Source of the DNA: an uncultured Solirubrobacterales bacterium
Lineage (GTDB): Bacteria > Actinomycetota > Thermoleophilia > Solirubrobacterales > 70-9
Assembly (NCBI GenBank): GCA_963838035.1
Contig: CAWIPM010000009.1
Location: 40,229-104,228 of the forward strand
Reading direction: 5' to 3'
DNA length: 64,000 nucleotides
A program made the translations under genes and the position numbers. Of this stretch, positions 1-64,000 are shown in pieces (the first letter of the stretch is position 1; each line of letters starts with the position of its first letter). The notes beneath the pieces were generated by a model, which did no database searches, was not told the origin of the DNA, and saw only the letters and a list, made by a program, of their open reading frames with translations.

Positions 1-623
1 CCGGGGTCGAGATCCCCGGCGGGGAGCTGGCCCAGCTCGGCGACATGGTGCGGGGGTTCGACGTGGCGGGCGCCTGCTTCGGCACCGTCTCCCTCGACGC
101 CATCGTCGACGGTTCCGCGGTGCAGCCCGGCGACGCGGTGATCGGGCTGCCCTCATCGGGCATCCACTCCAACGGCTACACCCTGGCGCGTTCGGCTCTC
201 GATGGAATCCCACTCGAGGACGACCCAGAAGGGCGCCTCGGACGCCGGCTCGGCGAAGTGCTGCTGGAGCCGACCGAGATCTACGTCAAGCCGATTCTGG
301 AGCTGCTGCGCTCGAGAGTGGCGGTGCGGGGCCTCGCCCACATCACCTCGGGCGGCCTCGGGAACCTGCTGCGCCTCGCGGCGGAGGTCGGCTACGAGAT
401 CGACGCGCCATTGCCGGTGCCGGCTGTTTTCGAGCTGATTCGGGAGCGCGGCGGGGTCTCCGACGAGGAGATGCACGACGTCTTCAACATGGGCTGCGGC
501 TTCTGCGTCGTCGTCGCGCCCGACGACGAGGCCGCGTGCCTGGACCTGCTCCGGCGTGACTACCCGGAGGCCAGGCGGATCGGCCGGGCGACCGGCGGGC
601 CGCCGCGGGTCCGCCGCGCCTGA
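1..623 (+). CDS. purM: phosphoribosylformylglycinamidine cyclo-ligase (AIR synthetase), C-terminal part; 5' end outside window
   Basis: The frame is open from base 3. The translation contains GLPSSGIHSNGYTLARSAL and HITSGGLGNLLR, typical of the PurM C-terminal domain. Stop at 621-623. Confidence 0.85.
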   Translation, partial: GVEIPGGELAQLGDMVRGFDVAGACFGTVSLDAIVDGSAVQPGDAVIGLPSSGIHSNGYTLARSALDGIPLEDDPEGRLGRRLGEVLLEPTEIYVKPILELLRSRVAVRGLAHITSGGLGNLLRLAAEVGYEIDAPLPVPAVFELIRERGGVSDEEMHDVFNMGCGFCVVVAPDDEAACLDLLRRDYPEARRIGRATGGPPRVRRA

Positions 624-630
624 GCCGCGA

Positions 631-1509
631 CTACGGCGCCTCCCAAATCGTGCCCGTGAGAGCGCGGACCGGGTGGAGGCGATGCTCGGCTGCGAGCCGC
701 CAGAGCTCGGCGCAGGTCGCCGGGCCGGCGGTGCCGGCGAGAACCTCGGCCTCGCGGGTGGCGATGCGGCCGAATCGTGCCACCGCGTCGAGCGGCGACA
801 GGGGGCCTTCGTTGACGACCCGGGCGCCGCCGGCCAGCGCCGCCTCGCGGTAGGCCTCGAGGGGCTGCCAGCCCCAGACGCCGCTGCGGCAGCCGTCGGT
901 GGAGACGAAGACGGTGGAGGGGAGCGAAAGGCGCTCTCGTCCCTCCGTGTGGCTGAGCTTGCCGGCGGCGCGGGCCTCTTCCGGGATCTCGCGGACCTCC
1001 TCGAGGTCTGCCTCGAAGGCCTCTGCGGTGGCGTGCGAGGCCAGGTCGATCTCGAACCTCTGGGGGTCGAGGCCGGCCGGCGCCGCCTCGGCGAGGAGCG
1101 CGCTCGGGTGGTCGAGCCTGAGCCGCTCGCACATCAACCCCTCGCGCAGACGGCGGAGATAGCGGTAGCCGGCCTCCCAACCCTGTTCGCTCGCGGCCTT
1201 CACCGCCATGCAGGCGGGGTAGGTGCTCTCGATCGGGCTCTCGGTCCAAAGCCGCGGGTCACACGGCATTCCGGTCTTCCCAGCGACGTCGAGCCAGTGG
1301 GACATCAGGTCGGCGAAGCAGTCGGGGCCGGATCCGATCCGCCCCTCCTCGTCGCGATACTCGCTGCCGTATCGGCGCGCCAGCCCGCCCATCACCCAGA
1401 CGAACTCGAGCTCGCCGTCGAACTCCCAGATCAGCCTGCGCAGCTTCGGCTCGGTTCCCCACGACCACGAGCAGGCAGGATCGGTGTAGTAGCGAACCTC
1501 TACGGACAC
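631..1509 (-). CDS. DsbA-family thioredoxin-fold protein (CxxS variant)
   Basis: VEVRYYTDPACSWSWG matches the N-terminal strand and active-site layout of DsbA/FrnE-like proteins. The ORF track start at 1578 would overlap the divergent kinase gene. The GTG at 1509 is chosen instead, so the start is uncertain. Confidence 0.55.
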   Translation of the reverse strand: MSVEVRYYTDPACSWSWGTEPKLRRLIWEFDGELEFVWVMGGLARRYGSEYRDEEGRIGSGPDCFADLMSHWLDVAGKTGMPCDPRLWTESPIESTYPACMAVKAASEQGWEAGYRYLRRLREGLMCERLRLDHPSALLAEAAPAGLDPQRFEIDLASHATAEAFEADLEEVREIPEEARAAGKLSHTEGRERLSLPSTVFVSTDGCRSGVWGWQPLEAYREAALAGGARVVNEGPLSPLDAVARFGRIATREAEVLAGTAGPATCAELWRLAAEHRLHPVRALTGTIWEAP

Positions 1510-1543
1510 GGGTAATCGACAATACCCTCCGACCAAGCTCCCG

Positions 1544-3064
1544 ATGGAACCCCGCCCCAGCTCGCAGATGATCGGCACCGTGCTCTCCGGCCGCTACCGG
1601 CTGGAGGCGAAGCTGGGCAGCGGCGGCATGTCTACGGTCTACCTGGCTCGCGACGAGACGCTGGACCGGCCGGTTGCGGTGAAGGTGATGCACCGGGAGA
1701 TGTCCGAGCAGGCCGATCAGCTCGAGCGCTTCCGCCAGGAGGCGCGGGCTGTGGCGAAGCTCTCCCATCCCAACGTCGTCTCGGTGATCGACGCCGGTGA
1801 GGACGGCGGCCACCCCTACATCGTCTTCGAGTACGTCGAAGGGGAGACGCTGAAGCAGCGGATCGACCGGGTCGGAGCGCTCGACACCCAGGAGGCGGTC
1901 GCCTACGCGATCGAGATCGCGCGGGGGCTGAGCGTCGCCCACGCGCGTCACCTGGTCCATCGCGACATCAAGCCGCAGAACATCCTGATCGACAGCGAGG
2001 GCCGGGCGAAGCTGACCGACTTCGGCATCTCCCGCCAGCTCGAGCAGGCCGGGATGACCGCGACCGGCCGGGTCCTCGGCACCACCGACTACGTCGCGCC
2101 GGAGCAGGCGATGGGACGCGGAGCCGACCCGCGCTCGGACATCTACTCGCTAGGCGTGGTCCTCTACGAGATGCTGGTCGGACAGGTTCCCTTCCACGCC
2201 GACAGCCAGGTCGGCGTCGCGATGAAACACGTCAACGAGGAACTGCCCGACGTCCAGCGGCGCCGGCCGGACGTCTCTGCTGCGGTCGCCCTGGTTGTCG
2301 AGCGCGCAACCGCGAAGAGCCCCGAGCAACGCTACCACCACGTCGGCGAGATGATCGACGACCTCTCGACCGCGCTCGAGGTCGAGGCGGCGCGTGCGGG
2401 CGCGACCACCGGCGAGGCGACGAGCGTGCTCGATGCGGTGCCGCCGCCGAAGCGCAAGCTGTCGAGCGGTCGGCGCTGGTCGTGGGCGGCGATCCTCGCG
2501 CTGCTGCTGATCGCCGGGGGAGTGCTGCTCACCGTGCACCTGATCGGCAACGGCACGCTCGGAAACGGTGGGGCCGAGAAGGGGGCGGGAACGCCGATCG
2601 CGATCTCCTCCGCCACCGACTACGACCCCCAGGGCGACGGCGAAGAGGACGCCGCGACGATCAGCTTCGCGGTTGACGGCAACCCGACCGGGACCGCCTG
2701 GAGCAGCGAGCACTACGACACCAGCACCTTCGCCGGGACCAAGACCGGGCCCGACCCCGGGGTCGGGCTCTACGTGACGTCGAAGTCGGACGCGACGCCC
2801 GCGAAGATGCTGGTGCGAACGCCGACGCCGGGCTGGGACGCCCAGGTCTTCGCGGCGCCGAGCGGGAGCGGGCCCCCCGGCGAACTATCCGGCTGGGGCG
2901 AGCCCGTGGGCGAGGTGAGCGACGCCGTCGCGGCACAGGAGATCGACCTCAAAGTCCCCACGCCCTCCCGCTACTTTCTGCTCTGGTTCCAAAAAGCGGC
3001 CCCCGCGCACGACCAGGAAGGCCGCTACGACATCGAAGTCAGCGATGTCGAGCTGTTCCGCTGA
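1544..3064 (+). CDS. Hanks-type Ser/Thr protein kinase with one TM helix and an extracytoplasmic C-terminal domain
   Basis: Kinase motifs GSGGMSTVYLARD, VAVKV, HRDIKPQNIL, DFGIS and APEQ. The TM helix is WAAILALLLIAGGVLLTVHLI. Confidence 0.85.
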   Translation: MEPRPSSQMIGTVLSGRYRLEAKLGSGGMSTVYLARDETLDRPVAVKVMHREMSEQADQLERFRQEARAVAKLSHPNVVSVIDAGEDGGHPYIVFEYVEGETLKQRIDRVGALDTQEAVAYAIEIARGLSVAHARHLVHRDIKPQNILIDSEGRAKLTDFGISRQLEQAGMTATGRVLGTTDYVAPEQAMGRGADPRSDIYSLGVVLYEMLVGQVPFHADSQVGVAMKHVNEELPDVQRRRPDVSAAVALVVERATAKSPEQRYHHVGEMIDDLSTALEVEAARAGATTGEATSVLDAVPPPKRKLSSGRRWSWAAILALLLIAGGVLLTVHLIGNGTLGNGGAEKGAGTPIAISSATDYDPQGDGEEDAATISFAVDGNPTGTAWSSEHYDTSTFAGTKTGPDPGVGLYVTSKSDATPAKMLVRTPTPGWDAQVFAAPSGSGPPGELSGWGEPVGEVSDAVAAQEIDLKVPTPSRYFLLWFQKAAPAHDQEGRYDIEVSDVELFR

Positions 3065-3066
3065 GC

Positions 3067-4035
3067 TCAGAACTCATATGAGCGGGAGCGCCGGTGACGC
3101 TCGATCGCCAGCTTGACGAGGCGGTCGCAGAGATCGGCATACGAGACTCCGCTTGCCTCGAACAGCTTCGCGAAGACGCTGGTCTCGGTGAATCCGGGCA
3201 TCGTGTTGATCTCGTTGACGAGGACCTCGCCGCCGGGCTCGACGAAGAAATCGCAACGGGCGAGGCCCGAGCAGCCGGCAAGCTCGAAAGCCTCGGCTGC
3301 AAGGCGGCGGACCCGGTCAGCCTGGTCGGCGGGGATCTGAGCCGGAACCGCCAGCTCCATCCCGCCCTCGCTGTACTTCGCCTCGAAGTCGTACCACTCG
3401 GCGTGGGCGACGATCTCGCCCGGCGGCGAGGTCTCCGGTGCCTCGTTGCCGAGCACCGAGCACTCGATCTCGCGCCCGTGAGCCGCGGCCTCGACGATCA
3501 CCCGCGGGTCGTGGCGCAGCGCCAGCTCGAGCGCCTCGTCCAACTCCCTGCCGAGCGAATCGACCCTGCTGATGCCGACGCTGGAGCCCAGCCGCGAGGG
3601 CTTCACCCAGAGCGGCAGCCCCATCGCCGCAACCCGGTTGCGCCAAGCCTCCTCCCCCACCCCGACGAAGTCGACCTGGGGAACCCCACGCTGGGCGAAG
3701 AGGCGCTTCAAGGTCAGCTTGTCCATGCAGATCGCCGAAGAGAGGACATCGGAGCCCACGTAGGGGACGTCGAGCCACTCGAGCAGCCCCTGGATGCTGC
3801 CGTCCTCGCCGAAGGGCCCGTGCAGCGCCGGGAAGACCGCGCCGGCATCGAGGAGCCCTGCGGCGGGAACCATCGCAACCTCCGAGCCCTCGCAGCTCCA
3901 ACGCCCGTCACGGCCGATCGTCACCGCCAGCGGCTCGTGGCCGGCTGCGATCAGCCCACGCGCCACCGACTCGCCCGAGCGCAGGGAGACCTCGTGCTCA
4001 GAGGAGCGCCCGCCGCTGAGGACCGCGACCTTCAT
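3067..4035 (-). CDS. ddl: D-alanine--D-alanine ligase (DdlA-like long form)
   Basis: MKVAVLSGGRSSEHEVSLRSG, FPALHGPFGEDGSIQG, WVKPSRLGSSVGIS and NEINTMPGFT. The start is taken at the ATG at 4035 (MKVAV) rather than the ORF-track start at 4107. Confidence 0.85.
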   Translation of the reverse strand: MKVAVLSGGRSSEHEVSLRSGESVARGLIAAGHEPLAVTIGRDGRWSCEGSEVAMVPAAGLLDAGAVFPALHGPFGEDGSIQGLLEWLDVPYVGSDVLSSAICMDKLTLKRLFAQRGVPQVDFVGVGEEAWRNRVAAMGLPLWVKPSRLGSSVGISRVDSLGRELDEALELALRHDPRVIVEAAAHGREIECSVLGNEAPETSPPGEIVAHAEWYDFEAKYSEGGMELAVPAQIPADQADRVRRLAAEAFELAGCSGLARCDFFVEPGGEVLVNEINTMPGFTETSVFAKLFEASGVSYADLCDRLVKLAIERHRRSRSYEF

Positions 4036-4066
4036 CGAGCCCTTCTCGGCGTCTCGCGCGGCCTGC

Positions 4067-5956
4067 TCACGGTGTCGTCGGTTCGGTCGGTTCGACCGGT
4101 TTACCACCGAGCTTGCCGACGACGACGGTCACTTCCGCTCCCCTGCCGACCTTGGAGCCCGCCGGCGGGAACTGGTCGATCACCAGGCCGGCCTTCGAGG
4201 CGGCTTCGACTTCCTGTTCCTGCACCGTCGGGCTGAACCCGGCTTCGCGCAGCGTCGTCACCGCTTCGGAGCGCGGCTTGCCGATCACGTTTGGCACGGC
4301 GACCTTCTTTTCCCCCTTGGAGACGACGATCGAGACGCTCGAGCCAGATTCGACTTCGCGCCCCGCGCTGGGCGACTGGCGGATCACCTGGCCCGCCGGT
4401 GTCTTGCTTTCTTCTTCTTCGACTCCCGGAACGAGGCCGGCACCACGGATCTGCTGCACCGCGACCGCTCTCTGGGTCCCGACCAGCACCGGGACCTTGA
4501 CCAGCTTCGGCCCGTTCGAGACGGTGAGGACCACGGCGGAGCCGCGGGTCACCGTGGTCCCGGCGGAGGGCTCGGAGTGGATCACCAGCCCCGGGGCGAC
4601 GGTGTCGGAGTTGGCAGTCACGACGTCGACGGCGAAACCGGCCTGCTTCAGCTTTTCGCTCGCCACCTTCCGGGTTAGATTCGCTGTTGCCGGGACCTTG
4701 GCGCTGCCTGGGCCGGAGCTCACCGTCAGCGTCACCTTCGGCTTCGAGCAGAAGAGGCTGAGGAAGGCGCAGTCGAGCGAGGCCTTCTCGGCAGGGGGCG
4801 AGGCCGCCGGGTCCTGCTCGAGCACCGTGTTCGCCGGCGCTTCGCGCTCCACCCGCTTCACTTCGCTGACCGAAAAGCCGTCCTGCTGCAGCAGCGATAT
4901 CGCCACGCCCAGCTGATTTCCCGTCACGTTCGAGACGTTGGTCGAGCTGTCGCGGGTGGCGGCAAAGCCGAGCAACGCGCCGATCAGGACGGCGATCGCA
5001 ACCAGCAGCCAACGGCGGCGGCGGCGCTTGCGGCGCTGCTCCTCCTCGGAATCGGGCTGCGCCTCGGCCTCATCGGGAATCGCGACCACCGGCGGCAGTG
5101 GAGCGAAGGTCGCGGTTGCCCCGCCGGCGGGCGGGGAATCCTTCATCGCCGCGTCGAGCGCAGCGATGAAGGCGTCGGCGCTCTGGAAGCGCTGCCCGGG
5201 GTCCTTCTCCAGCGCCCGCATCACGGCGGCGTCGAGCGCCGGTGAGACCTGCGGGTTGATCGAGCTGGGCCGCTGCGGGACCTGCGAGACCTGTTTCATC
5301 GCCACCGCCACGGCGCTCTCCCCCTCGAACGGGACGCGGCCGGTCAGCGCCTCGTAGAGGATCACTCCGATCGAGTAGAGATCGGAGACCGCGGTCACGT
5401 CCTGGCCCTGGGCCTGCTCGGGCGAGAGGTAGTGAGGCGTCCCCATCACCGAGCCCGCCTGTGTGATCTCCGAGACCCCGGCATGGGCGATGCCGAAGTC
5501 GGTGACGATGGCCTTTCCCTCGGGGTCGACGATCACGTTCTGCGGCTTCAGGTCGCGGTGGACGACTCCGTTGCGATGGGCGAAGCGGGCTCCCTCCAGC
5601 ACCTGGCGAACCAATGGAACGGCCTGCTCGGGGGTGAGCCCGGCGTCGATCAGCTCCTTCAGCGTCGGCCCCTGCACGTACTGCATCGCGATGTAGTAGG
5701 CGCCCTCGTACTGTCCGCGGTCGAAGACAGCGACGATGTTGGGGTGTTGGAGACGGGCGGCCGCTTCGGCCTCGCGCCGGAACCGCTCGACGAACTCGCG
5801 GTCCTGGGAGAAGCGGCTGTGCAGAACCTTCAGCGCCACCTGTCGCTGAAGGTGAGCGTCGTCGGCGAGCCAAACGTCCGCCATCCCGCCCGAACCGATC
5901 CGCTGCAGCACGCGGTAGCGCCCGTCGACCAAATCGCCCTGACTCACCTCAGCCAA
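4067..5956 (-). CDS. pknB: Ser/Thr protein kinase PknB with four PASTA repeats
   Basis: Kinase motifs GSGGMADVW, HRDLKPQNV and DFGIA, then a TM helix and four repeats of the PASTA type (e.g. VPNVIGKPRSEAVTTLREAGF). The start is a TTG at 5956, 6 nt after AGGAGG. Confidence 0.9.
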   Translation of the reverse strand: MAEVSQGDLVDGRYRVLQRIGSGGMADVWLADDAHLQRQVALKVLHSRFSQDREFVERFRREAEAAARLQHPNIVAVFDRGQYEGAYYIAMQYVQGPTLKELIDAGLTPEQAVPLVRQVLEGARFAHRNGVVHRDLKPQNVIVDPEGKAIVTDFGIAHAGVSEITQAGSVMGTPHYLSPEQAQGQDVTAVSDLYSIGVILYEALTGRVPFEGESAVAVAMKQVSQVPQRPSSINPQVSPALDAAVMRALEKDPGQRFQSADAFIAALDAAMKDSPPAGGATATFAPLPPVVAIPDEAEAQPDSEEEQRRKRRRRRWLLVAIAVLIGALLGFAATRDSSTNVSNVTGNQLGVAISLLQQDGFSVSEVKRVEREAPANTVLEQDPAASPPAEKASLDCAFLSLFCSKPKVTLTVSSGPGSAKVPATANLTRKVASEKLKQAGFAVDVVTANSDTVAPGLVIHSEPSAGTTVTRGSAVVLTVSNGPKLVKVPVLVGTQRAVAVQQIRGAGLVPGVEEEESKTPAGQVIRQSPSAGREVESGSSVSIVVSKGEKKVAVPNVIGKPRSEAVTTLREAGFSPTVQEQEVEAASKAGLVIDQFPPAGSKVGRGAEVTVVVGKLGGKPVEPTEPTTP

Positions 5957-5995
5957 TTCCCGCCTCCTGCCGCCTGGTCGTGTGTTTTGCTCATC

Positions 5996-7456
5996 TCATT
6001 CGCCGTTGAGGATCGTTTCCGCGACGTCGCGGAAGATCGGCGCCGCGACGTCATTGCCGAATTCGGGCGTGCACTCGACCGAGACCGCGATCGCGATCTT
6101 CGGTTCGTTCGCCGGAGCGAAGCCCATGAACCACGCCTGGTTTTCTTCTTCGCCGCCGCCGCAGGCTTCGTTGCCGGGGGTTTCCGCGGTGCCCGTCTTG
6201 CCGGCCACGGGAACGCCTGAGATCGCCGCGTTGGTGCCGGTCCCTTCGCGGACCACGCCTTCCATCGCGGTGGTCAGCTCTTCCGCGGTCTTGGCGCTGA
6301 CCGGCTGGCTGTATTCGGATGGTTCGAGGTGGGCGATCGTCCGCCCGTCGGGGTCGATCACCCGGTTCCAGATCTGAGGCTTCATCAGCCTGCCGCCATT
6401 GGCGATCGCCGCCGCGACCATCGCGTTTTGCAGGGGCGTCTCCAGAAGCCGCTCCTGGCCGATCGCGACGCGGGCGAGATCGACCGGTTCGTTCCTGCCG
6501 AGCGGCCGGGGCGATTCGCCGTAGACGCCGCTCTCGTAGACCTCCGTGGAGGGCAGGTCGATCGGGGGCGTCGCGTTGAAGCCGAACTTCTCCATCGTTT
6601 CGAAAAGGGCGTCCTGGCCGACCTTCCGGCCGAGCTGACCGAACCAGGTGTTGACCGAGTTGGTGAGCGCCGTATCGAGGCTGATTTCGCCCCAGCTTTT
6701 GTCGAAGTCATTTGCCAGGACATGGCCTTCGTCGACGATCGTCCCCGGCGCGTCGATCGTCGTCTGCGGCGTGATAGCGCCGCTTTCCAGCCCCGCCGCG
6801 GCGGTCACGACCTTGAAGGTCGACCCGGGCGGATAGAGGCCCTGGGTGGCGCGGTTCAGGAGCGGCGTTTCGAGTGTGTTGCTGATCAGCTTCGACAGTT
6901 CGTCGGGCACCCGGTTCGGGTCGTAGGGCTTGTTCGAGACCATCGCCTTGACCGCGCCGGTGCTCGGCTCGATCGCGACCACGGCGCCGAAGCCGACGGC
7001 CTCGAGGTCGCTCAGCGCCACCCGCTGCGCGACGGGGTCGATGTTGGTGACGATGTCGTTGCCTTCGCGCTTGCGCCCGGTGATTTCGTCGAGGATCGAG
7101 CTGAATTCAGATTCCTCGCCACTGAGTTCTTCGTCGTGGAACTGCTCGAACTCGGAGTCTCCCTTGTTCACGAAGCTGTAGCCGATCGGGTGCCCGTAGA
7201 GGGCTCCCCGCGGGTAGCGGCGCACATAGCGCAGCCCGGCTCCGTGGCCCTTCGGCACCGAGTGCGCGATCACCGTTCCGTCGGCGGCGAGAATCCTCCC
7301 GCGCCGGATCTGCTGCTGCTCCAACAGCGGTCGTGTGTTGGCCACCTTCCCCTTCAGCGCCGAGGCGTCGAAGACCGACCAGTACGAGGTGAAGCCGACC
7401 AGGACCGCGAACAGCACCACGATGAAGGCGAACAACTTGACGATCTGGCGGTTCAC
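5996..7456 (-). CDS. pbpA: class B penicillin-binding protein / peptidoglycan D,D-transpeptidase
   Basis: SxxK (GSTFKV), SxN (NSVN) and KTGTA motifs with an N-terminal TM anchor. It overlaps rodA by 4 nt. Confidence 0.85.
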   Translation of the reverse strand: MNRQIVKLFAFIVVLFAVLVGFTSYWSVFDASALKGKVANTRPLLEQQQIRRGRILAADGTVIAHSVPKGHGAGLRYVRRYPRGALYGHPIGYSFVNKGDSEFEQFHDEELSGEESEFSSILDEITGRKREGNDIVTNIDPVAQRVALSDLEAVGFGAVVAIEPSTGAVKAMVSNKPYDPNRVPDELSKLISNTLETPLLNRATQGLYPPGSTFKVVTAAAGLESGAITPQTTIDAPGTIVDEGHVLANDFDKSWGEISLDTALTNSVNTWFGQLGRKVGQDALFETMEKFGFNATPPIDLPSTEVYESGVYGESPRPLGRNEPVDLARVAIGQERLLETPLQNAMVAAAIANGGRLMKPQIWNRVIDPDGRTIAHLEPSEYSQPVSAKTAEELTTAMEGVVREGTGTNAAISGVPVAGKTGTAETPGNEACGGGEEENQAWFMGFAPANEPKIAIAVSVECTPEFGNDVAAPIFRDVAETILNGE

Positions 7457-8754
7457 CGGGCCCCCGCCTCACGCCGGGCGCGATCCGAGATCAGAAGCAG
7501 CAGGGCGAGCAGGACGAAGTTGGCGACGATCGAGCTGCCGCCGTAGCTGACGAAGGGCAGGGTGACGCCGGTCAGCGGGATCGCCCGGGTGACGCCTCCG
7601 ATGATGACGAAGGCCTGGATCGCGAAGACCGCCGTCAGGCCCGTCGCCAGCAGCTTCGAGAAGCCGTCGTCGGCGAGCAGGGCGATCTTGAAGCCGCGCG
7701 CCGCGATCAGCAGGTAGATCAGGATCACCCCACAGGCGCCGAACAGCCCCAGCTCGTTGACGATCAGGGCGTAGATCGTGTCCGTCTGCGCCGCCGGCAG
7801 CAGCGCCGCATGGGTGCCGGGGATCGTGATCAGCGCCTGCCCGAACCCCTTCCCGAAGAGGCCGCCGTCGGCCTGGGCGAAGATCGACTGGAGGATCTGG
7901 TACCCGTTGCCTTCCGGGTCGCTGTAGGGGTGCAGCCAGACCTCGACCCGGTCGTGGACGTGGGGCACGGTCGAGGCGAAGAACCAGGCGCCGGCGAGGA
8001 ACATCGCCATTCCGATCACGACGAAGGAGAAGCGGCCGGTGGCGACGTAGAGCAGGGCGAGGAAGGCGGCGAAGAACATCAGCGAGCTGCCGAGGTCGCG
8101 GATGAAGACGAGCATGAACATCGACGCGCCCCAGACCACAAGCATCGGGCCGAAGTGCTTGAGCGGCGGCAACGTCACCCCCAGCAACCTGCGGGCTCCG
8201 ACGATCATCACCTCGCGGTTCTCGCGCAGGTAGCTGGCGAGGAAGACGACGAGGCAGATCTTCGAGAACTCGGCCGGCTGGAAGGCGAGCGGGCCGATCT
8301 TGACGTCGAGGTAGGCGCCGTTGACCTGCTGTCCGATTCCCGGCAGCCGCGGCGCGAGCAGCAGCAGCAGACCGGCGGCGGCGATCGTGTAGCGATAGCG
8401 CTCAAGCACGTCGTAGTCGCGCAGAAAGTGGATGGCGAGCGCAAAGAGGACGAGGCCGAGGACGAACCAGTTGGCCTGGTCGCGGGCCAGGGTCGCGTCG
8501 ATCCGGTAGACCATCACCAGCCCGAACGCGGTGAGCAGGGCGACCAGCGGGAACAGGTACGGGTCGGCGTCGGGAAGGCGGATCCGCAGGTAGACGTGGG
8601 TGGCGAGGCAGACCGCGAAGAAGTAGGCGCCGTAGACGAGGCTAAGGTTGCCGAGCCGGGCGTTCTCCTCGGCGAAGACCGCAGCGAACCCGGCGGTGAG
8701 GAGCAGAGCTACCGGGACCAGCGCGGCAAGCTCGCGATTCCGTGCCGAGGTCAA
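7453..8754 (-). CDS. rodA: FtsW/RodA/SpoVE family peptidoglycan glycosyltransferase
   Basis: Polytopic membrane protein ending in PLTGVTLPFVSYGGSS. It sits between pstP and pbpA, as in actinobacterial clusters. Confidence 0.85.
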   Translation of the reverse strand: MTSARNRELAALVPVALLLTAGFAAVFAEENARLGNLSLVYGAYFFAVCLATHVYLRIRLPDADPYLFPLVALLTAFGLVMVYRIDATLARDQANWFVLGLVLFALAIHFLRDYDVLERYRYTIAAAGLLLLLAPRLPGIGQQVNGAYLDVKIGPLAFQPAEFSKICLVVFLASYLRENREVMIVGARRLLGVTLPPLKHFGPMLVVWGASMFMLVFIRDLGSSLMFFAAFLALLYVATGRFSFVVIGMAMFLAGAWFFASTVPHVHDRVEVWLHPYSDPEGNGYQILQSIFAQADGGLFGKGFGQALITIPGTHAALLPAAQTDTIYALIVNELGLFGACGVILIYLLIAARGFKIALLADDGFSKLLATGLTAVFAIQAFVIIGGVTRAIPLTGVTLPFVSYGGSSIVANFVLLALLLLISDRARREAGAR

Positions 8755-9929
8755 GGCACTCCTTCGCCCTTTTGGATTTCTTCGACGAGGGAGACCGCGT
8801 CGGAGTGGGAGCGGAGATCGTGCCCGGTGACGGCGTTGCGCCGTCGCGGTGGCAGGGCCGCGGTCTGGATCGGGCTCGCGTAGCGCTCGCCGTAGAGCTT
8901 GATCCCGAAGGGCAGTTCGTAGGGAAGGCCGCGGTAGAGCGCGACTCGGCCGGCCGAGTCCGTCCCCAGGAACCAGATCTGGCGGTTCCCGTACCAGGCT
9001 CCGAAGGCGACGGCGGCGAGAAGAGCCAGGGCCAGAAGAGCCTTGGCGGCGGTTCGCAACCGGCGCCGGCGCGGCTTGGCGGCGAGCCGCTCGCGACGCT
9101 CCTTCGCCGCCGCTGCGGCGGCTCTGCGGCGTACCTCGGTCGCGGTCAATCCCGCTTCCTCGGCCGAGGGCCCGATCAGGGTCGCGCCCTCGGGAGCGCG
9201 CTGCGGCGCCTCGGAGTCTTCGAGACGGAAGGCGAGCGCGGTGATGTTGTCTCGCCCGCCGGCTCGGTTGGCCTCATCGACCAGCGCCCGCACCGCGGCG
9301 CTCATCGAGGTGGCGCCGCCGAGGATGCGGGCGATCCGCTCGTCGTCGACCATCGTCGTCAGGCCGTCGGAGCAGAGCAGGAAGACATCGCCGGGCTGGG
9401 CCGGCACGGTGTGCACGTCGACGTCGACGTCGGGCTCGGGCCCGAGCGCGCGGGTGATGATCGAGCGTTGCGGGTGGTCCTCGGCCTGGGCATCGGTGAG
9501 TTGCCCCTTCCGCCGCATTTCCTCGACCAGCGAATGGTCGCGGGTGAGCCGGTCCAGCTTGCCCTCCCGCAGACGGTAGGCGCGGCTGTCGCCGACGTGG
9601 CCGATCCCCACCTCCTCCTTCTGGGCGTCGACGATCGCCGCGGTGAGCGTCGTCCCCATCCCGGCCAGCGAAGCGTCGGCGTGGGCGTGCTCGTGGATCT
9701 CTCGGTTGGCAGCTTCGATCGTCTCGCGCAGGACGCGCTCCGGCGGAGCGTCGGGGAGGTCGCGGTCGAAAGCCTCGGCCGCCGCTTTGGAGGCCACCTC
9801 TCCGGCCTGCGCGCCGCCCATCCCGTCGGCGACGACGAAGATCGGCGAGCGGACGAAGAAGGAGTCCTCGTTGGCGTTGCGCTGACGCCCGGTGTCGGTG
9901 CGGAATGCGTGGTCGTCTACGCGCAGCAC
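8751..9929 (-). CDS. pstP: PP2C-family Ser/Thr phosphatase with C-terminal TM segment
   Basis: Motifs RQRNANEDS, VADGMGGAQAGEVAS and LLCSDGL, with the TM segment ALLALALLAAVAFGAWY. Confidence 0.85.
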   Translation of the reverse strand: MLRVDDHAFRTDTGRQRNANEDSFFVRSPIFVVADGMGGAQAGEVASKAAAEAFDRDLPDAPPERVLRETIEAANREIHEHAHADASLAGMGTTLTAAIVDAQKEEVGIGHVGDSRAYRLREGKLDRLTRDHSLVEEMRRKGQLTDAQAEDHPQRSIITRALGPEPDVDVDVHTVPAQPGDVFLLCSDGLTTMVDDERIARILGGATSMSAAVRALVDEANRAGGRDNITALAFRLEDSEAPQRAPEGATLIGPSAEEAGLTATEVRRRAAAAAAKERRERLAAKPRRRRLRTAAKALLALALLAAVAFGAWYGNRQIWFLGTDSAGRVALYRGLPYELPFGIKLYGERYASPIQTAALPPRRRNAVTGHDLRSHSDAVSLVEEIQKGEGVP

Positions 9930-10402
9930 TAGGCCCCCACCTCAAACCTGAACTCGGTATCGCCGATCCGCACCACGTCTCCGTCGAGGAGCTCCGCCTC
10001 CCCCTTGAGCTCGGCGTCGTTGAGCATGGTGCCGTTGGTCGAGTTCATGTCCTCGACGAAGTGCCGGCCTTCGCGGGAAAAGACCCTGGCGTGGAAGCCG
10101 GAGGCGTAACGATCCTCGATCTGCAGATCGGAGTCCTTCGAGCGCCCGATCGAGAGCCCGCCGATCAGGTCGAACCGTTCGCCTGCGTTCAATCCCCCGC
10201 CGCGCTCGGCAACCAGCCAGGAGTCGACGGCTCCGGGGGCCTCGCCAAAGCCGGGCGCCGGGTGGAACCCGGTCGCGTCTGGGGCCGGCGACAGGGTCGC
10301 GCGAAGGTCCTTCAACGCGCTGCGAGCGACGAAGAGCAGGAACAGGTAGAGGACGGCCAGGAAGCCGAACTTGAGAGCAACTGAAATTGGGTCGTACGCC
10401 AC
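9929..10402 (-). CDS. fhaB: FHA-domain protein (FhaB/FipA-like), N-terminal TM helix
   Basis: The FHA core is LSIGRSKDSDLQIEDRYASGFHARV...NSTNGTMLN. The stop overlaps the pstP start by 1 nt. Confidence 0.8.
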   Translation of the reverse strand: MAYDPISVALKFGFLAVLYLFLLFVARSALKDLRATLSPAPDATGFHPAPGFGEAPGAVDSWLVAERGGGLNAGERFDLIGGLSIGRSKDSDLQIEDRYASGFHARVFSREGRHFVEDMNSTNGTMLNDAELKGEAELLDGDVVRIGDTEFRFEVGA

Positions 10403-10431
10403 GCGGTCAGCACACTACGGCCGAAGGCAGA

Positions 10432-11208
10432 TCACTGCTCGATGTCGAACTGGAAGGTCGTCGTGCCCACCGTCACCTCGTCGCCAGGGCTGAGCCGGGT
10501 CGAGCTGACTCGGCGCCCGTTTACCTTGACGCCGTTGGTCGAGCCGAGGTCGGCAATCTGCCAATCGCCCGACTCCGAGCGGCGCAGCTCGGCGTGGCGC
10601 CGGGACACGTTGGGATCGCGAAGGACGCACTCGGCTGACTTCGAGCGCCCGATCGTCGCCCGCGGGCCATCGAGCACGTAACGGCGGTCCGCCAGCGAGA
10701 TGACCGCGCGAGTCGAGACAAGGGCGCCGACCGCCTGCTCGGGTCGCTTCGGGCGCGAGCGGTCGCGCTCGCGGACAGCCGAGTAGACCATCGTGTGGCC
10801 CTCCTCGCCCTGGCTCGGCCTCTCTCCCTCGTGGGCAGGCGGCTTGACCAGCCGAGCCTGGATCCCGAACTCGCCGAGGCGCAGCCGCTCGTCGGTGCTG
10901 AACTCGACCGCGGGCCGAGTGAGCAGGTCGTAGCCCCGCCTCCGTGCGTGCTCCAGCAGGTAGCCGGAGAGCTCCTGCTCGAGCGAGCGCTCGTACCCTT
11001 CCAGCTTGGACCGGTCCTGCTTGGAGAGGTAGACGACGTACTCGTTGGGGACGTAGACCCGAGCGACCGAGGCGGTCTTGTGGGCGTCCATTTCCTTGGC
11101 CAGCTTGCGAGCGAGCTCGACCGGCTGCACCTCAGAGCTGAAGGCGCGGCTGAAGACGCCCTCGACGAGACCTTCGATTCGAGACTCCAGGTTGCGTAGA
11201 ACGCTGAT
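10432..11208 (-). CDS. fhaA: FhaA-like protein (DUF3662-type N-domain plus C-terminal FHA domain); non-canonical start proposed
   Basis: The FHA core is ATIGRSKSAECVLRDPNVSRRHAEL...GSTNGVKVNG. Conserved N-terminal sequence (SVLRNLESRIEGLVEGVFSRAF) extends upstream of the first canonical start at 11130. An ATC at 11208 lies 7 nt after AAGGAGG. Confidence 0.7.
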   Translation of the reverse strand: MSVLRNLESRIEGLVEGVFSRAFSSEVQPVELARKLAKEMDAHKTASVARVYVPNEYVVYLSKQDRSKLEGYERSLEQELSGYLLEHARRRGYDLLTRPAVEFSTDERLRLGEFGIQARLVKPPAHEGERPSQGEEGHTMVYSAVRERDRSRPKRPEQAVGALVSTRAVISLADRRYVLDGPRATIGRSKSAECVLRDPNVSRRHAELRRSESGDWQIADLGSTNGVKVNGRRVSSTRLSPGDEVTVGTTTFQFDIEQ

Positions 11209-11268
11209 CGGGGGGCCTCCTTGGCGACGCGGGCGGCTGCTCTCCGGGGTGGAGGAACCGCCGAAATC

Positions 11269-12186
11269 CTACGGTAGGACGGCTCCGTGGCCCACCGCCA
11301 GCCAGAGGCCGAGAGCGGCGGCCGTGGCGAGGGCGCCGAGTCGCATGCCCAGCGGATGGGATGAATTGCGCGGCCGGTCGGTGAGGGAGTCGAGGGAGTC
11401 CTCGATCGTCGAGCCCAGCTCCTCCAGCGAGGGCCGTCGCGCCGCGCGATGGCTGAGACAGGCGTCGACGACATCGGCAAGCTCGCGGGGCAGGTCGGGT
11501 CGCAGGCGGCGTAGCGGGCGGTGCCGAGCGCCGATTGCCCGGGCGGTGGCGGCCGGACTTGCCCGCCGGTTAGGGTTGACGCCGCTCCAGCACTCATACA
11601 GGGTGAGGGCAAGGGAATAGACGTCGGCCTCGGGGCCGGCCGACCGGCCTTCGGCCTGCTCCGGCGACATGTAGGCGAGCGTGCCGACGACATCGCCGGG
11701 AGCGGTGAGCGAGGCGCCGTCGGCGAGCCGGGCGATGCCGAAGTCCATCAGCTTTGCCCGCGGCTCGCCTTCGGTGATCTGGACGTTCTCCGGCTTGATG
11801 TCGCGATGGACGACGCCACGCGAGTGGGCGTGGTCGAGCGCCTCGCAGAGGTCGGCGCCGACCTCCGCGATTTCGCAGTCGCTGAGCTCGCCGTCGCGGG
11901 CGAGCTGGGCCAGGGTCGAGCCGTCGACCAGCTCGGAGACGAGCAGCGCGTTGCCGTCCTCCTCGCCCATCTCATAGAGGGTGACGATGCCCGGGTGGTT
12001 GAGACGGGCCGCGGCCTGGGCCTCGCGCAACACCCGTCGGCCGAGATCGGCCCCCCCTGACTCGATCGCCTTGACCGCGACCGGGCGCTCGAGCCTTCCG
12101 TCCCACGCCTCATAGACGACGCCGAAGCCGCCGCTTCCGATGCGGCGCTCGATCAAGAAGCGGTTGAGCACGAGTGAGCCGACCAA
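11269..12186 (-). CDS. Hanks-type Ser/Thr protein kinase with short C-terminal TM tail
   Basis: Motifs GSGGFGVVYEAWD, VAVKA, HRDIKPENV, DFGIA and SPEQ. The start is uncertain (TTG 12186 or GTG 12171). The ORF-track start at 12366 would overlap the divergent gene. Confidence 0.8.
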   Translation of the reverse strand: MVGSLVLNRFLIERRIGSGGFGVVYEAWDGRLERPVAVKAIESGGADLGRRVLREAQAAARLNHPGIVTLYEMGEEDGNALLVSELVDGSTLAQLARDGELSDCEIAEVGADLCEALDHAHSRGVVHRDIKPENVQITEGEPRAKLMDFGIARLADGASLTAPGDVVGTLAYMSPEQAEGRSAGPEADVYSLALTLYECWSGVNPNRRASPAATARAIGARHRPLRRLRPDLPRELADVVDACLSHRAARRPSLEELGSTIEDSLDSLTDRPRNSSHPLGMRLGALATAAALGLWLAVGHGAVLP

Positions 12187-12327
12187 TGCGCTTCTCAGCT
12201 TCGCCGGCTGCCGCGCCTCTCCTGCGCGCAACTCGGCAAAAACGCAACGTTTGCTGCGGGTCTTGACGCAGGGACGCCGCCAACGTTCATACTCTCCGGC
12301 CAGCCAACCAGTCCCGGAGAACGTCTT

Positions 12328-13371
12328 TTGGAGGATTCGCCAGCACCCCGGGCGGGGCGCCGCCATCGTCGCCCCCCCCGCCGTCCCGAACGCCAGCAGA
12401 TCCTGCTGCGCCGTGGCCTGGCCCTAGGCGGGGCGCTGATCGTGCTCATCCTGCTCGTGCTCGGGGTAAAGGGCTGTCTCGACGCCCAGGCCGAACGCGC
12501 GCTGAGCGGCTACGCGCGCAACGTCACCCAGATCGTCGACGAGACCCAGGGAACCAGCAAGGGCTTCTTCGGCAAGCTCGAAGAACCGGGCAGCCTCTCG
12601 GTCACCGAGTTCGTCGCCGAGGTCAACGCCGACCGCAGCGCGATGGACAACTACGTGACGCGGATCGACAGTCTCAGCGCTCCCGGCGACATGGGACACG
12701 CCCAGAGCGCGCTCGAGCTGGTCTACGAGCTGCGTGGCGCCGCGATGAGCGAGATCGCCAACAAGATGAGCACCGCACTGGGGAATGTCGGCTCCCAGCA
12801 GGCGGTCGACGACATCACGCGGCAGATGGCGAAGCTGGCGGCGAGCGACCAGCTCTACGCGGCCGTGGTGCGACCGGAGATCGACGGCGTGCTCGCGAAC
12901 AACGGGATCGAAGGCGACGACGTGCCGAAGAGCGTCTTCGTGCCCGACGGGACCAAGTGGCTCGATCCGGCGACAGTCGGGGCGGCGCTGGGCCAGGTGA
13001 GCAACTCGACCGGCTCGACGACACCCGGCGTGCACGGCCTCGGCCTCGCCGGCACCAGCGTCAACGGGACCGAATTGACGGCCGGCTCGTCGACGAGCGT
13101 ATCCGGCAAAGAAACCCCCGAAGTGGAAGTGCGGGTGGAAAACCAGGGCGAATCGACTGAGAACGGGGTGACGGTCGCGGTGACCGTGAACGGCGGCAGC
13201 CCCCTGCAGCAGACGATCAGCAGCATCGGGGTGGGTGAAACCGAATCGGTGACGATTCCGTTGACGCCGGCGCCAAAAGGCCAGGTCACACTCGAAGTGA
13301 ACGTGCACCCGGTCCCCGGCGAGCAGATCTCCAGCAACAACATCGCCAGCTACACCGTCAACTTCGAATAG
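12328..13371 (+). CDS. hypothetical membrane-anchored protein with CARDB-like C-terminal beta-sandwich
   Basis: Arg-rich N-terminus, one TM helix (LALGGALIVLILLVLGV), and a C-terminal segment VEVRVENQGESTENGVTVAVTVNG...VGETESVTIPL that resembles CARDB domains. Confidence 0.5.
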   Translation: MEDSPAPRAGRRHRRPPRRPERQQILLRRGLALGGALIVLILLVLGVKGCLDAQAERALSGYARNVTQIVDETQGTSKGFFGKLEEPGSLSVTEFVAEVNADRSAMDNYVTRIDSLSAPGDMGHAQSALELVYELRGAAMSEIANKMSTALGNVGSQQAVDDITRQMAKLAASDQLYAAVVRPEIDGVLANNGIEGDDVPKSVFVPDGTKWLDPATVGAALGQVSNSTGSTTPGVHGLGLAGTSVNGTELTAGSSTSVSGKETPEVEVRVENQGESTENGVTVAVTVNGGSPLQQTISSIGVGETESVTIPLTPAPKGQVTLEVNVHPVPGEQISSNNIASYTVNFE

Positions 13372-13384
13372 CGGGGAGGGCGGG

Positions 13385-14218
13385 ATGCGGATCGCCTATC
13401 TCGGGCCGGCCGGCACGTTCACGGAAGACGCCTTGGCCGAAGCCGCGCGGGGCTTCGAGTTCGAGCCGCTGCGCACGGAGACCATCCACGACGCGATCCT
13501 CGCGGTCGAGCGCGGCGAGGCCGAGCGCGCGCTGGTGCCGTTCGAGAACTCGATCGAGGGCTCGGTCCGCAGCACCCTGGACACCCTCGCCTTCGACACG
13601 AAGGCGGTGGCGATCGTCGGTGAGCATGACTTCGCGGTTCGGGCTCACCTGATCGCGCGGGCCGGCGTCGAGCTGGAGGCGATCGAGGCCGTTCTCTCGC
13701 ATCCCCAGCCACTCGCCCAGTGCGCACGCTTCCTACGTGAGCAGCTTCCCACGGTGGAACGGCGAAGCGTGAGCAGCACGGCGGCGGCGGTGCGCATGGT
13801 CGGCGAGTCGAGCCGCCCCTGGGCTGCGATCGGCGCCCGCTCCGCTGCGGAGCTCTACGGCTGCGCGATCCTGCGCGAGGGGATCGAGGACGAGCCCGAC
13901 AACGTCACCCGCTTCGTCTGGATCGCGCCGCAGGCGACCCGGCCTTCCGGCGAGGGCCCATGGAAGACCTCACTCGTCTTCTCCGAGCTTGGGGAGGACC
14001 ACCCGGGGGCGCTGGTGGAGGCTCTGCAGGAGTTCTCGTCGCGAGATATCAATCTCTCCCGCATCGAGTCCCGCCCGCTGCGCAGGGGCCTCGGCCGCTA
14101 CATGTTCTTCTGCGACCTCGAGGGAGCCGCCACGGATTCCGTGGTGGCGGAGGCGATCGAACAGCTCCGCGCCAAGGCCGAATCGGTGCGCATCCTGGGC
14201 TCCTACCCGATCAGGTAA
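13385..14218 (+). CDS. pheA: prephenate dehydratase with ACT domain
   Basis: MRIAYLGPAGTFTEDA, NVTRF and the ESRP motif (LSRIESRPLRRGLGRYMFF). Confidence 0.85.
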   Translation: MRIAYLGPAGTFTEDALAEAARGFEFEPLRTETIHDAILAVERGEAERALVPFENSIEGSVRSTLDTLAFDTKAVAIVGEHDFAVRAHLIARAGVELEAIEAVLSHPQPLAQCARFLREQLPTVERRSVSSTAAAVRMVGESSRPWAAIGARSAAELYGCAILREGIEDEPDNVTRFVWIAPQATRPSGEGPWKTSLVFSELGEDHPGALVEALQEFSSRDINLSRIESRPLRRGLGRYMFFCDLEGAATDSVVAEAIEQLRAKAESVRILGSYPIR

Positions 14219-14246
14219 GGCCGCGTGCGTAGAATTCCCCAGCACC

Positions 14247-14753
14247 ATGGCACGCGTCCTGGTGCTCAACGCGACGTATGAGCCGATCAACGTCTGCACG
14301 TTGAGACGCGCCGCTGTGCTGCTGCTGAAGGAGAAGGCGGAGTTGCTGGAGCAGCGCGAGGGTGCGCTCCACTCCGAGCACATGACGATGGAGCGGCCAG
14401 ACGTGATCCGCCTCGTCAGCTACGTGCGGATACCTCGCGAGGCACACCGCCGCAAGATCACCCGGCGGGCGGTACTCGCCCGCGACTCCTGGACCTGCCA
14501 GTACTGCGGCTCGAAGAAGTCGGGCCTGACCGTCGATCACGTGATCCCCCGCAGCCGCGGCGGCAAATCCGTCTGGGAGAACATCGTCGCCGCCTGCGCC
14601 AGCTGCAACCGCCGCAAGGGAAACCGGTTGCCCCGAGAGATCCAGATGCATCCCCGCAGCAACCCCAAGGCCCCGGGCCCGACGGTCTTCATCCAGGTGG
14701 CGAGCCCGAGCATCCCGCCGGCCTGGCAGCAGTACTTACCCGCGGCCGCGTAG
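14247..14753 (+). CDS. HNH endonuclease family protein
   Basis: CQYCG...VDHVIPRSRGGKSVWENIVAACASCNRRKGN. The ATG at 14247 is chosen because the longer ORF-track start at 13989 overlaps pheA. Confidence 0.75.
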   Translation: MARVLVLNATYEPINVCTLRRAAVLLLKEKAELLEQREGALHSEHMTMERPDVIRLVSYVRIPREAHRRKITRRAVLARDSWTCQYCGSKKSGLTVDHVIPRSRGGKSVWENIVAACASCNRRKGNRLPREIQMHPRSNPKAPGPTVFIQVASPSIPPAWQQYLPAAA

Positions 14754-14781
14754 GGCCGGCCCGCGGTGGGCGGAGTGGGCC

Positions 14782-17298
14782 CTACCCTTCCGCGCCGTCG
14801 TGATTGGCGGCCCCGGGCAGTTCCTCCGGCGCCGAATCGGTCGGCGCCTCCGTTTCGGACTCGACCACCAGCGCCACCGCGCTCACCCGGTCGTCGTCCT
14901 TGATGTTCATCACCTTGACCCCCTGGGTCGGCCGGCCCATCTGGGAAATGCCGCCGACCGAGGTTCGCTGCACCATCCCGTTCTGGGAGATGAAGAGCAG
15001 CTCCTGGTGCTCGTGGACGATCAGGGCGCCGGCGAGGCCGCCCTTCTTCGCGGTCAGCTTCGCGGTCAGCACGCCCTTCGTGCCGCGGCCCTTGATCGGG
15101 TACTCCGCCACCGGCGTGCGCTTTCCGTACCCGTTCTCGGTGACGACGAACAGCTCGGTGTCGTCGCGGGCGATGTCCATCGCCAGCACCCGGTTGTCTT
15201 TGTCGGAGACGTTCATCCCCTTGATCCCGCTGGTGTCGCGGCCCATCGGCCGCACACGCTCCTCAGAGAAGCGCGAGGCGTGGCCGGAGTGGGAGACCAT
15301 CAGGATGTCGTCTTCGCCGGAGGTGAGCCTGACCTGGACCAGCTCGTCGCCCTCTCGGACCTTGATCGCGATGATCCCATCGGCGCGGATCGGGGTGTTG
15401 TAGGCGAGGAACTCCGTTTTCTTGATCTGGCCCTTTGCGGTGGCGAAGGCGAGGAACTTGTTCTCTTTGAAGTCGCGGGTGGGGATCACCGCCATCACTT
15501 TCTCGCCCTCGCGCAGGGGCAGCAGGTTGACGAGCGAGCTGCCTTTCGCCGTACGCGAGCCCTCGGGCAGCTCGTAGACCTTGAGCCGGTAGACCTTGCC
15601 TCGGTTGGTGAAGAAGAGCAGGAAGTCGTGGGTCGAGCAGATGTGAAGGTGGGCGATGTAGTCGTCCTCCTTGAGGTTCATCCCCATCACCCCGACCCCG
15701 CCGCGGTGCTGCTGGCGGTAGGTGGCGAGCGGCAGCCGCTTGACGTATCCAGAGGCGGTCAGGGAGATCACCATCTGCTGGTCGGCGATCATGTCCTCGA
15801 TTCCGACGTCGCCCTCGAAGTGGGCCAGCTCCGTGCGCCGCTCGTCGCCATAGGACTCGACGATTTCAGCCAGCTCCTCCTTGACCAGGCCCATCACCTT
15901 GGACTCGTCGCCGAGAATCGTCCGCAGCTCGCCGATCCGCTCCGTCAGGTCCGCGTGCTCGGCTCGGACCTTGTCGGCCTCCAACGCCGTCAGGCGCTGC
16001 AGGCGCATGTCGAGGATCGCCTGCGCCTGCTCGCGAGAGAGCTCGAACTGCGAGATCAATCCATCTCGCGCGTCGTCGGGGTCGGCCGAGGCGCGGATCA
16101 ACTTGATCACCGCGTCGAGGTTGTCCAGGGCGACCAGCAGCCCCTCGAGGATGTGGGCGCGAGCCTCGGCCCGGCGCAGTTCGTACTGGGTGCGGCGGGT
16201 GACCACCTCGCGCTGATGGTCGACGTAATGATGGATCAGCTCCAGCAGGCTCAGCGTGCGCGGCACGCCGTCGACCAACGCCACCATGTTGGCGCCGAAG
16301 GTCGTCTGCATGGCTGTTTTCTTGTAGAGGTTGTTGAGAACGACCTTGGCCGGCGGGCCGCCGCGTTTCAACTCGATGACCAGCCGCATGCCACTGCCGT
16401 CCGACTCGTCGCGAAGGTCGGAGATCCCCTCCAGTTTCTTGTCCCGGGCGAGGTCGGCGATCTTGGTGACCAGGCCACCGTCGCCGAGCTTCTTGACGGT
16501 GAACGGCAACTCGGTGACGACGATCGCCTCCTTGCCTCCCTTCAGCGGCTCGACGTGGGCGCGGGCCCGAACCCTGATGCTGCCCCGTCCCGACGCATAG
16601 GCGTCGCGGATCCCCTCGCGGCTCATGATCCCGCCGCCCGGGAAGTCGGGGCCCTTGACGTGCTCCATCAGGCCCGCCAGGTCGATCTCGGGGTCGTCGA
16701 TGTACGCCGCTACCGCGCCGGCCACCTCGCGCAGGTTGTGCGGCGGGATGTTCGTCGCCATTCCGACCGCGATTCCCGAGGTGCCGTTGACGAGTAGGTT
16801 CGGGAAGCGCGCCGGCAGGACCAGCGGCTCCTGGGTCGATTCGTCGTAGTTGGGCCCGAAGTCGACGGTGTCGGCGTCGATATCGCGCAGCAGCTCGGTC
16901 GCGAGCCGGGTGAGGCGCGCCTCGGTGTACCTCATCGCCGCCGCCGGGTCGTCGTCGATCGAGCCGAAGTTGCCCTGGCCGTCGACGAGCAGGTAGCGCA
17001 GGGAGAAGTCCTGCGCCATCCGCACCAGGGTGTCGTAGATCGCCGAGTCGCCGTGCGGGTGGTACTTGCCCATCACCTCACCGACGATGAACGCGCACTT
17101 GCGATACGCCCGGGTCGGCTGCAGGCCGACGTCGTGCATCGCGTAGAGCACACGGCGGTGGACCGGCTTGAGCCCATCGCGCGCATCCGGCAGCGCCCGG
17201 CCGACGATCACGCTCATCGCGTAATCGAGATAGGACGACCGCATCTCCTTCTCGAGCTCGCGCTCCTCGATCCGACCGGTCAAAGCGTCAAGTGCCAT
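14782..17298 (-). CDS. gyrA: DNA gyrase subunit A
   Basis: Motifs [27 protein letters not shown] and the active-site [10 protein letters not shown], with C-terminal beta-pinwheel repeats. Confidence 0.95.
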
Positions 17299-17323
17299 TC
17301 AGCGTTTCTCCGTTCGGGCCGAG

Positions 17324-19813
<2,490 letters not shown>

Positions 19814-19899
19814 CTAGTTGACATAAGGATACCAGTTAAGCCCTCCGGAACCTCGGCTCCCTCAACACAAAAGCCCTGCAAATCGTGAAATAAGTGCGA

Positions 19900-20271
19900 T
19901 TATGGACGGGCGCGGTTGACACGAAACCGGAGGCTCTCCGGCGCCGACCCCCGCAGACGCTCGCGGAGGCGCTCCAGCAGCTGGGCCTGCATCAAGCTCA
20001 GCTCGTCCGCCCAGACCGCGTCGGCGCACTCGATCGTCACCTCTCCACCCCGCTCCGAGACAGGCTCGGCCCGGGCCGCCAGCTGGGGGCCTACGGCCTC
20101 CGGCCAGACCGCCTGGATCGCGGCCAGCGGTGTCTGCGGGGCGGCCTGCTCGCGCGCTGCTCGGATTGCCCTCGCGGCGGGCCGCGGCGAGCGGCGGTGG
20201 GTCACCGGCCGGCCTCGGGCATCATGCCGCCGCCGCGTGTTGTGGGGCCTGCCAGGGCATGCGCACCACAC
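19900..20271 (-). CDS. dciA: DUF721 / DciA-family protein
   Basis: WPEAVGPQLAARAEPVSERGGEVTIECADAVWADELSLMQAQLLERL matches DUF721. Its position between recF and gyrB is the same as in Mycobacterium. The start is uncertain, with a 50-nt overlap with recF. Confidence 0.65.
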   Translation of the reverse strand: MWCACPGRPHNTRRRHDARGRPVTHRRSPRPAARAIRAAREQAAPQTPLAAIQAVWPEAVGPQLAARAEPVSERGGEVTIECADAVWADELSLMQAQLLERLRERLRGSAPESLRFRVNRARP

Positions 20272-21313
20272 TCGCCAGCGCCGCGGCGGGGACCGACTCC
20301 TCGTCGGCAGCGGTGATCAGCGCCTGCCCACCACGGAGGAGGCGCTTGACGAGCTGCTCGCGCCGGCCGGGGTCGAGCTCGCTCATCACGTCGTCGAGGA
20401 GCAGCAGCGGCGTCACCCGGCGGGCCTCCAGCAACGCGTCGCGCTCGGCAAAGAGCAGAGCCAGGAGGGCGGCGCGCTGCTGTCCCTGCGAGCCGTAGCG
20501 CCGCAGCGAGCGACCTTGCGCGGACAGCTTCAACTCGTCCAGGTGCGGGCCCCAGGAGGTGCGGCCGAGGCGCAGGTCCTGATCCCGCCGCTCGGACAGC
20601 CCATCGCGCAGCTCTTCGGCAGAGCCGCTCGCCCGTGGCGCGTACTCGATCGATGCCTGCTCCAGACCCAGCTCCCCGGCGCCGTCGGTGAAGGTCGCCG
20701 CCAACTCCTCCGTCGCCTCGGCGCGAGCCGCGACCAGCGGCTCGGCGGCCTCAGCCAGGGCCGCGTCCCATACCTCGAGCCCGGCCGCGGCGCTACGCCC
20801 TGCGGCAACCCGGGCGATCAGCGCGTTGCGTTGGGCCAGGGCCTGGCCGAAGCGCTTGCGCAGCTCCGACCGTGACGGCCATCGCGCCGCGATAAACCGA
20901 TCGAGGTGCGCCCGCCGCTCGGCCGGCGGGCCCTTGACCAGGGTCAGCCGATCCGGAGAGAAGACCGCGACCGGCGGCCGATGACGGGCCAACGCGCCCG
21001 GGTCGGCGGCGTTGCCGTCGAGCAGGTGGCGGCGGCCCTCGGTCCGGCTCACCGAGGCGAGCAGCAGGTGCGCCGGCCCCTCATCGTCGCGAACGGTCGC
21101 CTCCGCGCGCGCAAACGAGTCGCCGAAGGGGATCAGGTCGCGGCGGTCAGCGGTCCGGAACGACCGTCCGGTCAGGGCAAAGTAGACCGCCTCGACGAAA
21201 TTGGTCTTACCGGCCCCGTTCGGGCCGAGGAGGCTGACGACCCCGGGGCCCAGCTCCACCCGAACGTGGTCGAGGCTCCGCAAGGGCCTCGCCTCGATGG
21301 CGGTGACCAGCAC
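20222..21313 (-). CDS. recF: DNA replication and repair protein RecF
   Basis: Walker A GPNGAGKTNFVEAV, an SMC-like signature (GSQGQQRAALLAL) and Walker B LLLDDV. Confidence 0.9.
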   Translation of the reverse strand: MLVTAIEARPLRSLDHVRVELGPGVVSLLGPNGAGKTNFVEAVYFALTGRSFRTADRRDLIPFGDSFARAEATVRDDEGPAHLLLASVSRTEGRRHLLDGNAADPGALARHRPPVAVFSPDRLTLVKGPPAERRAHLDRFIAARWPSRSELRKRFGQALAQRNALIARVAAGRSAAAGLEVWDAALAEAAEPLVAARAEATEELAATFTDGAGELGLEQASIEYAPRASGSAEELRDGLSERRDQDLRLGRTSWGPHLDELKLSAQGRSLRRYGSQGQQRAALLALLFAERDALLEARRVTPLLLLDDVMSELDPGRREQLVKRLLRGGQALITAADEESVPAAALASVVRMPWQAPQHAAAA

Positions 21314-21319
21314 GCTGCC

Positions 21320-22426
21320 TCACACGTTGAGGCGGATGGGCATCACCAGGTAACGGAAGTCTTCGTTGTCGACCGGCTGCAGCAGGCCCGGCCGCAGCGG
21401 CGAGATCAGCCGCAGCACCACCTCGTCCCCCTCGACGCTCTCGATCCCTTCCCTGAGGAACTCCGGGTTGAAGCCGATCTCCATCGGCTCGCCCTCGAAC
21501 GCTGCGGGCATCGTCTCCTCCGCGTCGCCGACATCGGGCGTCTCCGCCGCCACGGTCAGCTCCCCCGGCGAGAAGGAGAGCCGCAACGGCGCGTTGCGAA
21601 GCGCCATCTGGCTGATCCGGCGGGTGACGTCGAGGAACTCCGGCCGGGGCAGGCGCACGTCGTGCTCGTAGGACTCCGGCAGAAGCTGTCGAAAGTTGGG
21701 GAACTGGCCGTCGATCAGCCTCGTGTTGAGGATAACCGGCCCTGCCCTGAAGATCGCCTGGTTGGGGAGCAGCGTCACCGCGACCTCCTCGGCGCCCTCC
21801 GAGGAGAGGATGCGGCTGAGCTCGCGCAGGGCGCGGGCCGGGATGTTGGCCTCGAGCTCGCCGCCGATCTCGGTCTCGAGCTCGGTCCGCTTCACCGCCA
21901 GCCGGTAGGAGTCGGTCGCGACCATGGTCATCTCGTTGCCGGCGGCGGAGACCAGGACGCCGGTCAGCACCGGCCGCATGTCGTCGCGCGAGGCGGCTCG
22001 CTCCACGAGCTCGACCGTTGCGGCCAGAGCTGCGGCCGGGATCTTCAGCGGCTCGCCGTCTGCTGCCGGGAAGCTCGGGAAGTCCTCGGCCGGCAGGGTG
22101 CGGAGATGGAAGCTGGAGCCGCCGCTGCGGATCTCCACGTCGCGCTCGGACTCGCGCAACTCGATCTCGACAGCCGCATCGCCGAGAGAGCGGGTGACCT
22201 CTGCGAGAAGCCGGCCGGGAAGCAGGGCGGAGCCCTCGTCTCCGACCTCGGCCTCGAGACCGGTCTCCAGCCCCATCTCGAGGTCCGTTGCGCTCAGAGT
22301 CACGCCGTTCGTGCTCGCGTTGAGGAGGATTCCAGAGAGAGACTGGGTTGCAGCGCGGTTTGAGATCGCCCGGGAGACGATCGAAAGCTTGGAGGCGAGT
22401 TCTTCTCGCTTTGTGTTGAGCTTCAA
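21320..22426 (-). CDS. dnaN: DNA polymerase III beta sliding clamp
   Basis: Three-domain clamp-length protein that begins LKLNTKREELASKL and ends YLVMPIRLNV. The TTG at 22426 after GAAGG is preferred to the ORF-track start at 22480. Confidence 0.9.
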   Translation of the reverse strand: MKLNTKREELASKLSIVSRAISNRAATQSLSGILLNASTNGVTLSATDLEMGLETGLEAEVGDEGSALLPGRLLAEVTRSLGDAAVEIELRESERDVEIRSGGSSFHLRTLPAEDFPSFPAADGEPLKIPAAALAATVELVERAASRDDMRPVLTGVLVSAAGNEMTMVATDSYRLAVKRTELETEIGGELEANIPARALRELSRILSSEGAEEVAVTLLPNQAIFRAGPVILNTRLIDGQFPNFRQLLPESYEHDVRLPRPEFLDVTRRISQMALRNAPLRLSFSPGELTVAAETPDVGDAEETMPAAFEGEPMEIGFNPEFLREGIESVEGDEVVLRLISPLRPGLLQPVDNEDFRYLVMPIRLNV

Positions 22427-22512
22427 GTGTCGATTGCCTTCTTGAGTTGGATTAGGACCTGTTGAGATCGCGGCAGCCACGGACGACTTCGCGATGGAAG
22501 GCGATTTGCGAC

Positions 22513-22594
22513 CTGTGGAGTTGGCTGTGGGAAAGCATTGATTCTTACAGCGCCGTCGGGCGTCAGGCAGACGAGCGCTCAGGGCTGTGGATTG
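22513..22594. promoter_or_regulatory. cluster of three same-orientation DnaA-box-like motifs (CTGTGGR) plus a locally AT-richer patch; candidate minimal oriC or dnaN control region
   Basis: On the minus strand the motifs read AACTCCACA (22514-22522), TTTCCCACA (22526-22534) and CAATCCACA (22586-22594). None matches TTATCCACA/TTGTCCACA perfectly. The AT-richer patch is gaaagcattgattcttacag at 22531-22550. Confidence 0.35.
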
Positions 22595-23894
22595 CGGTGC
22601 GCAGCTCTGTCACCCGATCCGCCAAGGCCTGGTCCTCGATCAGTCCGGCCTCCACCCGGCGCACCGAGTTGAGCACGGTCGAGTGGTCACGCCCGCCGTA
22701 GAGGCGGCCGATCTGCGGCAGCGATAGGTCGGTCAGCTCGCGGGTGAGGAAGATCGCGACCTGGCGGGCACGGAGCGGGGCGGCGGCGCGTGTGGAGCCG
22801 ACCAGCTCGGCAGTGGAGACGCCGAACTCGGCTGCGACTCGTGCCTGGATCGTCCCCACCGGCGTTCCCTCTGCGTGACGCGAGGCACGAGGGATCACTT
22901 CCGCGACCAACTCCGAGCTGAGCGGCTTGGCCATCAGCGAGGCATGCGCGATCACCCGCGTCAGCGCCCCGCGGAGCTGGCGGACGTTGGCGTCGATCCG
23001 CTCGGCGATCTCGGAAAGGGCGTCACGGTCGGCGATCTCAACGCCGGCTTCGAGCACGAGCCGCCGCAGGACGGTGAGGCGAGTGGCGAGGTTCGGCGGC
23101 TCGACGGGGACGGTCAGGCCCCACTCGAAGCGGTCGCGAAGCCGCGAGGCGAGGGTCGAGAGCTCGCTCGGGATCCGGTCGGCGGAGAGGACGAGCTGGC
23201 TCCCCGACTCGTAGAGGGCGTTGAAGGTGTGGAAGAACTCCTCCTCGGTGTGATGCTTGCCCTCGAGGAACTGGACATCGTCGATGAGGAGCACGTCGAG
23301 ATCGCGGTAGCGGCCCTTGAAGGCCTCCGTTCCGGCGCTGCGCAGCGCCCCGACGAACTCATTGGTGAAGGACTCGGCGGTCGTGTAGCGGACGTTGAGG
23401 CCGGGGGCGTTGGCGTGGAGATAATTGGCGACCGCAGCCAGCAGGTGGGTCTTTCCCAGGCCCGGAGGCCCGTGGAGGAAGAGCGGGTTATAGGACTCCG
23501 AAGGCGTCTCGGCGACCACGAGCGCGGCAGCGTGGGCGAGCCGGTTCCCCGCGCCGATCACGAACCGGTCGAAGGTGTAGTCGGGATTGAGCTGGGTGAC
23601 GCCCGAGGAGCTCGCCTCAGCGCCCCGCTCGCCGTCCGCCGGCGCGAAGCTGATCTCCCGCAGGATGTCGGTGACGTCGCGCAGCGCCTCGAGGATCAGT
23701 GACGAGTAGCGGCGCTGAACCCAGGCCCGGACCCGCTCGGGGGCGGTGAGGTGGAGCGTGTGGCCCTGGGTTCCCACCACAACGATCGGCTCAAGCCAGA
23801 TCCTGAAGGTGGAGTCCGGGACCGAGGCCCGCAGCGTCTCCTGGACCTCCTGCCAGATGGCGCCGGGAGACTGTCGATCCGCGTCGTCGTGCAC
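22563..23894 (-). CDS. dnaA: chromosomal replication initiator DnaA
   Basis: Walker A GPPGLGKTHLL, Walker B LLIDDVQFL and a C-terminal DNA-binding helix region (RDHSTVLNSVRRVE). The GTG at 23894 is chosen; the ORF-track start is at 23957. Confidence 0.9.
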   Translation of the reverse strand: MHDDADRQSPGAIWQEVQETLRASVPDSTFRIWLEPIVVVGTQGHTLHLTAPERVRAWVQRRYSSLILEALRDVTDILREISFAPADGERGAEASSSGVTQLNPDYTFDRFVIGAGNRLAHAAALVVAETPSESYNPLFLHGPPGLGKTHLLAAVANYLHANAPGLNVRYTTAESFTNEFVGALRSAGTEAFKGRYRDLDVLLIDDVQFLEGKHHTEEEFFHTFNALYESGSQLVLSADRIPSELSTLASRLRDRFEWGLTVPVEPPNLATRLTVLRRLVLEAGVEIADRDALSEIAERIDANVRQLRGALTRVIAHASLMAKPLSSELVAEVIPRASRHAEGTPVGTIQARVAAEFGVSTAELVGSTRAAAPLRARQVAIFLTRELTDLSLPQIGRLYGGRDHSTVLNSVRRVEAGLIEDQALADRVTELRTAIHSPERSSA

Positions 23895-24004
23895 TGGCGA
23901 GCGACCATAGCGACGGCTCGCGGCCCGGTTGAGGACGCTTCCGCAATTCCCGGCCAAAACCGAGCGACGACGATCCGAGCGTCCCGCCCTATACTCCGGC
24001 CCCG

Positions 24005-24139
24005 ATGAAGCGCACCTACCAGCCGAAGAAGCGGAAGCGGGCGAAGACCCACGGATTCCGAGCTCGGATGAGCACTCGAGGCGGCCGGGCGATCCTGAAG
24101 CGACGGCGGCGCAAGGGCCGGAAGCGCCTCACTCCTTAA
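24005..24139 (+). CDS. rpmH: 50S ribosomal protein L34 (absent from the ORF track because it is under 60 aa)
   Basis: Manual translation gives [44 protein letters not shown]. The TAA at 24137-24139 overlaps the rnpA ATG by 1 nt. Confidence 0.9.
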
Positions 24140-24519
24140 TGGCGTCGTCGAAGCGACGCCGACGCCGGCTCTCGCGCAGCGGCGAGTTCGACCGCGTTTA
24201 CCGCGAGGGCACCTCTCATGCGACCCGCTACCTCGTCCTCTACCGCTTTCCCCGCCCCGACGACGAGCGGGAGCGAGCGGTGAGGCTGGGGGTCTCTGTC
24301 GGCCGCAAGGTGGGCGGCGCGGTCGACCGCAACAGGGTGAAGCGGACGATGCGCGAAGCGTTCTGGGGCCTTTCTGAAGAGCTGCCGCCGATGCAGGACT
24401 TCGTCCTCGTCGCGCGTCCGGAAATCGGTGACCTGGTCGAGCGCGAGGGCGCTGTGGGCGTCAAGAAGAGCATCGAGGAGGCCCTCGCGGGCCTCACCCC
24501 GGGGGGGCGTTCCACGTGA
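24139..24519 (+). CDS. rnpA: ribonuclease P protein component
   Basis: LGVSVGRKVGGAVDRNRVKRTMREAF contains the RNR motif. The gene lies immediately after rpmH. Confidence 0.85.
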   Translation: MASSKRRRRRLSRSGEFDRVYREGTSHATRYLVLYRFPRPDDERERAVRLGVSVGRKVGGAVDRNRVKRTMREAFWGLSEELPPMQDFVLVARPEIGDLVEREGAVGVKKSIEEALAGLTPGGRST

Positions 24520-24523
24520 AACG
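24508..24523. promoter_or_regulatory. parS-like site (one mismatch to the GTTTCACGTGAAAC core)
   Basis: cGTTCCACGTGAAACg lies at the rnpA/yidD junction, about 3 kb upstream of parAB and about 0.6 kb from dnaA. Confidence 0.45.
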
Positions 24524-24788
24524 CCTCGTCCTCTTCCCGATCGCGGCCTACCGCCGCTGGGTTTCCCCGGCTCGCCCCCGCCGCTGCCGCTACGAGCCGA
24601 CCTGCTCCGCCTACGCGGCCGAAGCGATTCAGCGCTTCGGCGCGCTGCGAGGCCTGATGCTCGGCGCCTGGCGCCTGCTCCGCTGCAACCCGTTCAGCCA
24701 CGGCGGCTTCGACCCGGTGCCCGACCGCTTCACCCTCCGCGTCGGCCCGGTCGACCCCTCCGAGTACCACCGTGAGGCCCATCCATGA
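24516..24788 (+). CDS. yidD: membrane protein insertion efficiency factor YidD
   Basis: CRYEPTCSAYAAEAIQRFG...RCNPFSHGGFDPVP. It has a GTGA overlap with rnpA. Confidence 0.85.
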   Translation: MKRLVLFPIAAYRRWVSPARPRRCRYEPTCSAYAAEAIQRFGALRGLMLGAWRLLRCNPFSHGGFDPVPDRFTLRVGPVDPSEYHREAHP

Positions 24789-25537
24789 TCCCCGACGCAA
24801 ACATCTTCCAGCCGCTGGTCGACCTGGCCAACTCGGTTCTCCAGTTCTTCCACGACAACGCCGGCCTCAGCTGGGGCGGCGCGATCATCGCGCTGACCTT
24901 CGCGACGCGGATCGTCCTCATCCCCCTCACCTACAAACAGCTGAAGGGAATGCGGATGATGCAGGCGCTGCAGCCGCAGATCAAAGAGATCCAGGCCAAA
25001 TACAAGAACGACAAACAGCGCATGCAGCAAGAGATGATGAACTTCTACAAAGAGAACAAAGTCAACCCCTTCGCCTCCTGCATTCCACTGCTCGCGCAGT
25101 TCCCGGTCTTCATCGCGCTGTTCTCGGTGCTGCGCCACGAGCTGCCGGCCGACATCGGCTGCGAAGCGGGGCATTGCGGCAGCCAGGCGTCGTTCCTCTT
25201 CATTCCCGACCTGACCGCGAAGGCGACCGGGGGCGTGCTGATCGCCCTGATCGTCCTCTACGTAGTCACCCAGCTGATCTCGGGAATGATGATGGCGGCG
25301 TCCGCCGACAAAAGCCAGCGGACGATGATGCTGGCCCTGCCGCTGGTCTTCGTCATCTTCATCATCAACTTCCCGGCCGGCCTGATCCTCTACTGGATCA
25401 CGACCAACGTCTGGACGATCGGACAGTCGTACACCCTGCAGAAGCTGATCCCGGCTCCGACGATGGCCACGCCGGCGGAGGTTGCGGCGGCCAAGCCCCC
25501 GCCGCCACCGCCGAAGAAGAAGAAGAAGCGGCGGTAG
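24785..25537 (+). CDS. yidC: membrane protein insertase YidC/Oxa1 family (short form)
   Basis: RIVLIPLTYKQLKGMRMMQALQPQIKEIQAKYKND and NFPAGLILYWITTNVWTIGQ, with a Lys-rich tail. It has an ATGA overlap with yidD. Confidence 0.9.
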   Translation: MIPDANIFQPLVDLANSVLQFFHDNAGLSWGGAIIALTFATRIVLIPLTYKQLKGMRMMQALQPQIKEIQAKYKNDKQRMQQEMMNFYKENKVNPFASCIPLLAQFPVFIALFSVLRHELPADIGCEAGHCGSQASFLFIPDLTAKATGGVLIALIVLYVVTQLISGMMMAASADKSQRTMMLALPLVFVIFIINFPAGLILYWITTNVWTIGQSYTLQKLIPAPTMATPAEVAAAKPPPPPPKKKKKRR

Positions 25538-25546
25538 GGTGCGGGC

Positions 25547-26029
25547 GTGAGCGAGAGCGTGGATTGGCCACAGGAGCCGGCGGAGCGGGTTCGGGAGCTT
25601 GTCGAGGGGGTTCTCGACGAGCTCGATCTCGACGGGGAGGTCGAGGTCAGCGAGGACGACGATCGGATCGAGGCGGTAGTCGTCGGGGATGACGACTATG
25701 GATTGCTGATCGGGAAGCGGGGTCAGACGATCGACGCGCTCCAGCTGCTCTGCTACCAGGCGGCTTTTCGGGGGACTCGCGACCGCAAACGGGTCGTGGT
25801 CGACGCCGCCGGCTATCGCGAGCGTCGGCGCGAGGTGCTGGTCTCCCGCGCGGACCGCGCCGCGGAGCAGGCGCTGAGCGGCGGCGGCCCCGTCGAGATG
25901 GACCCGATGAGCGCACAGGAACGACGTGTGGTCCACGAGCACCTCAAGGAGCGCTCGGGGATCGAGACCTTCAGCGAAGGCGACGAGCCACGTCGCCGCG
26001 TGGTCGTGGCGCCCCTCGTTTCCGAGTGA
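25547..26029 (+). CDS. jag: KH plus R3H domain RNA-binding protein (Jag/KhpB-like, no Jag_N domain)
   Basis: The KH segment is GLLIGKRGQTIDALQ and the R3H segment is MSAQERRVVHEHL. It occupies the conserved position after yidC. Confidence 0.75.
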   Translation: MSESVDWPQEPAERVRELVEGVLDELDLDGEVEVSEDDDRIEAVVVGDDDYGLLIGKRGQTIDALQLLCYQAAFRGTRDRKRVVVDAAGYRERRREVLVSRADRAAEQALSGGGPVEMDPMSAQERRVVHEHLKERSGIETFSEGDEPRRRVVVAPLVSE

Positions 26030-26706
26030 GCGCGGATCCGACGGGCGCTCTGGACCCGCGAGCTCGCGCGGCCCTGCAAACGGTCCTCGACCTGCTCGCG
26101 AGCGAGCGAGCATCGGTCAGCTCGGTAACCGACGATCGCGCCTGGAGGGTCCATGTCGCCGACAGCCTCACCGGGCTGGACCTCCCGCAGCTCCGCGAAG
26201 CGGAGAAGATCGCAGACATCGGCTCTGGAGCTGGGTTTCCGGGCATCGTCCTCGCGGCGGCCCTGCCTCGAGCCCACGTCGACTTGATCGAGTCGATCGG
26301 CCGTAAGTGCGACTTCATGCAGCGGGCCATCGAGGCGTCGGGAATCTCGAATGCGCGCGTGGTCAACGCGCGCTCGGAGGAATGGGCGAGCGGGGAGGGC
26401 CGGGGTGGCTACGAGGTTGTGACCGCCCGAGCGGTGGGCCGGCTCTCGACCCTCGCGGAGCTCGCTTCTCCGCTGCTTGTCGACGGCGGCGTGCTCGTGG
26501 CGTGGAAGGGCAAACGCGACGAGGCAGAGGAGGCCCAGCTCGGCGGGGCCTCCTCGCAGCTGGCGATGTACCCCGAGCGAGCCCTCCACGTGGGGCCTTC
26601 TGCCGGCAGCGAACACCGGCACCTGCACCTGATCCGCAAGAAGGGCCGGACGCCGTCCGATCTCCCGCGCCGCCCGGGCATGGCGAAGAAGCGCCCGCGC
26701 GGTTGA
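26026..26706 (+). CDS. rsmG: 16S rRNA (guanine527-N7)-methyltransferase
   Basis: SAM motif DIGSGAGFPGIVLA. It lies between jag and parA. Confidence 0.85.
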   Translation: MSADPTGALDPRARAALQTVLDLLASERASVSSVTDDRAWRVHVADSLTGLDLPQLREAEKIADIGSGAGFPGIVLAAALPRAHVDLIESIGRKCDFMQRAIEASGISNARVVNARSEEWASGEGRGGYEVVTARAVGRLSTLAELASPLLVDGGVLVAWKGKRDEAEEAQLGGASSQLAMYPERALHVGPSAGSEHRHLHLIRKKGRTPSDLPRRPGMAKKRPRG

Positions 26707-26757
26707 AGCCGGGGGCCCGCCCCCCGCTCCCGCTTCCTCCAAATAGTCTGGCCCTAC

Positions 26758-27516
26758 ATGGGAGTCGTCTACGCGGTCGCGAACCAAAAGGGTGGAGTCG
26801 GGAAGACGACCACCGCGGTCAACATCGCCGCCTGCACCGCCGCCTCCGGCTCCCAGACGCTCCTGGTCGACCTCGATCCGCAATGCAACGCGACGGTGGC
26901 GCTCGGCGGAGACCGCGACCTGCATCCTTCCTCCTACGACTGCCTTATCGGCGAGGTCTCGGTCGCCGGCGCCGCGAGGCCGGCGGGGCCCGACAACCTC
27001 TGGCTGGTGCCGGCCAATCGCGATCTCGCCGGCGCTGCGGTGGAGCTGCCGCGGATCGACGGCTCTGAGACGCGGCTGCGCGCGCGCCTGGGCCCGGTTC
27101 GCGAGCGGTTCGCGGCCACCCTGCTCGACTGCCCGCCGTCGCTGGGCCCGATCAGCGTCAACGCGCTGGTCGCCGCGGATCGGGTGATCGTGCCGGTCCA
27201 GGCCGAGTACCTGGCGCTGGAGGGGCTCGTCCAGTTTCTCGAGACGCTCAACCTGATCCGTCGCGAGCTCAATCCGGCGCTGGAGGTATCGGGCCTGCTG
27301 GTCACCATGCACGACGAGCGCACGCGGCTCGCGCAGGACGTCGAGCGCGAACTGCGCGAGCATTTCCCCGGGCTGGTGTTCGAGACGGTGATACCCCGCA
27401 GCGTGCGGGTAGCCGAGGCCCCCAGTTATGGTCTGCCCGTGACCGAGCACTCCCCCCACTCGCGCGGGTCCGACGCCTACAGGGCAGTTGCCAGGGAGCT
27501 GGCAGAGCGTGGCTAG
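26758..27516 (+). CDS. parA: chromosome partitioning ATPase ParA/Soj
   Basis: Deviant Walker A NQKGGVGKTTT, then LLVDLDPQCNAT and VIPRSVRVAEAPSYG. Confidence 0.9.
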   Translation: MGVVYAVANQKGGVGKTTTAVNIAACTAASGSQTLLVDLDPQCNATVALGGDRDLHPSSYDCLIGEVSVAGAARPAGPDNLWLVPANRDLAGAAVELPRIDGSETRLRARLGPVRERFAATLLDCPPSLGPISVNALVAADRVIVPVQAEYLALEGLVQFLETLNLIRRELNPALEVSGLLVTMHDERTRLAQDVERELREHFPGLVFETVIPRSVRVAEAPSYGLPVTEHSPHSRGSDAYRAVARELAERG

Positions 27517-28381
27517 CGGGACGAAACGGGGGATCGGCCGCGGTCTGGCGGCGATCCTGCCGGAGACCGCCGCCGGAGATGCTGGCGAGCTGCTCGAGCT
27601 CCCGGTCGGCTTGATCAAGCCGAATCCGAACCAGCCTCGCAAGACGTTCGACCCCGAGGCGCTGGCCGGCCTCGCCTCTTCGATCGAGGCGAGCGGGGTT
27701 GTGCAGCCGTTGTTGGTGCGGCCGCTGCACGACGGCAGCTACGAGCTGATCGCCGGCGAGCGGCGCTGGCGCGCCGCCCAGGAGGCCGGGCTGGAAAAGG
27801 TCCCGGCCGTGGTCCGCGATCAGGAGGAGGCCGAGCGGCTGCAGGCGGCGCTGATCGAGAACATGGTGCGCGAGGACCTCAACCCGGTCGACGAGGCGCG
27901 CGCCTGCGCCGCCCTCGTTGAGGAGCTCGGCCTCTCGAAAGAGGATCTGGCGCGGCGCGTGGGCCGCAGCCGTCCCGCCGTCTCCAACCTGATTCGGCTG
28001 CTCGACCTGCCCGACGAGGTGCTGGAGCTGCTCGAATCGGCCAAGTTGAGCGAAGGGCACGGTAAGGCGCTGCTCTCCGCCGACGGCAACGACGTCCGCA
28101 GGCGCCTCGCGCGCGAGGCGGCGAGGGCGGGGTGGTCGGTCCGAGAGACCGAGGAGAGGGTTGGGCTGGCTGGCCAGCCAAAGGCAAAGAGGGGTCTTCG
28201 CAAGAGCGTCGACCCGGAAGAGGCGGCGGCGATGCGTGAGGCAGCCGACAGGCTCGAGTCGGCGCTCGGCCACGAGGTCAAGGTCCGATCCAGAGCCGGC
28301 GAGGTCGTCATCGAGATCCGCTTCGACGACCTCGATGAGGCCCTTGACCTGGCCCGCAAGCTGGGCGGTCGCCGAGCCTGA
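27509..28381 (+). CDS. parB: chromosome partitioning protein ParB/Spo0J
   Basis: KRGIGRGLAAIL, PNPNQPRK, GVVQPLLVRP and ELIAGERRWRAA. The GTG at 27509 overlaps the parA end by 8 nt. Confidence 0.9.
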   Translation: MASGTKRGIGRGLAAILPETAAGDAGELLELPVGLIKPNPNQPRKTFDPEALAGLASSIEASGVVQPLLVRPLHDGSYELIAGERRWRAAQEAGLEKVPAVVRDQEEAERLQAALIENMVREDLNPVDEARACAALVEELGLSKEDLARRVGRSRPAVSNLIRLLDLPDEVLELLESAKLSEGHGKALLSADGNDVRRRLAREAARAGWSVRETEERVGLAGQPKAKRGLRKSVDPEEAAAMREAADRLESALGHEVKVRSRAGEVVIEIRFDDLDEALDLARKLGGRRA

Positions 28382-28431
28382 ACGCGCCGCCTGGAGCCCC
28401 AGTTTGGCCGCTATCATCGCGAGCGGATCGC

Positions 28432-28505
<74 letters not shown>

Positions 28506-28517
28506 CTCGTGCAGCAG

Positions 28518-29003
28518 ATGCAGATCTACGGGGTCAGCTTCGACATGGTCGGCAAGCAGCCGATCGTGCTGTTGAAGACCGTCGACGGGAACCGGTTTCT
28601 GCCGATCTGGATCGGCCACCCGGAGGCGGCGGCAATCCTGATGAAGCTGCAGGGCGCGTCGACGCCGCGGCCGATGACACACGACCTGCTCTCCGACGTG
28701 CTCGAGCAGCTCGACGCGAAGTGCGAGCGGGTCTCGGTGACCGAGCTGCGCGACAACACGTTCTACGCCTCGATCACGGTCTCAGTCAACGGCTCCGAGA
28801 TCGAGATCGATTCGCGTCCCTCCGACGCTCTCGCTCTCGCGGTCCGCGTCTCGGCGCCGATCTTCGCGGCGGAGGCGGTGATCGAGGAGTCGGCGATCGA
28901 GTTCGAGCACGAGGTCGAGGACACCGAGGAGGTCGTCGACAAGTTCAAAAGCTTCCTCGACGAGGTAACCCCCGAAGACTTCGCCAAAGGCGAGGACTCC
29001 TGA
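28518..29003 (+). CDS. bifunctional nuclease family protein (DUF151/BFN domain)
   Basis: QPIVLLKTVDGNRFLPIWIGHPEAAAI...TPRPMTHDLL...DSRPSDALALAVR. The ATG at 28518 is preferred because the GTG at 28509 lies only 3 nt past the tRNA end. Confidence 0.7.
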   Translation: MQIYGVSFDMVGKQPIVLLKTVDGNRFLPIWIGHPEAAAILMKLQGASTPRPMTHDLLSDVLEQLDAKCERVSVTELRDNTFYASITVSVNGSEIEIDSRPSDALALAVRVSAPIFAAEAVIEESAIEFEHEVEDTEEVVDKFKSFLDEVTPEDFAKGEDS

Positions 29004-29009
29004 CGGCCC

Positions 29010-29945
29010 CTACTGGGCGGGGGTCGGGTTCAGGGCGAGGTCGAGGATCCGCTCGACCAGCTGCTCGAAGGAGATCCCGGCTGCCTCGGCGGCCTGGGGG
29101 AGGAGGCTGGTGTCGGTGAGGCCGGGGATGGCGTTGACCTCGAGTACCTGGGGCCCCGCCTCGTCGAGGATCAGGTCGGCGCGGGCGAAGCCGGCGCAGC
29201 CCAGCGCCTCGTATGCGTCCAGGGCAGCCTCGTTGACGGCCGCACCCTCCTCGCTGCTCAGCTCCGCCGGGCAGGTGAACGTCGTGCGGCCGATCTCGTA
29301 GCGGGCCTCGAAGTCGTAGCGATCGCCGCCCGTCGGGATCGCCTCGACGATCGGCAACGGCTCGCCGCCGAGGAGGCTGACGGCCAGCTCCCGCCCCTCG
29401 ACGAAGCGCTCGAGCAGCACCCTGTCGTCGTAGCTGAAAGCGGAAACCAGGGCCTCGGGAACCTCGAACCGGCTGCCGGCGAACTTCACGCCCAGCGCCG
29501 ACCCGCCACGGCTGGGCTTGACGACGAGGGGGAAGCCGAGGCGCTTCTCGATCCCGCTCAGGGCATCGGCCGCCCCGAGCTCGCGGAAGGCGGTTTCGTT
29601 GAAGGCGAACCAGTCGGGCGTCAGCACGCCGGCCTCCCGAAGCACGTGCTTGGCGAGCACCTTGTCCATGCAGCGCGCGCAGGCGGCGACGCCGGGGCCG
29701 GTGAAGGGAATGTCGAGGATCTCCAGCAGCTCCTGCGCGGTGCCATCCTCCCCGCCCGCACCGTGCAGGGCGACGAAGGCGATGTCAGGGTCGGCGGCGA
29801 TCAGGCGCTTGACCAGCTCCCCGTCGACGTCGAGCGGCAGCACCTCATGCCCGAGCCGCTCGAGCGCGTCCTCAACCCGAGCGGCCGAGCGCAGCGAGAC
29901 CCCCCGCTCCAGCGATCGCCCACCTTTGAGCACGGCGACCTTCAC
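29010..29945 (-). CDS. ddl: D-alanine--D-alanine ligase (DdlB-like short form), second copy in window
   Basis: MKVAVLKGGRSLERGVSLRS, FVALHGAGGEDGTAQ, VVKPSRGGSALGV and EVNAIPGLT. It has a GTGA overlap with the upstream aminotransferase. Confidence 0.85.
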   Translation of the reverse strand: MKVAVLKGGRSLERGVSLRSAARVEDALERLGHEVLPLDVDGELVKRLIAADPDIAFVALHGAGGEDGTAQELLEILDIPFTGPGVAACARCMDKVLAKHVLREAGVLTPDWFAFNETAFRELGAADALSGIEKRLGFPLVVKPSRGGSALGVKFAGSRFEVPEALVSAFSYDDRVLLERFVEGRELAVSLLGGEPLPIVEAIPTGGDRYDFEARYEIGRTTFTCPAELSSEEGAAVNEAALDAYEALGCAGFARADLILDEAGPQVLEVNAIPGLTDTSLLPQAAEAAGISFEQLVERILDLALNPTPAQ

Positions 29946-31297
29946 GAGCCCTCGCCCGCCTTGCGGAACGGCAATACGTCAGCCTCCTCCACTTCGTCTT
30001 GCGGAGCCGGAGCCTCCGGATGCTCTCCGGTCAACGCCCCGTACAGCTCGACCTGCTCGGCGATCACGTTGCCGATGCGGCGGATGCCCTCGTGGATTTC
30101 CTCCTCGGTGACTCCGGAGAAGTTGAGCCGCATCGAGCTGCGGCCGCGCCCGTCGACGTAGGCGGCCTGGCCGGGGACGAAAGCGACGTCGTCGCGAAGC
30201 GCCTTCGCCAGCAGGTCGCCGGTGTCGATGTAGGAGGGCAGGGTCGCCCAGATGAAGAGCCCTCCCTCCGGCTCGGTCCAGGTCGCCTGCCGCGGGAAGT
30301 GCTCGAGCAGCGACCCGAGCATGACGTCGCGCCGGCCGCGGTAGATCTCGATCAGCTCGTCGATGTAGCCGCGCCACTGCCCTTCGGCGAAGTACTCGCG
30401 CACGAAGTACTGGGTCAGGGTCGAGGTGCAGAGGTCGGAGGCCTGCTTGCCGAGCACGACCTTCTCCATCACCGGGGGCGGCGCGACCGCCCAGCCGAGG
30501 CGGATGCCGGGGGAGAGGATCTTGGAGAGGGTGCCGATGTAGATGACGTAGTCGCCGCCGTCGAGCTGGTAGAGGGGCGGCAGCCCATCCCCGCTGTAGC
30601 GAAGCAGCCCGTAGGGGTTGTCCTCGACGACGAGCATCTCGTGCAGCCGCGCCAGCTCGACCAGCCGCCGCCGGCGCTCGAAGGAGAGCGTCACCCCCGC
30701 GGGGTTCTGGAAGGTCGGCACCGAGTAGACGAATTTCGGCCGCCGCCCCTCGCCCGCAAGCCGCTCCAGCGCCTCCTCCAGCAGCTCGACCCGCATCCCG
30801 TCCGCGTCGCACTCGATCTGGATCACGTCCGCCTGGTAGCTGCAGAAGACCGGGACCGCGCCCGGGTAGGTGGGCGCCTCGCAGATCACGATGTCGCCCG
30901 GGTCCAGAAGCGTCTTGCAGACCAGGTCGATCGCCTGCTGGCCACCGGTTGTGACGATCACATCGGCGGGGTCGGGAAGCATTCCCTCGGCGGCCATCAC
31001 CTCGACGATGCAGTCCTTGGTCTCCTCGAACCCCTCGGTCGGCCCGTACTGCAGCGCTTTCGCGGCGGACTCCTGGGCGATGCGAGTCATCTGAGCGGCG
31101 AAGCTCTGCGCCGGGAAGGTGGAGGTGTCGGGAAGCCCTCCGGCCAGGGAGATCACCTCGGGGCGGGCGGTGATCGCCATCAGGTCCCGCATCGCCGAGG
31201 AGCGCATCACGCCGGTGCGCTCGGCGAAGAGGCCGGCATAGCGCTCCAGATCGCGGGTCCGGGTGTGGGCGCGGCGCCTGTGGGGCGGCTCGGGCAT
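29942..31297 (-). CDS. PLP-dependent aminotransferase, class I/II fold (2-aminoadipate/aromatic transaminase-like)
   Basis: YGPTEGFEE, the PLP-lysine context GTLSKILSPGIRLGW, and SMRLNFS. Confidence 0.75.
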   Translation of the reverse strand: MPEPPHRRRAHTRTRDLERYAGLFAERTGVMRSSAMRDLMAITARPEVISLAGGLPDTSTFPAQSFAAQMTRIAQESAAKALQYGPTEGFEETKDCIVEVMAAEGMLPDPADVIVTTGGQQAIDLVCKTLLDPGDIVICEAPTYPGAVPVFCSYQADVIQIECDADGMRVELLEEALERLAGEGRRPKFVYSVPTFQNPAGVTLSFERRRRLVELARLHEMLVVEDNPYGLLRYSGDGLPPLYQLDGGDYVIYIGTLSKILSPGIRLGWAVAPPPVMEKVVLGKQASDLCTSTLTQYFVREYFAEGQWRGYIDELIEIYRGRRDVMLGSLLEHFPRQATWTEPEGGLFIWATLPSYIDTGDLLAKALRDDVAFVPGQAAYVDGRGRSSMRLNFSGVTEEEIHEGIRRIGNVIAEQVELYGALTGEHPEAPAPQDEVEEADVLPFRKAGEGS

Positions 31298-31353
31298 CCA
31301 CTGAAGTGTGCCGAATCCGCGCCGAGAGCCCCCGGGGGGTTAGGTTGTCGCAC

Positions 31354-31758
31354 ATGGATTCCCTCACCGTGCTGGGTATCGGCATCGCGATCGGGATGCT
31401 CGCCGGCGCCGCCGGCACCCACGGCTCCGCGCGCGGCAGGATGACGCTGCTCGCCGCCGTGATCGGTCTGGCGGTCGGTTTCCTGCTCGAAGGCCCGCTC
31501 GGCGCCGTCCTCACTCTGCTCGGCGCCGTCGTCGCCTGCCTCGTGATCAGCGATCTCGTCTCCGGCGCGGGCCGTCGTGAGGGCGGCCGCGGCAGCGCCC
31601 TCGGCTTCCTCGTCTCGCTCACGGCGCTGGTGGTCGTCGCGATCTCGCTCCTGATCCCGGTCGCTGTCCTTCTGGTACTGGCCGCGCTGATCTGGCTCGG
31701 CCTCGCCCGCCGCCGCCGTGCCCAGCGCAAACACGCAGGGCTGCGGGTCCTGCGCTAA
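31354..31758 (+). CDS. hypothetical small integral membrane protein
   Basis: About four hydrophobic helices, an Arg-rich tail and GC3-rich codons. No recognisable family. Confidence 0.4.
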   Translation: MDSLTVLGIGIAIGMLAGAAGTHGSARGRMTLLAAVIGLAVGFLLEGPLGAVLTLLGAVVACLVISDLVSGAGRREGGRGSALGFLVSLTALVVVAISLLIPVAVLLVLAALIWLGLARRRRAQRKHAGLRVLR

Positions 31759-31783
31759 GCGGGTCGAGCATCATTCAGGGGCG

Positions 31784-33316
31784 ATGCCCCCGAAGGCGCG
31801 TTCCGACAAGAAGCTCGTCCTCGCCTACGTCGACTCGATGCGCACCGACATGCTGGAACGCGCGGTGGCCGACGGGCGCGCGCCGACCTTCGGGGCGCTG
31901 ATCGAACGCGGCGTGCTCGTCCCCGATTGCGTCTCCAGCTTCCCGTCGGTGACCCCGGTGGCGTGCGCCGAGATGGTCACCGGCGTGGGCGCCGAGCGCC
32001 ACTGGATCAGCGGCATGAACTGGTATCACCGGCTCGAGTGCCGCTACGTCGAGTACGGCTCCTCGCTCGATGCGACCCGGGCCTTCGGCGTCTTCCGCAC
32101 CCTCTACGACCTCGTCTACAACATGAACCTGGCCCACCTCAGCCCGGAGGTCGAGACGTTGTTCGAGCAGCTCGACGACGGCGGCGCGCGGACCGCCAGC
32201 ACGCCGTTTCTGATCTACCGCGGACGGCATCGGCACCAGGTCTCCCTCGACGGCTTGCTGCGGCGGGCGGTCGACGCGACCAGTCTCAAGTTCCGTCACC
32301 ACACCTGGGGGCCGGCGGAGCTCTTCTACGGCGACCTATACGCCAGCCGCGAGCTGCCCTGCAAGTCGACCTCGATCCCGGGCAGCCGTGACGGCTACTC
32401 GGCCTGCTGCTCGGCCGCGCTCGCCGAGGCCGACCTCTTCGACTTCCTCCTCTTCTCGCTGCCCGACAACGACAACTACTCGCACCGCCACGGGCCCGAG
32501 GCGAGCGTCGAGTCGATCGCCAAGGCCGACCACTGTTTCGCGAAGCTGACCGACGCCGTGGGCGGCCTCGATTCCTTCCTCGAGCAGCACGCGTTGATCC
32601 TTCTGGCAGACCACGCGCAGACCGCGGTCCACCGCGGCCTGCCTCTGGCAGAGCTGCTCGACCGGGAGTGGGCGGTGCTGCAGCCTTCGGAGGACCGGCC
32701 GGAGCGCGCACAGCTGGCGGTCAGCCCGTCCGGGCGCGCCGCGCAGGTCTACCTGCTTCCCGGCGAGGGAGAGCGCCCCGCGCCTGGCGCGGTGCGACGG
32801 GCTCTCGCCGAGATCGAAGGGGTCGAGCTGGTCTGCCGGCTGGAGAGCGCGAGCGGCGAGCCCCTCGACCGCAGCGAGCCCGGGATGCCGGCCGGGGGAG
32901 GGGAGGTGGCGGTGGTCGAGCGGGCGGGGGAGCTACTTCGCTTCCGTCCCGGCGGCGCGGTCGAGGACCTGCGCGGCGGGGTTTGGGAGGTGGAGGGGGA
33001 GCTGTCTGCCCTGAGGGCTTCGATCGAGGACGGCCGGCTGCGCAGCGAGGAGTTCCCGGACCCGCTGGCCCGCGTCTGGTCCGCCTTGACCGCGCCGCAC
33101 GCAGGCGACTTCGTCGTCTCGCTGGCGCCCGGCTACGAGGCGGTCGATTGGGGCGGCGCCACCCACGTCCCCGGCGGCAGCCACGGCTCGCTCCGCGCCG
33201 GCGACTCGCTGGGGCCGCTGCTGTTGGTCGGCTGCGGCCCCGAGGATGCGGGCCGGCGGGAGCAGTGGGCGTTGCGCGACGTGGCACCGGTGGTCCGGGA
33301 GCATTTCGGACTATGA
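31784..33316 (+). CDS. alkaline phosphatase superfamily protein (nucleotide pyrophosphatase/phosphodiesterase-like)
   Basis: VDSMRTDM...FPSVTPVACAEMVTG (nucleophile Thr context), DNDNYSHRHGP and GGSHGSL metal-ligand-like motifs. The ATG at 31784 is chosen. Confidence 0.6.
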   Translation: MPPKARSDKKLVLAYVDSMRTDMLERAVADGRAPTFGALIERGVLVPDCVSSFPSVTPVACAEMVTGVGAERHWISGMNWYHRLECRYVEYGSSLDATRAFGVFRTLYDLVYNMNLAHLSPEVETLFEQLDDGGARTASTPFLIYRGRHRHQVSLDGLLRRAVDATSLKFRHHTWGPAELFYGDLYASRELPCKSTSIPGSRDGYSACCSAALAEADLFDFLLFSLPDNDNYSHRHGPEASVESIAKADHCFAKLTDAVGGLDSFLEQHALILLADHAQTAVHRGLPLAELLDREWAVLQPSEDRPERAQLAVSPSGRAAQVYLLPGEGERPAPGAVRRALAEIEGVELVCRLESASGEPLDRSEPGMPAGGGEVAVVERAGELLRFRPGGAVEDLRGGVWEVEGELSALRASIEDGRLRSEEFPDPLARVWSALTAPHAGDFVVSLAPGYEAVDWGGATHVPGGSHGSLRAGDSLGPLLLVGCGPEDAGRREQWALRDVAPVVREHFGL

Positions 33317-33382
33317 GCGCGGAGCGACCGAGCATGCACGCCCGCTTCATCGCGCCGGGAATGGAGCGAGAACATTGGTGAA

Positions 33383-34780
33383 ATGACCGGAACCACCGTA
33401 TGGCACGGGTACCAGGCGGCCTGGGAGATGGCGCGCGGCTACTCCGGCGCCTTCGGGCACAAGCTCAACGCTCCGTACGTCTTCCTGCCGATCTGCGCGA
33501 TCTTCCTGATCGGGCTGGTCGATTGGCGCCGCCCCTGGCGGATCGCCAACCTCGACCTCCTCGTCCTGCTCGGCTTCGGCGTCTCCCACATCTGGTTCAA
33601 CCGCGGCGAAATCGGCGTCTCGGTCCCCCTCCAGTACCCGCCACTCGCCTATCTGCTCGCCCGGGCGCTTTGGACCGGCCTTCGCGGCAGGGGGGAGGGT
33701 CTGCGCCCTGTCTGGCCGGCGGCCTGGCTGTTGATTGCAGCGCTGTTCCTGATGGGCTTCCGGGTCGGGCTCAACATGGCCGACTCCGGCGTGATCGACG
33801 TCGGCTACGCCGGCGAGGTCGGCGCCGACCGCATAGCCCATGGCGAACCGATCTACGCCAACTTCCCCAAGGACGTCTCCCAGGGCGACACATACGGCCC
33901 GGTCACCTACTACGCCTATGTCCCCTTCGAGCGGATCTGGCCCTGGTCGGGCACCTGGAACGATCTCCCGGCCGCCCACGGCGCGGCCGTCTTCTTCGAC
34001 CTGGCCACGTTTGCCCTGCTGATCTTCCTGGGAATGAGGATCCGCCCTGGCCCATCCGGCCGCCGGCTGGCCGCAACCCTGGCCTTCGGCTGGGCCGCCT
34101 ACCCCTACACCGACTTCGCCCTGCAGTCGAACTCGAACGACACCCTGGTCGCGCTGCTGCTCGTCGCAACGCTGCTGCTCCTCGCCCGCCCGGCCGCCCG
34201 CGGCGCGGCGCTCGCCCTCGCCACCTGGGCGAAGTTCGCCCCGGCCGTCCTGGCGCCGATGCTCCTCACCTACCGCTCCCCAGAGGCGGGACCTCATCCC
34301 CGCGGCAGGACCCGCGGCCCACTCGCTTTCGCGGCCGGCTTCATCCTGATCACGGTCCTGGCCCTGCTCTGGCCCGCGATCGACCCGGGCCTGCGCACCT
34401 TTTACGAGAGGACCGTCGGCTACCAGGCCGGCCGCGACTCCCCGTTCAGCATCTGGGGCCAGGTCCCAGGCCTGGAACCCCTGCGCATCGCGCTACTGGC
34501 CGCAACGGGAGCTCTGTCACTGCTCCTGGCCTTCCGTCCTCGTCACAAGACCCTGGTCCAGGTGGCTGCCCTGGGCGCTGCCCTCCTGATCGCCCTCCAA
34601 CTGACCATGCACCACTGGTTCTACCTCTACATAGTCTGGTTCTACCCGCTGCTGCTGGTCGCGTTGGCCGGCATCAAGAACGCCTCTATCGAGGCCGACA
34701 GCCCCTCGTCGTTGACGTCGACGACCGCGCCCATGACCCAGACGTCTTCGTCTGCCGTTTCGAACCTGACCGGCATCTGA
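33383..34780 (+). CDS. polytopic membrane protein, GT-C/DUF2029-like glycosyltransferase candidate
   Basis: More than 10 predicted helices, with an early extracytoplasmic loop containing ADSGVIDVGYAGEVGADRI...GDTYGPVTYY. The family assignment is tentative. Confidence 0.45.
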   Translation: MTGTTVWHGYQAAWEMARGYSGAFGHKLNAPYVFLPICAIFLIGLVDWRRPWRIANLDLLVLLGFGVSHIWFNRGEIGVSVPLQYPPLAYLLARALWTGLRGRGEGLRPVWPAAWLLIAALFLMGFRVGLNMADSGVIDVGYAGEVGADRIAHGEPIYANFPKDVSQGDTYGPVTYYAYVPFERIWPWSGTWNDLPAAHGAAVFFDLATFALLIFLGMRIRPGPSGRRLAATLAFGWAAYPYTDFALQSNSNDTLVALLLVATLLLLARPAARGAALALATWAKFAPAVLAPMLLTYRSPEAGPHPRGRTRGPLAFAAGFILITVLALLWPAIDPGLRTFYERTVGYQAGRDSPFSIWGQVPGLEPLRIALLAATGALSLLLAFRPRHKTLVQVAALGAALLIALQLTMHHWFYLYIVWFYPLLLVALAGIKNASIEADSPSSLTSTTAPMTQTSSSAVSNLTGI

Positions 34781-35430
34781 GTGATGAACCGAGCAAGCGC
34801 CTGCTCCGGTTTCACCCCGAGCACGCTGGTTCGCGAACCGGTCATGCCCACGTCGGAGATGTACGCCGTTCCCTTGGGCAGGACCCGTGCGTCCGCCGTC
34901 GGCACGTGAGTGTGCGTGCCGAGGACCGCCGCCACCCGCCCGTCGAGGTGCCATCCCATCGCCACCTTCTCGCTGGTCATCTCCGCGTGGAAGTCGACAA
35001 TGACCAGATCGGCCTCGATCCGCTCGAGGATGCTGTCGACCTCGTGGAAGGGGGAGCGGGCCACCTTCAGCCCCTCGGCGCCGCTCAGGTTGATCACCCC
35101 GACCCGCTTTCCTCCGACCTCGACCACGGTGTGGCCCCGCCCCGGGTTCGCGTGCGGGTAGTTGGCCGGCCGGATCACGCGGGGCTCCCGGTCGAGGAAA
35201 TCGTAGGCCTCTCGGTGACGGTAGACATGGTTGCCGCTGGTGATCACGCCGGCCCCCGACTCGAACAGGTCACGCGAGGTCTTCTCGGTGATCCCCATCC
35301 CCCCTGCAGAGTTCTCCCCGTTGACGACCACGAGGTCCGGGGAGTAGCGCTCCCGCAGCCCGGGCATCGCCTCGCGCAATCCCCGGCGCCCCGGACCGCC
35401 GACCACGTCGCCGATGAAGAGGATCTTCAC
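34642..35430 (-). CDS. ymdB: YmdB-family metallophosphoesterase (2',3'-cyclic-nucleotide 2'-phosphodiesterase)
   Basis: VKILFIGDVVGGPGRR, VVVNGENSAGGMGIT, GNHVYRH and VDFHAEMTSEK. The start is the GTG at 35430. Confidence 0.8.
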   Translation of the reverse strand: MKILFIGDVVGGPGRRGLREAMPGLRERYSPDLVVVNGENSAGGMGITEKTSRDLFESGAGVITSGNHVYRHREAYDFLDREPRVIRPANYPHANPGRGHTVVEVGGKRVGVINLSGAEGLKVARSPFHEVDSILERIEADLVIVDFHAEMTSEKVAMGWHLDGRVAAVLGTHTHVPTADARVLPKGTAYISDVGMTGSRTSVLGVKPEQALARFITQMPVRFETADEDVWVMGAVVDVNDEGLSASIEAFLMPANATSSSG

Positions 35431-35440
35431 GAGCTGGACC

Positions 35441-36820
35441 CTAGACCGCGGCGAAGCGGCGCAGCGCAATGCGGGCGAGCAGGCCATAGGCGGCGATCAG
35501 CGCGAGCAGGTGCAGCAGGGCCCCGCCGATCCCCGGTCCGGCCGAGTCGAGGGCCGCGGTCATCGCCTGTAGCGCGGGCTTGAACGGGAAGAGCGCGGTG
35601 ACCAGCTCGATCCCGCTGTAGAGGCCCGGGCCGACCGCGCCCGAGGGAACCAGGGAGAGGAAGGCGATCGGCAGCGTGACCATGAAGGCGAGCAGCGAGA
35701 CCGCCCGGACCTCGCGAGCCGCCGCCCCGAGCGCCGCCCCGGCGGTCGCGAGCGCAGCGCCGCCGGCGAGGATCGCCGCCAGCCAGAGCCCGACGCGACT
35801 CCAGTGCAGGGGCACGAAGATCTCCAGCCCGGCGAGCATCAGCAGGGTGACCGCCAGGCCGACGCCGATTCCGAGCGCGACCTTCTCGACGAGCAGAGCC
35901 GAGGGCGAGACGAGGCCGCGGGTGAGTCGGGAGAAGGCGTTCTCCTCTCGCTCCAGGGCGAGCGAGCCGGCGACGAGGAGGACGGTGACGAAGGCCAGGG
36001 TGAAGGTCGCCGCGACGGCGATGGCGAAGGCTTCGAGCGGCGGGGTCGAGCCGTTGACGACCTGCTTGTCGACTTCGATCGGTTGCGCGAGCCTGTCGAT
36101 CAGCGGCGCTGCGACGTCGAGGTTTTCGCGCGCCAGGACCGCGAAGCGCGTGACCTGGTCGAGTGAGTTGCGCAGCGGCCCCGCCGGAAGCGCCGGGCGC
36201 AGCGCTTCGAGGATCTGGGCGCTGGCGCGCATGCCGAGGATCGGGAACGACTGGCCGATCGCGTGGAAGGTCCCGCCGTTGACGACGAGGTTGAGGTAGC
36301 GGCCGCCTTCGACCGCGATCCGTCGCGCGATCAGCAGGTTCGCCTGCGCCAGCAGCGAGCTGATCCGATCGTCGACCAGCTGCGCCTTGATCGGGTCCTC
36401 CTGGTTGACGATCACCTCGACCTTCGGCGTGGCGGGGCTCAACGTCGAGAGCGAGTTGATCCGGTCGACCAGGTCGGCGGGCAGGACCAGGCCCGCCAGC
36501 ACGTCACCCGAGCGGACCTCGTCGATCGCTTCGCGCCGGCTCTTGACGCGGACGCACTCGACCCGCCGGCAGATCCGGTCGCTGACCCCGAGCGCGGGGA
36601 GCTGCTGCCCGCCGACGGTGACCCGCGTCCCGCTCGGGATCTCATTGAGGAAGGCGACCCGCGGCTTCTCCGGCCCGCGCGATATCGCGAACCCGACCAG
36701 CACGGCGATCAGAACCGGGTAGACGACCAACAGCACGGCCTGCAGCGGCGAGCGCCGCAGGATCTGCAGGTCCTTGAGCAGCAGCCAGCGCACGGAGCGC
36801 AAGGAGCCGAGCGCGCGCAT
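35441..36820 (-). CDS. ABC-2 type transporter permease with large first extracytoplasmic loop
   Basis: LLKDLQILRRSPLQAVLLVVYPVLIAVL, a loop of about 200 aa, then five further helices. The ATG at 36820 lies 4 nt after the ATPase stop. Confidence 0.65.
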   Translation of the reverse strand: MRALGSLRSVRWLLLKDLQILRRSPLQAVLLVVYPVLIAVLVGFAISRGPEKPRVAFLNEIPSGTRVTVGGQQLPALGVSDRICRRVECVRVKSRREAIDEVRSGDVLAGLVLPADLVDRINSLSTLSPATPKVEVIVNQEDPIKAQLVDDRISSLLAQANLLIARRIAVEGGRYLNLVVNGGTFHAIGQSFPILGMRASAQILEALRPALPAGPLRNSLDQVTRFAVLARENLDVAAPLIDRLAQPIEVDKQVVNGSTPPLEAFAIAVAATFTLAFVTVLLVAGSLALEREENAFSRLTRGLVSPSALLVEKVALGIGVGLAVTLLMLAGLEIFVPLHWSRVGLWLAAILAGGAALATAGAALGAAAREVRAVSLLAFMVTLPIAFLSLVPSGAVGPGLYSGIELVTALFPFKPALQAMTAALDSAGPGIGGALLHLLALIAAYGLLARIALRRFAAV

Positions 36821-36824
36821 CTGC

Positions 36825-37556
36825 TCAGTGCCCCCGGTGCTGGAGGTAGGCGACGAACGCGGTCTCGAAGTCGCTGTCGGCAGCCTCCGGAGCCTCCCGG
36901 CGGACCGCCTCCCGCAGCCCCTCGGCCGCGCCATCGAAAAGTGCCTCTCCGTCGGCGAGCACGAGCAGCCGCCTCCCGTAGCGCTCCGCCTCCTGGATGT
37001 CGTGGGTGGAGAAGATCACCGTCGTCCCTCGTCCCACCAACCCCGAGACGAACTCCCACAGCCGAGCTCGCTGGCGCGGATCGAGCCCGACGCTGGGCTC
37101 ATCCAGCAGCAGCACAACGGGACGAGACAGCAACCCGATCGCGACGTTGATCCGTTGCTGGTTCCCACCTGAGAGCCGGGCCACGGTCTCTCCCCGCCGC
37201 TCCCCGAGGCCGCTCAGCTCGAGCATCTCCTCAGTCGAAGCCCGTGGGTCCTCACGCCCCTCTAGCCGGGCGAACAGCAGCAGGTTCTCCTCCACCGTCA
37301 GCCGCCGGTATAGCGACGCCTGCTGGGGCACCCATCCGACCTCTCCCTGGGGCAGGTGAACCTCCCCCTCATCAGCCTTGGCGGTCCCGGCAAGAATCGA
37401 TAGCAGCGTCGTCTTCCCGGCCCCGTTGGGCCCGATCACCGCCAGCAGCTCGCCGGCGCGGGCTTCGAGATCGACGCCGCGCAGGGCAGCTTGCCCCCCA
37501 TAGCGCTTGGCCAGCCCTCGCGCCTGCAGCGCTGCCGTCTCGGTCCCCGAGGCCAT
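36825..37556 (-). CDS. ABC transporter ATP-binding protein
   Basis: Walker A GPNGAGKTTLLS, signature LSGGNQQRINV and Walker B LLLDEPSVGLD. The ORF-track N-terminal extension to 38141 overlaps hemB and is rejected. Confidence 0.85.
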   Translation of the reverse strand: MASGTETAALQARGLAKRYGGQAALRGVDLEARAGELLAVIGPNGAGKTTLLSILAGTAKADEGEVHLPQGEVGWVPQQASLYRRLTVEENLLLFARLEGREDPRASTEEMLELSGLGERRGETVARLSGGNQQRINVAIGLLSRPVVLLLDEPSVGLDPRQRARLWEFVSGLVGRGTTVIFSTHDIQEAERYGRRLLVLADGEALFDGAAEGLREAVRREAPEAADSDFETAFVAYLQHRGH

Positions 37557-37589
37557 CGCCGGAACGCTACCCGGCCTAGAATCGGCAGG

Positions 37590-38561
37590 ATGCCCTTCCC
37601 GGCCACCCGCCTGCGCCGCCTGCGCCGCACCGAGGCCCTGCGCGGGCTCGTGCGCGAGACCGAGCTGTCGCCGTCGCACCTGGTCCAGCCGCTCTTCGTC
37701 GTCGCCGGCAGCGACGGCCGCGAAGGGGTCGAGTCGATGCCGGGTGTCGAGCGCTTCTCGATCTCCGAACTCGTCGCCGAGGCCACCGAGGTCGCCGCGG
37801 CCGGCGTCGGGGCTGTCCTCCTCTTCGGCGTCCCCTCGATCAAAGACGAGTCGGGCTCGGGCGCCTACGACGACGAGGGCATCGTGCAGATGGCGGTGCG
37901 GGCGCTGAAGGAGGCCCACCCCGACCTGGTCGTCATCACCGACGTCTGCCTCTGCGAGTACACCTCGCACGGCCACTGCGGCTTTGTGCGCGAGGGCGAG
38001 GTGGACAACGACGTCACGGTGGAGCTGCTCGCCAAGACGGCGATCTCCCACGCCGAGGCCGGCGCTGACGCGGTGGCGCCGAGCGACATGATGGACGGTC
38101 GGGTCGGCACGATCCGCTTCCAGCTCGACGAGGAGGGCCACTCCGGCGTGCCGATCATCGCCTACAGCGCAAAGTACGCCTCAGCCTTCTACGGCCCCTT
38201 CCGAGACGCGGCCGAGTCGTCGCCCGAGTTCGGCGACCGACTTGGCTACCAGATGGATCCCGCCAACGCCGCCGAAGCGGTTCGCGAGGCGCAGCTCGAC
38301 CTCGATGAGGGGGCCGACATGGTGATGGTCAAGCCGGCCACTCCCTACCTCGACGTCGTCCGCCGGGTCAAGGAGGAGACCGCCGCCCCGCTCGCCGCCT
38401 ACCATGTCTCCGGCGAGTACTCGATGCTGAAGGCGGCCGCGGCCAACGACTGGATCGACGAGCGCGCGGCGGTGGTGGAGACGCTGACCTCGATTCGCCG
38501 CGCCGGCGCCGACGTGATCGTCACCTACTACGCGAAGGAGGCCGCAGGGTGGCTTCAGTAG
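37590..38561 (+). CDS. hemB: porphobilinogen synthase (delta-aminolevulinic acid dehydratase)
   Basis: TRLRRLRRTEALRGLVRET, VAPSDMMDGRV, the active-site MVKPA, and YHVSGEYSM. Confidence 0.9.
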   Translation: MPFPATRLRRLRRTEALRGLVRETELSPSHLVQPLFVVAGSDGREGVESMPGVERFSISELVAEATEVAAAGVGAVLLFGVPSIKDESGSGAYDDEGIVQMAVRALKEAHPDLVVITDVCLCEYTSHGHCGFVREGEVDNDVTVELLAKTAISHAEAGADAVAPSDMMDGRVGTIRFQLDEEGHSGVPIIAYSAKYASAFYGPFRDAAESSPEFGDRLGYQMDPANAAEAVREAQLDLDEGADMVMVKPATPYLDVVRRVKEETAAPLAAYHVSGEYSMLKAAAANDWIDERAAVVETLTSIRRAGADVIVTYYAKEAAGWLQ

Positions 38562-39643
38562 ACACCTCGAAGGTCCCCCAGTCGAAGGCCCGCAGCCGCA
38601 AGGACGGCGCCGCCGTCGCGCTGGACGAGACCGACAAGCGGCTGATGAACCTCCTGCAGTCGAGCTTTCCGCTCGACTCGGAGCCCTTCGCCCGCATCGC
38701 CGCGGCGGCCGAGCTGGAGCTGGCCGACGTGCTTACCCGCACCCGGCGCCTGCTCGACGAGCGGATCATCCGCGAGATCACCCCGATCTTCGACACCCGC
38801 GCGCTCGGCTACGAGTCGATGCTGGTCGCCGCCAAAGTCGACTCCGAGCACCCCCAGCGCGCCGCCAAGATCGTCAACTCCCACCCGGGCGTCTCCCACA
38901 ACTACCTGCGCACCCACGACTTCAACCTCTGGTTCACGATCGCCACGCCGCCCGACTCCGAGCTGGGGCTCGCAGGCACGCTCGACGTCTTGATGCGGGA
39001 GACGGGCGCTGAGTCGATGCGGCAGCTGCCGACCCTGACGCTGTTCAAGATCAACATGAACCTGGAGATGGAGAAGGGAACCGCCGCGCTCGCCGCGAGC
39101 GCCGACGCCTCACCGCCCCGCGAGCTCGACGCGCAGCCCTATGACGATCGCGACATCGCCGTGATTCGCGCCCTGCAGGGGCCGATGGACGCGGTCGAGC
39201 GCCCCTACGACGAGGCCGCCAGCGAGCTGGGGATAAGCACAGAGGGCCTGCTCGACCACCTGCGCGGCATGGTCGAGCGCAAGATCCTGCGCCGCGTCGC
39301 CGCGATCCTCTACCACCGCCGCGCCGGCTTCTCGGCCAACGGGATGGGGGTCTGGAAGGTCCCCGAGGGCGAGATCATGGAGATGGGCGCCCGCATGGCC
39401 TCCTTCCGCGGCATCTCCCACTGCTACCAGCGCCCCACCTACGAGGATTGGCCCTACAGCGTCTTCACCATGGCCCACGGCCGTTCGAAGGAGGAGTGCG
39501 ACGCGATCCTCGACTCGATCGCCGAGGAATGCGGGATGGGCCCCGACGACCGCGCCACCCTCTACTCCTCGACCGAGTACAAGAAGATCCGCCTCCACTA
39601 TTTCACCGACGAGTACGCCGCCTGGGAGGCCGAACATGCGTAG
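38549..39643 (+). CDS. fused two-module AsnC-like siroheme decarboxylase (AhbA/AhbB, NirDL-like)
   Basis: There are two tandem modules. Module 1 reads LMNLLQSSFPL...HPGVSHNYLRTHDFNLWFT. Module 2 reads IRALQGPM...GISHCYQRPTYEDWPYSVFTMAHG. Confidence 0.65.
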   Translation: MASVDTSKVPQSKARSRKDGAAVALDETDKRLMNLLQSSFPLDSEPFARIAAAAELELADVLTRTRRLLDERIIREITPIFDTRALGYESMLVAAKVDSEHPQRAAKIVNSHPGVSHNYLRTHDFNLWFTIATPPDSELGLAGTLDVLMRETGAESMRQLPTLTLFKINMNLEMEKGTAALAASADASPPRELDAQPYDDRDIAVIRALQGPMDAVERPYDEAASELGISTEGLLDHLRGMVERKILRRVAAILYHRRAGFSANGMGVWKVPEGEIMEMGARMASFRGISHCYQRPTYEDWPYSVFTMAHGRSKEECDAILDSIAEECGMGPDDRATLYSSTEYKKIRLHYFTDEYAAWEAEHA

Positions 39644-39741
39644 CCCTCGCGAAGCGAACGCCGCAATCTGATTCTTCGTGAGCGAAGCGAGCGCGGAATG
39701 CGGCGCGGATCCCCGCCACCCCCCGACGCGAGGCGGAGGAG

Positions 39742-41031
39742 GTGGCGGAACTCATGGGGATGAGCCCTCGGTCCGCTGAGCTGTACCGGCGAGCGCTTCG
39801 GGTGCTGCCCGGAGGGGTCAACAGCCCGGTGCGAGCGATGCGGCAGATCGGGCGGGAGCCGATCTTCGTCGAGCGTGGTGAGGGCTGCGAGCTGCTCGAC
39901 GTCGACGGCAACCGCTACCTCGACTGGGTCGGCTCCTGGGGCCCGGCGATCCTCGGCCACGCCCATCCCGCGGTGGTCGCGGCGATCGTCGAAGCCGCCG
40001 GGCGAGGCACCGGCTTCGGCGCGGCAACCGCCGCCGAGGTCGAGTTGGCAGAGGAGGTCGTCGCCCGGGTTCCCTCCGTCGAGATGGTTCGCATGACCAG
40101 CTCCGGTACCGAGGCGGCGATGAGCGCCATCCGCCTTGCCCGAGCCGCCACCGGCCGCGACGTCGTGATCAAGTTCGCAGGCGCCTACCACGGCCACTCC
40201 GACGGGCTGCTCGCCGACGCCGGCTCCGGCCTGGCGACGCTCGGCATCCCGGCGAGCCCGGGGGTCACCGCCGCCCAGGCGGCGACCACCGTCGTCGTGC
40301 CCTGGGGCGACCGCGCGGCGGTCGCCGACGCCCTCGACGCCCATCCCGTCGCCGCCCTGCTCGCCGAGCCGGTCGCCGCGAACATGGGCGTCATCCCGCC
40401 CGCCGCGGGCTTTCTCGAGTTCCTCCGCGCGGCGAGCGCCGAGGCGGGCGCGCTGCTCGTCTTCGACGAGGTGATCACCGGCTTCCGGGTCGCCCGCGGC
40501 GGCGCTCAAGAGCTCTACGGCGTCGAGCCAGACCTGACGATCCTCGGCAAGGTGCTCGGCGGCGGGCTGCCGGCCGCCGCTTTCGCCGGGCCCCGCGAGT
40601 TGATGGAGCGGGTCGCCCCCGCCGGCGACGTCTACCAGGCGGGGACGCTCTCCGGCAACCCGCTTGCGGTCGCCGCCGGCATCGCGACGCTGGCCGAGCT
40701 CGACCCACAGGCCTACCGCCGCCTGGGGGAGCTGACCGAGCGCTTCGCTGCCGGCCTCACCGACCTCGCCCGCTCCCGCCCTCTCCAGGTCTCTGCCGCT
40801 CCCGGTCTCCTCACACTCTTCTTCAGCGAGACCCCGGTCCTCGACTTCGCCGCCGCGGCGTCCTGCGACACCGAGGCCCATGCGCAATTCTGCCGCGCCA
40901 TGCTCGCCCGCGGCGTCTATCCACCTCCTTCTCAGTTCGAGGCCTGGTTCGTCTCCCTCGCCCACGACGAGTCAACCATCGACCGCACCCTCGAAGCCGC
41001 CGCCGATTCCCTCAACGAGGTCCTCATATGA
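39742..41031 (+). CDS. hemL: glutamate-1-semialdehyde 2,1-aminomutase
   Basis: LPGGVNSPVRA, SGTEAAMSAIRLAR, FDEVITGFR, and GKVLGGGLP as the PLP-lysine context. The start could instead be 39754 or 39760. Confidence 0.9.
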   Translation: MAELMGMSPRSAELYRRALRVLPGGVNSPVRAMRQIGREPIFVERGEGCELLDVDGNRYLDWVGSWGPAILGHAHPAVVAAIVEAAGRGTGFGAATAAEVELAEEVVARVPSVEMVRMTSSGTEAAMSAIRLARAATGRDVVIKFAGAYHGHSDGLLADAGSGLATLGIPASPGVTAAQAATTVVVPWGDRAAVADALDAHPVAALLAEPVAANMGVIPPAAGFLEFLRAASAEAGALLVFDEVITGFRVARGGAQELYGVEPDLTILGKVLGGGLPAAAFAGPRELMERVAPAGDVYQAGTLSGNPLAVAAGIATLAELDPQAYRRLGELTERFAAGLTDLARSRPLQVSAAPGLLTLFFSETPVLDFAAAASCDTEAHAQFCRAMLARGVYPPPSQFEAWFVSLAHDESTIDRTLEAAADSLNEVLI

Positions 41032-41082
41032 GGCGCCGAACTGCCTTTCCCATCCCTTGTAGGACCAACGCGTTGCGCCGAC

Positions 41083-41562
41083 GTGACGATGCGATCTGAC
41101 CCGAAGGAAGCTCTCCACCTGCTCGCTGCTGACCTGCGGGACGGCGATACGCCGATCTCGCCGCACGTCGTCGAGCCGGCAGCCCCCCCCACCTTTGGGC
41201 TTCTCGCTGCTTCCGGTCGCCGCGCCGCTTCAGCCCCGGGCGAGTACGCGCTGGTGGTCGAGGCGGTCCGCGAGGGCTACCTCCTCCATTACGGCGAGGC
41301 CCGTCTGCTCGCCGGTTACGACCCCGATCTCGCTCTGCTCGCCGGGGACTACCTCTACGCGCTCGGAATCGAGCGGCTCTCGGCTCTCGGAAACCCGGCC
41401 GCGGTCCGCGAGCTGGCCGACCTGATCAGCCTCTGCGCGCAACTCCATGCCGAAGGACGCGAGGACGCGGTGCCCGGCCTGTGGCATGCCTCGGCCACGG
41501 CCGTCGGCGAGGGCCCGAGCGACGAGCACGAGGCGGGGAAGCGGGCGCTCCGGGCGACCTGA
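41083..41562 (+). CDS. hypothetical protein
   Basis: GC3-rich ORF filling the hemL-qcrA gap. Contains LALLAGDYLYALGIERL. No confident family assignment. Confidence 0.35.
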   Translation: MTMRSDPKEALHLLAADLRDGDTPISPHVVEPAAPPTFGLLAASGRRAASAPGEYALVVEAVREGYLLHYGEARLLAGYDPDLALLAGDYLYALGIERLSALGNPAAVRELADLISLCAQLHAEGREDAVPGLWHASATAVGEGPSDEHEAGKRALRAT

Positions 41563-41703
41563 TTTCCACCGGAGTCAATAGACTCCGCGCCCCGGAAGCG
41601 AGCTTTGGCACTAGATAGCGCGGACAAGAGGAACGGGGCCGAGAAGGCTCCCGGGCAGGAGCGGGCGAAGCCTGCGCCGCCCGGCTACTTCGAGGGCGAG
41701 TCG

Positions 41704-42288
41704 ATGACTCGCCGGCACGCCTTCACGATCGCAGCCCAGGGCCTCGGCGGCCTCGCGGGCGCCGCGATCGTCCTGCCCGCGATCGGCTTCGCAGTCGCCC
41801 CGATCTTTCACCGCGGCAAGGAACGCTGGGAGGCGGTCGGCCCGGTCGGCAACTTCGTCGAAGACACCTACCGCCAGGTCGTCTTCACCGAAACCGTGGG
41901 GATCGGCGATGCCGGCAAGACCACGGCCTACATCCGCAGGGGCTCGAAGCAGCTCGGTGAGAACCCGAAGGAATACATCGCCATCTCCAACCGCTGCGCG
42001 CACCTGGGCTGCCCGGTGCGCTTCGTCGAGGCAGCGGGCAACTTCATCTGCCCTTGCCACGGCGGCGTCTACGACTTCCAGGGAAAGCGGATCGGTGGTC
42101 CGCCGGTCCGGCCTCTCGACCATTTCCAGACCCGCATCCGCAACGGCCAGGTCGAGGTCGGCCCGCGCTACAGCGTCACCTCGCAGCTCGAACCGGTGCG
42201 CGCCCGCGATCCCGGCGAGTTCACCGGCGGGATCTGGGAATACCTCTACCCGCCGCGTCCGTCCACCTTCCCGCCGCCGAGCGGCTGA
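41704..42288 (+). CDS. qcrA: menaquinol-cytochrome c reductase Rieske iron-sulfur subunit
   Basis: CAHLGCPV...CPCHGGVYD 2Fe-2S ligands. The N-terminus MTRRHAFTIAAQGLGG is Tat-like. The ATG at 41704 after GAGGGCGAG is preferred to the TTG at 41605. Confidence 0.8.
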   Translation: MTRRHAFTIAAQGLGGLAGAAIVLPAIGFAVAPIFHRGKERWEAVGPVGNFVEDTYRQVVFTETVGIGDAGKTTAYIRRGSKQLGENPKEYIAISNRCAHLGCPVRFVEAAGNFICPCHGGVYDFQGKRIGGPPVRPLDHFQTRIRNGQVEVGPRYSVTSQLEPVRARDPGEFTGGIWEYLYPPRPSTFPPPSG

Positions 42289-42302
42289 GCCCTGGCCCCG
42301 CG

Positions 42303-43175
42303 ATGAAGATTCCCGACTCGATCGTCCCCGCCCCACTCCGCAAACCGGCCAAGCCGGGCGAGAGCGGTACGGCCAAGGGCGAGGCTCCGGCCGACCTCAA
42401 GACCTCCCCGCCCGAGCGCCCCACCGACGTTCAGCGGGTGGGCGACAGGGCCAAGGACGCCCCCGCCGACGTCCTCGCCTGGGTCGACCAGCGGACCGCC
42501 GCCAGCGGCTTCCTCACCGGGCTGCTCTACCGCAAGGTGCCGAAGGGGACCAACTGGTTCTACACGCTCGGCTCCGCAACCCTCTTCGCCTTCATCGTCC
42601 AGGCGACCACCGGAGTCTTCCTGGCGATGTTCTACACCCCCTCCACCACGCAGGCATACGCCTCGATCTCCCACATCAACAACGACGTGTTCCTCGGTCA
42701 GCTCGTGCACGGGATGCACAAGTGGGGGTCGAGCGTGATGGTCATCCTCGTCTTCCTCCACATGGGCCGCACCTTCTTCTTCGGCGCCTACAAGTATCCG
42801 CGCGAGTTGAACTGGGTGATCGGCGTCGTGCTTCTGATCCTGACCATGACGATGGCGTTCACCGGCTACCTGCTGCCGTTCGACCAGCGCTCCTTCTGGG
42901 CGTCGGTCGTCGGCATCAACATCAACGGCACCGGCCCGATCGTCGGCCCCTATCTGAGCGACTTCCTGCGTGCGGGCCCCGAGCTGGGCGCGACCACGCT
43001 CTCCCGCTTCTACGCGATTCACATGCTGCTGGTGCCTGGAGCGATCATCGCGCTGATCGGCGCCCACATGTATCTCGTGGTCAAGCTCGGCACCACCGCG
43101 CCGCCCTGGCTGAAGGCCGACCGGCCGAAGATTGCCGAGCCGACATCCCAAGTTGACGCCGGGCCTCAGACATGA
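42303..43175 (+). CDS. qcrB: cytochrome b6-like subunit (four-helix N-terminal half of cytochrome b)
   Basis: GVFLAMFYTP, heme-ligand contexts HKWGSSVMVILVFLHMGRTFFFGAY and RFYAIHMLLVP. The ATG at 42303 is chosen. Confidence 0.85.
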   Translation: MKIPDSIVPAPLRKPAKPGESGTAKGEAPADLKTSPPERPTDVQRVGDRAKDAPADVLAWVDQRTAASGFLTGLLYRKVPKGTNWFYTLGSATLFAFIVQATTGVFLAMFYTPSTTQAYASISHINNDVFLGQLVHGMHKWGSSVMVILVFLHMGRTFFFGAYKYPRELNWVIGVVLLILTMTMAFTGYLLPFDQRSFWASVVGININGTGPIVGPYLSDFLRAGPELGATTLSRFYAIHMLLVPGAIIALIGAHMYLVVKLGTTAPPWLKADRPKIAEPTSQVDAGPQT

Positions 43176-43873
43176 AGGCGCGCGACAAACAGGCCTACCT
43201 CGAGGAGTACGAGCTGCTCAAGAAGAAGGGCAAGCCCTTCTTCCCCTACGCGGTGCTGAAGGACTCGGCTATGGCGCTGATCGTCGTCGGCGTCATCATC
43301 CTCATGTCGGTCATTCTCGGCGCCGAGCAGGGCCCGAAGGCCGACCCGACGACGACGACCTACGTCCCGCGCCCCGAGTGGTACTTCTTCTTCCTCTTCG
43401 AGCTCCTGCGCGTGATCAAACCACCGGAACTGGTCCCGATCGCGACGATCGGCATCCCGACGATCTGCATGGTCCTCCTCCTCCTCCTGCCCTTCTACGA
43501 CCGTGGGCCCGAGCGGCGCCCCGAGCGGCGCCCGATCGCCACCACGGCAGGGGTGATGACGATCGCCGCGATGGCCTACCTGACCTACTCGGGGGCCGTA
43601 GCCGGCTCGCCCACCCAGATCGACCTCAATGTCGCCCCGCGGTTCGAGGCGGGCAAGGAGGTCGTCGCCGGCTCGGGCTGCCTCGCCTGCCACAAGCTTG
43701 GCGATAACGGCAACAACGGGCCGGGGCCCGAACTGACGCACATCGCCCAGCGGATACCGAGGGCGGCGATTCTCCGATCGGTGGAAATCGGGCCGGGTAT
43801 CATGCCCTCCTTCCGCGACCTGCCGCCGAAAAAGCTCAACGAGCTAGCTGACTTCCTCTCCTCACTCAACTAA
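43172..43873 (+). CDS. qcrC: cytochrome b subunit-IV-like domain fused to a monoheme cytochrome c
   Basis: PEWY motif (PRPEWYFFFLFELLR), three helices, then CLACH heme-binding and GIMPSF (Met ligand context). Confidence 0.8.
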   Translation: MKARDKQAYLEEYELLKKKGKPFFPYAVLKDSAMALIVVGVIILMSVILGAEQGPKADPTTTTYVPRPEWYFFFLFELLRVIKPPELVPIATIGIPTICMVLLLLLPFYDRGPERRPERRPIATTAGVMTIAAMAYLTYSGAVAGSPTQIDLNVAPRFEAGKEVVAGSGCLACHKLGDNGNNGPGPELTHIAQRIPRAAILRSVEIGPGIMPSFRDLPPKKLNELADFLSSLN

Positions 43874-43916
43874 GCCCTCCCGGGACTCCGCCCAGTTCGC
43901 GGAGCAGGTAAACCGC

Positions 43917-44588
43917 ATGTTCGACCGGGTCGCGGCGCGGTACGACGTGCTCAACTCGGTGATGACGGCGGGGCTGCATCACCGCTGGCGGCAGAGGGCC
44001 GCCGATCGGGCCGGGCTCGGGCCGGGCGACTCGGCGCTCGACGTCTGTTGCGGCACCGGCGACCTGGCGCTGGAGCTGGCCCGGCGCACCGCTCCCGAGG
44101 GCCGTGTCGTCGGTTGCGACTTCTCCGAGCCGATGCTCGACCTGGCGCGCGAGAAGGTGGCGGCAAGCGGTGCCACAAACACCCGCTTCGAGTGGGCCGA
44201 CGCGCTGGCGCTCCCCTACGATGCCGGCCGCTTCGACGCCGTCACCGTCGGCTTCGGGGCCCGCAACCTCGCCGACCTCGATCGCGGCCTGCATGAGATG
44301 GCGCGGGTGCTGCGCCCCGGGGGACGCCTGGTCATCCTCGAGATCACACAGCCGACCCGACCGCCGCTCTCGATCTTCTATTCGCTCTGGTTCGACCGAA
44401 TCGTGCCGTTGCTGGGCAGCCTCGCCGGCGACCCGGAGGCCTACGCCTACCTGCCGGAGTCGGTCCGCAGCTTCCCCACCCCGCGCTCCCTCGCGGCGAA
44501 GATGGACGCTACCGGGTTGGATGGTGTCCGCTACACGATCCTCGCCGGGGGGATCATCGCGATCCACAGCGGCGTCGCGCGCGGGTGA
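43917..44588 (+). CDS. menG: demethylmenaquinone/ubiquinone methyltransferase
   Basis: FDRVAARYDVLNSVMT, SAM motif LDVCCGTGDLA, and GFGARNL. Confidence 0.85.
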   Translation: MFDRVAARYDVLNSVMTAGLHHRWRQRAADRAGLGPGDSALDVCCGTGDLALELARRTAPEGRVVGCDFSEPMLDLAREKVAASGATNTRFEWADALALPYDAGRFDAVTVGFGARNLADLDRGLHEMARVLRPGGRLVILEITQPTRPPLSIFYSLWFDRIVPLLGSLAGDPEAYAYLPESVRSFPTPRSLAAKMDATGLDGVRYTILAGGIIAIHSGVARG

Positions 44589-45550
44589 CTCGCCCCTCGG
44601 CGGTCCCGCCGCCGGTGACGGCGGTCCTCGATGCGTCGAGCCGCTGGCTGCCGACTCGCCTTGGCGAGGTCGAGGACCTGTTGCGGGAGGCGAGCGGGGG
44701 GCATGGAGCGCCCCTGACCGAGGATGCGACCGCGACCCTGGTGGCGGGCGGAAAGCGCCTGCGTCCTCTGCTGGCGCTGCTCTGTGCCGGGCCCGAGGGG
44801 GCGGAGGCCGCCGTTCCCGCCGCGACCGCGATCGAGCTGGTCCACATGGCGACGCTCGTCCACGACGACGTCCTCGACGACGCGCCCCTGCGCCGGGGCC
44901 GCCCGACGGTCGGCGCGACCTCGGGCCGCGAACGGGCGACCGCGACCGGCGACCTGCTCTTTTCGCGCGCCTTCGCGCTGCTCGCCGAAGCGGGTGCCGG
45001 GCGGGCGATCGCGCTGCTCAGCGAGGCCTCGTCGGCGCTCGCCCGCGGCGAGCTGGCCCAGCGCCGGGACGCATTCGACGCCGGCATCTCCGAAGCGCGC
45101 TACCTCGAGCGCTGCCGGCTGAAGACAGCCAAGCTCTTCGAGTGCGCCTGCCTGATGGGGAGGGATGAGCCGGCCTACGGTGAGTTCGGAGTCGAGGTGG
45201 GCCTCGCCTTCCAGCTGCTCGACGACGTCCTCGACGTGACCGGCCCGCCCGAGCGCACCGGCAAGGCGCGCGGCACCGACCTCCTCGACGGCACCGTCAC
45301 CCTGCCGCTGATCGAGGCCGCCGAGGTCGACCCCGAGATCCGCGCCCTCGATCTTCGTCAGTTGGACGCGGCTTCCGCGGAGGCCCTCTGCGACCGCATC
45401 GCCACCACCGGGGCCATCGACCGCGTCCGCTCACGCGCCCTGGAGATCGTCACCGCCGCGAAGCAGCGCCTCGACTCAACGGCCTTCGACCTCGAGCAGC
45501 GCCGTCTCCTCGCCCTGGTGGCCGACGGCGTCGTCCAGAGATACAGCTAA
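44585..45550 (+). CDS. trans-polyprenyl diphosphate synthase (hepta/octaprenyl type)
   Basis: First and second Asp-rich motifs LVHDDVLDD and FQLLDDVLD. It has a GTGA overlap with menG. Confidence 0.85.
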   Translation: MTRPSAVPPPVTAVLDASSRWLPTRLGEVEDLLREASGGHGAPLTEDATATLVAGGKRLRPLLALLCAGPEGAEAAVPAATAIELVHMATLVHDDVLDDAPLRRGRPTVGATSGRERATATGDLLFSRAFALLAEAGAGRAIALLSEASSALARGELAQRRDAFDAGISEARYLERCRLKTAKLFECACLMGRDEPAYGEFGVEVGLAFQLLDDVLDVTGPPERTGKARGTDLLDGTVTLPLIEAAEVDPEIRALDLRQLDAASAEALCDRIATTGAIDRVRSRALEIVTAAKQRLDSTAFDLEQRRLLALVADGVVQRYS

Positions 45551-45879
45551 CGGAAGTCGTCCGCGGTGATCAGGTCGGCGGCGAGGGCGGTCACGAAGAT
45601 CTCCGCCATCCGCTCGATGCTCTCGCGCTCCAGCGCCCGCAGCTCGTCGGCGAGCTCATGGGCGCCGAGGTCGAGCTGCTCGTCGAAGTCGTCGATTTCG
45701 TGCTCGTCGTGAACGCCGTCGGCGCACCACTCGCAGTTCGGGCAGCGACGCCAGACTCGCCAGTGGGCTCGGTCACCAGCCTGCTCCCAGCAGGTCGGCT
45801 GCACCAGGGGAGAGCCGCAGGACGGGCAGACATGGAGCCCGGCGGCGGTCGTCGTCTGGCTGTAGCGCTCGTCTCTCAT
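45547..45879 (-). CDS. hypothetical zinc-ribbon protein
   Basis: CPSCG...(22 aa)...CPNCEWC, followed by an acidic helical tail. The ATG at 45879 is chosen. The stop overlaps the polyprenyl synthase stop. Confidence 0.4.
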   Translation of the reverse strand: MRDERYSQTTTAAGLHVCPSCGSPLVQPTCWEQAGDRAHWRVWRRCPNCEWCADGVHDEHEIDDFDEQLDLGAHELADELRALERESIERMAEIFVTALAADLITADDFR

Positions 45880-46016
45880 CCCTAACCACTCGAACACATT
45901 GGGGTTCGACTCGATCCGCACTTTTCCGCAGATGAGAGAAAAAACCCAAGTTCCGGGTAGGCGCCGTCGCTGCAAACGCTGATCCGGCCGCGCCTCCACC
46001 TCGTTACCATGGGTCG

Positions 46017-46265
46017 ATGCTTGGAAATATCGGCCCGCTGGAGATCCTCGTCGTCCTGATCATCGCCCTGGTGGTGTTCGGGCCGAAACGGCTGCCCGAG
46101 CTCGGCAACAGCCTCGGCCGCGGTATCCGCGAGTTCCGCGGCGCGCTCACCGGCGAGAAGGATGGGGATGAGGTCGAGGAGAAGAGGCTGGAGGCCTCCC
46201 GGCCCGAGTCTGTCGCAGCCGAGGAGCCGGCCGAGCCCGAGGCCGTCTCCGACAAGCACAGCTGA
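46017..46265 (+). CDS. tatA: twin-arginine translocase TatA/E
   Basis: LEILVVLIIALVVFGPKRLPELG. Confidence 0.85.
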   Translation: MLGNIGPLEILVVLIIALVVFGPKRLPELGNSLGRGIREFRGALTGEKDGDEVEEKRLEASRPESVAAEEPAEPEAVSDKHS

Positions 46266-46277
46266 GAGGCCCGCGGG

Positions 46278-47051
46278 ATGCCGCGCCGCGTCAAGGCGGT
46301 CTCCCACGATGACCACCTCACCCTCGTCGAGCACCTCGACGAGCTGCGCGGCCGGATCATCGTCTCGCTGGCGATCTTCGGCGTCGCCCTGGCGCTCTGC
46401 TTCTGGCAGAACCACCTGCTGCTGGAAATCGCCTCGGGCCCGCTGCCCCACGCGCACAAGAAGCTCCTCACCTTCGGCGTCACGGAGCCGTTCACGACGA
46501 CGATCACCGTCGCGGCGTACGGCGCCATCATCCTCTCCCTGCCGTTTGTCCTCTACGAGCTGTACGCGTACGTCCTGCCCGCCTTCAGCGATGCCGAGCG
46601 GCGAGTGGTGCTGCCGATCCTCCTCCTCGCTCCGCTCCTCTTCCTCGCCGGCATCGCCTTCGCGTACTTTGCCGTGATGCCCGCCGCGGTCCACTTCCTG
46701 CTGGGCTTCAACGAAAGCCAGTTCGAAATCCAGGTCCGTGCCCGCGACTACTACAGCTTCTTCTCGATGACGATGCTGGCCTGCGGCATCGTCTTCGAGC
46801 TGCCGCTCGCGATCGTCGCCGTCACCCGGCTCGGCATCGTCAAGGTCGAGCAGCTCAGCGCCAACCGGCGCTATGCGTACCTGCTGATCTCGATCATCGC
46901 CGCGGCTCTACCCGGGGTCGACCCGGTATCGATGCTGATCGAGATGGTCCCGCTCCTCGTCCTCTACGAGTTGAGTATCTTGCTCGCGCGGGCCTTCGGG
47001 CGTCCGCGCGGCACGGGAGGCATTGCGGAGCCCTCAACCCAGGAGCGGTAA
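46278..47051 (+). CDS. tatC: twin-arginine translocase subunit TatC
   Basis: LTLVEHLDELRGRI, six helices, and LPGVDPVSM. Confidence 0.9.
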   Translation: MPRRVKAVSHDDHLTLVEHLDELRGRIIVSLAIFGVALALCFWQNHLLLEIASGPLPHAHKKLLTFGVTEPFTTTITVAAYGAIILSLPFVLYELYAYVLPAFSDAERRVVLPILLLAPLLFLAGIAFAYFAVMPAAVHFLLGFNESQFEIQVRARDYYSFFSMTMLACGIVFELPLAIVAVTRLGIVKVEQLSANRRYAYLLISIIAAALPGVDPVSMLIEMVPLLVLYELSILLARAFGRPRGTGGIAEPSTQER

Positions 47052-47058
47052 AGGTCCG

Positions 47059-47866
47059 ATGGCACAGAACGGCGAGCGGCGAATGGTGTTCGACATCCGG
47101 GGTCGGCGCCGGCACGTCGTCAAATTCGTCTACGCCGTTCTCGCCCTGCTGATGGGCGCCAGCCTCTTCCTCGTCGTCGGCCCGGTCAACATCAACAGCC
47201 TGATCGGCGGCAGCGGCAGCTCCAACAGCGCCGCCGGGGTGTTCGAAGAACAGGCGGAAGGCATCGAAAGGAAGCTGAAGAGGAACCCCGGCGACCCGAG
47301 CCTGCTGCTCTCCCTGACGCGGATCAGGATCGGTGCCTCCAACTCGCTGGCGGAAGTCGACCCGACGACCGGCGAACCGCACCAGACCATCGAATCGCGC
47401 GAGCAGCTGCTGAAGGCAAGCGACTCCTGGTCCAACTACCTGAAGCATGCCGGCAACGAACCCAACGTCGGCGGCGCTCAGCTCGCCTCCGGCGCCCTCT
47501 TCACCCTCGCTCAGACGGCGAGCACCACACCCGAAGCCGAGGCCAACCTGAGGGCGGCCGCCGAAGCGCAGAAGATCGTCGCCGACGCGCGGCCAAGCCT
47601 GGGAGCGGTAAGCACCCTGGCGATCTTCACGCTACTACACCTTTGACTACGCCAGCGCCGAAAAGCTCGAAAAGCAGGCCCTGGCGCTCGCCAACTCCAA
47701 GCAGGAAAAGAAGGCGGTGAAGGAACAGCTCGGCGAAGTCCGCAAACGGGCAAAGGCCTTCCAGAAGCAGGCGAAGGAAGCCGAAAAGGCCTCGAAGGGA
47801 AGCGCCAAGGAAGCCCTCCAGAACCCACTTGGCGGCCTCTCCGGCTCGAACGGCTCCCTACCCTAG
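47059..47866 (+). pseudogene. hypothetical membrane-anchored protein, reading frame broken by one extra base near 47632 (real frameshift or sequence error)
   Basis: The length of 808 nt is not a multiple of 3. The first frame ends ...LAIFTLLHL* at 47646. The next frame, open from 47612, continues with GC3-rich YYTFDYASAEKLEKQALALANSKQEKKAVKEQL... to the TAG at 47864-47866. Confidence 0.5.
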
Positions 47867-47888
47867 CTTTTCCGGCAGTGCCTGGAAA

Positions 47889-47962
47889 TGGGCCGCGAAG
47901 GACTCGAACCTTCAACCTTGAGCTTAAGAGGCTCCTGCTCTAACCAGTTGAGCTAGCGGCCC
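47889..47962 (-). tRNA. tRNA-Lys (anticodon CTT), no encoded CCA
   Basis: Hand-folded 74-nt cloverleaf. Acceptor GGGCCGC/GCGGCCC, D arm GCTC/GAGC, anticodon loop CTCTTAA, T arm GAAGG-TTCGAGT-CCTTC. Confidence 0.85.
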
Positions 47963-47992
47963 GCGACGGGCAAGTATAGGAAGCCGGTCTTG

Positions 47993-48754
47993 CTACCGGG
48001 GGGTGCAGGCCTTCTGGACATCGCCGGCGATCACGGTTTCGCCTACGTCGGCAAAGGTGAAGCGCCCGTGGGTTTCGAGCACGCCGTCCGAGCAGTGGGC
48101 TGACGTGTAGCTGCGCAGGCGCCCTCCGAAGCGGTAGCGCCTGCCGATCTTCGCGTCGATGTGGGTCAATGCGCCGAATCCGCCCGCGATCGGGGGGATG
48201 TCGATCGTGGCCCGGTAGCCGAAGCGGCCTCTCCGACGTTCGATCGGGACGACGATCGCGAAGGTCTGGGTTCCGGGGACGGTCGTCTGGGCATGGAGAA
48301 TCACCGTCATATTGCCGTTCTGCCGAACCCCGTTGAACACGGTCAGCGGCGAGGAGGCTTCGATCGAGAGCATGCCCACCTCGATCGCCGCGGAGACATG
48401 CCCGGTCCCGACGATCGCGCCTCGGCAGGCGCTGCGTGCCTCCTGCGGCGTGGCGTTCTCGACTCGTTCGAGCGGACAGGTCGGCAGCCCACGGGTGCTG
48501 ATCCGCCCGTCGCGGTCGAACTCGAGAATCGCCTGCTTGAGCGTGGGCGGAAACGAGCCGTCCCGCGTCCCGATGTCTGCGTGCCCCTGGAAATGGATCG
48601 GCGCGAAGGCGCGCCTCGGAAGCCGGCGCGGCTCGAATCCTCCGTCCGCGCGCAGAACCAGCGGCCCGTATTCGAGCACAGCTTCGGCCGCTGCCGTGCC
48701 GACCGCCAGGCAGCAGGTCACCAGAACCGCGATTGCCAGGGCTCGCTTCACCAT
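47993..48754 (-). CDS. secreted four-cysteine protein, paralog A of a three-member family in this window
   Basis: Signal peptide MVKRALAIAVLVTCCLAVGTAAAEA. Shares GLPTC, FNG, IPPIAGGFGALT, RSYTSAHC and C-terminal CTP motifs with 52237-53022 and 62030-62812. Confidence 0.6.
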   Translation of the reverse strand: MVKRALAIAVLVTCCLAVGTAAAEAVLEYGPLVLRADGGFEPRRLPRRAFAPIHFQGHADIGTRDGSFPPTLKQAILEFDRDGRISTRGLPTCPLERVENATPQEARSACRGAIVGTGHVSAAIEVGMLSIEASSPLTVFNGVRQNGNMTVILHAQTTVPGTQTFAIVVPIERRRGRFGYRATIDIPPIAGGFGALTHIDAKIGRRYRFGGRLRSYTSAHCSDGVLETHGRFTFADVGETVIAGDVQKACTPR

Positions 48755-48917
48755 CTCCCTCCGTAACAAGGCTAGCGCCGGCCCGATTCTGTCCGTCGCG
48801 GGCCGGCGCCTTCTCGACAGTCAGAGCGAAGTAAGCCCCGCCATCGGCGTGTTCCTTAACAGAACCTTCTGCGTTCGGGACTCCCTGTCGCCTCCGTAAC
48901 CGCCAAACTACCGGGTT

Positions 48918-51900
48918 GTGTTGCTAAGGAGGAGCAGGGGGCGCGACGGGAAGCTGCGCGAAAAGGGGGACCGCCGTGTCCCGCTGACGCTGCGTCACCC
49001 ACGCCGGGCGCTGGCCATCGCGGCGCTCCTGATCGCCGCTCTCGCTGCGTTTGGCTTCAGCCTCGAGGAAAAGCTCAGCCCGAGCACGCTGGACATCCCC
49101 GGCACCTCGGCCGAACACGCCAACAAGATGTTGACCGAACACTTCGGCAATACGGCGCTGTTCGCGATCCTGCTACAGGGGCCGTCGGCGTCGATCGACC
49201 AGCAGGGCCCTGAACTGGTGCGCACCCTGCGGCGTGACCCGAAGGTCTCCACCCTCTCTCCCTGGGACAAGGGGTCGGTCGGGCGATTGCGCCCCGGCCC
49301 CCGCCGCGCCCTGATTCTCGCCGACTTCCACGTCGGAACCGCGGAGGCGGTCAAGGAAAAGGTCCCGCTGCTCAACCGCATCCTGGAAGAAAGGATCAGC
49401 TCGCCGGTGCGGGCCACCCAGAGCGGTTTCGCCACCCTCACACGGTCGATCCAGGACGAGTCGATCACCGCCAGTGAGCGCGGCGAGCTGATCGCCATGC
49501 CGATCCTCCTGATCGTCCTCCTGCTCGTCTTCCGCTCACCGGTGGCGGCGGCGATCCCGCTCGGCTTCGGCGCCGTCTCGGTTCTGACCTCGCGCGGGCT
49601 GCTCGCGCTCCTCACCAACGTGTTCGGCGTCGACGCGCTGGCACTAACCGTCTGCTCGATGATGGGCCTTGCTCTGGGGGTCGACTACGCCCTCTTGATG
49701 GTCTCGCGCTTCCGCGAAGAGCTGGCAGAAGGCGCCGAGCCGATCGACGCCGCCTGGGCGACCCGGCGAACCGCCGGGCGGACCACGGTCTTCGCGGGCA
49801 GCACGCTGGTGCTGGCAATGGTCGTGGCGATGTTCGTCGTTCCCGGGGCGCTGCTCGCCTCGCTGGCGGCGACCCTGGCGCTGGTCGTCGTGCTGACCGT
49901 CACCGTCGCCACCGTGGTCGGCCCGCCGATCCTCGCTCTGCTCGGCCCCAACGTCGACCGCTGGCGAGTCGGCGCCGCGCCGGACGGCAGTCGCTCGCGG
50001 CTGATGACGTTTGTCTCCGCCGCCCTCCGCCGCCCCGCCCCCGTCGCCGCCGCGATCGGCGTCCTGGTCCTGGCCCTGGTGACGCCGGCGATCGGGCTCA
50101 AGACCGGGCCCTTCAGCGTCTCCCAGCTCCCCCACAACGACCCCGCCCGCCAGGACGCCGAACTGATCCAGAAGTCGATCGGGGCCGGCTTCGAAGCGCC
50201 CTACGTGATCGTCGCCACCACCAAGGACGGCACGATCACCGAACCCGATCGTCTCGCTGCCCTCACTCGGTGGCAACGCAAGATCGCGGCCACGCCCGGC
50301 GTCCAGACGGTGATCGGCCCGGCGCAGGTCTCGCACTCGGTCGCGCCGCTTCGCAGGTCCGGCACGGCGCTGATCTCCGAAAACGAATCGGGCCCGGCGG
50401 CCGGCCTCGGGCGCCTCGGCCACAGCCTGTCCCGCCTGTCTGGCGGCGTCCGCCAGCTGCGCGAAGGCCTCGCCGAAGCCAGCTCCGGCGCCGGCCTGCT
50501 CGCCGACGGCTCCGGCAAGGCCGGCAGCGGCGCGTTGACGATCTCGAACGGCCTCGCCAAGGTCAGCGCCGGCAGCGAAGAACTGGTCAGCGCGATCGAC
50601 GAATTCTCCGCCGGGTCAAAGAAACTGGCTGAAGGCCTGGAAAAAGCGTCGCTCGGCGGGCTCCAGCTGAAGGCAACGCTGCGCGAAACGCCGACCAATC
50701 TGCGCATCAACCCCCAACGCCGCTCCCGCAAAACGCAGAAGTCGCTCAACAAAGACGCCTACGAAACCATGCCGAAGCTGAACGGCGCCGCCGGCGCCGC
50801 CAACGAACAGCTGGCGACCGCGTACCAGCAGCTGCAGGCGATGACTTCGGGGAAAACGGACAGCCATTACGGGGCGGCGCTGGAAGCCGTCGAGAAGGCC
50901 TCGGCGGCGGTCAGCGGCACCAACCCCGCCAGCGGCCAGCCCTACGCCGCCGAATACGCGGGCCTGCCGGCCGAACTCGCGGCGCTTGAAAAACGGCTGC
51001 TCGTCGATCACGAAGAACTCGAACAGATCAGTCATCTCTTGGCGGGTGAAATCAGCAACCTGACCAAGCTGGCCGGGACCGCGGCGGAACTCTCCGAAGG
51101 CCTCGAAAAACTGGAAGAAGGCGGCAAGGAACTCGCCGACGAATCGGCCCGCCTGGCCAAGTCCGTCGAACCGCTGCCGAGCAACCTCGGACGGCTCTAC
51201 GGCGGCGCCGTCTCCCTGGTCGGCGGCATATCCCAGCTCACCGGCGGCGCCACGGCGCTGCAGGAAAACCTCGCCTCCGGATTCCAGCGGGCCGCCCCGA
51301 TCCAGACGGGATTGCGGCGAGCCAGCGTCCGGGTGATCGCCAACAACGCGAAGCTGCAGCGGCGCCTCAGCGGGGTGCGCCGCCAGACGCCCGGAATCTT
51401 CGACTCTGGCTACTTCGTCCTCTCGGCCCTCGACGGCGCGCCGCCGCGCTCGCGCGAAAACGCCTCGGAAGTGGTCGACCTGAACGGCGGCGGCCAGGCT
51501 GCGTCGATGCTGATCTTCTCCCGCTACGGCTTCAACTCTCCCGGCTCGATCGCCCTCAACAAGCGCCTCGACGCCGACGCCGCGGCGCTCGGCAAGGAAG
51601 CCGACGCGACCACCGGCGTCGCCGGCGGGGCCGCCACCCTCAACACATACAGTCAGGTCACCAGGGCCAGGATCCCACTCGTGATCGCGGCAATCACCAT
51701 CGCCACCTTCCTGGTCATGCTCCTGGTCCTGCGGGCCCTGCCGCTGGCGGCGATCGCGGTGGCGCTCAACCTGATCACCGTCGGCGTCGCCTTCGGCGTG
51801 CTGACGCTGCTCTTCAACGTGCCCGAAGGCTGGCCACTGGGCGGGCGCACCTACGTCGACGCGGTGGGGATGACGATGATCTTCGGCGTCGTCTTCGGGC

Positions 51901-52232
51901 TCTCGATCGACTACGCGGTATTCCTGCTCGTGCGGATGCGCGAGCACTACGACCGCGAGGGCGACAACGCCGCCGCGATCGAGTTCGGCCTCGAAAAGAC
52001 CGCGCGGGTGATCACCGGCGCCGCGGTGATCATGATGGCCGTCTTCATCGCCTACGCCGGGGCGCCGATCGCGACGGTCAGCCAGTTGGGGATCGGGCTG
52101 ACCGTCGCGGTGTTGCTGGATGCCACCGTGGTTCGCATCGTCTTCCTACCGGCTTTGATGCTGTTGATCGGCGACAGGGTCTGGTGGGTGCCGCGCTGGC
52201 TGGAGCGCGTCCTTCCCAAGTTGAACGTCTGA
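48918..52232 (+). CDS. MMPL/RND-family transporter with about 330-aa heptad-repeat insertion in the second periplasmic domain
   Basis: Two 6-helix bundles (e.g. GVDYALLMVSRFREE and GLSIDYAVFLLVRMREH) and a long xxxLxxG-type repeat region. The start is uncertain: an AAGGAGG lies inside the ORF at 48926-48932. Confidence 0.85.
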   Translation: MLLRRSRGRDGKLREKGDRRVPLTLRHPRRALAIAALLIAALAAFGFSLEEKLSPSTLDIPGTSAEHANKMLTEHFGNTALFAILLQGPSASIDQQGPELVRTLRRDPKVSTLSPWDKGSVGRLRPGPRRALILADFHVGTAEAVKEKVPLLNRILEERISSPVRATQSGFATLTRSIQDESITASERGELIAMPILLIVLLLVFRSPVAAAIPLGFGAVSVLTSRGLLALLTNVFGVDALALTVCSMMGLALGVDYALLMVSRFREELAEGAEPIDAAWATRRTAGRTTVFAGSTLVLAMVVAMFVVPGALLASLAATLALVVVLTVTVATVVGPPILALLGPNVDRWRVGAAPDGSRSRLMTFVSAALRRPAPVAAAIGVLVLALVTPAIGLKTGPFSVSQLPHNDPARQDAELIQKSIGAGFEAPYVIVATTKDGTITEPDRLAALTRWQRKIAATPGVQTVIGPAQVSHSVAPLRRSGTALISENESGPAAGLGRLGHSLSRLSGGVRQLREGLAEASSGAGLLADGSGKAGSGALTISNGLAKVSAGSEELVSAIDEFSAGSKKLAEGLEKASLGGLQLKATLRETPTNLRINPQRRSRKTQKSLNKDAYETMPKLNGAAGAANEQLATAYQQLQAMTSGKTDSHYGAALEAVEKASAAVSGTNPASGQPYAAEYAGLPAELAALEKRLLVDHEELEQISHLLAGEISNLTKLAGTAAELSEGLEKLEEGGKELADESARLAKSVEPLPSNLGRLYGGAVSLVGGISQLTGGATALQENLASGFQRAAPIQTGLRRASVRVIANNAKLQRRLSGVRRQTPGIFDSGYFVLSALDGAPPRSRENASEVVDLNGGGQAASMLIFSRYGFNSPGSIALNKRLDADAAALGKEADATTGVAGGAATLNTYSQVTRARIPLVIAAITIATFLVMLLVLRALPLAAIAVALNLITVGVAFGVLTLLFNVPEGWPLGGRTYVDAVGMTMIFGVVFGLSIDYAVFLLVRMREHYDREGDNAAAIEFGLEKTARVITGAAVIMMAVFIAYAGAPIATVSQLGIGLTVAVLLDATVVRIVFLPALMLLIGDRVWWVPRWLERVLPKLNV

Positions 52233-52236
52233 CCCG

Positions 52237-53022
52237 TTACGGCTTCTTCTTGCACCCCTGCTTCGAATACGCGGTCAGCGTTACGTTGTCTTTGAAGGTG
52301 AAGGCGCCGCGTGCCTTCAGCGGTGACTTCTTGCACTCGGCAATGACGTAGCTGCGCTGCTTGCCCTTGTACTTGAACTTCTTGGAGATCGTGGTTTCGA
52401 AATCGGTCAACGCGCCGGTGCCGCCTGCGATCAACGGGATGTTGATGTTCAGGCGAGGGCCGTAGCCTTCCTTGTTGAGGCCGACGACGGTGCCTTCCAG
52501 CACGAGCGTCACCTGAACCGGCGATTCGCCGAAGGTGTGAAGGAGGACGACCGGGACGTTGCCCTGGGGCGGGCCGTTGAAGGCGGTCACGGTCTGGTTC
52601 TGGACGAAGACCTGGGAGCCGACCGCCAGCAGCGCCGACGCCTTGCCGCCGCCGATCTTCGCCTTGCCGCATTCGCGCAGCGCGATCTGGGTCGAGGTGT
52701 TCTGGATCTTGCCTGGATTGCAGGTCGGGACGCCCTTGGCGAAGATCTTGACGTTCTTGTCGAAGTCGACCACCGCATTGATCGCCGGCGACGGCACGCC
52801 GTTGGCGGACGTGGTCGACGTCGTTTTCGTCGTGACCCTGAGTGTCGCGGGGGTCGGCTTGCTCTTCGAGAGCTTCTTTGGCGAGAGCTGCACGCCGATT
52901 GCCTGCGTGTTCCCGTCGCTGCCTACGACGGTGGGGCCCAATTGGCCCGCGAGGGCTGTGGACGCGATGATCGCGGTCACGGCTATCGCGGAGCCCACAA
53001 TCAGAGTCGGACGTTTGCGCAT
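52237..53022 (-). CDS. secreted four-cysteine protein, paralog B
   Basis: Signal peptide MRKRPTLIVGSAIAVTAIIASTALA. Motifs GVPTC, FNG, IPLIAGGTGALT, RSYVIAEC and a C-terminal C. AGGAG lies 6 nt upstream of the ATG at 53022. Confidence 0.6.
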   Translation of the reverse strand: MRKRPTLIVGSAIAVTAIIASTALAGQLGPTVVGSDGNTQAIGVQLSPKKLSKSKPTPATLRVTTKTTSTTSANGVPSPAINAVVDFDKNVKIFAKGVPTCNPGKIQNTSTQIALRECGKAKIGGGKASALLAVGSQVFVQNQTVTAFNGPPQGNVPVVLLHTFGESPVQVTLVLEGTVVGLNKEGYGPRLNINIPLIAGGTGALTDFETTISKKFKYKGKQRSYVIAECKKSPLKARGAFTFKDNVTLTAYSKQGCKKKP

Positions 53023-53208
53023 GGCATCTCCTGGTTCGAAAACATTGGCCAAGCGCCTCCCAGTGCAATAACCGTGCTGCACCTCCAGAGTAGCGCGTTG
53101 ACTTCCAGTTAAGTCCCTGTTCCAGGCACGCGTGACGGCTGGTCGCTTGGATACGATTCCGGCGCCGTTCTACCGGGTCGGAGGCCGGGGAACGACAAGC
53201 GACGACCC

Positions 53209-54612
53209 GTGGCTGCCAAACCCTTAGGCGAGGAGAAAAGCACGGCGCAAAGCCGGGGGATCACCCCAGCGCGGATTGCCGTGATCGCGGGGCTGGCGGC
53301 GGCCGTCATCGCCCTCGCCGTCATCCTCTTCAGCGGCGACGGCGAACACCAATACAACCTCCTCTTCCAGAACGCGGGCCAGCTCGTCCCGGAAAACCAG
53401 GTCCTGATCGGCGGGTCGCCCGTCGGCTCGGTAGACAGCATCGACCTGACCGCCAACAACCTCGCCGAAGTCCACGTCACCGTCGATCAGCAGCTGCATG
53501 AAGGCTCCACCGCGGTGATCCGCGCCACCTCGCTCTCGGGGGTCGCCAACCACTACGTCTCGATCAGCCCGGGCCCCAACAGCAACCCGCCACTCGGCGA
53601 AGGCTCCACGCTGGGCCTCGCCGCGACCACCACCCCGGTCGACATCGACCAGCTCTTCAACACCTTTCCGAACCCGGTGCGCCGCGCCCTCGGCCAGTTC
53701 GTCCGCGGCAACGCGGCCATCTACGCCGGCCGCGGCAAGGACGCGAACCAGACCTACAAGTACTTCGGGCCGGGGCTCAACCGCACCGCAGCCTTCGTCC
53801 ACGAACTGAATGCGGACCAGAGGCTCTTCGAGCGCTTCGTCGTCAGCTCCAGCAAGCTGGCGACCGCGGTCTCCCAGCGCGGCGAACAGCTCTCAAGCGC
53901 GATCTCCAACGCCAGCACCGCATTCGGGGCGATTGCCGCCCAGAACACCGCCCTCGACCGCAGCCTGCGCCTGCTGCCGCCGTTCCTGCGCCAGAGCAAC
54001 ACCACCTTCGTCAACCTTCGTGCCGCCCTCGACGACGTCGAACCGCTCTTCGACACGGCGAAGTCGGCGACCAAGAACCTCGCCCCGTTCCTGGCCGAAC
54101 TCCGCCCCGTCGTCTCCAAAGCCGTCCCGGTCTTCAAGAACCTCCGCCTCACCGTGCGCCGTCCCGGAAGCGCCAATGACGCCGCCGAGCTTCTCGCCGC
54201 GCTGCCGGCGGTGCAGGAGCGGGCCTCCAAGGCCTTCCCCCACTCCGAAGACGCGATCGCAGCCTTCCTGCCCAATCTCGCCTTCGCCCGCGCCTACACG
54301 CCGGACATCTTCAACGGGTTCGCGAAGGTCGGCCAGGTCGCGGGCTACTACGACGGCAACGGCAACTACGTCAGGGCGGCGACGGCCGACCTCAACCTCT
54401 TCAACTACAACAGCGGCAGCGGCGTCCTTGAACCGATCGCGCCGAGCGAACAGTTCGACGTCTTCGGGCCTGAAGCCGGTCCGCTGCGACGCTGCCCGGG
54501 CGGCGCAGTCCAGCCCGCCCCCGACGGTTCCAACCCCTTCGTCGACCCGCCCTGGAGCGGCGCTCCGACCTCGTCCGAATGCAACCCGGCCGATGTGCCT
54601 CCTGGACCATGA
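53209..54612 (+). CDS. Mce/MlaD-domain protein 1 of 6
   Basis: N-terminal helix IAVIAGLAAAVIALAVILF, then an MlaD-type segment (VLIGGSPVGSVDSIDL...VIRATSLSGVANHYVSISPGP) and a long helical C-terminal region. Confidence 0.85.
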   Translation: MAAKPLGEEKSTAQSRGITPARIAVIAGLAAAVIALAVILFSGDGEHQYNLLFQNAGQLVPENQVLIGGSPVGSVDSIDLTANNLAEVHVTVDQQLHEGSTAVIRATSLSGVANHYVSISPGPNSNPPLGEGSTLGLAATTTPVDIDQLFNTFPNPVRRALGQFVRGNAAIYAGRGKDANQTYKYFGPGLNRTAAFVHELNADQRLFERFVVSSSKLATAVSQRGEQLSSAISNASTAFGAIAAQNTALDRSLRLLPPFLRQSNTTFVNLRAALDDVEPLFDTAKSATKNLAPFLAELRPVVSKAVPVFKNLRLTVRRPGSANDAAELLAALPAVQERASKAFPHSEDAIAAFLPNLAFARAYTPDIFNGFAKVGQVAGYYDGNGNYVRAATADLNLFNYNSGSGVLEPIAPSEQFDVFGPEAGPLRRCPGGAVQPAPDGSNPFVDPPWSGAPTSSECNPADVPPGP

Positions 54613-56068
54613 GAAGGAAGCTGATCACAACCGCCCTGGTCGTCGCCTTCGTCGTCGTGGTCGTTCTGGTCGTCTCCGGCGGGGGCGGCGGTAACGGGTA
54701 CGTCGTCCGCGCTGCCTTCGACAGCGGCGGCTTCATGGTCCAGGGCGAGCAGGTTCGGGTGGCCGGGGCGAACGTCGGGGAAATCAAGTCGGTCAGCGTT
54801 TCGATGCCGGGCGAACTCGACAGCTACAAGGACGGCAAGCTGCAGGCCGTTCCGGGCAAAGCGCTGATCGAGATGGAAATCACCGATCCCGGCTTCCAGG
54901 ACTTTCGCAGCGACGCCAGCTGCGAGATCCGCCCGCAGTCGCTGATCGGTGAGAAGTTCGTCGACTGCCGACCCGACCCTGCCGCGCGCCCCTGGATCGC
55001 CGCCGGCACCTCCTCTGAAGAAGATCCCCTCCGGTCAGCCGGGCGCCGGCGAGTACCTGCTGCCGTTGGAGAACAACAGCACCAGTGTCGACCCCGATCT
55101 GATCAACAACATCCAATCCCTGCCCTACGCGCAGCGCTTCCGCCTCATTCTCAACGAACTCGGCGCCGGTCTGGCCGGGCGCGGCAAGCGACATCGAAGA
55201 AGTCGTCGAGCGCGCCAACCCCGTGCTGCGCGAAACCGACCGTCTCTTCGCAATCCTCGCCGCCCAGCGCCACCAGCTCGCTCAGCTCGCCAGCGACTCC
55301 GAGGAAATCCTGGGGCCGCTCTCGCGCGAGCGCGCCCACGTCGCCGGCTTCCTCGCCAACTCCGGCGCCGCCGCGCAGGCCAGCTCCGAACGCGGTCCCG
55401 AGCTGGAAGCCTCGCTGCGCAAGTTCCCCCGCTTCCTGCGCGAGTTCCGGCTGACGATGCGAAGCCTGCAGGGCTTCTCCGACGCGGGGACGCCGGTCTT
55501 CTCCTACCTCGACAAGGCTGCCCCCTCGCTGACCGACGCGACCAAGGAGCTGGCCCCGTTCTCCGAAGCCTCGACGGTGGCGCTGAAGAGCCTCGGCCAG
55601 ACCGGCGAAGTCGCCGGGCCGCTGCTGCGCGAAGCCGACCCGATCGTCCGCAAGACGACCGAACTTTCCAAGACCGGCGTCGCCCCGACCACGAATCTCG
55701 CCAAGTTCCTGGTCAACACGAAGAAGACCGGCGGTTGGGGCCGGTTGGTCAAATTGATCTACAACACGACTGCGGCGATCAACGGCTTCGACCAGTACGG
55801 CCACTTCGCCAGGACGCTGGTGACTCTCACCAATTGCGTCGACTACGAAGTCCATCCGGGATGTGGCGGCAGCGCCAACTTCACCGGCCCCGGGGCCGCC
55901 ACCTCGGCGACGACCAATCCGGCCCTCCTGTATCGAAAGCTCGAGCGCGACCTGGCCCGCCAGTCCGGAGGAACCGCCGCCTCGTCCTCGTCCTCGTCGC
56001 CGAGCGGCCCCGGCCAGAGCAAGACCGGCGGCACCGCCCCGCTCCTCAACTACCTCCTGGGCCCATGA
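54609..56068 (+). pseudogene. Mce/MlaD-domain protein 2 of 6, coding sequence spread over three frames (two extra bases)
   Basis: The length of 1460 nt equals 3n+2. Frame 1 reads MRRKLITTALVV...IRPQSLIGEKFVDC. Frame 2 reads ...EYLLPLENNSTSVDPDLINNIQSLPYAQRFRLILNELGAGLAGRG. Frame 3 reads DIEEVVERANPVLRETDRLF... and runs to the stop at 56068. Confidence 0.7.
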
Positions 56069-57495
56069 AGAGTCGCAGCGGACTGACAGGAGTCGCGAGC
56101 AGCCCGGTGCTGGTCGGCGCGGTCACGGTCCTGGTCGTGATCGTCGCCGTCTTCCTCGCCTACAACGCCAACAACGGCCTCCCATTCGTCTCCACCTACA
56201 ACCTCAAGGCCCAGCTCCCCAATGCCGACGCGCTGGTCAAGGGCAACGAGGTGCGCATCGGCGGCGTCCGAGTCGGCATCGTCAAGTCGGTGGTTCCAGT
56301 CCAGCTCGGCAACGGCCGTGTCGCCGCCCAGCTGTCGCTCAGCCTCGACAAGAGCGTCGAGCCGCTTCCGGTCGACTCGACGATGATCGTCCGGCCGAAG
56401 TCGGCGCTCGGGCTCAAGTACCTGCAGGTGACCCCCGGAAACTCGTCGCAGGGCTTTGCCGCGGGCGAAACGATCCCCCCCTCCGCCGCCCGTCCCGAAC
56501 CGGTCGACATCGACCAGTTCTTCGACATGTTCGACGAAAAGACGCGCAAAGCGATCCAGCGCAATGAGGCGGGCTTCGGCAACGCGCTGGCCGGCCGCGG
56601 CCCGCAGCTGAACGAAGCGTTCGGCGCGCTTCGCCGCCTGGTCGAAAGCAGCCAGCCGGTGCTGCGGACGATCGTCGCACCGAGCACCGACTTCGGTGGC
56701 TTCTGGAGAGCGCTGGAGGACCTCTCGGCCACCGTTGCACCGGTCGCCGAGACGCAGGCGAGCCTCTTCGTCGCCCTCGACCGCACCTTCGCCGCCTTCG
56801 CCCGCGTCTCCCGCCCATTCATCCAGGAAACGATCTCCAAGAGCCCCTCGACTCTCGACACCGCCAACGCCGACCTGCCGACGCTGCGGCCCTTCCTGCA
56901 CGACTCCGAACAGTTCTTCGTTGCCCTCAAGCCCGGCGCCAAGGCGCTGGCCGAAACCTCGCCGACGATCGCCGCCGCCCTGCACGCCGGCGTTCCTGCC
57001 CTCAACAAATCACCGATCCTCAACGCCCAGCTGGTGCCGACCGCGAAGGCGCTGCTCGCCTTCCAGAGCGCTCCCGGCGTCTTCAACGGGCTCGATCTGC
57101 TGATCGACACGAACAAGACCCTCGGCCCGGCGATCAAGTTCATCGGCCCGGCGCAGACGACCTGCAACTACCTGACTCTCGCCTTCAGGAATCTCGCCAG
57201 CGCGACCGAAGGGAGCGACGGGCTGGGCAACTGGCTCAACTTCATCTCCTTCACCCCCCCCGAAGGGCCGAACAACGAGGGCAGCCCGGCCTCGGCGCCG
57301 GCCAACGGAGGCGAAGTCAAAAACCACCTCCATTACAACCCCTACCCGAACACCGCTTCCCCGGGGCAGCCGAAGACGTGCGAAGCGGGCAACGTCCGTT
57401 ACCTGAGCGGCCAGACCGTGATCGGCCCATCCCCGGGGAATCCGCACACCACCACCACCTCGGGCCAGCTGGAAGGGCAGGGGGGTTCCAAGTGA
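56065..57495 (+). CDS. Mce/MlaD-domain protein 3 of 6
   Basis: Starts at the ATG at 56065 with an ATGA overlap. The sequence runs MKSRSGLTGVASSPVLVGAVTVLVVIVAVF...VRIGGVRVGIVKSV...IVRPKSALGLKYLQVTPG. It is embedded in the chimeric 848-aa track ORF. Confidence 0.85.
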   Translation: MKSRSGLTGVASSPVLVGAVTVLVVIVAVFLAYNANNGLPFVSTYNLKAQLPNADALVKGNEVRIGGVRVGIVKSVVPVQLGNGRVAAQLSLSLDKSVEPLPVDSTMIVRPKSALGLKYLQVTPGNSSQGFAAGETIPPSAARPEPVDIDQFFDMFDEKTRKAIQRNEAGFGNALAGRGPQLNEAFGALRRLVESSQPVLRTIVAPSTDFGGFWRALEDLSATVAPVAETQASLFVALDRTFAAFARVSRPFIQETISKSPSTLDTANADLPTLRPFLHDSEQFFVALKPGAKALAETSPTIAAALHAGVPALNKSPILNAQLVPTAKALLAFQSAPGVFNGLDLLIDTNKTLGPAIKFIGPAQTTCNYLTLAFRNLASATEGSDGLGNWLNFISFTPPEGPNNEGSPASAPANGGEVKNHLHYNPYPNTASPGQPKTCEAGNVRYLSGQTVIGPSPGNPHTTTTSGQLEGQGGSK

Positions 57496-59001
57496 GCCGT
57501 CTTCCCGAGCGCGACATCAGGCAGGGGGCCACCAACCGCCGCTTCAAGTGGCGACCCAGCAACGCGATGATCGCGGTGATCTTCATCGTCGTCTTCACGG
57601 TCGGTCCCTACCTGGCCTTCACCGGCCATGTGCCCTTCACCAGCTACGGCTACGAGCTGAAGGCGACCTTCTCCAACTCGGCCAACATCGCGCTCAACTC
57701 GCCGGTGCGGATCGCCGGCGTCGAAGTCGGCCAGGTGATCTCGGCCGAACGCGACGGCGACAACACCACGGTCACCTTCACGGTCAGCGAATCCGGGACG
57801 GCCGGTCCACACCGACGCCTTCGCCGCGATCAGGCCGCGGATCTTCCTCGAGGGCAACTTCTTCGTCGATCTGGACCCCGGCAGCCCGAGCGCGCCGGAC
57901 ATGGCCAGCGGCGCGACGATCCCGGTCAGCCACACCTCCACCGCGGTCCAGCTCGACCAGATCCTCACCGCGCTGCAGTCGCCGGTGCGGGCCGACCTCA
58001 GCCGCCTGCTGGAGAGCTACGGTGAAGCGCTTACGCATAAGCCGACGGCGGCCGAAGACGCGACACAGCTCCCCGAGGTGAAAGGCAAGACGGGCGCCGA
58101 GGGGCTGAACGGCGCCTTCAAGTACGGCGGCCCGGCCGGTCGTTACAGCGCCCAGGTCAGCAATGCTCTCCTCGGCACCCAGCCGCACGATCTCTCGCGC
58201 CTGATCGCCGGCGCCGGGCGCACCTTCGGCGCCTTCGCCAGCCGCGAGAGCGATCTCCAGGGCCTGATCGTCAACTTCGACACCTTCACCGGCGCCCTCG
58301 CCGCCCAATCGGCCAATCTCACGGCGACCGTCCACCGCCTCGCCCCGGCTCTGGCGGCCGGCCGCGCCTCGCTGGTCAGCCTCAACCGCACGCTGCCGCC
58401 GCTGCGCACCTATGCGATCGAGCTGACGCCCGCGGTGGCCGAGCTGCCGGGGCTGATCGCCGCCTCGAAACCATGGCTCGAACAGGCGCGCCCGCTGCTC
58501 TCCGGCAAGGAGGGCGGCGGCGTGGCCAAGCTGCTCGCCGAGCTGACGCCGGGCCTCGCCGGCGCCGCCCAGGCGGGCAAGGCGAACGCCCTGCCTCAAC
58601 TCAACCGGATCAGCCTCTGCACCACCAAGGTGCTGGTCCCGACCGGCAATCAGACGATCAACGATCGCTTCAGCACCGGCGGCCCCAATTACCGCGAGTT
58701 CCTCTTCTACCTCGCCAACTTCTCCGGTCAGGCCGAGAACTTCGACGGAAACGGCCCCTACCTGCGCATCCAGGGCGGTGGTGGGGAAAAGCTGGTGGAA
58801 GAGTCGAATCTGAAAGCCCCGCTCATCTCCGACCAGAAGCAGTTCGCCCACTCGGCCGTCTCTCCGCTCGGCACCCAGCCCCAGCTCGGTGGACGCCCCC
58901 CGTTGAAGCCGGAAGTGGACTGCTTCGACAACCCCGTCCCCGACGTGAACGCCGGCCTCGGCCAGGTCGGAGCGCCCAGCCCCGTGGCGGTGAACCCATG
59001 A
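57492..59001 (+). pseudogene. Mce/MlaD-domain protein 4 of 6, one extra base near 57795-57799
   Basis: The length of 1510 nt equals 3n+1. Frame 1 reads VSRLPERD...VRIAGVEVGQVISAERDGDNTTVTFTVSESG. The next frame reads RPVHTDAFAAIRPRIFLEGNFFVDLDPG... and runs to the stop at 59001. Confidence 0.7.
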
Positions 59002-60407
59002 GCGAGCGTGAATCCCAGGTGGGCCGCCTCAAGCACTTCCGCCTGGCGCTGGCCCGGCAGGCGCGCGGCCACGGCAAAGACACGGTCGCGATCGTCGTCC
59101 TCACCTTCCTCGGCATCGTGATGATGCTGGGGATCTTCGTTCAGCAGAAAGCCTCGCTGCCGTCCTGGATCCCCGTGGTCGGCGAAAGCTTCGACCACAT
59201 CACCGCCGAGTTCACCACCGCCCAGGCGGTCACCCCGGGGCAGGGCCAGGCCGTCGACATCGCCGGCATCCAGGTCGGCAAGATCACCTCCGTCGACCTC
59301 GAAGAAGGCCACGCCGTCGTGGGCATGGACATCGAGCCCAAGTACATGAAGCTGATCCACCCCGACGCGACCCTGTTGCTGCGGCCGAAGACCAACCTCA
59401 ACGACATGGTGATCGAGGTCTCGCCTGGAACCGGCCGGGGGCATATCGAAAGCGGCGACAACATCCCCCTCTCCCGCACCCAACCGAATGTCAACCTGGA
59501 CGCCTTCCTCGCCACCCTCGACACCGACACCCAGCGCTACCTGCAGCTGCTGGTGGCCGGCGGCGCGCAGGGAATCGGCGGCCGTGGCCGCCAGCTTTCC
59601 GGCGTCTTCCGCCGGCTTGAGCCCTTCTCCCATTACCTGGCCAAACTCAATGGCGCCGTCGCCAAACGCCATGTCGCGCTTGCCCGCGTTATCCACGACT
59701 TCGGCCTGCTCACCACCGAACTCGGCCGCCACGACGCCGAGATCAAGCGCTTCGTCACCTCCTCCGACGCGGCCCTCGGCAACTTCGCCAACCAGCAACA
59801 ATCGATTCAGGAAGCGCTGCGCGAGTTCCCGGCGACCCTGCAGGCCGCTCGAGCGGGCTTCGCCAGCGCCGACCGCTTCTCGACCGCGGCCCGCCCGGCG
59901 CTCTTCGGCCTGATTCCCCAGGCCCAGGCGCTCTCGCCGGCCTTCACCGCGACCGAGCGCTTCTTCAAGCAGACGACCGCTCCGATCCGCGACCAGATCC
60001 GGCCCTTCACCCGTCAGATACGCCCGGTGCTGACCCACACGGCCGAAGGCTCTTCTTCCTTGAAGAAGACGGTCACCGGCTTCGGCAACTCGCTCGGGGC
60101 GTTCAACTCGTTCCTCAACGAGCTCGCCTACAAGCCGAAGGGCTCGAAGCAGAGCTACCTCTTCTACCTGCCGTGGCTTAACCACGACCTCAACGCGACC
60201 TTCAACCTCCAGGACGGGGGCGGGCCCGTTGGCCGGGGACTCGTCATGGTCACCTGCAACTCGTCGACCCTCGCCTTCGGGTTCGCCGGCGTCAGACCCT
60301 TCCTGAAGACGCTGCTCGATGCCGCCCGGGTTCCCCGGCCGCATGAACTTCCAGAAGTGCACGATCCCGAAAACCCTCAGGCCACCTGCGGACCGGAAAG
60401 CAAATGA
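58998..60407 (+). CDS. Mce/MlaD-domain protein 5 of 6
   Basis: Starts at the ATG at 58998 with an ATGA overlap. TM helix VAIVVLTFLGIVMMLGIFV, then VDIAGIQVGKITSV...LLRPKTNLNDMVIEVSPG. Confidence 0.85.
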   Translation: MSERESQVGRLKHFRLALARQARGHGKDTVAIVVLTFLGIVMMLGIFVQQKASLPSWIPVVGESFDHITAEFTTAQAVTPGQGQAVDIAGIQVGKITSVDLEEGHAVVGMDIEPKYMKLIHPDATLLLRPKTNLNDMVIEVSPGTGRGHIESGDNIPLSRTQPNVNLDAFLATLDTDTQRYLQLLVAGGAQGIGGRGRQLSGVFRRLEPFSHYLAKLNGAVAKRHVALARVIHDFGLLTTELGRHDAEIKRFVTSSDAALGNFANQQQSIQEALREFPATLQAARAGFASADRFSTAARPALFGLIPQAQALSPAFTATERFFKQTTAPIRDQIRPFTRQIRPVLTHTAEGSSSLKKTVTGFGNSLGAFNSFLNELAYKPKGSKQSYLFYLPWLNHDLNATFNLQDGGGPVGRGLVMVTCNSSTLAFGFAGVRPFLKTLLDAARVPRPHELPEVHDPENPQATCGPESK

Positions 60408-61960
60408 GCAAGCGCGCGCCAAGCACAACCCAACTCCTGGTCATCGTCGGCTTCGCGCTGTCCTGCTTCGCCATCCTGCTCTTCCTCTGGGTCACGTTCG
60501 GCGGGCCGACTCCTTTCAAGGCGAAGCCCTACCAGGTCAAGATCCCCTTCAACGAGGCGACCCAGCTGGCGGAACAGTCAGACGTGCGGATCTCCGGCGT
60601 CTCGGTCGGCAAGGTCCAGAACATCGCGCTTGCCCCGAACGGCAAGCAGGCCTTGGCGACGATCGACGTCGACAATAAGTACGGGCCGCTGCCCAGGTCG
60701 ACCAGGGCGATCCTTCGCACCAAGACGCTGCTTGGCGAGACCTACGTCGAACTGACCCCCGGCAACCGCAACGGGCCGAAGCTGGCGGACGGCGCAACGC
60801 TGCCGACGGCGAACGTGGCGCAGTCGGTCCAGCTCGACGAGATCTTCCGCACCTTCGACGCGCGGACGCGCGCGGCCTTCCAGACCTGGATGCAGGAATC
60901 CGCGGTCGCGATCGCGGGTCGCGGCCAGGACTTCTCCAACGCGCTGGGCGAGTTCGAACCGACCTTCACCGAATTCGACAAGCTGTTCCGCGTCCTCGAC
61001 ACCCAGCGCCTCGCGGTCAGCCAGCTCTTCCGCAACGGCGCCGTCAGCCTACGGGCTCTGCGCGGCGGCGAAGGCCAGCTGGCGAGCCTGATCCGCAACT
61101 CCAACGCTGTCTTCACCACCACCGGGCAGCGCGATCGAGACATCGAAGCGCTCTTCCGCGCCTTCCCGACCTTCCTCGACGAGTCGAAGGCGACGCTGAC
61201 CCGGCTCAAAGCCTTCGCGCTCGACACCGACCCGACCGTGCGCCAGCTCGTCCCCGCCGCCGAACAGCTCTCGCCGACCCTGATCGCCTTCTCGCGCCTT
61301 GCTCCGCAGGCGAAGGGATTCTTCGAAGGCCTCGAAACGGTGATCGCCGGCGCTCCGACCGGCTTCCCAGCCGTCCGCAAGCTCTTCCGCGACCAGTTCC
61401 CGCCGCTGCTGCGGGCGCTTGACCCATTCCTCCGCAACCTCAACCCGATCCTCACCGGCCTCGGGCTCTACAAGCATGAGATCACGGGCGTGCTTGGCAA
61501 CGTCGCGGCGGCCACCAACGCGGTATTGCCGACCGAAAACTCAAATGGTGAAAAGTTCCACTACCTGCGGGCGATGGGGCCGCTGAACCCGGAATCGCTG
61601 GCCACATTCAACCGGCGCCTCACGATCAACCGCAACAGCGCCTACAGCCCACCGCTCTGGGCGAAGGACCTGGCGGGCGGGCTGCCCAGCTTCGAGACCA
61701 GGCAGTGCAGCTCGGGCATCACGGCCTCGCTCGATCCCGAAACTCCGAACAACCCCTCCTTCATCGCACGCACCAAGAAGGGCGAAGCGAAAGAAGCCGT
61801 CGAATTCTTCGAAAACCTGAAGAAGTACGCGTTCGCAGAACAGACCGACTCCAGCTCGATCCCCGCCCCCGGCTGCGCCCAGCAGGCTCCGTTCAGCCCG
61901 ATCGGCAAGCCCGGCTCCGCGACGACCTACCAGCACACCTTCGCCCAGCAGGGCGAATAG
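60404..61960 (+). CDS. Mce/MlaD-domain protein 6 of 6
   Basis: ATGA overlap with the preceding gene. TM helix LLVIVGFALSCFAILLFLWV, then VRISGVSVGKVQNI...ILRTKTLLGETYVELTPG. Confidence 0.85.
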   Translation: MSKRAPSTTQLLVIVGFALSCFAILLFLWVTFGGPTPFKAKPYQVKIPFNEATQLAEQSDVRISGVSVGKVQNIALAPNGKQALATIDVDNKYGPLPRSTRAILRTKTLLGETYVELTPGNRNGPKLADGATLPTANVAQSVQLDEIFRTFDARTRAAFQTWMQESAVAIAGRGQDFSNALGEFEPTFTEFDKLFRVLDTQRLAVSQLFRNGAVSLRALRGGEGQLASLIRNSNAVFTTTGQRDRDIEALFRAFPTFLDESKATLTRLKAFALDTDPTVRQLVPAAEQLSPTLIAFSRLAPQAKGFFEGLETVIAGAPTGFPAVRKLFRDQFPPLLRALDPFLRNLNPILTGLGLYKHEITGVLGNVAAATNAVLPTENSNGEKFHYLRAMGPLNPESLATFNRRLTINRNSAYSPPLWAKDLAGGLPSFETRQCSSGITASLDPETPNNPSFIARTKKGEAKEAVEFFENLKKYAFAEQTDSSSIPAPGCAQQAPFSPIGKPGSATTYQHTFAQQGE

Positions 61961-61988
61961 AAAGGGCGGCCCGAAGGCCGCCCTTTCT
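61959..61988. terminator. 13-bp GC-rich hairpin, candidate bidirectional intrinsic terminator between the mce operon and paralog C
   Basis: AGAAAGGGCGGCC-cgaa-GGCCGCCCTTTCT forms a perfect stem. It starts inside the mce6 stop codon and has only a short T-run on either side. Confidence 0.6.
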
Positions 61989-62029
61989 CCCCTTGCCCGT
62001 GCTGAGGAAAGACCGCTGGGTAAGCCGCC

Positions 62030-62812
62030 CTAGCCCTTCGGCGTGCAGGGCACGACGATCGCGCCGTGGAGCCTGTTGTTGTTCCTGAAGACGGCTTCAC
62101 CGGTGGCGTTGAGGTGCCCGTCTGGGCACTTGGCGAGGAAGTAGCTCTGCTTCTTGCCCTTGTTGGTGAACAGCCGGTGGAGGGTGAGGCTGAAGCTGGA
62201 CACCGAGCCCTGCCCTCCGACGATGACCGGGACCGAGGCGACCGCATGCTCTCCGTAGCGGCCTTTGTGCTCCTTTTTGATTTTCACCGTGGTGACCACC
62301 GCCGACGGCGCCGGCACCGAGACGAAGGCGTGGATGAAGATCGTCGTCACCCCGCCCTTGATACCGCCGTTGAAGGCGAGCAGCTTGCTGGTCACGGGGA
62401 TCGGCGCCTGTTCTGCGAAGTAGATCACCAGGTGCGTCGTGCCCTGGCCGACGATGGAGTCCTTGCAGACCGCTTCCGCGCTCTTGGAGTCCCGCGCCTC
62501 CAGCTGGCCCGCCTTACAGGTCGCGAGGCCCTGTGGGTTGACAGCTCCGTTCTTGTCGACGTCGGTGATGACTTCCTTCAGCGCCGGCGTCGGGGAGCCG
62601 TCGGTCGTGGTGAGGCCGGCGCTCGCAGTTAGAGAGACCGGCGCAAGCGTCTTCTTCGGCAGCGCCTTCGGTGAGATCTTGCCGCTGAAGCTGAGCTGCA
62701 GGTTCCCCAGTCGCACGGTGGCTTTGGAGCCGTTGCCTGCTACTGCCGCCGCCGCTGCGACGAGCGCGACTACTGCGCCAAGTGCGAATACCAACGTCAA
62801 ACGTTTGCGCAT
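62030..62812 (-). CDS. secreted four-cysteine protein, paralog C
   Basis: Signal peptide MRKRLTLVFALGAVVALVAAAAAVA. Motifs GLATC, FNG, VPVIVGGQGSVS, QSYFLAKC and C-terminal CTP. The ATG at 62812 is preferred to the track start at 62899. Confidence 0.6.
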   Translation of the reverse strand: MRKRLTLVFALGAVVALVAAAAAVAGNGSKATVRLGNLQLSFSGKISPKALPKKTLAPVSLTASAGLTTTDGSPTPALKEVITDVDKNGAVNPQGLATCKAGQLEARDSKSAEAVCKDSIVGQGTTHLVIYFAEQAPIPVTSKLLAFNGGIKGGVTTIFIHAFVSVPAPSAVVTTVKIKKEHKGRYGEHAVASVPVIVGGQGSVSSFSLTLHRLFTNKGKKQSYFLAKCPDGHLNATGEAVFRNNNRLHGAIVVPCTPKG

Positions 62813-62958
62813 GTCCCTAAATCTCTCCTTTGAAGCCGGCCGTCCAGCGCCGAGCGGTTGAATGCTTGTCATCCCTCCAAGCGACAAAAGTAGCAACATC
62901 AGCCATCGAATAAACCCGGCAATTCACAAAAAAGAGCGCCTTAACAAGGGCAGAAGAG

Positions 62959-63648
62959 CTAGCTCTCGAGCATTGAGAGCCGAATCCGCTCGCGCTCCGC
63001 GGCGGCGCGCTCCGCACCCAGGAAGGGCAGGGCGACCCAGAACATCAGGTCGGGCAGGCGGCTCGGCAGCCGCGCCGCCGACCCATGCAGGATCTCGCTG
63101 TAGAGCAGCTCGTTTATCCCTCCGGCAAGCGAGAGGGACGTGATCCCCGGCAGCTCGACTGAGGTTTCGGCCCGTCCGGCATCGAGAAACCCGGTGAACT
63201 GCCGCAGCGCGGCATCGCGGCGGGCCAGGGCTTTGGGGCCTGCCGCAAGCACCTCGACGATTGCAAACCGGCCCTCGTCCGGGTGCTCGGCGAGATGGTC
63301 GAGCAGTGCTCCGAGGCCCGCGGCAACACGCTCCGCCCAGGGCGCTCCGGGCTTCGACTCGAAGCCACGCGCGGTGTCGCCGATCAGGTTGTCGAGCAGC
63401 ACGTCATAGGCGGCCAGGAAACAGTCCTCCTTGCTCGTGAACAGCTCGTAGAACGTCTTTCTGGACACCCCGGCGACGGTGATCACGTCAACCACCCGCG
63501 TATCCGGGTAGCCGCGCTCGGAGACGACCTCGACCATCGCCTGGTGGATGCGGTTGCGCTGGGATTCCGCCACGGCCTCCCGCGGTAACCCGTGCCGGCC
63601 CCTGGGCAGCCGCTCGCCAGACCTAGCTGGGCGTCTACCTGTAGCCAC
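62959..63648 (-). CDS. TetR/AcrR family transcriptional regulator
   Basis: The N-terminal HTH is RNRIHQAMVEVVSERGYPDTRVVDVITVAGVSRKTFYELFTSKEDCF. Confidence 0.85.
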   Translation of the reverse strand: MATGRRPARSGERLPRGRHGLPREAVAESQRNRIHQAMVEVVSERGYPDTRVVDVITVAGVSRKTFYELFTSKEDCFLAAYDVLLDNLIGDTARGFESKPGAPWAERVAAGLGALLDHLAEHPDEGRFAIVEVLAAGPKALARRDAALRQFTGFLDAGRAETSVELPGITSLSLAGGINELLYSEILHGSAARLPSRLPDLMFWVALPFLGAERAAAERERIRLSMLES

Positions 63649-63685
63649 CCCGAGACTGTAGAGCAGAGAGCCGAAAAACTCGCGG

Positions 63686-64000
63686 TTACTCGATCCAGAC
63701 GACCTGTTCTCGGTCGGGTCCCACGCCCACCAGGCGGATCGGGACGCCGGCGAAATCTGTGATCAAGCGCAGGTAGTCGCGCGCCTCCTGCGGAAGGTCC
63801 GCCTCGCGGCGGGCCCCCGAGATGTCGCCTTCGAAGCCGGGCATGTCCTCGTACTCGGGCTGGGCCGAGTGCAGGATCGACTGGTGGTAGGGGAAGCGAT
63901 CGAGGACCGCCCCCTCCTTGGAGCGGTAGCGGACGGCGGCCCGCAGGGTGGGCAGGCCGCTGAGCACGTCGAGCTTGGTGATCGCCAGTGCGCTCATCCG
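63686..64000 (-). CDS. purA: adenylosuccinate synthetase, C-terminal part; 5' end outside window
   Basis: ITKLDVLSGL...YEDMPGFEGDISGARREADLPQEARDYLRLITDFAGVPIRLVGVGPDREQVV matches the PurA C-terminus. Confidence 0.85.
   Translation of the reverse strand, partial: RMSALAITKLDVLSGLPTLRAAVRYRSKEGAVLDRFPYHQSILHSAQPEYEDMPGFEGDISGARREADLPQEARDYLRLITDFAGVPIRLVGVGPDREQVVWIE

Follow-up and report, generated by a model that had tools for sequence, protein, structure and literature searches.

A large unannotated family of four-cysteine proteins with Sec-type signal peptides, encoded beside MMPL and mce genes in Solirubrobacterales

The sites at which MMPL and Mce transporters release or take up lipids are set by accessory proteins outside the membrane. 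The mycobacterial ones are MmpS, LprG/LppX and Mas/LucA, and they belong to drug-target-adjacent biology. The MmpS proteins (PF05423) are accessory partners of MmpL4/MmpL5; they are about 140 aa long and keep an N-terminal membrane anchor that is not cleaved, and their genes are located upstream of mmpL on the same strand. LprG is paired with Rv1410c, LppX with MmpL7, and LpqN with MmpL3/MmpL11. The Mas domain, which is C-terminal and about 160 aa long, has the arrangement alpha1-4 beta1-4, and mas genes are usually found in pairs downstream of mce on the same strand; in M. paratuberculosis, mce5 has mas pairs on both sides, encoded on the opposite strand (Casali and Riley 2007, PMC1810536). 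PqiC/MlaA-type partners are believed to serve as a cap or docking component of the MCE tunnel (PMC13631591).

The window analysed here is a stretch of 64,000 nucleotides from an uncultured Solirubrobacterales bacterium. It contains three genes on the minus strand, A (47993-48754, 253 aa), B (52237-53022, 261 aa) and C (62030-62812, 260 aa), for which the strand, coordinates and lengths given in an earlier note were reproduced. They are three members of a large, unannotated and unnamed protein family, here called F. Gene A is divergent from an MMPL gene, B is convergent with the same gene (4-bp gap) and divergent from mce1, and C is on the same strand as a TetR gene and downstream of it. The GC3 of the three genes is 0.83-0.85, typical for this genome of 68% GC, so they look like real genes, and Shine-Dalgarno-like sequences lie 5-10 nt before their ATGs, with the starts as first chosen in that note. 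Pairwise BLASTP was significant for A against B (E 3e-31), B against C (E 7e-29) and A against C (E 1e-37), with 30% identity in each comparison, and the proposed paralogy is therefore real. All sequence blocks previously listed as shared aligned in MAFFT (GLPTC, FNG, IPxIAGGxG, SYxxAxC and the C-terminal Cys), and the second Cys lies 17 aa after the Cys of the GLPTC block instead of about 20. A 13-nt string across the start codons of B and C is present as described, but it only represents the codons for M-R-K-R and adds no information.

Each of the three proteins has a Sec-type signal peptide, as previously claimed, composed of a basic n-region, a hydrophobic h-region and an AxA-type site; that of A is MVKRALAIAVLVTCCLAVGTAAA followed by EA. 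The signal peptides of B and C contain no Cys, and A has a non-canonical LVTC. No lipobox, transmembrane anchor or sortase signal was found in the F proteins.

The genes between and beside A, B and C proved by Pfam domain matches to be those named in the earlier note, one MMPL gene, six mce genes and one TetR gene. The MMPL (RND-type) transporter gene (48918-52232, plus strand; PF03176, E 7e-52) encodes 1104 aa, with a long, variable and repeat-rich extracytoplasmic insertion at about residues 480-800. It is separated from the divergent gene A by 163 bp (48755-48917), in which a shared operator was looked for and not found. The intergenic region between the divergent B and mce1 is 186 bp (53023-53208). 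The six MlaD-domain Mce genes span 53209-61960 on the plus strand: mce1 (53209-54612), which has a Mce4_CUP1-like region in addition to the MlaD domain and shows 74% identity to mce1 of the related locus L051, mce2 (54609-56068), mce3 (56065-57495), mce4 (57492-59001), mce5 (58998-60407) and mce6 (60404-61960). The TetR-family regulator (62959-63648, minus strand; Pfam TetR_N) is the conserved upstream partner of C-type members of family F.

Clustering gives family F a size of at least 2,348 clusters at the 50% identity level and at least 1,927 at the 90% level. MAGs of Solirubrobacterales (class Thermoleophilia) are the source of nearly all members, and every named match is a "hypothetical protein" from Solirubrobacterales or Conexibacteraceae MAGs. 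Searches with A, B and C gave no match in Pfam at E up to 10, and none among NCBIfam profiles or PDB sequences, in agreement with the earlier remark that the family was not recognised. Its defining features are a Sec signal peptide, an all-beta domain of about 230 aa and the four-cysteine pattern G-x3-C ... C-x5-G-x-G ... SY-x2-A-x-C ... C, which A, B and C all fit. The four cysteines (Cys 93, 110, 221 and 250 in A; Cys 99, 116, 229 and 256 in C) were invariant in 119 of 119 database homologs; of 212 family genes recovered in related genomes, 201 contain them, and in the other 11 the extracted match is short at the C-terminal end. In some members F is joined to a Big_1/Invasin_D3 Ig-like domain or carries a long extracellular extension at its N terminus, and others are tandem F-F proteins. 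One subfamily, the D-type, is represented by at least 120 clusters with identities of 58% and above.

AlphaFold2 produced confident models of A (pLDDT 92.4, pTM 0.88) and C (pLDDT 88.1, pTM 0.84), in which the first 19-26 residues, corresponding to the signal-peptide region, scored low. DSSP assigned about 18 strands and only two short helices to both models. The mature protein (about 230 aa) is thus predicted as a single compact all-beta domain, in which a strongly curled antiparallel sheet forms a two-layer sandwich or barrel with a short helical hairpin on top. Mean-field DCA (680 sequences, Meff 453) recovered the antiparallel ladder order b15-b4-b12-b7-b8-b9-b10-b11-b5-b16-b17-b1-b2 as well as cross-sheet contacts, indicating that the N- and C-terminal halves interdigitate in one domain; the cross-sheet contacts suggest a packed core, not a large cavity. 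The DCA contacts 103-115, 230-258 and 232-258 fit disulfide pairing 1-2 and 3-4, and two such bridges probably brace the domain, Cys1-Cys2 closing the helical hairpin and Cys3-Cys4 stapling the C-terminal hairpin.

Through Foldseek comparison of the models with PDB and BFVD, no match was found at E<=1e-3. The weak best matches were adhesin beta-sandwich domains (ClfA, ACE19, Sgo0707 and RrgA) and arrestins, all non-significant with TM <=0.34, and the weak matches also included the beta-sandwich enzymes AvmM (E 2.2e-3) and neprosin with TM <=0.28. An arrestin-like or DEv-IgG (MSCRAMM adhesin) sandwich was rejected, as the best query TM was 0.23-0.34 against about 0.5 needed, and the two separate sandwich lobes of such a fold disagree with DCA ladders that describe one interdigitated domain. 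Family F is a large unannotated family whose fold, although predicted with confidence, matches no solved structure significantly.

Comparison of the A-, B-, C- and D-types leaves P, L, G, C, A, C, G, G, F, P, P, G, C and C as the invariant columns. Inside the A, B and C types the Asn of the FNG motif and a His (N148 and H161 in C numbering) are also invariant. When the D-type is added, Cys is the sole polar residue still invariant; the Asn stays nearly invariant, and the His, which is Gln in the one D-type sequence read, leaves even the 90%-conserved set. Considering that the invariant residues are only Gly, Pro, Cys and hydrophobic ones, F is more likely to be a binder or scaffold than an enzyme.

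Compared with the described systems, F resembles MmpS in that both are small extracytoplasmic beta-rich proteins whose genes lie directly beside MMPL and whose pairing is kept in paralogous copies. However, F has about 230 aa in its mature form, a cleavable signal peptide and four Cys, and its genes are divergent from or downstream of MMPL. Membership in MmpS was rejected because there was no Pfam match (E up to 10) and F proteins of 253-261 aa carry AxA sites; MmpS structures were absent among the 50 Foldseek matches listed per model. The LprG/LppX/LprA/LprF and LpqN/Mtc28 proteins are likewise exported, about 200-230 aa long, largely beta and either encoded beside envelope lipid transporters or acting together with them, but they are lipoproteins with a lipobox, whereas F has no lipobox and another strand topology. 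Neither Pfam nor NCBIfam nor the PDB sequences placed F with any of these proteins, and their structures, including the half-barrel-plus-helices fold of LppX, LprG, LprA and LprF, were absent from the top 50 Foldseek PDB matches of both models.

Mas/Mam proteins are also accessory proteins encoded in clusters with six-gene mce operons, and the M. paratuberculosis mce5 layout is similar to that of the window. The earlier statement that F is not Mas/Mam-like was borne out, since F is unrelated in sequence, has four Cys, bears a signal peptide that can be cleaved, and consists of beta strands and two short helices in place of alpha1-4 beta1-4; its genes are also on the strand opposite to mce in the window and in the conserved MMPL-mce block. 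PqiC/MlaA-type proteins are small exported partners encoded beside MCE-domain genes too, but they are outer-membrane lipoproteins of diderm bacteria, whereas F is linked most strongly to MMPL and less so to the MCE genes. A PqiC-like/ABC_trans_aux lipoprotein was rejected by the missing Pfam match (E up to 10) and lipobox, and an MCE/MlaD domain (PF02470) was absent from A, B and C whereas all six neighbouring mce genes matched it.

A block of zero to three F genes, MMPL, an optional F gene and six mce genes is conserved in 57 genomes. One to three F copies occupy the divergent position upstream of MMPL in 52 of the 57 blocks, and in 50 of these 52 all the upstream copies are on the strand opposite to MMPL; the A-type orthologs (45-69% identity) represent the MMPL-distal copy of the tandem array. 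In 47 of the 57 blocks MMPL and mce1 are separated by a B-type gene, which is on the opposite strand every time, and in the other 10 MMPL leads directly into mce1. The divergent F/MMPL and F/mce1 pairs are kept at 45-70% protein identity in 47-52 of the 57 genomes. The repeated association with MMPL noticed earlier thus holds, but the rule that each transport unit is flanked by one paralog does not, given the variable number of copies before MMPL and the absence of B in ten blocks.

The D-type members show another arrangement, in which MMPL, a gene X (about 165 aa) and F follow each other in one direction with abutting or overlapping reading frames. Downstream of this separate MMPL-X-F operon at least three different gene contexts were seen, and the operon is also present in the loci L040, L056, L057, L071 and L130; its MMPL is a paralog of the window MMPL with 49% identity. 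Because both arrangements use paralogous MMPLs, they may go back to a single ancestral pairing and do not count as fully independent. The main block is located in an origin-proximal, highly syntenic region beside tatC, menaquinone, haem and purA genes, so part of its conservation could be inherited gene order.

For the C-type the constant partner is the upstream TetR gene, not mce. Of 51 loci with orthologs of C (46-60% identity), 43 have the TetR gene immediately upstream of F, and only seven of 16 well-flanked loci contain mce or MMPL within 10 kb; the other nine contain neither inside 8-10 kb. In a few C-type loci (L051, L095, L116 and L145) the six mce genes, TetR and F are all on one strand. 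The L029-type subfamily has no transporter inside 10 kb, and its F genes are co-directional with lipid-type enzyme genes for a saccharopine-dehydrogenase-like reductase and an MpaB/Lcp-like oxygenase.

Judging from the AxA-type signal peptides, F proteins are probably exported and cleaved. Their genes would have stayed beside one MMPL subfamily, that with the long extracytoplasmic insertion, through duplication and rearrangement, and in the main block they also adjoin the six-gene mce cluster behind that MMPL. From this gene neighbourhood we propose, as a tentative reading to which we give somewhat less than an even chance, that F proteins work outside the membrane as accessory partners in lipid transport driven by MMPL, and possibly in transport linked to Mce. 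Their task would be to hold a hydrophobic cargo or pass it on, or else to attach to the transporter at its extracytoplasmic stalk, and by analogy an LprG/LppX-type lipid-binding partner is taken as the working model. The C-type copy would probably be expressed with its own TetR regulator and belong to the cluster only in some genomes. Against the accessory role, C-type and L029-type members have no nearby transporter in many loci, and it is hard to explain how a freely secreted protein with no lipobox, anchor or sortase signal stays near the transporter of a monoderm cell. The packed core suggested by DCA and the possible inheritance of gene order in the main block also speak against it.

The same features could be read as those of structural or adhesin-like proteins of the cell surface or cell wall, which take no direct part in transport and have their neighbours by inherited order or shared regulation. 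The adhesin and arrestin folds among the weak Foldseek matches, the Big_1/Invasin_D3 fusions, long extensions and tandem proteins, the missing membrane anchor, the distance of many C-type and L029-type genes from transporters and the housekeeping genes around the main block are all consistent with it. However, those fold matches are non-significant, the overlapping MMPL-X-F frames recur in unrelated surroundings, and the divergent pairs persist despite the protein divergence given above; we consider this explanation rather unlikely.

It is quite improbable that F proteins are released scavengers ("lipophores") which pick up hydrophobic nutrients, for example sterols, fatty acids or isoprenoids, beyond the wall and bring them to the tip of the Mce importer, in the manner of haemophores and haem importers. 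A freely secreted protein with predicted disulfide stabilisation and no anchor would suit this function, variable copy number and fast paralog divergence would suit different ligands, TetR-coupled expression of the C-type is typical for ligand-induced uptake genes, and B-type genes share a promoter region with mce1. But it is MMPL, usually an exporter, and not mce to which F is linked most tightly and across changing contexts, many C-type members lie at a distance from mce, and DCA suggests a packed sandwich core. That F proteins are secreted enzymes modifying envelope lipids or the cell wall is very improbable, since N148 and H161 are invariant only until the D-type is added, no Pfam or NCBIfam enzyme family matched, and AvmM and neprosin are matches of low TM.

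As accessory partners, F proteins would be lipid transport helpers outside the membrane, as their adjacency to MMPL across the order suggests. In this major order of soil actinobacteria, the family has remained associated with one MMPL subfamily. It gives a concrete starting point for work on how Thermoleophilia transport envelope lipids, as well as a new Pfam domain and a structural target.

The mce hexad follows an MMPL gene with no yrbE genes nearby, and among the multi-TM ORFs screened in about 2.1 Mb around these clusters there was no YrbE/MlaE-like permease gene. Since mce1 is preceded by MMPL (10 of 57) or by a divergent F and then MMPL (47 of 57), and F genes track that MMPL subfamily, we might speculate, with low expectation, that Solirubrobacterales use a hybrid trans-envelope lipid machine in which the six Mce proteins work with the adjacent long-stalked MMPL (RND) pump instead of a YrbE/MceG ABC transporter, with F as soluble adaptors in the wall zone. 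A hexad behind MMPL and free of yrbE, if true genome-wide, could change the view of how MCE tunnels are energised.

Compared with an intact orthologous operon, the window mce operon contains three frameshifts, two in mce2 (near 54973 and 55178) and one in mce4 (near 57790). Between the convergent mce6 and C, a GC-rich hairpin (AAGGGCGGCC-CGAA-GGCCGCCCTT, 61962-61985) is probably a bidirectional terminator.

We found all three minus-strand ORFs claimed in an earlier note, A (47993-48754), B (52237-53022) and C (62030-62812), of 253, 261 and 260 aa, in the ORF list. Their GC3 was 0.83-0.85 in a window of ~68% GC, a codon-position pattern indicating real genes, and Shine-Dalgarno-like sequences were located 5' of the ATG codons that had been chosen as starts. 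The neighbours were also as described: an MMPL gene (48918-52232, plus strand; PF03176, E 7e-52), six MlaD-domain mce genes (53209-61960, plus strand) and one TetR gene (62959-63648, minus strand). Paralogy was borne out by BLASTP, with 30% identity for each pair (E 3e-31 for A/B, 7e-29 for B/C and 1e-37 for A/C), and through MAFFT all the sequence blocks proposed to be shared, four invariant Cys among them, were aligned in A, B and C. Each protein contained the expected Sec signal peptide, its basic n-region being followed by a hydrophobic h-region and an AxA-type cleavage site (AAA/E, ALA/G and AVA/G across the three), and in the models of C and A AlphaFold confidence was low over this signal-peptide part (N-terminal 19-26 residues). 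No twin-arginine motif or canonical lipobox was found in A, B or C. The 13-nt string reported as common to B and C does exist, but it is merely the ATG-CGC-AAA-CGT codons for M-R-K-R and was rejected as an extra signal. Exact-match look-ups with the window A and B proteins returned no match, or a 1.2-kb contig alone.

A, B and C are members of a genuine family of secreted proteins that had so far gone unannotated, here called F. The earlier note had not recognised it, and our profile search likewise revealed no meaningful Pfam or NCBIfam match to the three proteins at E up to 10. The sole Pfam, NCBIfam or PDB matches were noise (OsmE and UrcA, E>0.1; inhibin, E 0.13), and PDB sequences gave no meaningful match either by single-sequence phmmer or by hmmsearch with a 119-sequence profile. 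A word-indexed search recovered at least 1,927 clusters at 90% identity, and an exhaustive HMM search 2,348 clusters at 50% identity (E<=1e-3), 509 of them with E<=1e-30. All members were named "hypothetical protein" in their sources. The named hosts were MAGs of Solirubrobacterales, Conexibacteraceae, Thermoleophilia or unclassified Actinomycetota, with three taxonomic exceptions located on 2-4 kb contigs, which are probably binning errors. The searches thus directly support, at the sequence level, a family that is large and confined to one clade. The four Cys were invariant in 119/119 aligned homologs and kept in 201 of the 212 F genes from related genomes; in the remaining 11, the extracted match was C-terminally incomplete. 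Loss of both Cys3 and Cys4 was seen in two truncated-looking proteins only, in a set whose locus-derived part includes some wrong-frame ORFs, and such variants were too few for paired loss to serve as a clue to disulfide pairing.

AlphaFold2 with family alignments gave confident models of C (pLDDT 88.1, pTM 0.84) and A (pLDDT 92.4, pTM 0.88). Both were all-beta with ~18 strands, some of which span 10-17 residues, and one short helical hairpin between Cys1 and Cys2. When mean-field DCA was applied to the family (680 sequences, Meff 453), its strongest couplings fell into clean antiparallel ladders in the order b15-b4-b12-b7-b8-b9-b10-b11-b5-b16-b17-b1-b2, so the models are backed by coevolution. 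Cross-sheet contacts were detected for b5-b12, b7-b10, b8-b11 and b4-b16, with the helical hairpin packed against b8-b10. Since the first strand is paired with the final long one, F forms a single interdigitated domain and not a tandem of two Ig domains; a two-tandem-Ig or arrestin-like reading was ruled out by the ladders, which link the N- and C-terminal halves. It follows from the couplings that the curled sheet folds back on itself into a two-layer sandwich or barrel. Couplings beside cysteines (103-115, 230-258 and 232-258) fit disulfide pairs C1-C2 and C3-C4, and the pairing was read from these adjoining positions because invariant Cys cannot covary themselves. Together with the signal peptides, these predictions directly support F proteins as exported, Cys-braced, single-domain beta proteins. 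Foldseek found no match at E<=1e-3, either for the models of A and C against the PDB or for one F model against BFVD. In the PDB, arrestins, MSCRAMM adhesin sandwiches, AvmM and TTHA1873 scored best, at a query-relative TM of 0.23-0.34. It is defensible to say that the predicted fold has no significant relative among solved structures; "new fold" would be stronger than the PDB/BFVD comparison allows.

We scanned GTDB species representatives and obtained 79 loci, whose neighbours were typed by profile searches with the window proteins. The conserved block comprises polyprenyl synthase, a small hypothetical gene, tatC, hyp47, zero to three tandem F genes, an opposite-strand MMPL gene, often a further F gene, and six mce genes. 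Among the 57 loci carrying the mce-MMPL block, 52 had at least one divergent F gene upstream of MMPL, with all such copies on the strand opposite to MMPL in 50 of the 52. F was located between MMPL and mce1 in 47/57 loci, on the opposite strand in every case; in the other ten, MMPL directly preceded mce1 (gap <600 bp, no intervening F). Three tandem upstream copies were the usual state (35 loci), with two in 7, one in 10 and none in 5. Clustering at ~40% identity separated four F types, namely A (the distal tandem copy), the middle copy, C-like and B. The middle-copy type is missing from the window, which thus has a pared-down form of the usual block. The claim that one paralog flanks each transporter was therefore not conserved, given the 0-3 upstream copies and the ten blocks with no intervening F. 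The neighbourhoods directly support, on gene order, a persistent linkage of F to one MMPL subfamily and, via MMPL, to the mce hexad.

The pairing was also found in another setting. The D-type subfamily of F (at least 120 clusters at >=58% identity to the query) is encoded in a co-directional operon of MMPL (~1,020 aa), a small secreted partner X (~165 aa) and F, with reading frames that abut or overlap. This operon was detected with three different downstream neighbour sets, and is present too in loci L040, L056, L057, L071 and L130. Its MMPL is 49% identical to the window MMPL, and a long variable extracytoplasmic insertion is common to both. Considering the varied surroundings and the paralogous MMPL, the F-MMPL pairing outlived duplication and rearrangement, and the main block and the MMPL-X-F operon may come from one ancestral pair. 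X, helical and ~150-165 aa long with two Cys, is a second unannotated secreted family. Its gene separates MMPL from F at L161:6513-7001, L071:9412-9909 and L040:14491-15048, and is convergent with many C-type genes (~0.6 kb downstream in L121, L124, L128 and L146); the window has no X homolog. No Pfam match was returned for partner genes X, Y or Z, nor for the local hypothetical genes. Paralogous proteins of ~900 aa, likewise unmatched in Pfam, flank the MMPL-X-F operon (L161:673-3399 and L161:7925-10633), and further ones were observed a few kb from C-type genes (L140:14188-16872, L126:13663-16764 and L100:16279-18948).

A metagenome scan with five C-type sequences yielded 80 loci as a sample of C orthologs (46-60% identity). 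TetR was immediately upstream of the C type on the same strand in 43/51 loci, usually adjoined by purA. In the 16 C-type loci with at least 8 kb on each side, mce or MMPL genes were within 2.5 kb in three, at 2.5-10 kb in four and lacking in nine. At least three mce arrangements were revealed: convergent as in the window, mce x6-TetR-F on one strand, and mce several kb upstream. Given the TetR linkage and the variable mce proximity, C is a TetR-coupled gene whose mce link is facultative. The order purA, TetR, C-type F was also observed as a conserved triad on many metagenome contigs with or without nearby mce (window 62030-63997; L081-L160). In a counter-example subfamily (L029, L030, L032, L033, L034 and L037) no transporter was found within 10 kb; in these loci a saccharopine-dehydrogenase-like reductase gene immediately precedes F, which faces MpaB/Lcp-like oxygenase and FtsH-like genes. 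The neighbourhood evidence thus makes the association of F with MMPL transporters robust, but not universal across F subfamilies.

The observation in the earlier note, three secreted four-Cys paralogs bracketing an MMPL gene and an mce operon, was confirmed, and its interpretation was supported in part. Most plausibly F is accessory to envelope lipid transport, which would make its members transporter-associated extracytoplasmic accessory proteins. In the form that we favour, with somewhat less than even confidence, F would act outside the membrane as an accessory binder or adaptor for MMPL-mediated lipid traffic, and possibly serve Mce-linked traffic also. The main rival, which we consider doubtful, is that F proteins belong to the surface or wall and adjoin MMPL and mce through inherited synteny in an origin-proximal region; the survival of the pairing in rearranged surroundings has to be set beside it. 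Three findings speak for this rival. F proteins are without any anchor, and their weak structural matches are adhesin-like. Moreover, there are tandem F-F proteins (P0123, P0141, P0186, P0208 and P0255) and a Big_1/Invasin_D3 plus F protein (P0227), the sole recognised domain fusion found; other extended members, such as P0194 and P0261 with long N-terminal extensions, have no recognised domain. The F-F fusions and extracellular Ig-like N-terminal domains hint that the fold may be used in oligomers or exposed at the surface. Window positions 1-37000 do look origin-proximal, as in an actinobacterial chromosome, with gyrA- and ParA-like N-termini and a PASTA-kinase/FtsW/PP2C-type cluster (N-terminal sequences only), and genes in the usual dnaA, dnaN, recF and gyrB positions, also read from N-termini; YidC was confirmed by Pfam. 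Background synteny is high in this setting, a caveat on neighbourhood arguments.

Returning to the accessory role in lipid traffic, yrbE-type permease genes never preceded the mce hexad in the window or in L086, L088, L145, L007, L009, L011, L018 and others; it was preceded by MMPL, directly or with one divergent F gene between. We screened related loci totalling ~2.1 Mb for multi-TM ORFs of 200-340 aa and found TatC, cytochrome b, YidC, MFS and a few ORFs without Pfam match, and no MlaE/YrbE; yrbE and mceG genes may lie in other parts of these genomes. A hybrid MMPL-Mce machine with F as adaptor was considered because of these two results, and we regard it as improbable. A released lipid scavenger is also quite unlikely, more so than either the accessory or the surface reading. 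Least of all would F be an enzyme: with the D type added, its invariant residues are limited to Gly, Pro, Cys, Phe, Leu and Ala, with no conserved catalytic-type residue across the subfamilies, which favours a binder or scaffold.

The proposed accessory role would be analogous to that of MmpS, LprG/LppX, LpqN, Mas and PqiC, with homology to none of them. By the membership criteria of each family, F fell outside the Mas/Mam proteins, as had been suspected, and also outside MmpS, LppX/LprG, MlaD, PqiC-like proteins and the arrestin or DEv-IgG families. In the M. paratuberculosis mce5 operon, mas pairs are located on both sides on the opposite strand (Casali and Riley, PMC1810536). This layout resembles the F/mce arrangement, although Mas and F proteins are unrelated.

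At residues ~480-800 of the window MMPL there is a long insertion with abundant Gly, Leu and Ala repeats, whose length varies between paralogs (81 gap positions against the L161 MMPL). Coiled-coil stalks are reportedly present in MmpL10 and MmpL4/5, and by analogy the insertion may be a stalk of this kind. Compared with the intact orthologous operon of L051 (66-85% identity), mce2 (54609-56068) changes frame twice, near 54973 and near 55178, and mce4 (57492-59001) once, near 57790. All three are at short C or G runs, and they reflect either assembly indels or a decaying mce operon. In an informal look, no other broken genes were noticed in the 64 kb.

No palindromes indicating a shared TetR operator were found in the three promoter regions. 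The only shared 12-mer, TKGTCGCTTGGA, has two exact occurrences in the window, at 53140-53151 (plus) and 62876-62887 (minus), which puts it 58-75 nt before the start codons of mce1 and C, in equal orientation relative to each gene. It was not kept in related loci and was dropped as a shared operator, its recurrence being probably due to chance. Scans for promoter and terminator consensus sequences gave no useful signal in DNA this rich in GC. Between the convergent mce6 and C, a GC-rich inverted repeat (61962-61985) has perfectly matching 10-bp arms around a 4-nt loop and is probably a bidirectional terminator.

Follow-up and report, generated by a model that had tools for sequence, protein, structure and literature searches.

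A permease-less mce hexad of Solirubrobacterales: probably half of a split ABC lipid transporter

The window, the whole 64-kb stretch of DNA that we analysed from a soil actinobacterium of the Solirubrobacterales, contains six overlapping mce genes with no permease or ATPase gene beside them. The most likely reading of this hexad, in our view, is that it forms one part of a split ABC lipid transporter, and not a new MMPL-driven machine. The permease-less layout is conserved in ~80 related species. A large and abundant soil lineage with its six MCE genes apparently apart from the permease and ATPase genes would be new.

Results

We recovered the mce hexad (53209-61960, + strand) as six collinear ORFs with the same boundaries as in a preliminary description of this DNA. 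The genes mceA (53209-54612; 467 aa), mceC (56065-57495; 476 aa), mceE (58998-60407; 469 aa) and mceF (60404-61960; 518 aa) are intact. The other two, mceB (54609-56068) and mceD (57492-59001), are frame-disrupted, as had been recognised, with the correction that mceB carries two frameshifts rather than one (+1 insertions near 54971 and 55186); mceD carries a net +1 indel near 57797-57815. The orthologues of both genes are intact in relatives, where they encode proteins of 499-507 aa (mceB) and 502-506 aa (mceD). Adjacent genes overlap by 4 nt at their start and stop codons in all five cases (ATGA in four, GTGA in one), in agreement with the preliminary description, which had also assigned to each ORF a hydrophobic helix followed by an MlaD/Mce-type segment. 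Consistent with that assignment, each translation has an N-terminal hydrophobic helix and one MCE domain (Pfam MlaD/MCE in 6/6 ORFs, E values of 3e-10 to 4e-19), and the Mce peptide motifs quoted earlier are found in MceC, MceD, MceE and MceF. Matches to the NCBIfam 'MCE family' model TIGR00996 fell below the curated cut-off for the four genes tested (mceA, mceC, mceE and mceF), and matches of hexad proteins to Mce4_CUP1 (PF11887) were weak and below the gathering score. By contrast with mycobacterial MceA, the MceA of the window has a conserved cytoplasmic N-terminal tail (MAAxxLGEEKS), of which the LGEEKS portion is lineage-specific and invariant, and a Cys-containing C-terminal domain; between these lie one TM helix, the MCE domain and a putative helical region. 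A profile of this MceA family matches all six M. smegmatis Mce1 chains of 8FED/8FEE/8FEF, aligning up to about residue 290. We take the hexad to encode the MCE subunits of a Mce transporter of the actinobacterial type; each subunit would be a single-pass protein, and the presumed cargo is a lipid.

We found no MlaE/YrbE permease in the 64-kb window, either in Pfam scans of ~50 predicted genes or in a six-frame search with two MlaE HMMs, the first of which recovered an unseen Thermoleophilia MlaE at ~1e-45 as a positive control. This result bears out the earlier statement that the window has no MlaE-like multi-helix ORF. The window likewise has no MlaF/MceG ATPase, its sole ABC ATPase (~35.4-37.4 kb) being part of an ABC-2 exporter, so that the hexad does lack both yrbE and mceG beside it, as first described. 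Pfam scans of the window genes revealed no PqiA/LetA-like protein. Mam/Mas genes are absent downstream of mceF, where there are instead a terminator hairpin, a convergent secreted-protein gene and a TetR gene.

A pattern scan identified 442 species genomes that encode a relative, and in the best 80 loci MceA is 69-79% identical. The preliminary description had reasoned that yrbEAB genes upstream of the orthologous hexads would point to a simple local loss; relatives whose MceA is 69-87% identical do not have them. No MlaE was detected in 83 related loci (~1.7 Mb), with positive controls recovered, and neither in the window nor in these 83 loci do yrbEA and yrbEB immediately precede mceA. In all 77 evaluable loci, from related Solirubrobacterales genomes, a gene for an MmpL3-like MMPL protein on the same strand is followed by an mceA-F hexad without yrbE, indicating that the MMPL-mce linkage seen in the window is conserved. 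Across the genomes of these relatives, synteny extends from tatA to dnaB.

The spacer at 53083-53208, which adjoins the minus-strand ORF 52237-53082 as reported before, contains a conserved non-coding block directly upstream of mceA (53092-53208, + strand; TTGAnTTCCAGTTAAGT ... CGGATACGATTC ... GGAGG). This 115-nt block is kept in 82-83 of the 83 relatives' loci, whichever gene precedes it, has indels that are not multiples of three, and occurs once in the window. The block probably provides the hexad with a promoter/operator and leader of its own, and the hexad therefore looks like its own transcription unit. A structured RNA was considered and rejected, with no Rfam match and no covariation support for a fold. 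When we looked for a shared cis-motif, the mceA-upstream motif was absent from yrbE operons, and shared regulation is therefore not indicated. Immediately past the stop codon of mceF, a G+C-rich hairpin (61961-61986, + strand; AAAGGGCGGCC-CGAA-GGCCGCCCTTT), read from the sequence, likely marks the end of the operon as the hexad terminator. Further downstream is a TetR-family regulator gene (62959-63648, - strand; Pfam TetR_N), a candidate regulator of the hexad. TetR is the best-conserved protein of the neighbourhood, with 86-91% identity across relatives compared with 70-76% for the Mce proteins.

The MMPL/RND transporter gene upstream of the hexad (48918-52232, + strand) was correctly identified in the preliminary description, as both Pfam and PDB matches indicate. 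Its 1104-aa product matches Pfam MMPL in two stretches (E 7e-52), and the hydropathy profile together with Pfam gives two membrane modules with ~12 TM helices, as in the MMPL family. The best PDB match is MmpL3 (1e-51), followed by MmpL5/MmpL4, and the MMPL membrane core is common to all of these proteins; matches to the NCBIfam MmpL3 and actII MMPL families are below the curated cut-offs, far below in the case of the MmpL3 equivalog. MmpL4/5 bear a periplasmic helical extension. By contrast with MmpL3/4/5, the protein in the window has an insertion of ~525 aa (residues ~389-913) between TM6 and TM7 for which family searches returned no match, and we saw no MmpS-like gene. The gap between the MMPL gene and mceA is 121-366 nt in 52 of the 77 loci; one or two opposite-strand genes lie between them in the other 25, and in the window.

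The interrupting gene in the window (52237-53082, - strand; likely start 53022) had been noted as a divergent secreted-protein gene. It is present, but is one of three paralogues that flank the cluster. Its product would be anchored by a signal peptide or a single helix, and at this position 21 loci have an orthologue and 52 have no gene. A second paralogue (47993-48769, - strand), divergent from the MMPL gene and also found upstream of MMPL in relatives, encodes a secreted or anchored Cys-containing protein with one N-terminal hydrophobic segment, 28-31% identical to the products of ORFs 52237-53082 and 62030-62899. The latter, on the minus strand, is the third paralogue and is convergent with mceF. 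None of the family has a Pfam or NCBIfam match, and an AlphaFold2 model built on a three-sequence alignment was unusable (mean pLDDT 37). We considered these three ORFs as the missing permease and rejected them because each has a single hydrophobic segment.

Canonical operons of more distantly related Thermoleophilia, represented by loci L087 (Baekduia), L088 (Thermoleophilaceae), L089 and L090, begin with one or two mlaE genes, followed by a gene for an MlaF-like ATPase and then mceA-F. An HAE3/HpnN-like MMPL gene follows mceF in L087, L088 and L089; the L090 sequence ends too early to tell. The hexad differs from these operons in its lack of the mlaE and ATPase genes at the front and of the HAE3/HpnN-like MMPL gene at the end. 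By contrast, the mce genes themselves correspond one to one: gene sizes are the same, and each protein from MceA to MceF has as its best match the same-position gene of the canonical operons, at 36-52% identity.

We also identified the complementary arrangement, a yrbEA-yrbEB-ATPase-HAE3 MMPL operon without mce genes, in 81 contigs of a Solirubrobacterales lineage (locus L093 and 80 JGI soil contigs). The YrbEB proteins of the 80 soil contigs are 84-98% identical. An MCE HMM, which found six MCE ORFs in each canonical locus, found none in these loci, which total 1.14 Mb and include 35 with complete 10-kb flanks. The ATPase of the mce-less operon falls in a 90%-identity cluster of 1647 sequences, indicating that the lineage with this operon is abundant. 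With respect to the same four canonical lineages, orphan hexads and mce-less operons are each a slight outgroup; their G+C contents are similar. The two halves were never seen in one genome, and the hexad and yrbE-operon sets have no contig name or length in common. A coincidence at 37,472 bp was dismissed as chance, the two contigs coming from different source records (ENA only and NCBI HEV accessions). The best 120 of >8000 matches in an MlaE profile search share no contig with the hexad set; since conserved MlaE sequences merge into clusters at 90% identity, this comparison carries no information. No contigs common to both halves emerged from look-ups of P0079 or ribosomal protein L34, exact look-ups of the MceF of the window and of its database copy P0001 returned no record, and the flanks of the hexad loci and of the yrbE operons do not overlap at the DNA or protein level.

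Discussion

We consider it probable that the hexad belongs to a split Mce system, in which it is served in trans by YrbEA/YrbEB and an MlaF/MceG-like ATPase encoded elsewhere. The six Mce subunits would together build a heterohexamer with a ring and a needle, as in mycobacterial Mce1. The ancestral locus may have been a single operon of yrbEA(B), the ATPase gene, mceA-F and an HAE3-type MMPL gene, with a divergent lipoprotein gene. In the lineage of the window, the hexad would have become a transcription unit of its own near oriC, with the conserved upstream block and the terminator, and would now lie beside an unrelated MmpL3-like MMPL gene and the TetR gene; the permease/ATPase/HAE3-MMPL operon would have been left behind without mce genes. 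Both halves would be present in the same genomes, and their proteins would assemble together in trans, much as with the shared ATPase MceG in Mycobacterium tuberculosis. MceG (Rv0655) is an essential Mce subunit that serves Mce1-4 from a locus distant from the mce operons, and is a precedent for a trans-encoded Mce subunit (PMC13492129). Whereas mycobacteria encode only the ATPase at a separate locus, the permease pair would be separate here as well, and no case of YrbE permease genes lying away from their mce genes has been described to date. Service in trans was mentioned in the preliminary description as an alternative to coupling with the MMPL protein. The existence of mce-less yrbE operons, and of sister lineages with all the parts in one operon, makes it the better explanation of the two.

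The preliminary description also considered that the hexad might be a decaying remnant, non-functional here, with mceB and mceD as real pseudogenes. This is unlikely. In its favour, mceB and mceD carry three +1 indels, of which those in mceB are not mutually compensating, and we observed no frameshift in 18 genes at 14.8-33.3 kb of the window, nor in its MMPL, tatC and tetR genes; moreover, mceC-F of relatives L012 and L045 are of low identity and contain many changes of frame. However, every mce frameshift among the 83 loci falls in a long-read assembly of the Microflora Danica type; short-read assemblies have none, all six mce genes being intact in every one, and small flanking genes of the same error-prone assemblies are also frameshifted. 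The other four mce genes of the window are intact, and the disrupted mceB and mceD align to intact orthologues at 68-94% identity. Decay is conceivable for this copy but improbable for the lineage, which as a whole has retained all six genes.

The preliminary description proposed instead a conduit coupled to the MMPL protein and driven by the proton-motive force. In such a conduit, the Mce hexamer would dock on the neighbouring MmpL3-like RND protein, which would use that force to load or unload lipid, and no ABC engine would take part. The motivation for this idea came from E. coli PqiAB and LetAB, MCE tunnels that function with no MlaE-type permease. PqiB and LetB form homohexamers whose chains each contain several MCE domains, and their partner is encoded next to them; by contrast, the hexad encodes one MCE domain per chain, and no PqiA-like family is represented among the scanned genes. 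The conserved cluster encodes no polytopic membrane protein other than MMPL, whose gene keeps its same-strand position upstream of mceA in every evaluable locus, usually at a short distance, while other flanking genes vary, and whose unique periplasmic insertion could extend into the wall. The literature that we found neither describes nor excludes such a system. However, the adjacency lies inside a fully syntenic block and is therefore not independent evidence; its conservation in the 77 loci is confined to that syntenic lineage. Opposite-strand genes split the pair in a third of the loci, mceA has its own conserved upstream block, and the MMPL gene has no frameshift in any relative, including long-read genomes whose mce genes carry ~26 frameshifts in total. 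Sister lineages have their homologous hexads downstream of yrbE and ATPase genes. The preliminary description had named a yrbE/mceG set without mce genes of its own as evidence against coupling, and at the level of the lineage the yrbEA-yrbEB-ATPase-MMPL operons are such a set. Overall, we regard a conduit driven by the MMPL protein as very unlikely. The split Mce system treats the invariant MMPL adjacency as incidental, and this invariance counts against it, as do the lack of contigs or flanks common to the two halves and the missing mceA-upstream motif in the yrbE operons.

A broader version of the idea is that RND/MMPL proteins are genuine parts of Solirubrobacterales Mce machines, and that the adjacent MmpL3-like protein feeds the tunnel by means of the proton-motive force, either replacing the YrbE/MceG engine or working alongside it. 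If true, this would explain why mce hexads of the order are linked to two unrelated MMPL subfamilies. In distant lineages, the MMPL protein encoded downstream of mceF is of a different subfamily and occurs alongside yrbE and the ATPase. We consider the broader version, too, distinctly improbable.

We likewise give little credence to a stand-alone hexamer, a passive lipid tunnel or one with an unrecognised partner such as the secreted paralogues, with neither an ABC nor an RND engine: no engine is encoded in the 53 kb before the hexad or the 2 kb after it, three paralogous secreted proteins flank the cluster and MceA has its invariant cytoplasmic tail, but the paralogues have too few hydrophobic segments to be permeases, and all characterised MCE systems have an inner-membrane partner, be it MlaFE, YrbEAB-MceG, PqiA or LetA (PMC13492129).

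The canonical Mce module consists of eight linked genes (PMC13492129), namely yrbEAB and mceA-F. Like mycobacterial Mce1-Mce4, the hexad consists of six tandem, coupled genes whose products each have an N-terminal TM helix and an MCE domain, with a putative helical region after it. It differs from them in having no yrbEA/yrbEB directly upstream, no mam/mas genes downstream and linked MMPL genes, and its host, a member of the Thermoleophilia, is non-mycolate. A TetR-type regulator gene lies near the hexad, and the same is true of mycobacterial mce3 and mce4. We found nothing relevant in the literature on MMPL-Mce coupling, on orphan mce operons or on Mce in Solirubrobacterales. Confirmation of the split would mean that subunits from two unlinked transcription units can come together in the complex, and that annotation based on operons misses or misreads such systems. 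Thermoleophilia mce operons usually include an HAE3/HpnN-like RND transporter, a membership that we found reported in no paper, and the hexad, once split off, lies beside a second, unrelated MMPL gene. This recurrent pairing of Mce with RND hints that non-mycolate actinobacteria may coordinate lipid import with export.

A six-gene mce hexad without a linked permease or ATPase

We detected an MlaD/MCE domain (Pfam) in each of the six ORFs of the hexad (mceA-F, 53209-61960, plus strand), and found a 4-nt ATGA or GTGA overlap at all five junctions; both the ORF limits and the overlaps agreed with the preliminary description. The analysis shows that these ORFs encode six coupled single-pass MCE proteins, homologues of Mce1A-F. 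A G+C-rich hairpin lies directly 3' of the mceF stop codon. Frame disruption of two of the six genes was also borne out, with two mutually non-compensating +1 insertions in mceB and one net +1 indel in mceD. The G+C content of the window is ~68%. GC skew across the hexad (54000-62000) is -0.13 to -0.15 despite the plus-strand orientation of its genes, and this negative skew is far stronger than in the rest of the window.

As claimed previously, no yrbE or mceG stands beside the hexad: Pfam annotation of the ~50 predicted genes in the 64-kb window identified neither an MlaE-family permease nor an ATPase of the MlaF/MceG type, and a six-frame search of the window with two home-built HMMs identified no MlaE. 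As a positive control, the first of these HMMs picked up an unseen Thermoleophilia MlaE at ~1e-45. The hexad has the MCE proteins expected of the actinobacterial Mce family but lacks linked yrbEAB, which makes it an architectural variant and not a canonical operon. It is also unlike PqiAB/LetAB. A literature search found no paper on unlinked yrbE and mce genes, Thermoleophilia Mce systems, or Mce-MMPL linkage.

Conservation of the hexad and its neighbourhood

We scanned an MceA alignment against one genome per GTDB species, and obtained 442 genomes encoding a relative. The best 80 loci were all from Solirubrobacterales-type MAGs, with MceA identity of 69-79%; with three loci from protein look-ups, they make up a set of 83 related loci. 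The MMPL gene of the window has its counterpart 5' of mceA, in the same orientation, in each of the 77 loci that extend far enough in that direction. The gap between the two genes was 121-366 nt in 52 of these loci, whereas 21 had a single minus-strand gene of ~0.8 kb in between, like the window, and four had two genes. Two MlaE HMMs found no MlaE gene in any of the 83 loci. An MMPL gene plus six mce genes without yrbE is therefore a conserved neighbourhood, and the layout is no one-off. The hexad is also present on closed chromosomes: OY970339.1 (at about 2.229-2.238 Mb), OY969812.1, OY970074.1, OY969774.1, OY969915.1, OY969423.1, OY970329.1, OY970377.1, OY970376.1, OY969422.1, OY970165.1, OY970260.1, OY969913.1, OY970321.1, OY968772.1 and OY969417.1. 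The syntenic order is tatA, tatC, a gene of unknown function, a paralogue (see below), MMPL, a second paralogue in some loci, mceA-F, a paralogue, tetR, purA and dnaB.

The window gene at 48918-52232 (plus strand) encodes an MMPL/RND protein, as first described, with a membrane core closest to MmpL3. Between TM6 and TM7 it carries an insertion of ~525 aa (50082-51656, residues ~389-913) with no family match; the insertion is rich in Ala/Gly/Leu/Glu, apparently helical, and of conserved length across 77 relatives. Three paralogous proteins (47993-48769, 52237-53082 and 62030-62899; 28-31% identity) are encoded on the minus strand, opposite to the MMPL gene and hexad. In each, a signal peptide or one anchor accompanies ~230 aa with conserved cysteines, and neither Pfam nor NCBIfam has a match. 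Paralogue copy number differs among relatives, and the family is not present at the canonical or mce-less yrbE loci described below.

Directly upstream of mceA, a non-coding block of 115 nt (53092-53208) is kept in 82-83 of the 83 relatives, whichever gene stands 5' of it. Within the block lie an inverted repeat, GACTT-N6-AAGTC (53100-53115), and the motif CGGATACGATTC. The block contains indels that are not multiples of three, occurs only once in the window, and has no Rfam match or covariation support; it resembles a promoter/operator of the hexad itself. A TetR-family regulator (62959-63648, minus strand) adjoins the hexad and shows the highest conservation of any protein in the neighbourhood (86-91% identity across relatives vs 70-76% for the Mce proteins). 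The conserved TetR and the inverted repeat suggest that the hexad may be locally repressed.

Canonical mce operons in the wider Thermoleophilia

The MceA type is, by sequence, a broad family, with 397 members at E<=1e-30 in an exhaustive search of cluster representatives. We took gene contexts from members at ~40-47% identity. In Baekduia (L087), a divergent lipoprotein gene is followed by yrbEA, yrbEB, an MlaF-like ATPase gene, mceA-F and, 82 nt on, an MMPL gene (19111-21335). A second locus (L090) has yrbEA, yrbEB, the ATPase gene and mceA-F, and stops within mceF. A Thermoleophilaceae locus (L088) has one mlaE (7742-8548), the ATPase gene, mceA-F, a methyltransferase gene and the start of the MMPL type seen in Baekduia. 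A soil contig (L089) likewise has one mlaE (8145-8951), the ATPase gene and mceA-F, with an MMPL gene (18723-21287) starting after a 1-nt gap from the end of mceF (18721). The replacement of the yrbEA/yrbEB pair by a single mlaE in these last two operons implies a homodimeric permease beneath a heterohexameric Mce ring.

Each of MceA to MceF of the window lineage best matches the gene at the same position in the canonical operons (36-52% identity); orphan and canonical hexads therefore descend from one six-gene ancestor. The MMPL protein of the canonical operons belongs to the HAE3/HpnN-like group; phmmer found no match between it and the window MMPL, and the two are unrelated at the sequence level. 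An HAE3/HpnN-like RND gene is a member both of Thermoleophilia mce operons (L087, L089) and of the mce-less loci L093-L173. No account of an ABC-MCE-RND operon turned up in the literature.

A conserved yrbE operon that lacks mce genes

One MlaE match led us to L093, a locus within a long-read MAG contig of 528 kb. The locus contains yrbEA, yrbEB, an ATPase gene and, beginning 2 nt later, an HAE3 MMPL gene, with no mce gene in its 21 kb. Scanning its YrbEB over JGI metagenomes yielded 80 contigs of up to 484 kb (YrbEB identity 84-98%), and the four-gene layout was repeated in all those of sufficient length to reveal it. An MCE-domain HMM, which recovers six ORFs in each canonical locus, detected none in the 81 loci without mce genes, which total 1.14 Mb and of which 35 have full 10-kb flanks. 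The operon genes are intact in the short-read JGI contigs, and the cluster to which the ATPase belongs at 90% identity has 1647 members. Therefore, there exists a conserved, abundant permease/ATPase operon with exactly the six mce genes missing. The preliminary description named a yrbE set without mce genes of its own as evidence that would refute its reading of the hexad as an orphan; at the level of the lineage, such sets do occur, at these 81 loci, on contigs separate from the hexad.

Based on these data, we propose, with moderate confidence, that the two loci encode halves of one system. By analogy with the Mce1 structure (8FEE; PMC13492129), the six MCE proteins would form a heterohexameric ring and a tunnel across the wall. 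Beneath the tunnel, the engine would be YrbEA/YrbEB and the ATPase from a second locus, whose operon would have lost its own mce genes, and the parts would assemble in trans, much as the ATPase MceG of M. tuberculosis is an unlinked subunit (PMC13492129). Relative to the four canonical lineages, the hexad and mce-less sets are both slight outgroups; they are also alike in G+C content and stem from similar types of soil data, which weakly favours both halves being in one genome. The two sets have no contig name or length in common, save one coincidence in length between different source records that we attribute to chance; their flanks do not overlap, and mceA upstream regions share no cis-motif with the yrbE operons.

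Alternatives to the proposed assembly in trans

The preliminary description also raised the possibility of a decaying remnant. mceB and mceD are disrupted in the window sequence, and the indels are confined to these two genes, while 18 genes at 14.8-33.3 kb, the MMPL gene, tatC and tetR are clean; moreover, a few relatives appear locally degraded. However, mce frameshifts are restricted to long-read data, in nine loci and the window; short-read assemblies of relatives have none. The affected assemblies show frameshifts in small neighbouring genes as well. It follows that the hexad is maintained in the lineage, and assembly errors are a likelier cause of the three window indels than decay. That this particular genome has a dead copy, which would be compatible with a split system in the lineage, is improbable. 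In four relatives (L012, L045, L079 and L080), long-read indels and low-identity stretches cluster in mceC-F and never affect the adjoining 3.3-kb MMPL gene; the cause may be local difficulties in assembly or, in some populations, a true relaxation of selection.

Direct coupling of the hexad to the MMPL protein, proposed initially as a proton-motive conduit, is quite unlikely. The adjacency on which it was based did hold up, with the MMPL gene upstream in 77 of 77 loci, but this is weak evidence of coupling: the whole stretch from tatA to dnaB is syntenic in the genomes compared, opposite-strand genes often part the MMPL gene from the hexad, and mceA retains its own upstream block whatever lies 5'. 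In addition, no relative has a frameshift in the MMPL gene, as compared with ~26 in the mce genes of long-read genomes. We similarly doubt that the hexad forms a stand-alone tunnel or has some unknown partner, and prefer the tunnel served by the second-locus permease and ATPase.

Other features of the window and its relatives

The window includes a conserved actinobacterial cell-division and signalling cluster (1544-12366), with Ser/Thr kinases (one with four PASTA domains), a PBP transpeptidase, FtsW/RodA, a PP2C phosphatase and two FHA proteins. A replication-origin neighbourhood follows (14782-28381), with gyrA, gyrB, dciA-like, recF, dnaN and dnaA on the minus strand, and rpmH (24005-24139), rnpA, yidD, yidC, jag, gidB, parA and parB on the plus strand. 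The public collection has the exact sequence of the 44-aa L34 protein in 878 of its blocks. In two relatives (L177, 1-3319; L178, 1-3320), gyrA contains an intein with a LAGLIDADG endonuclease domain, giving a product of ~1260 aa, as compared with 838 aa in the window.
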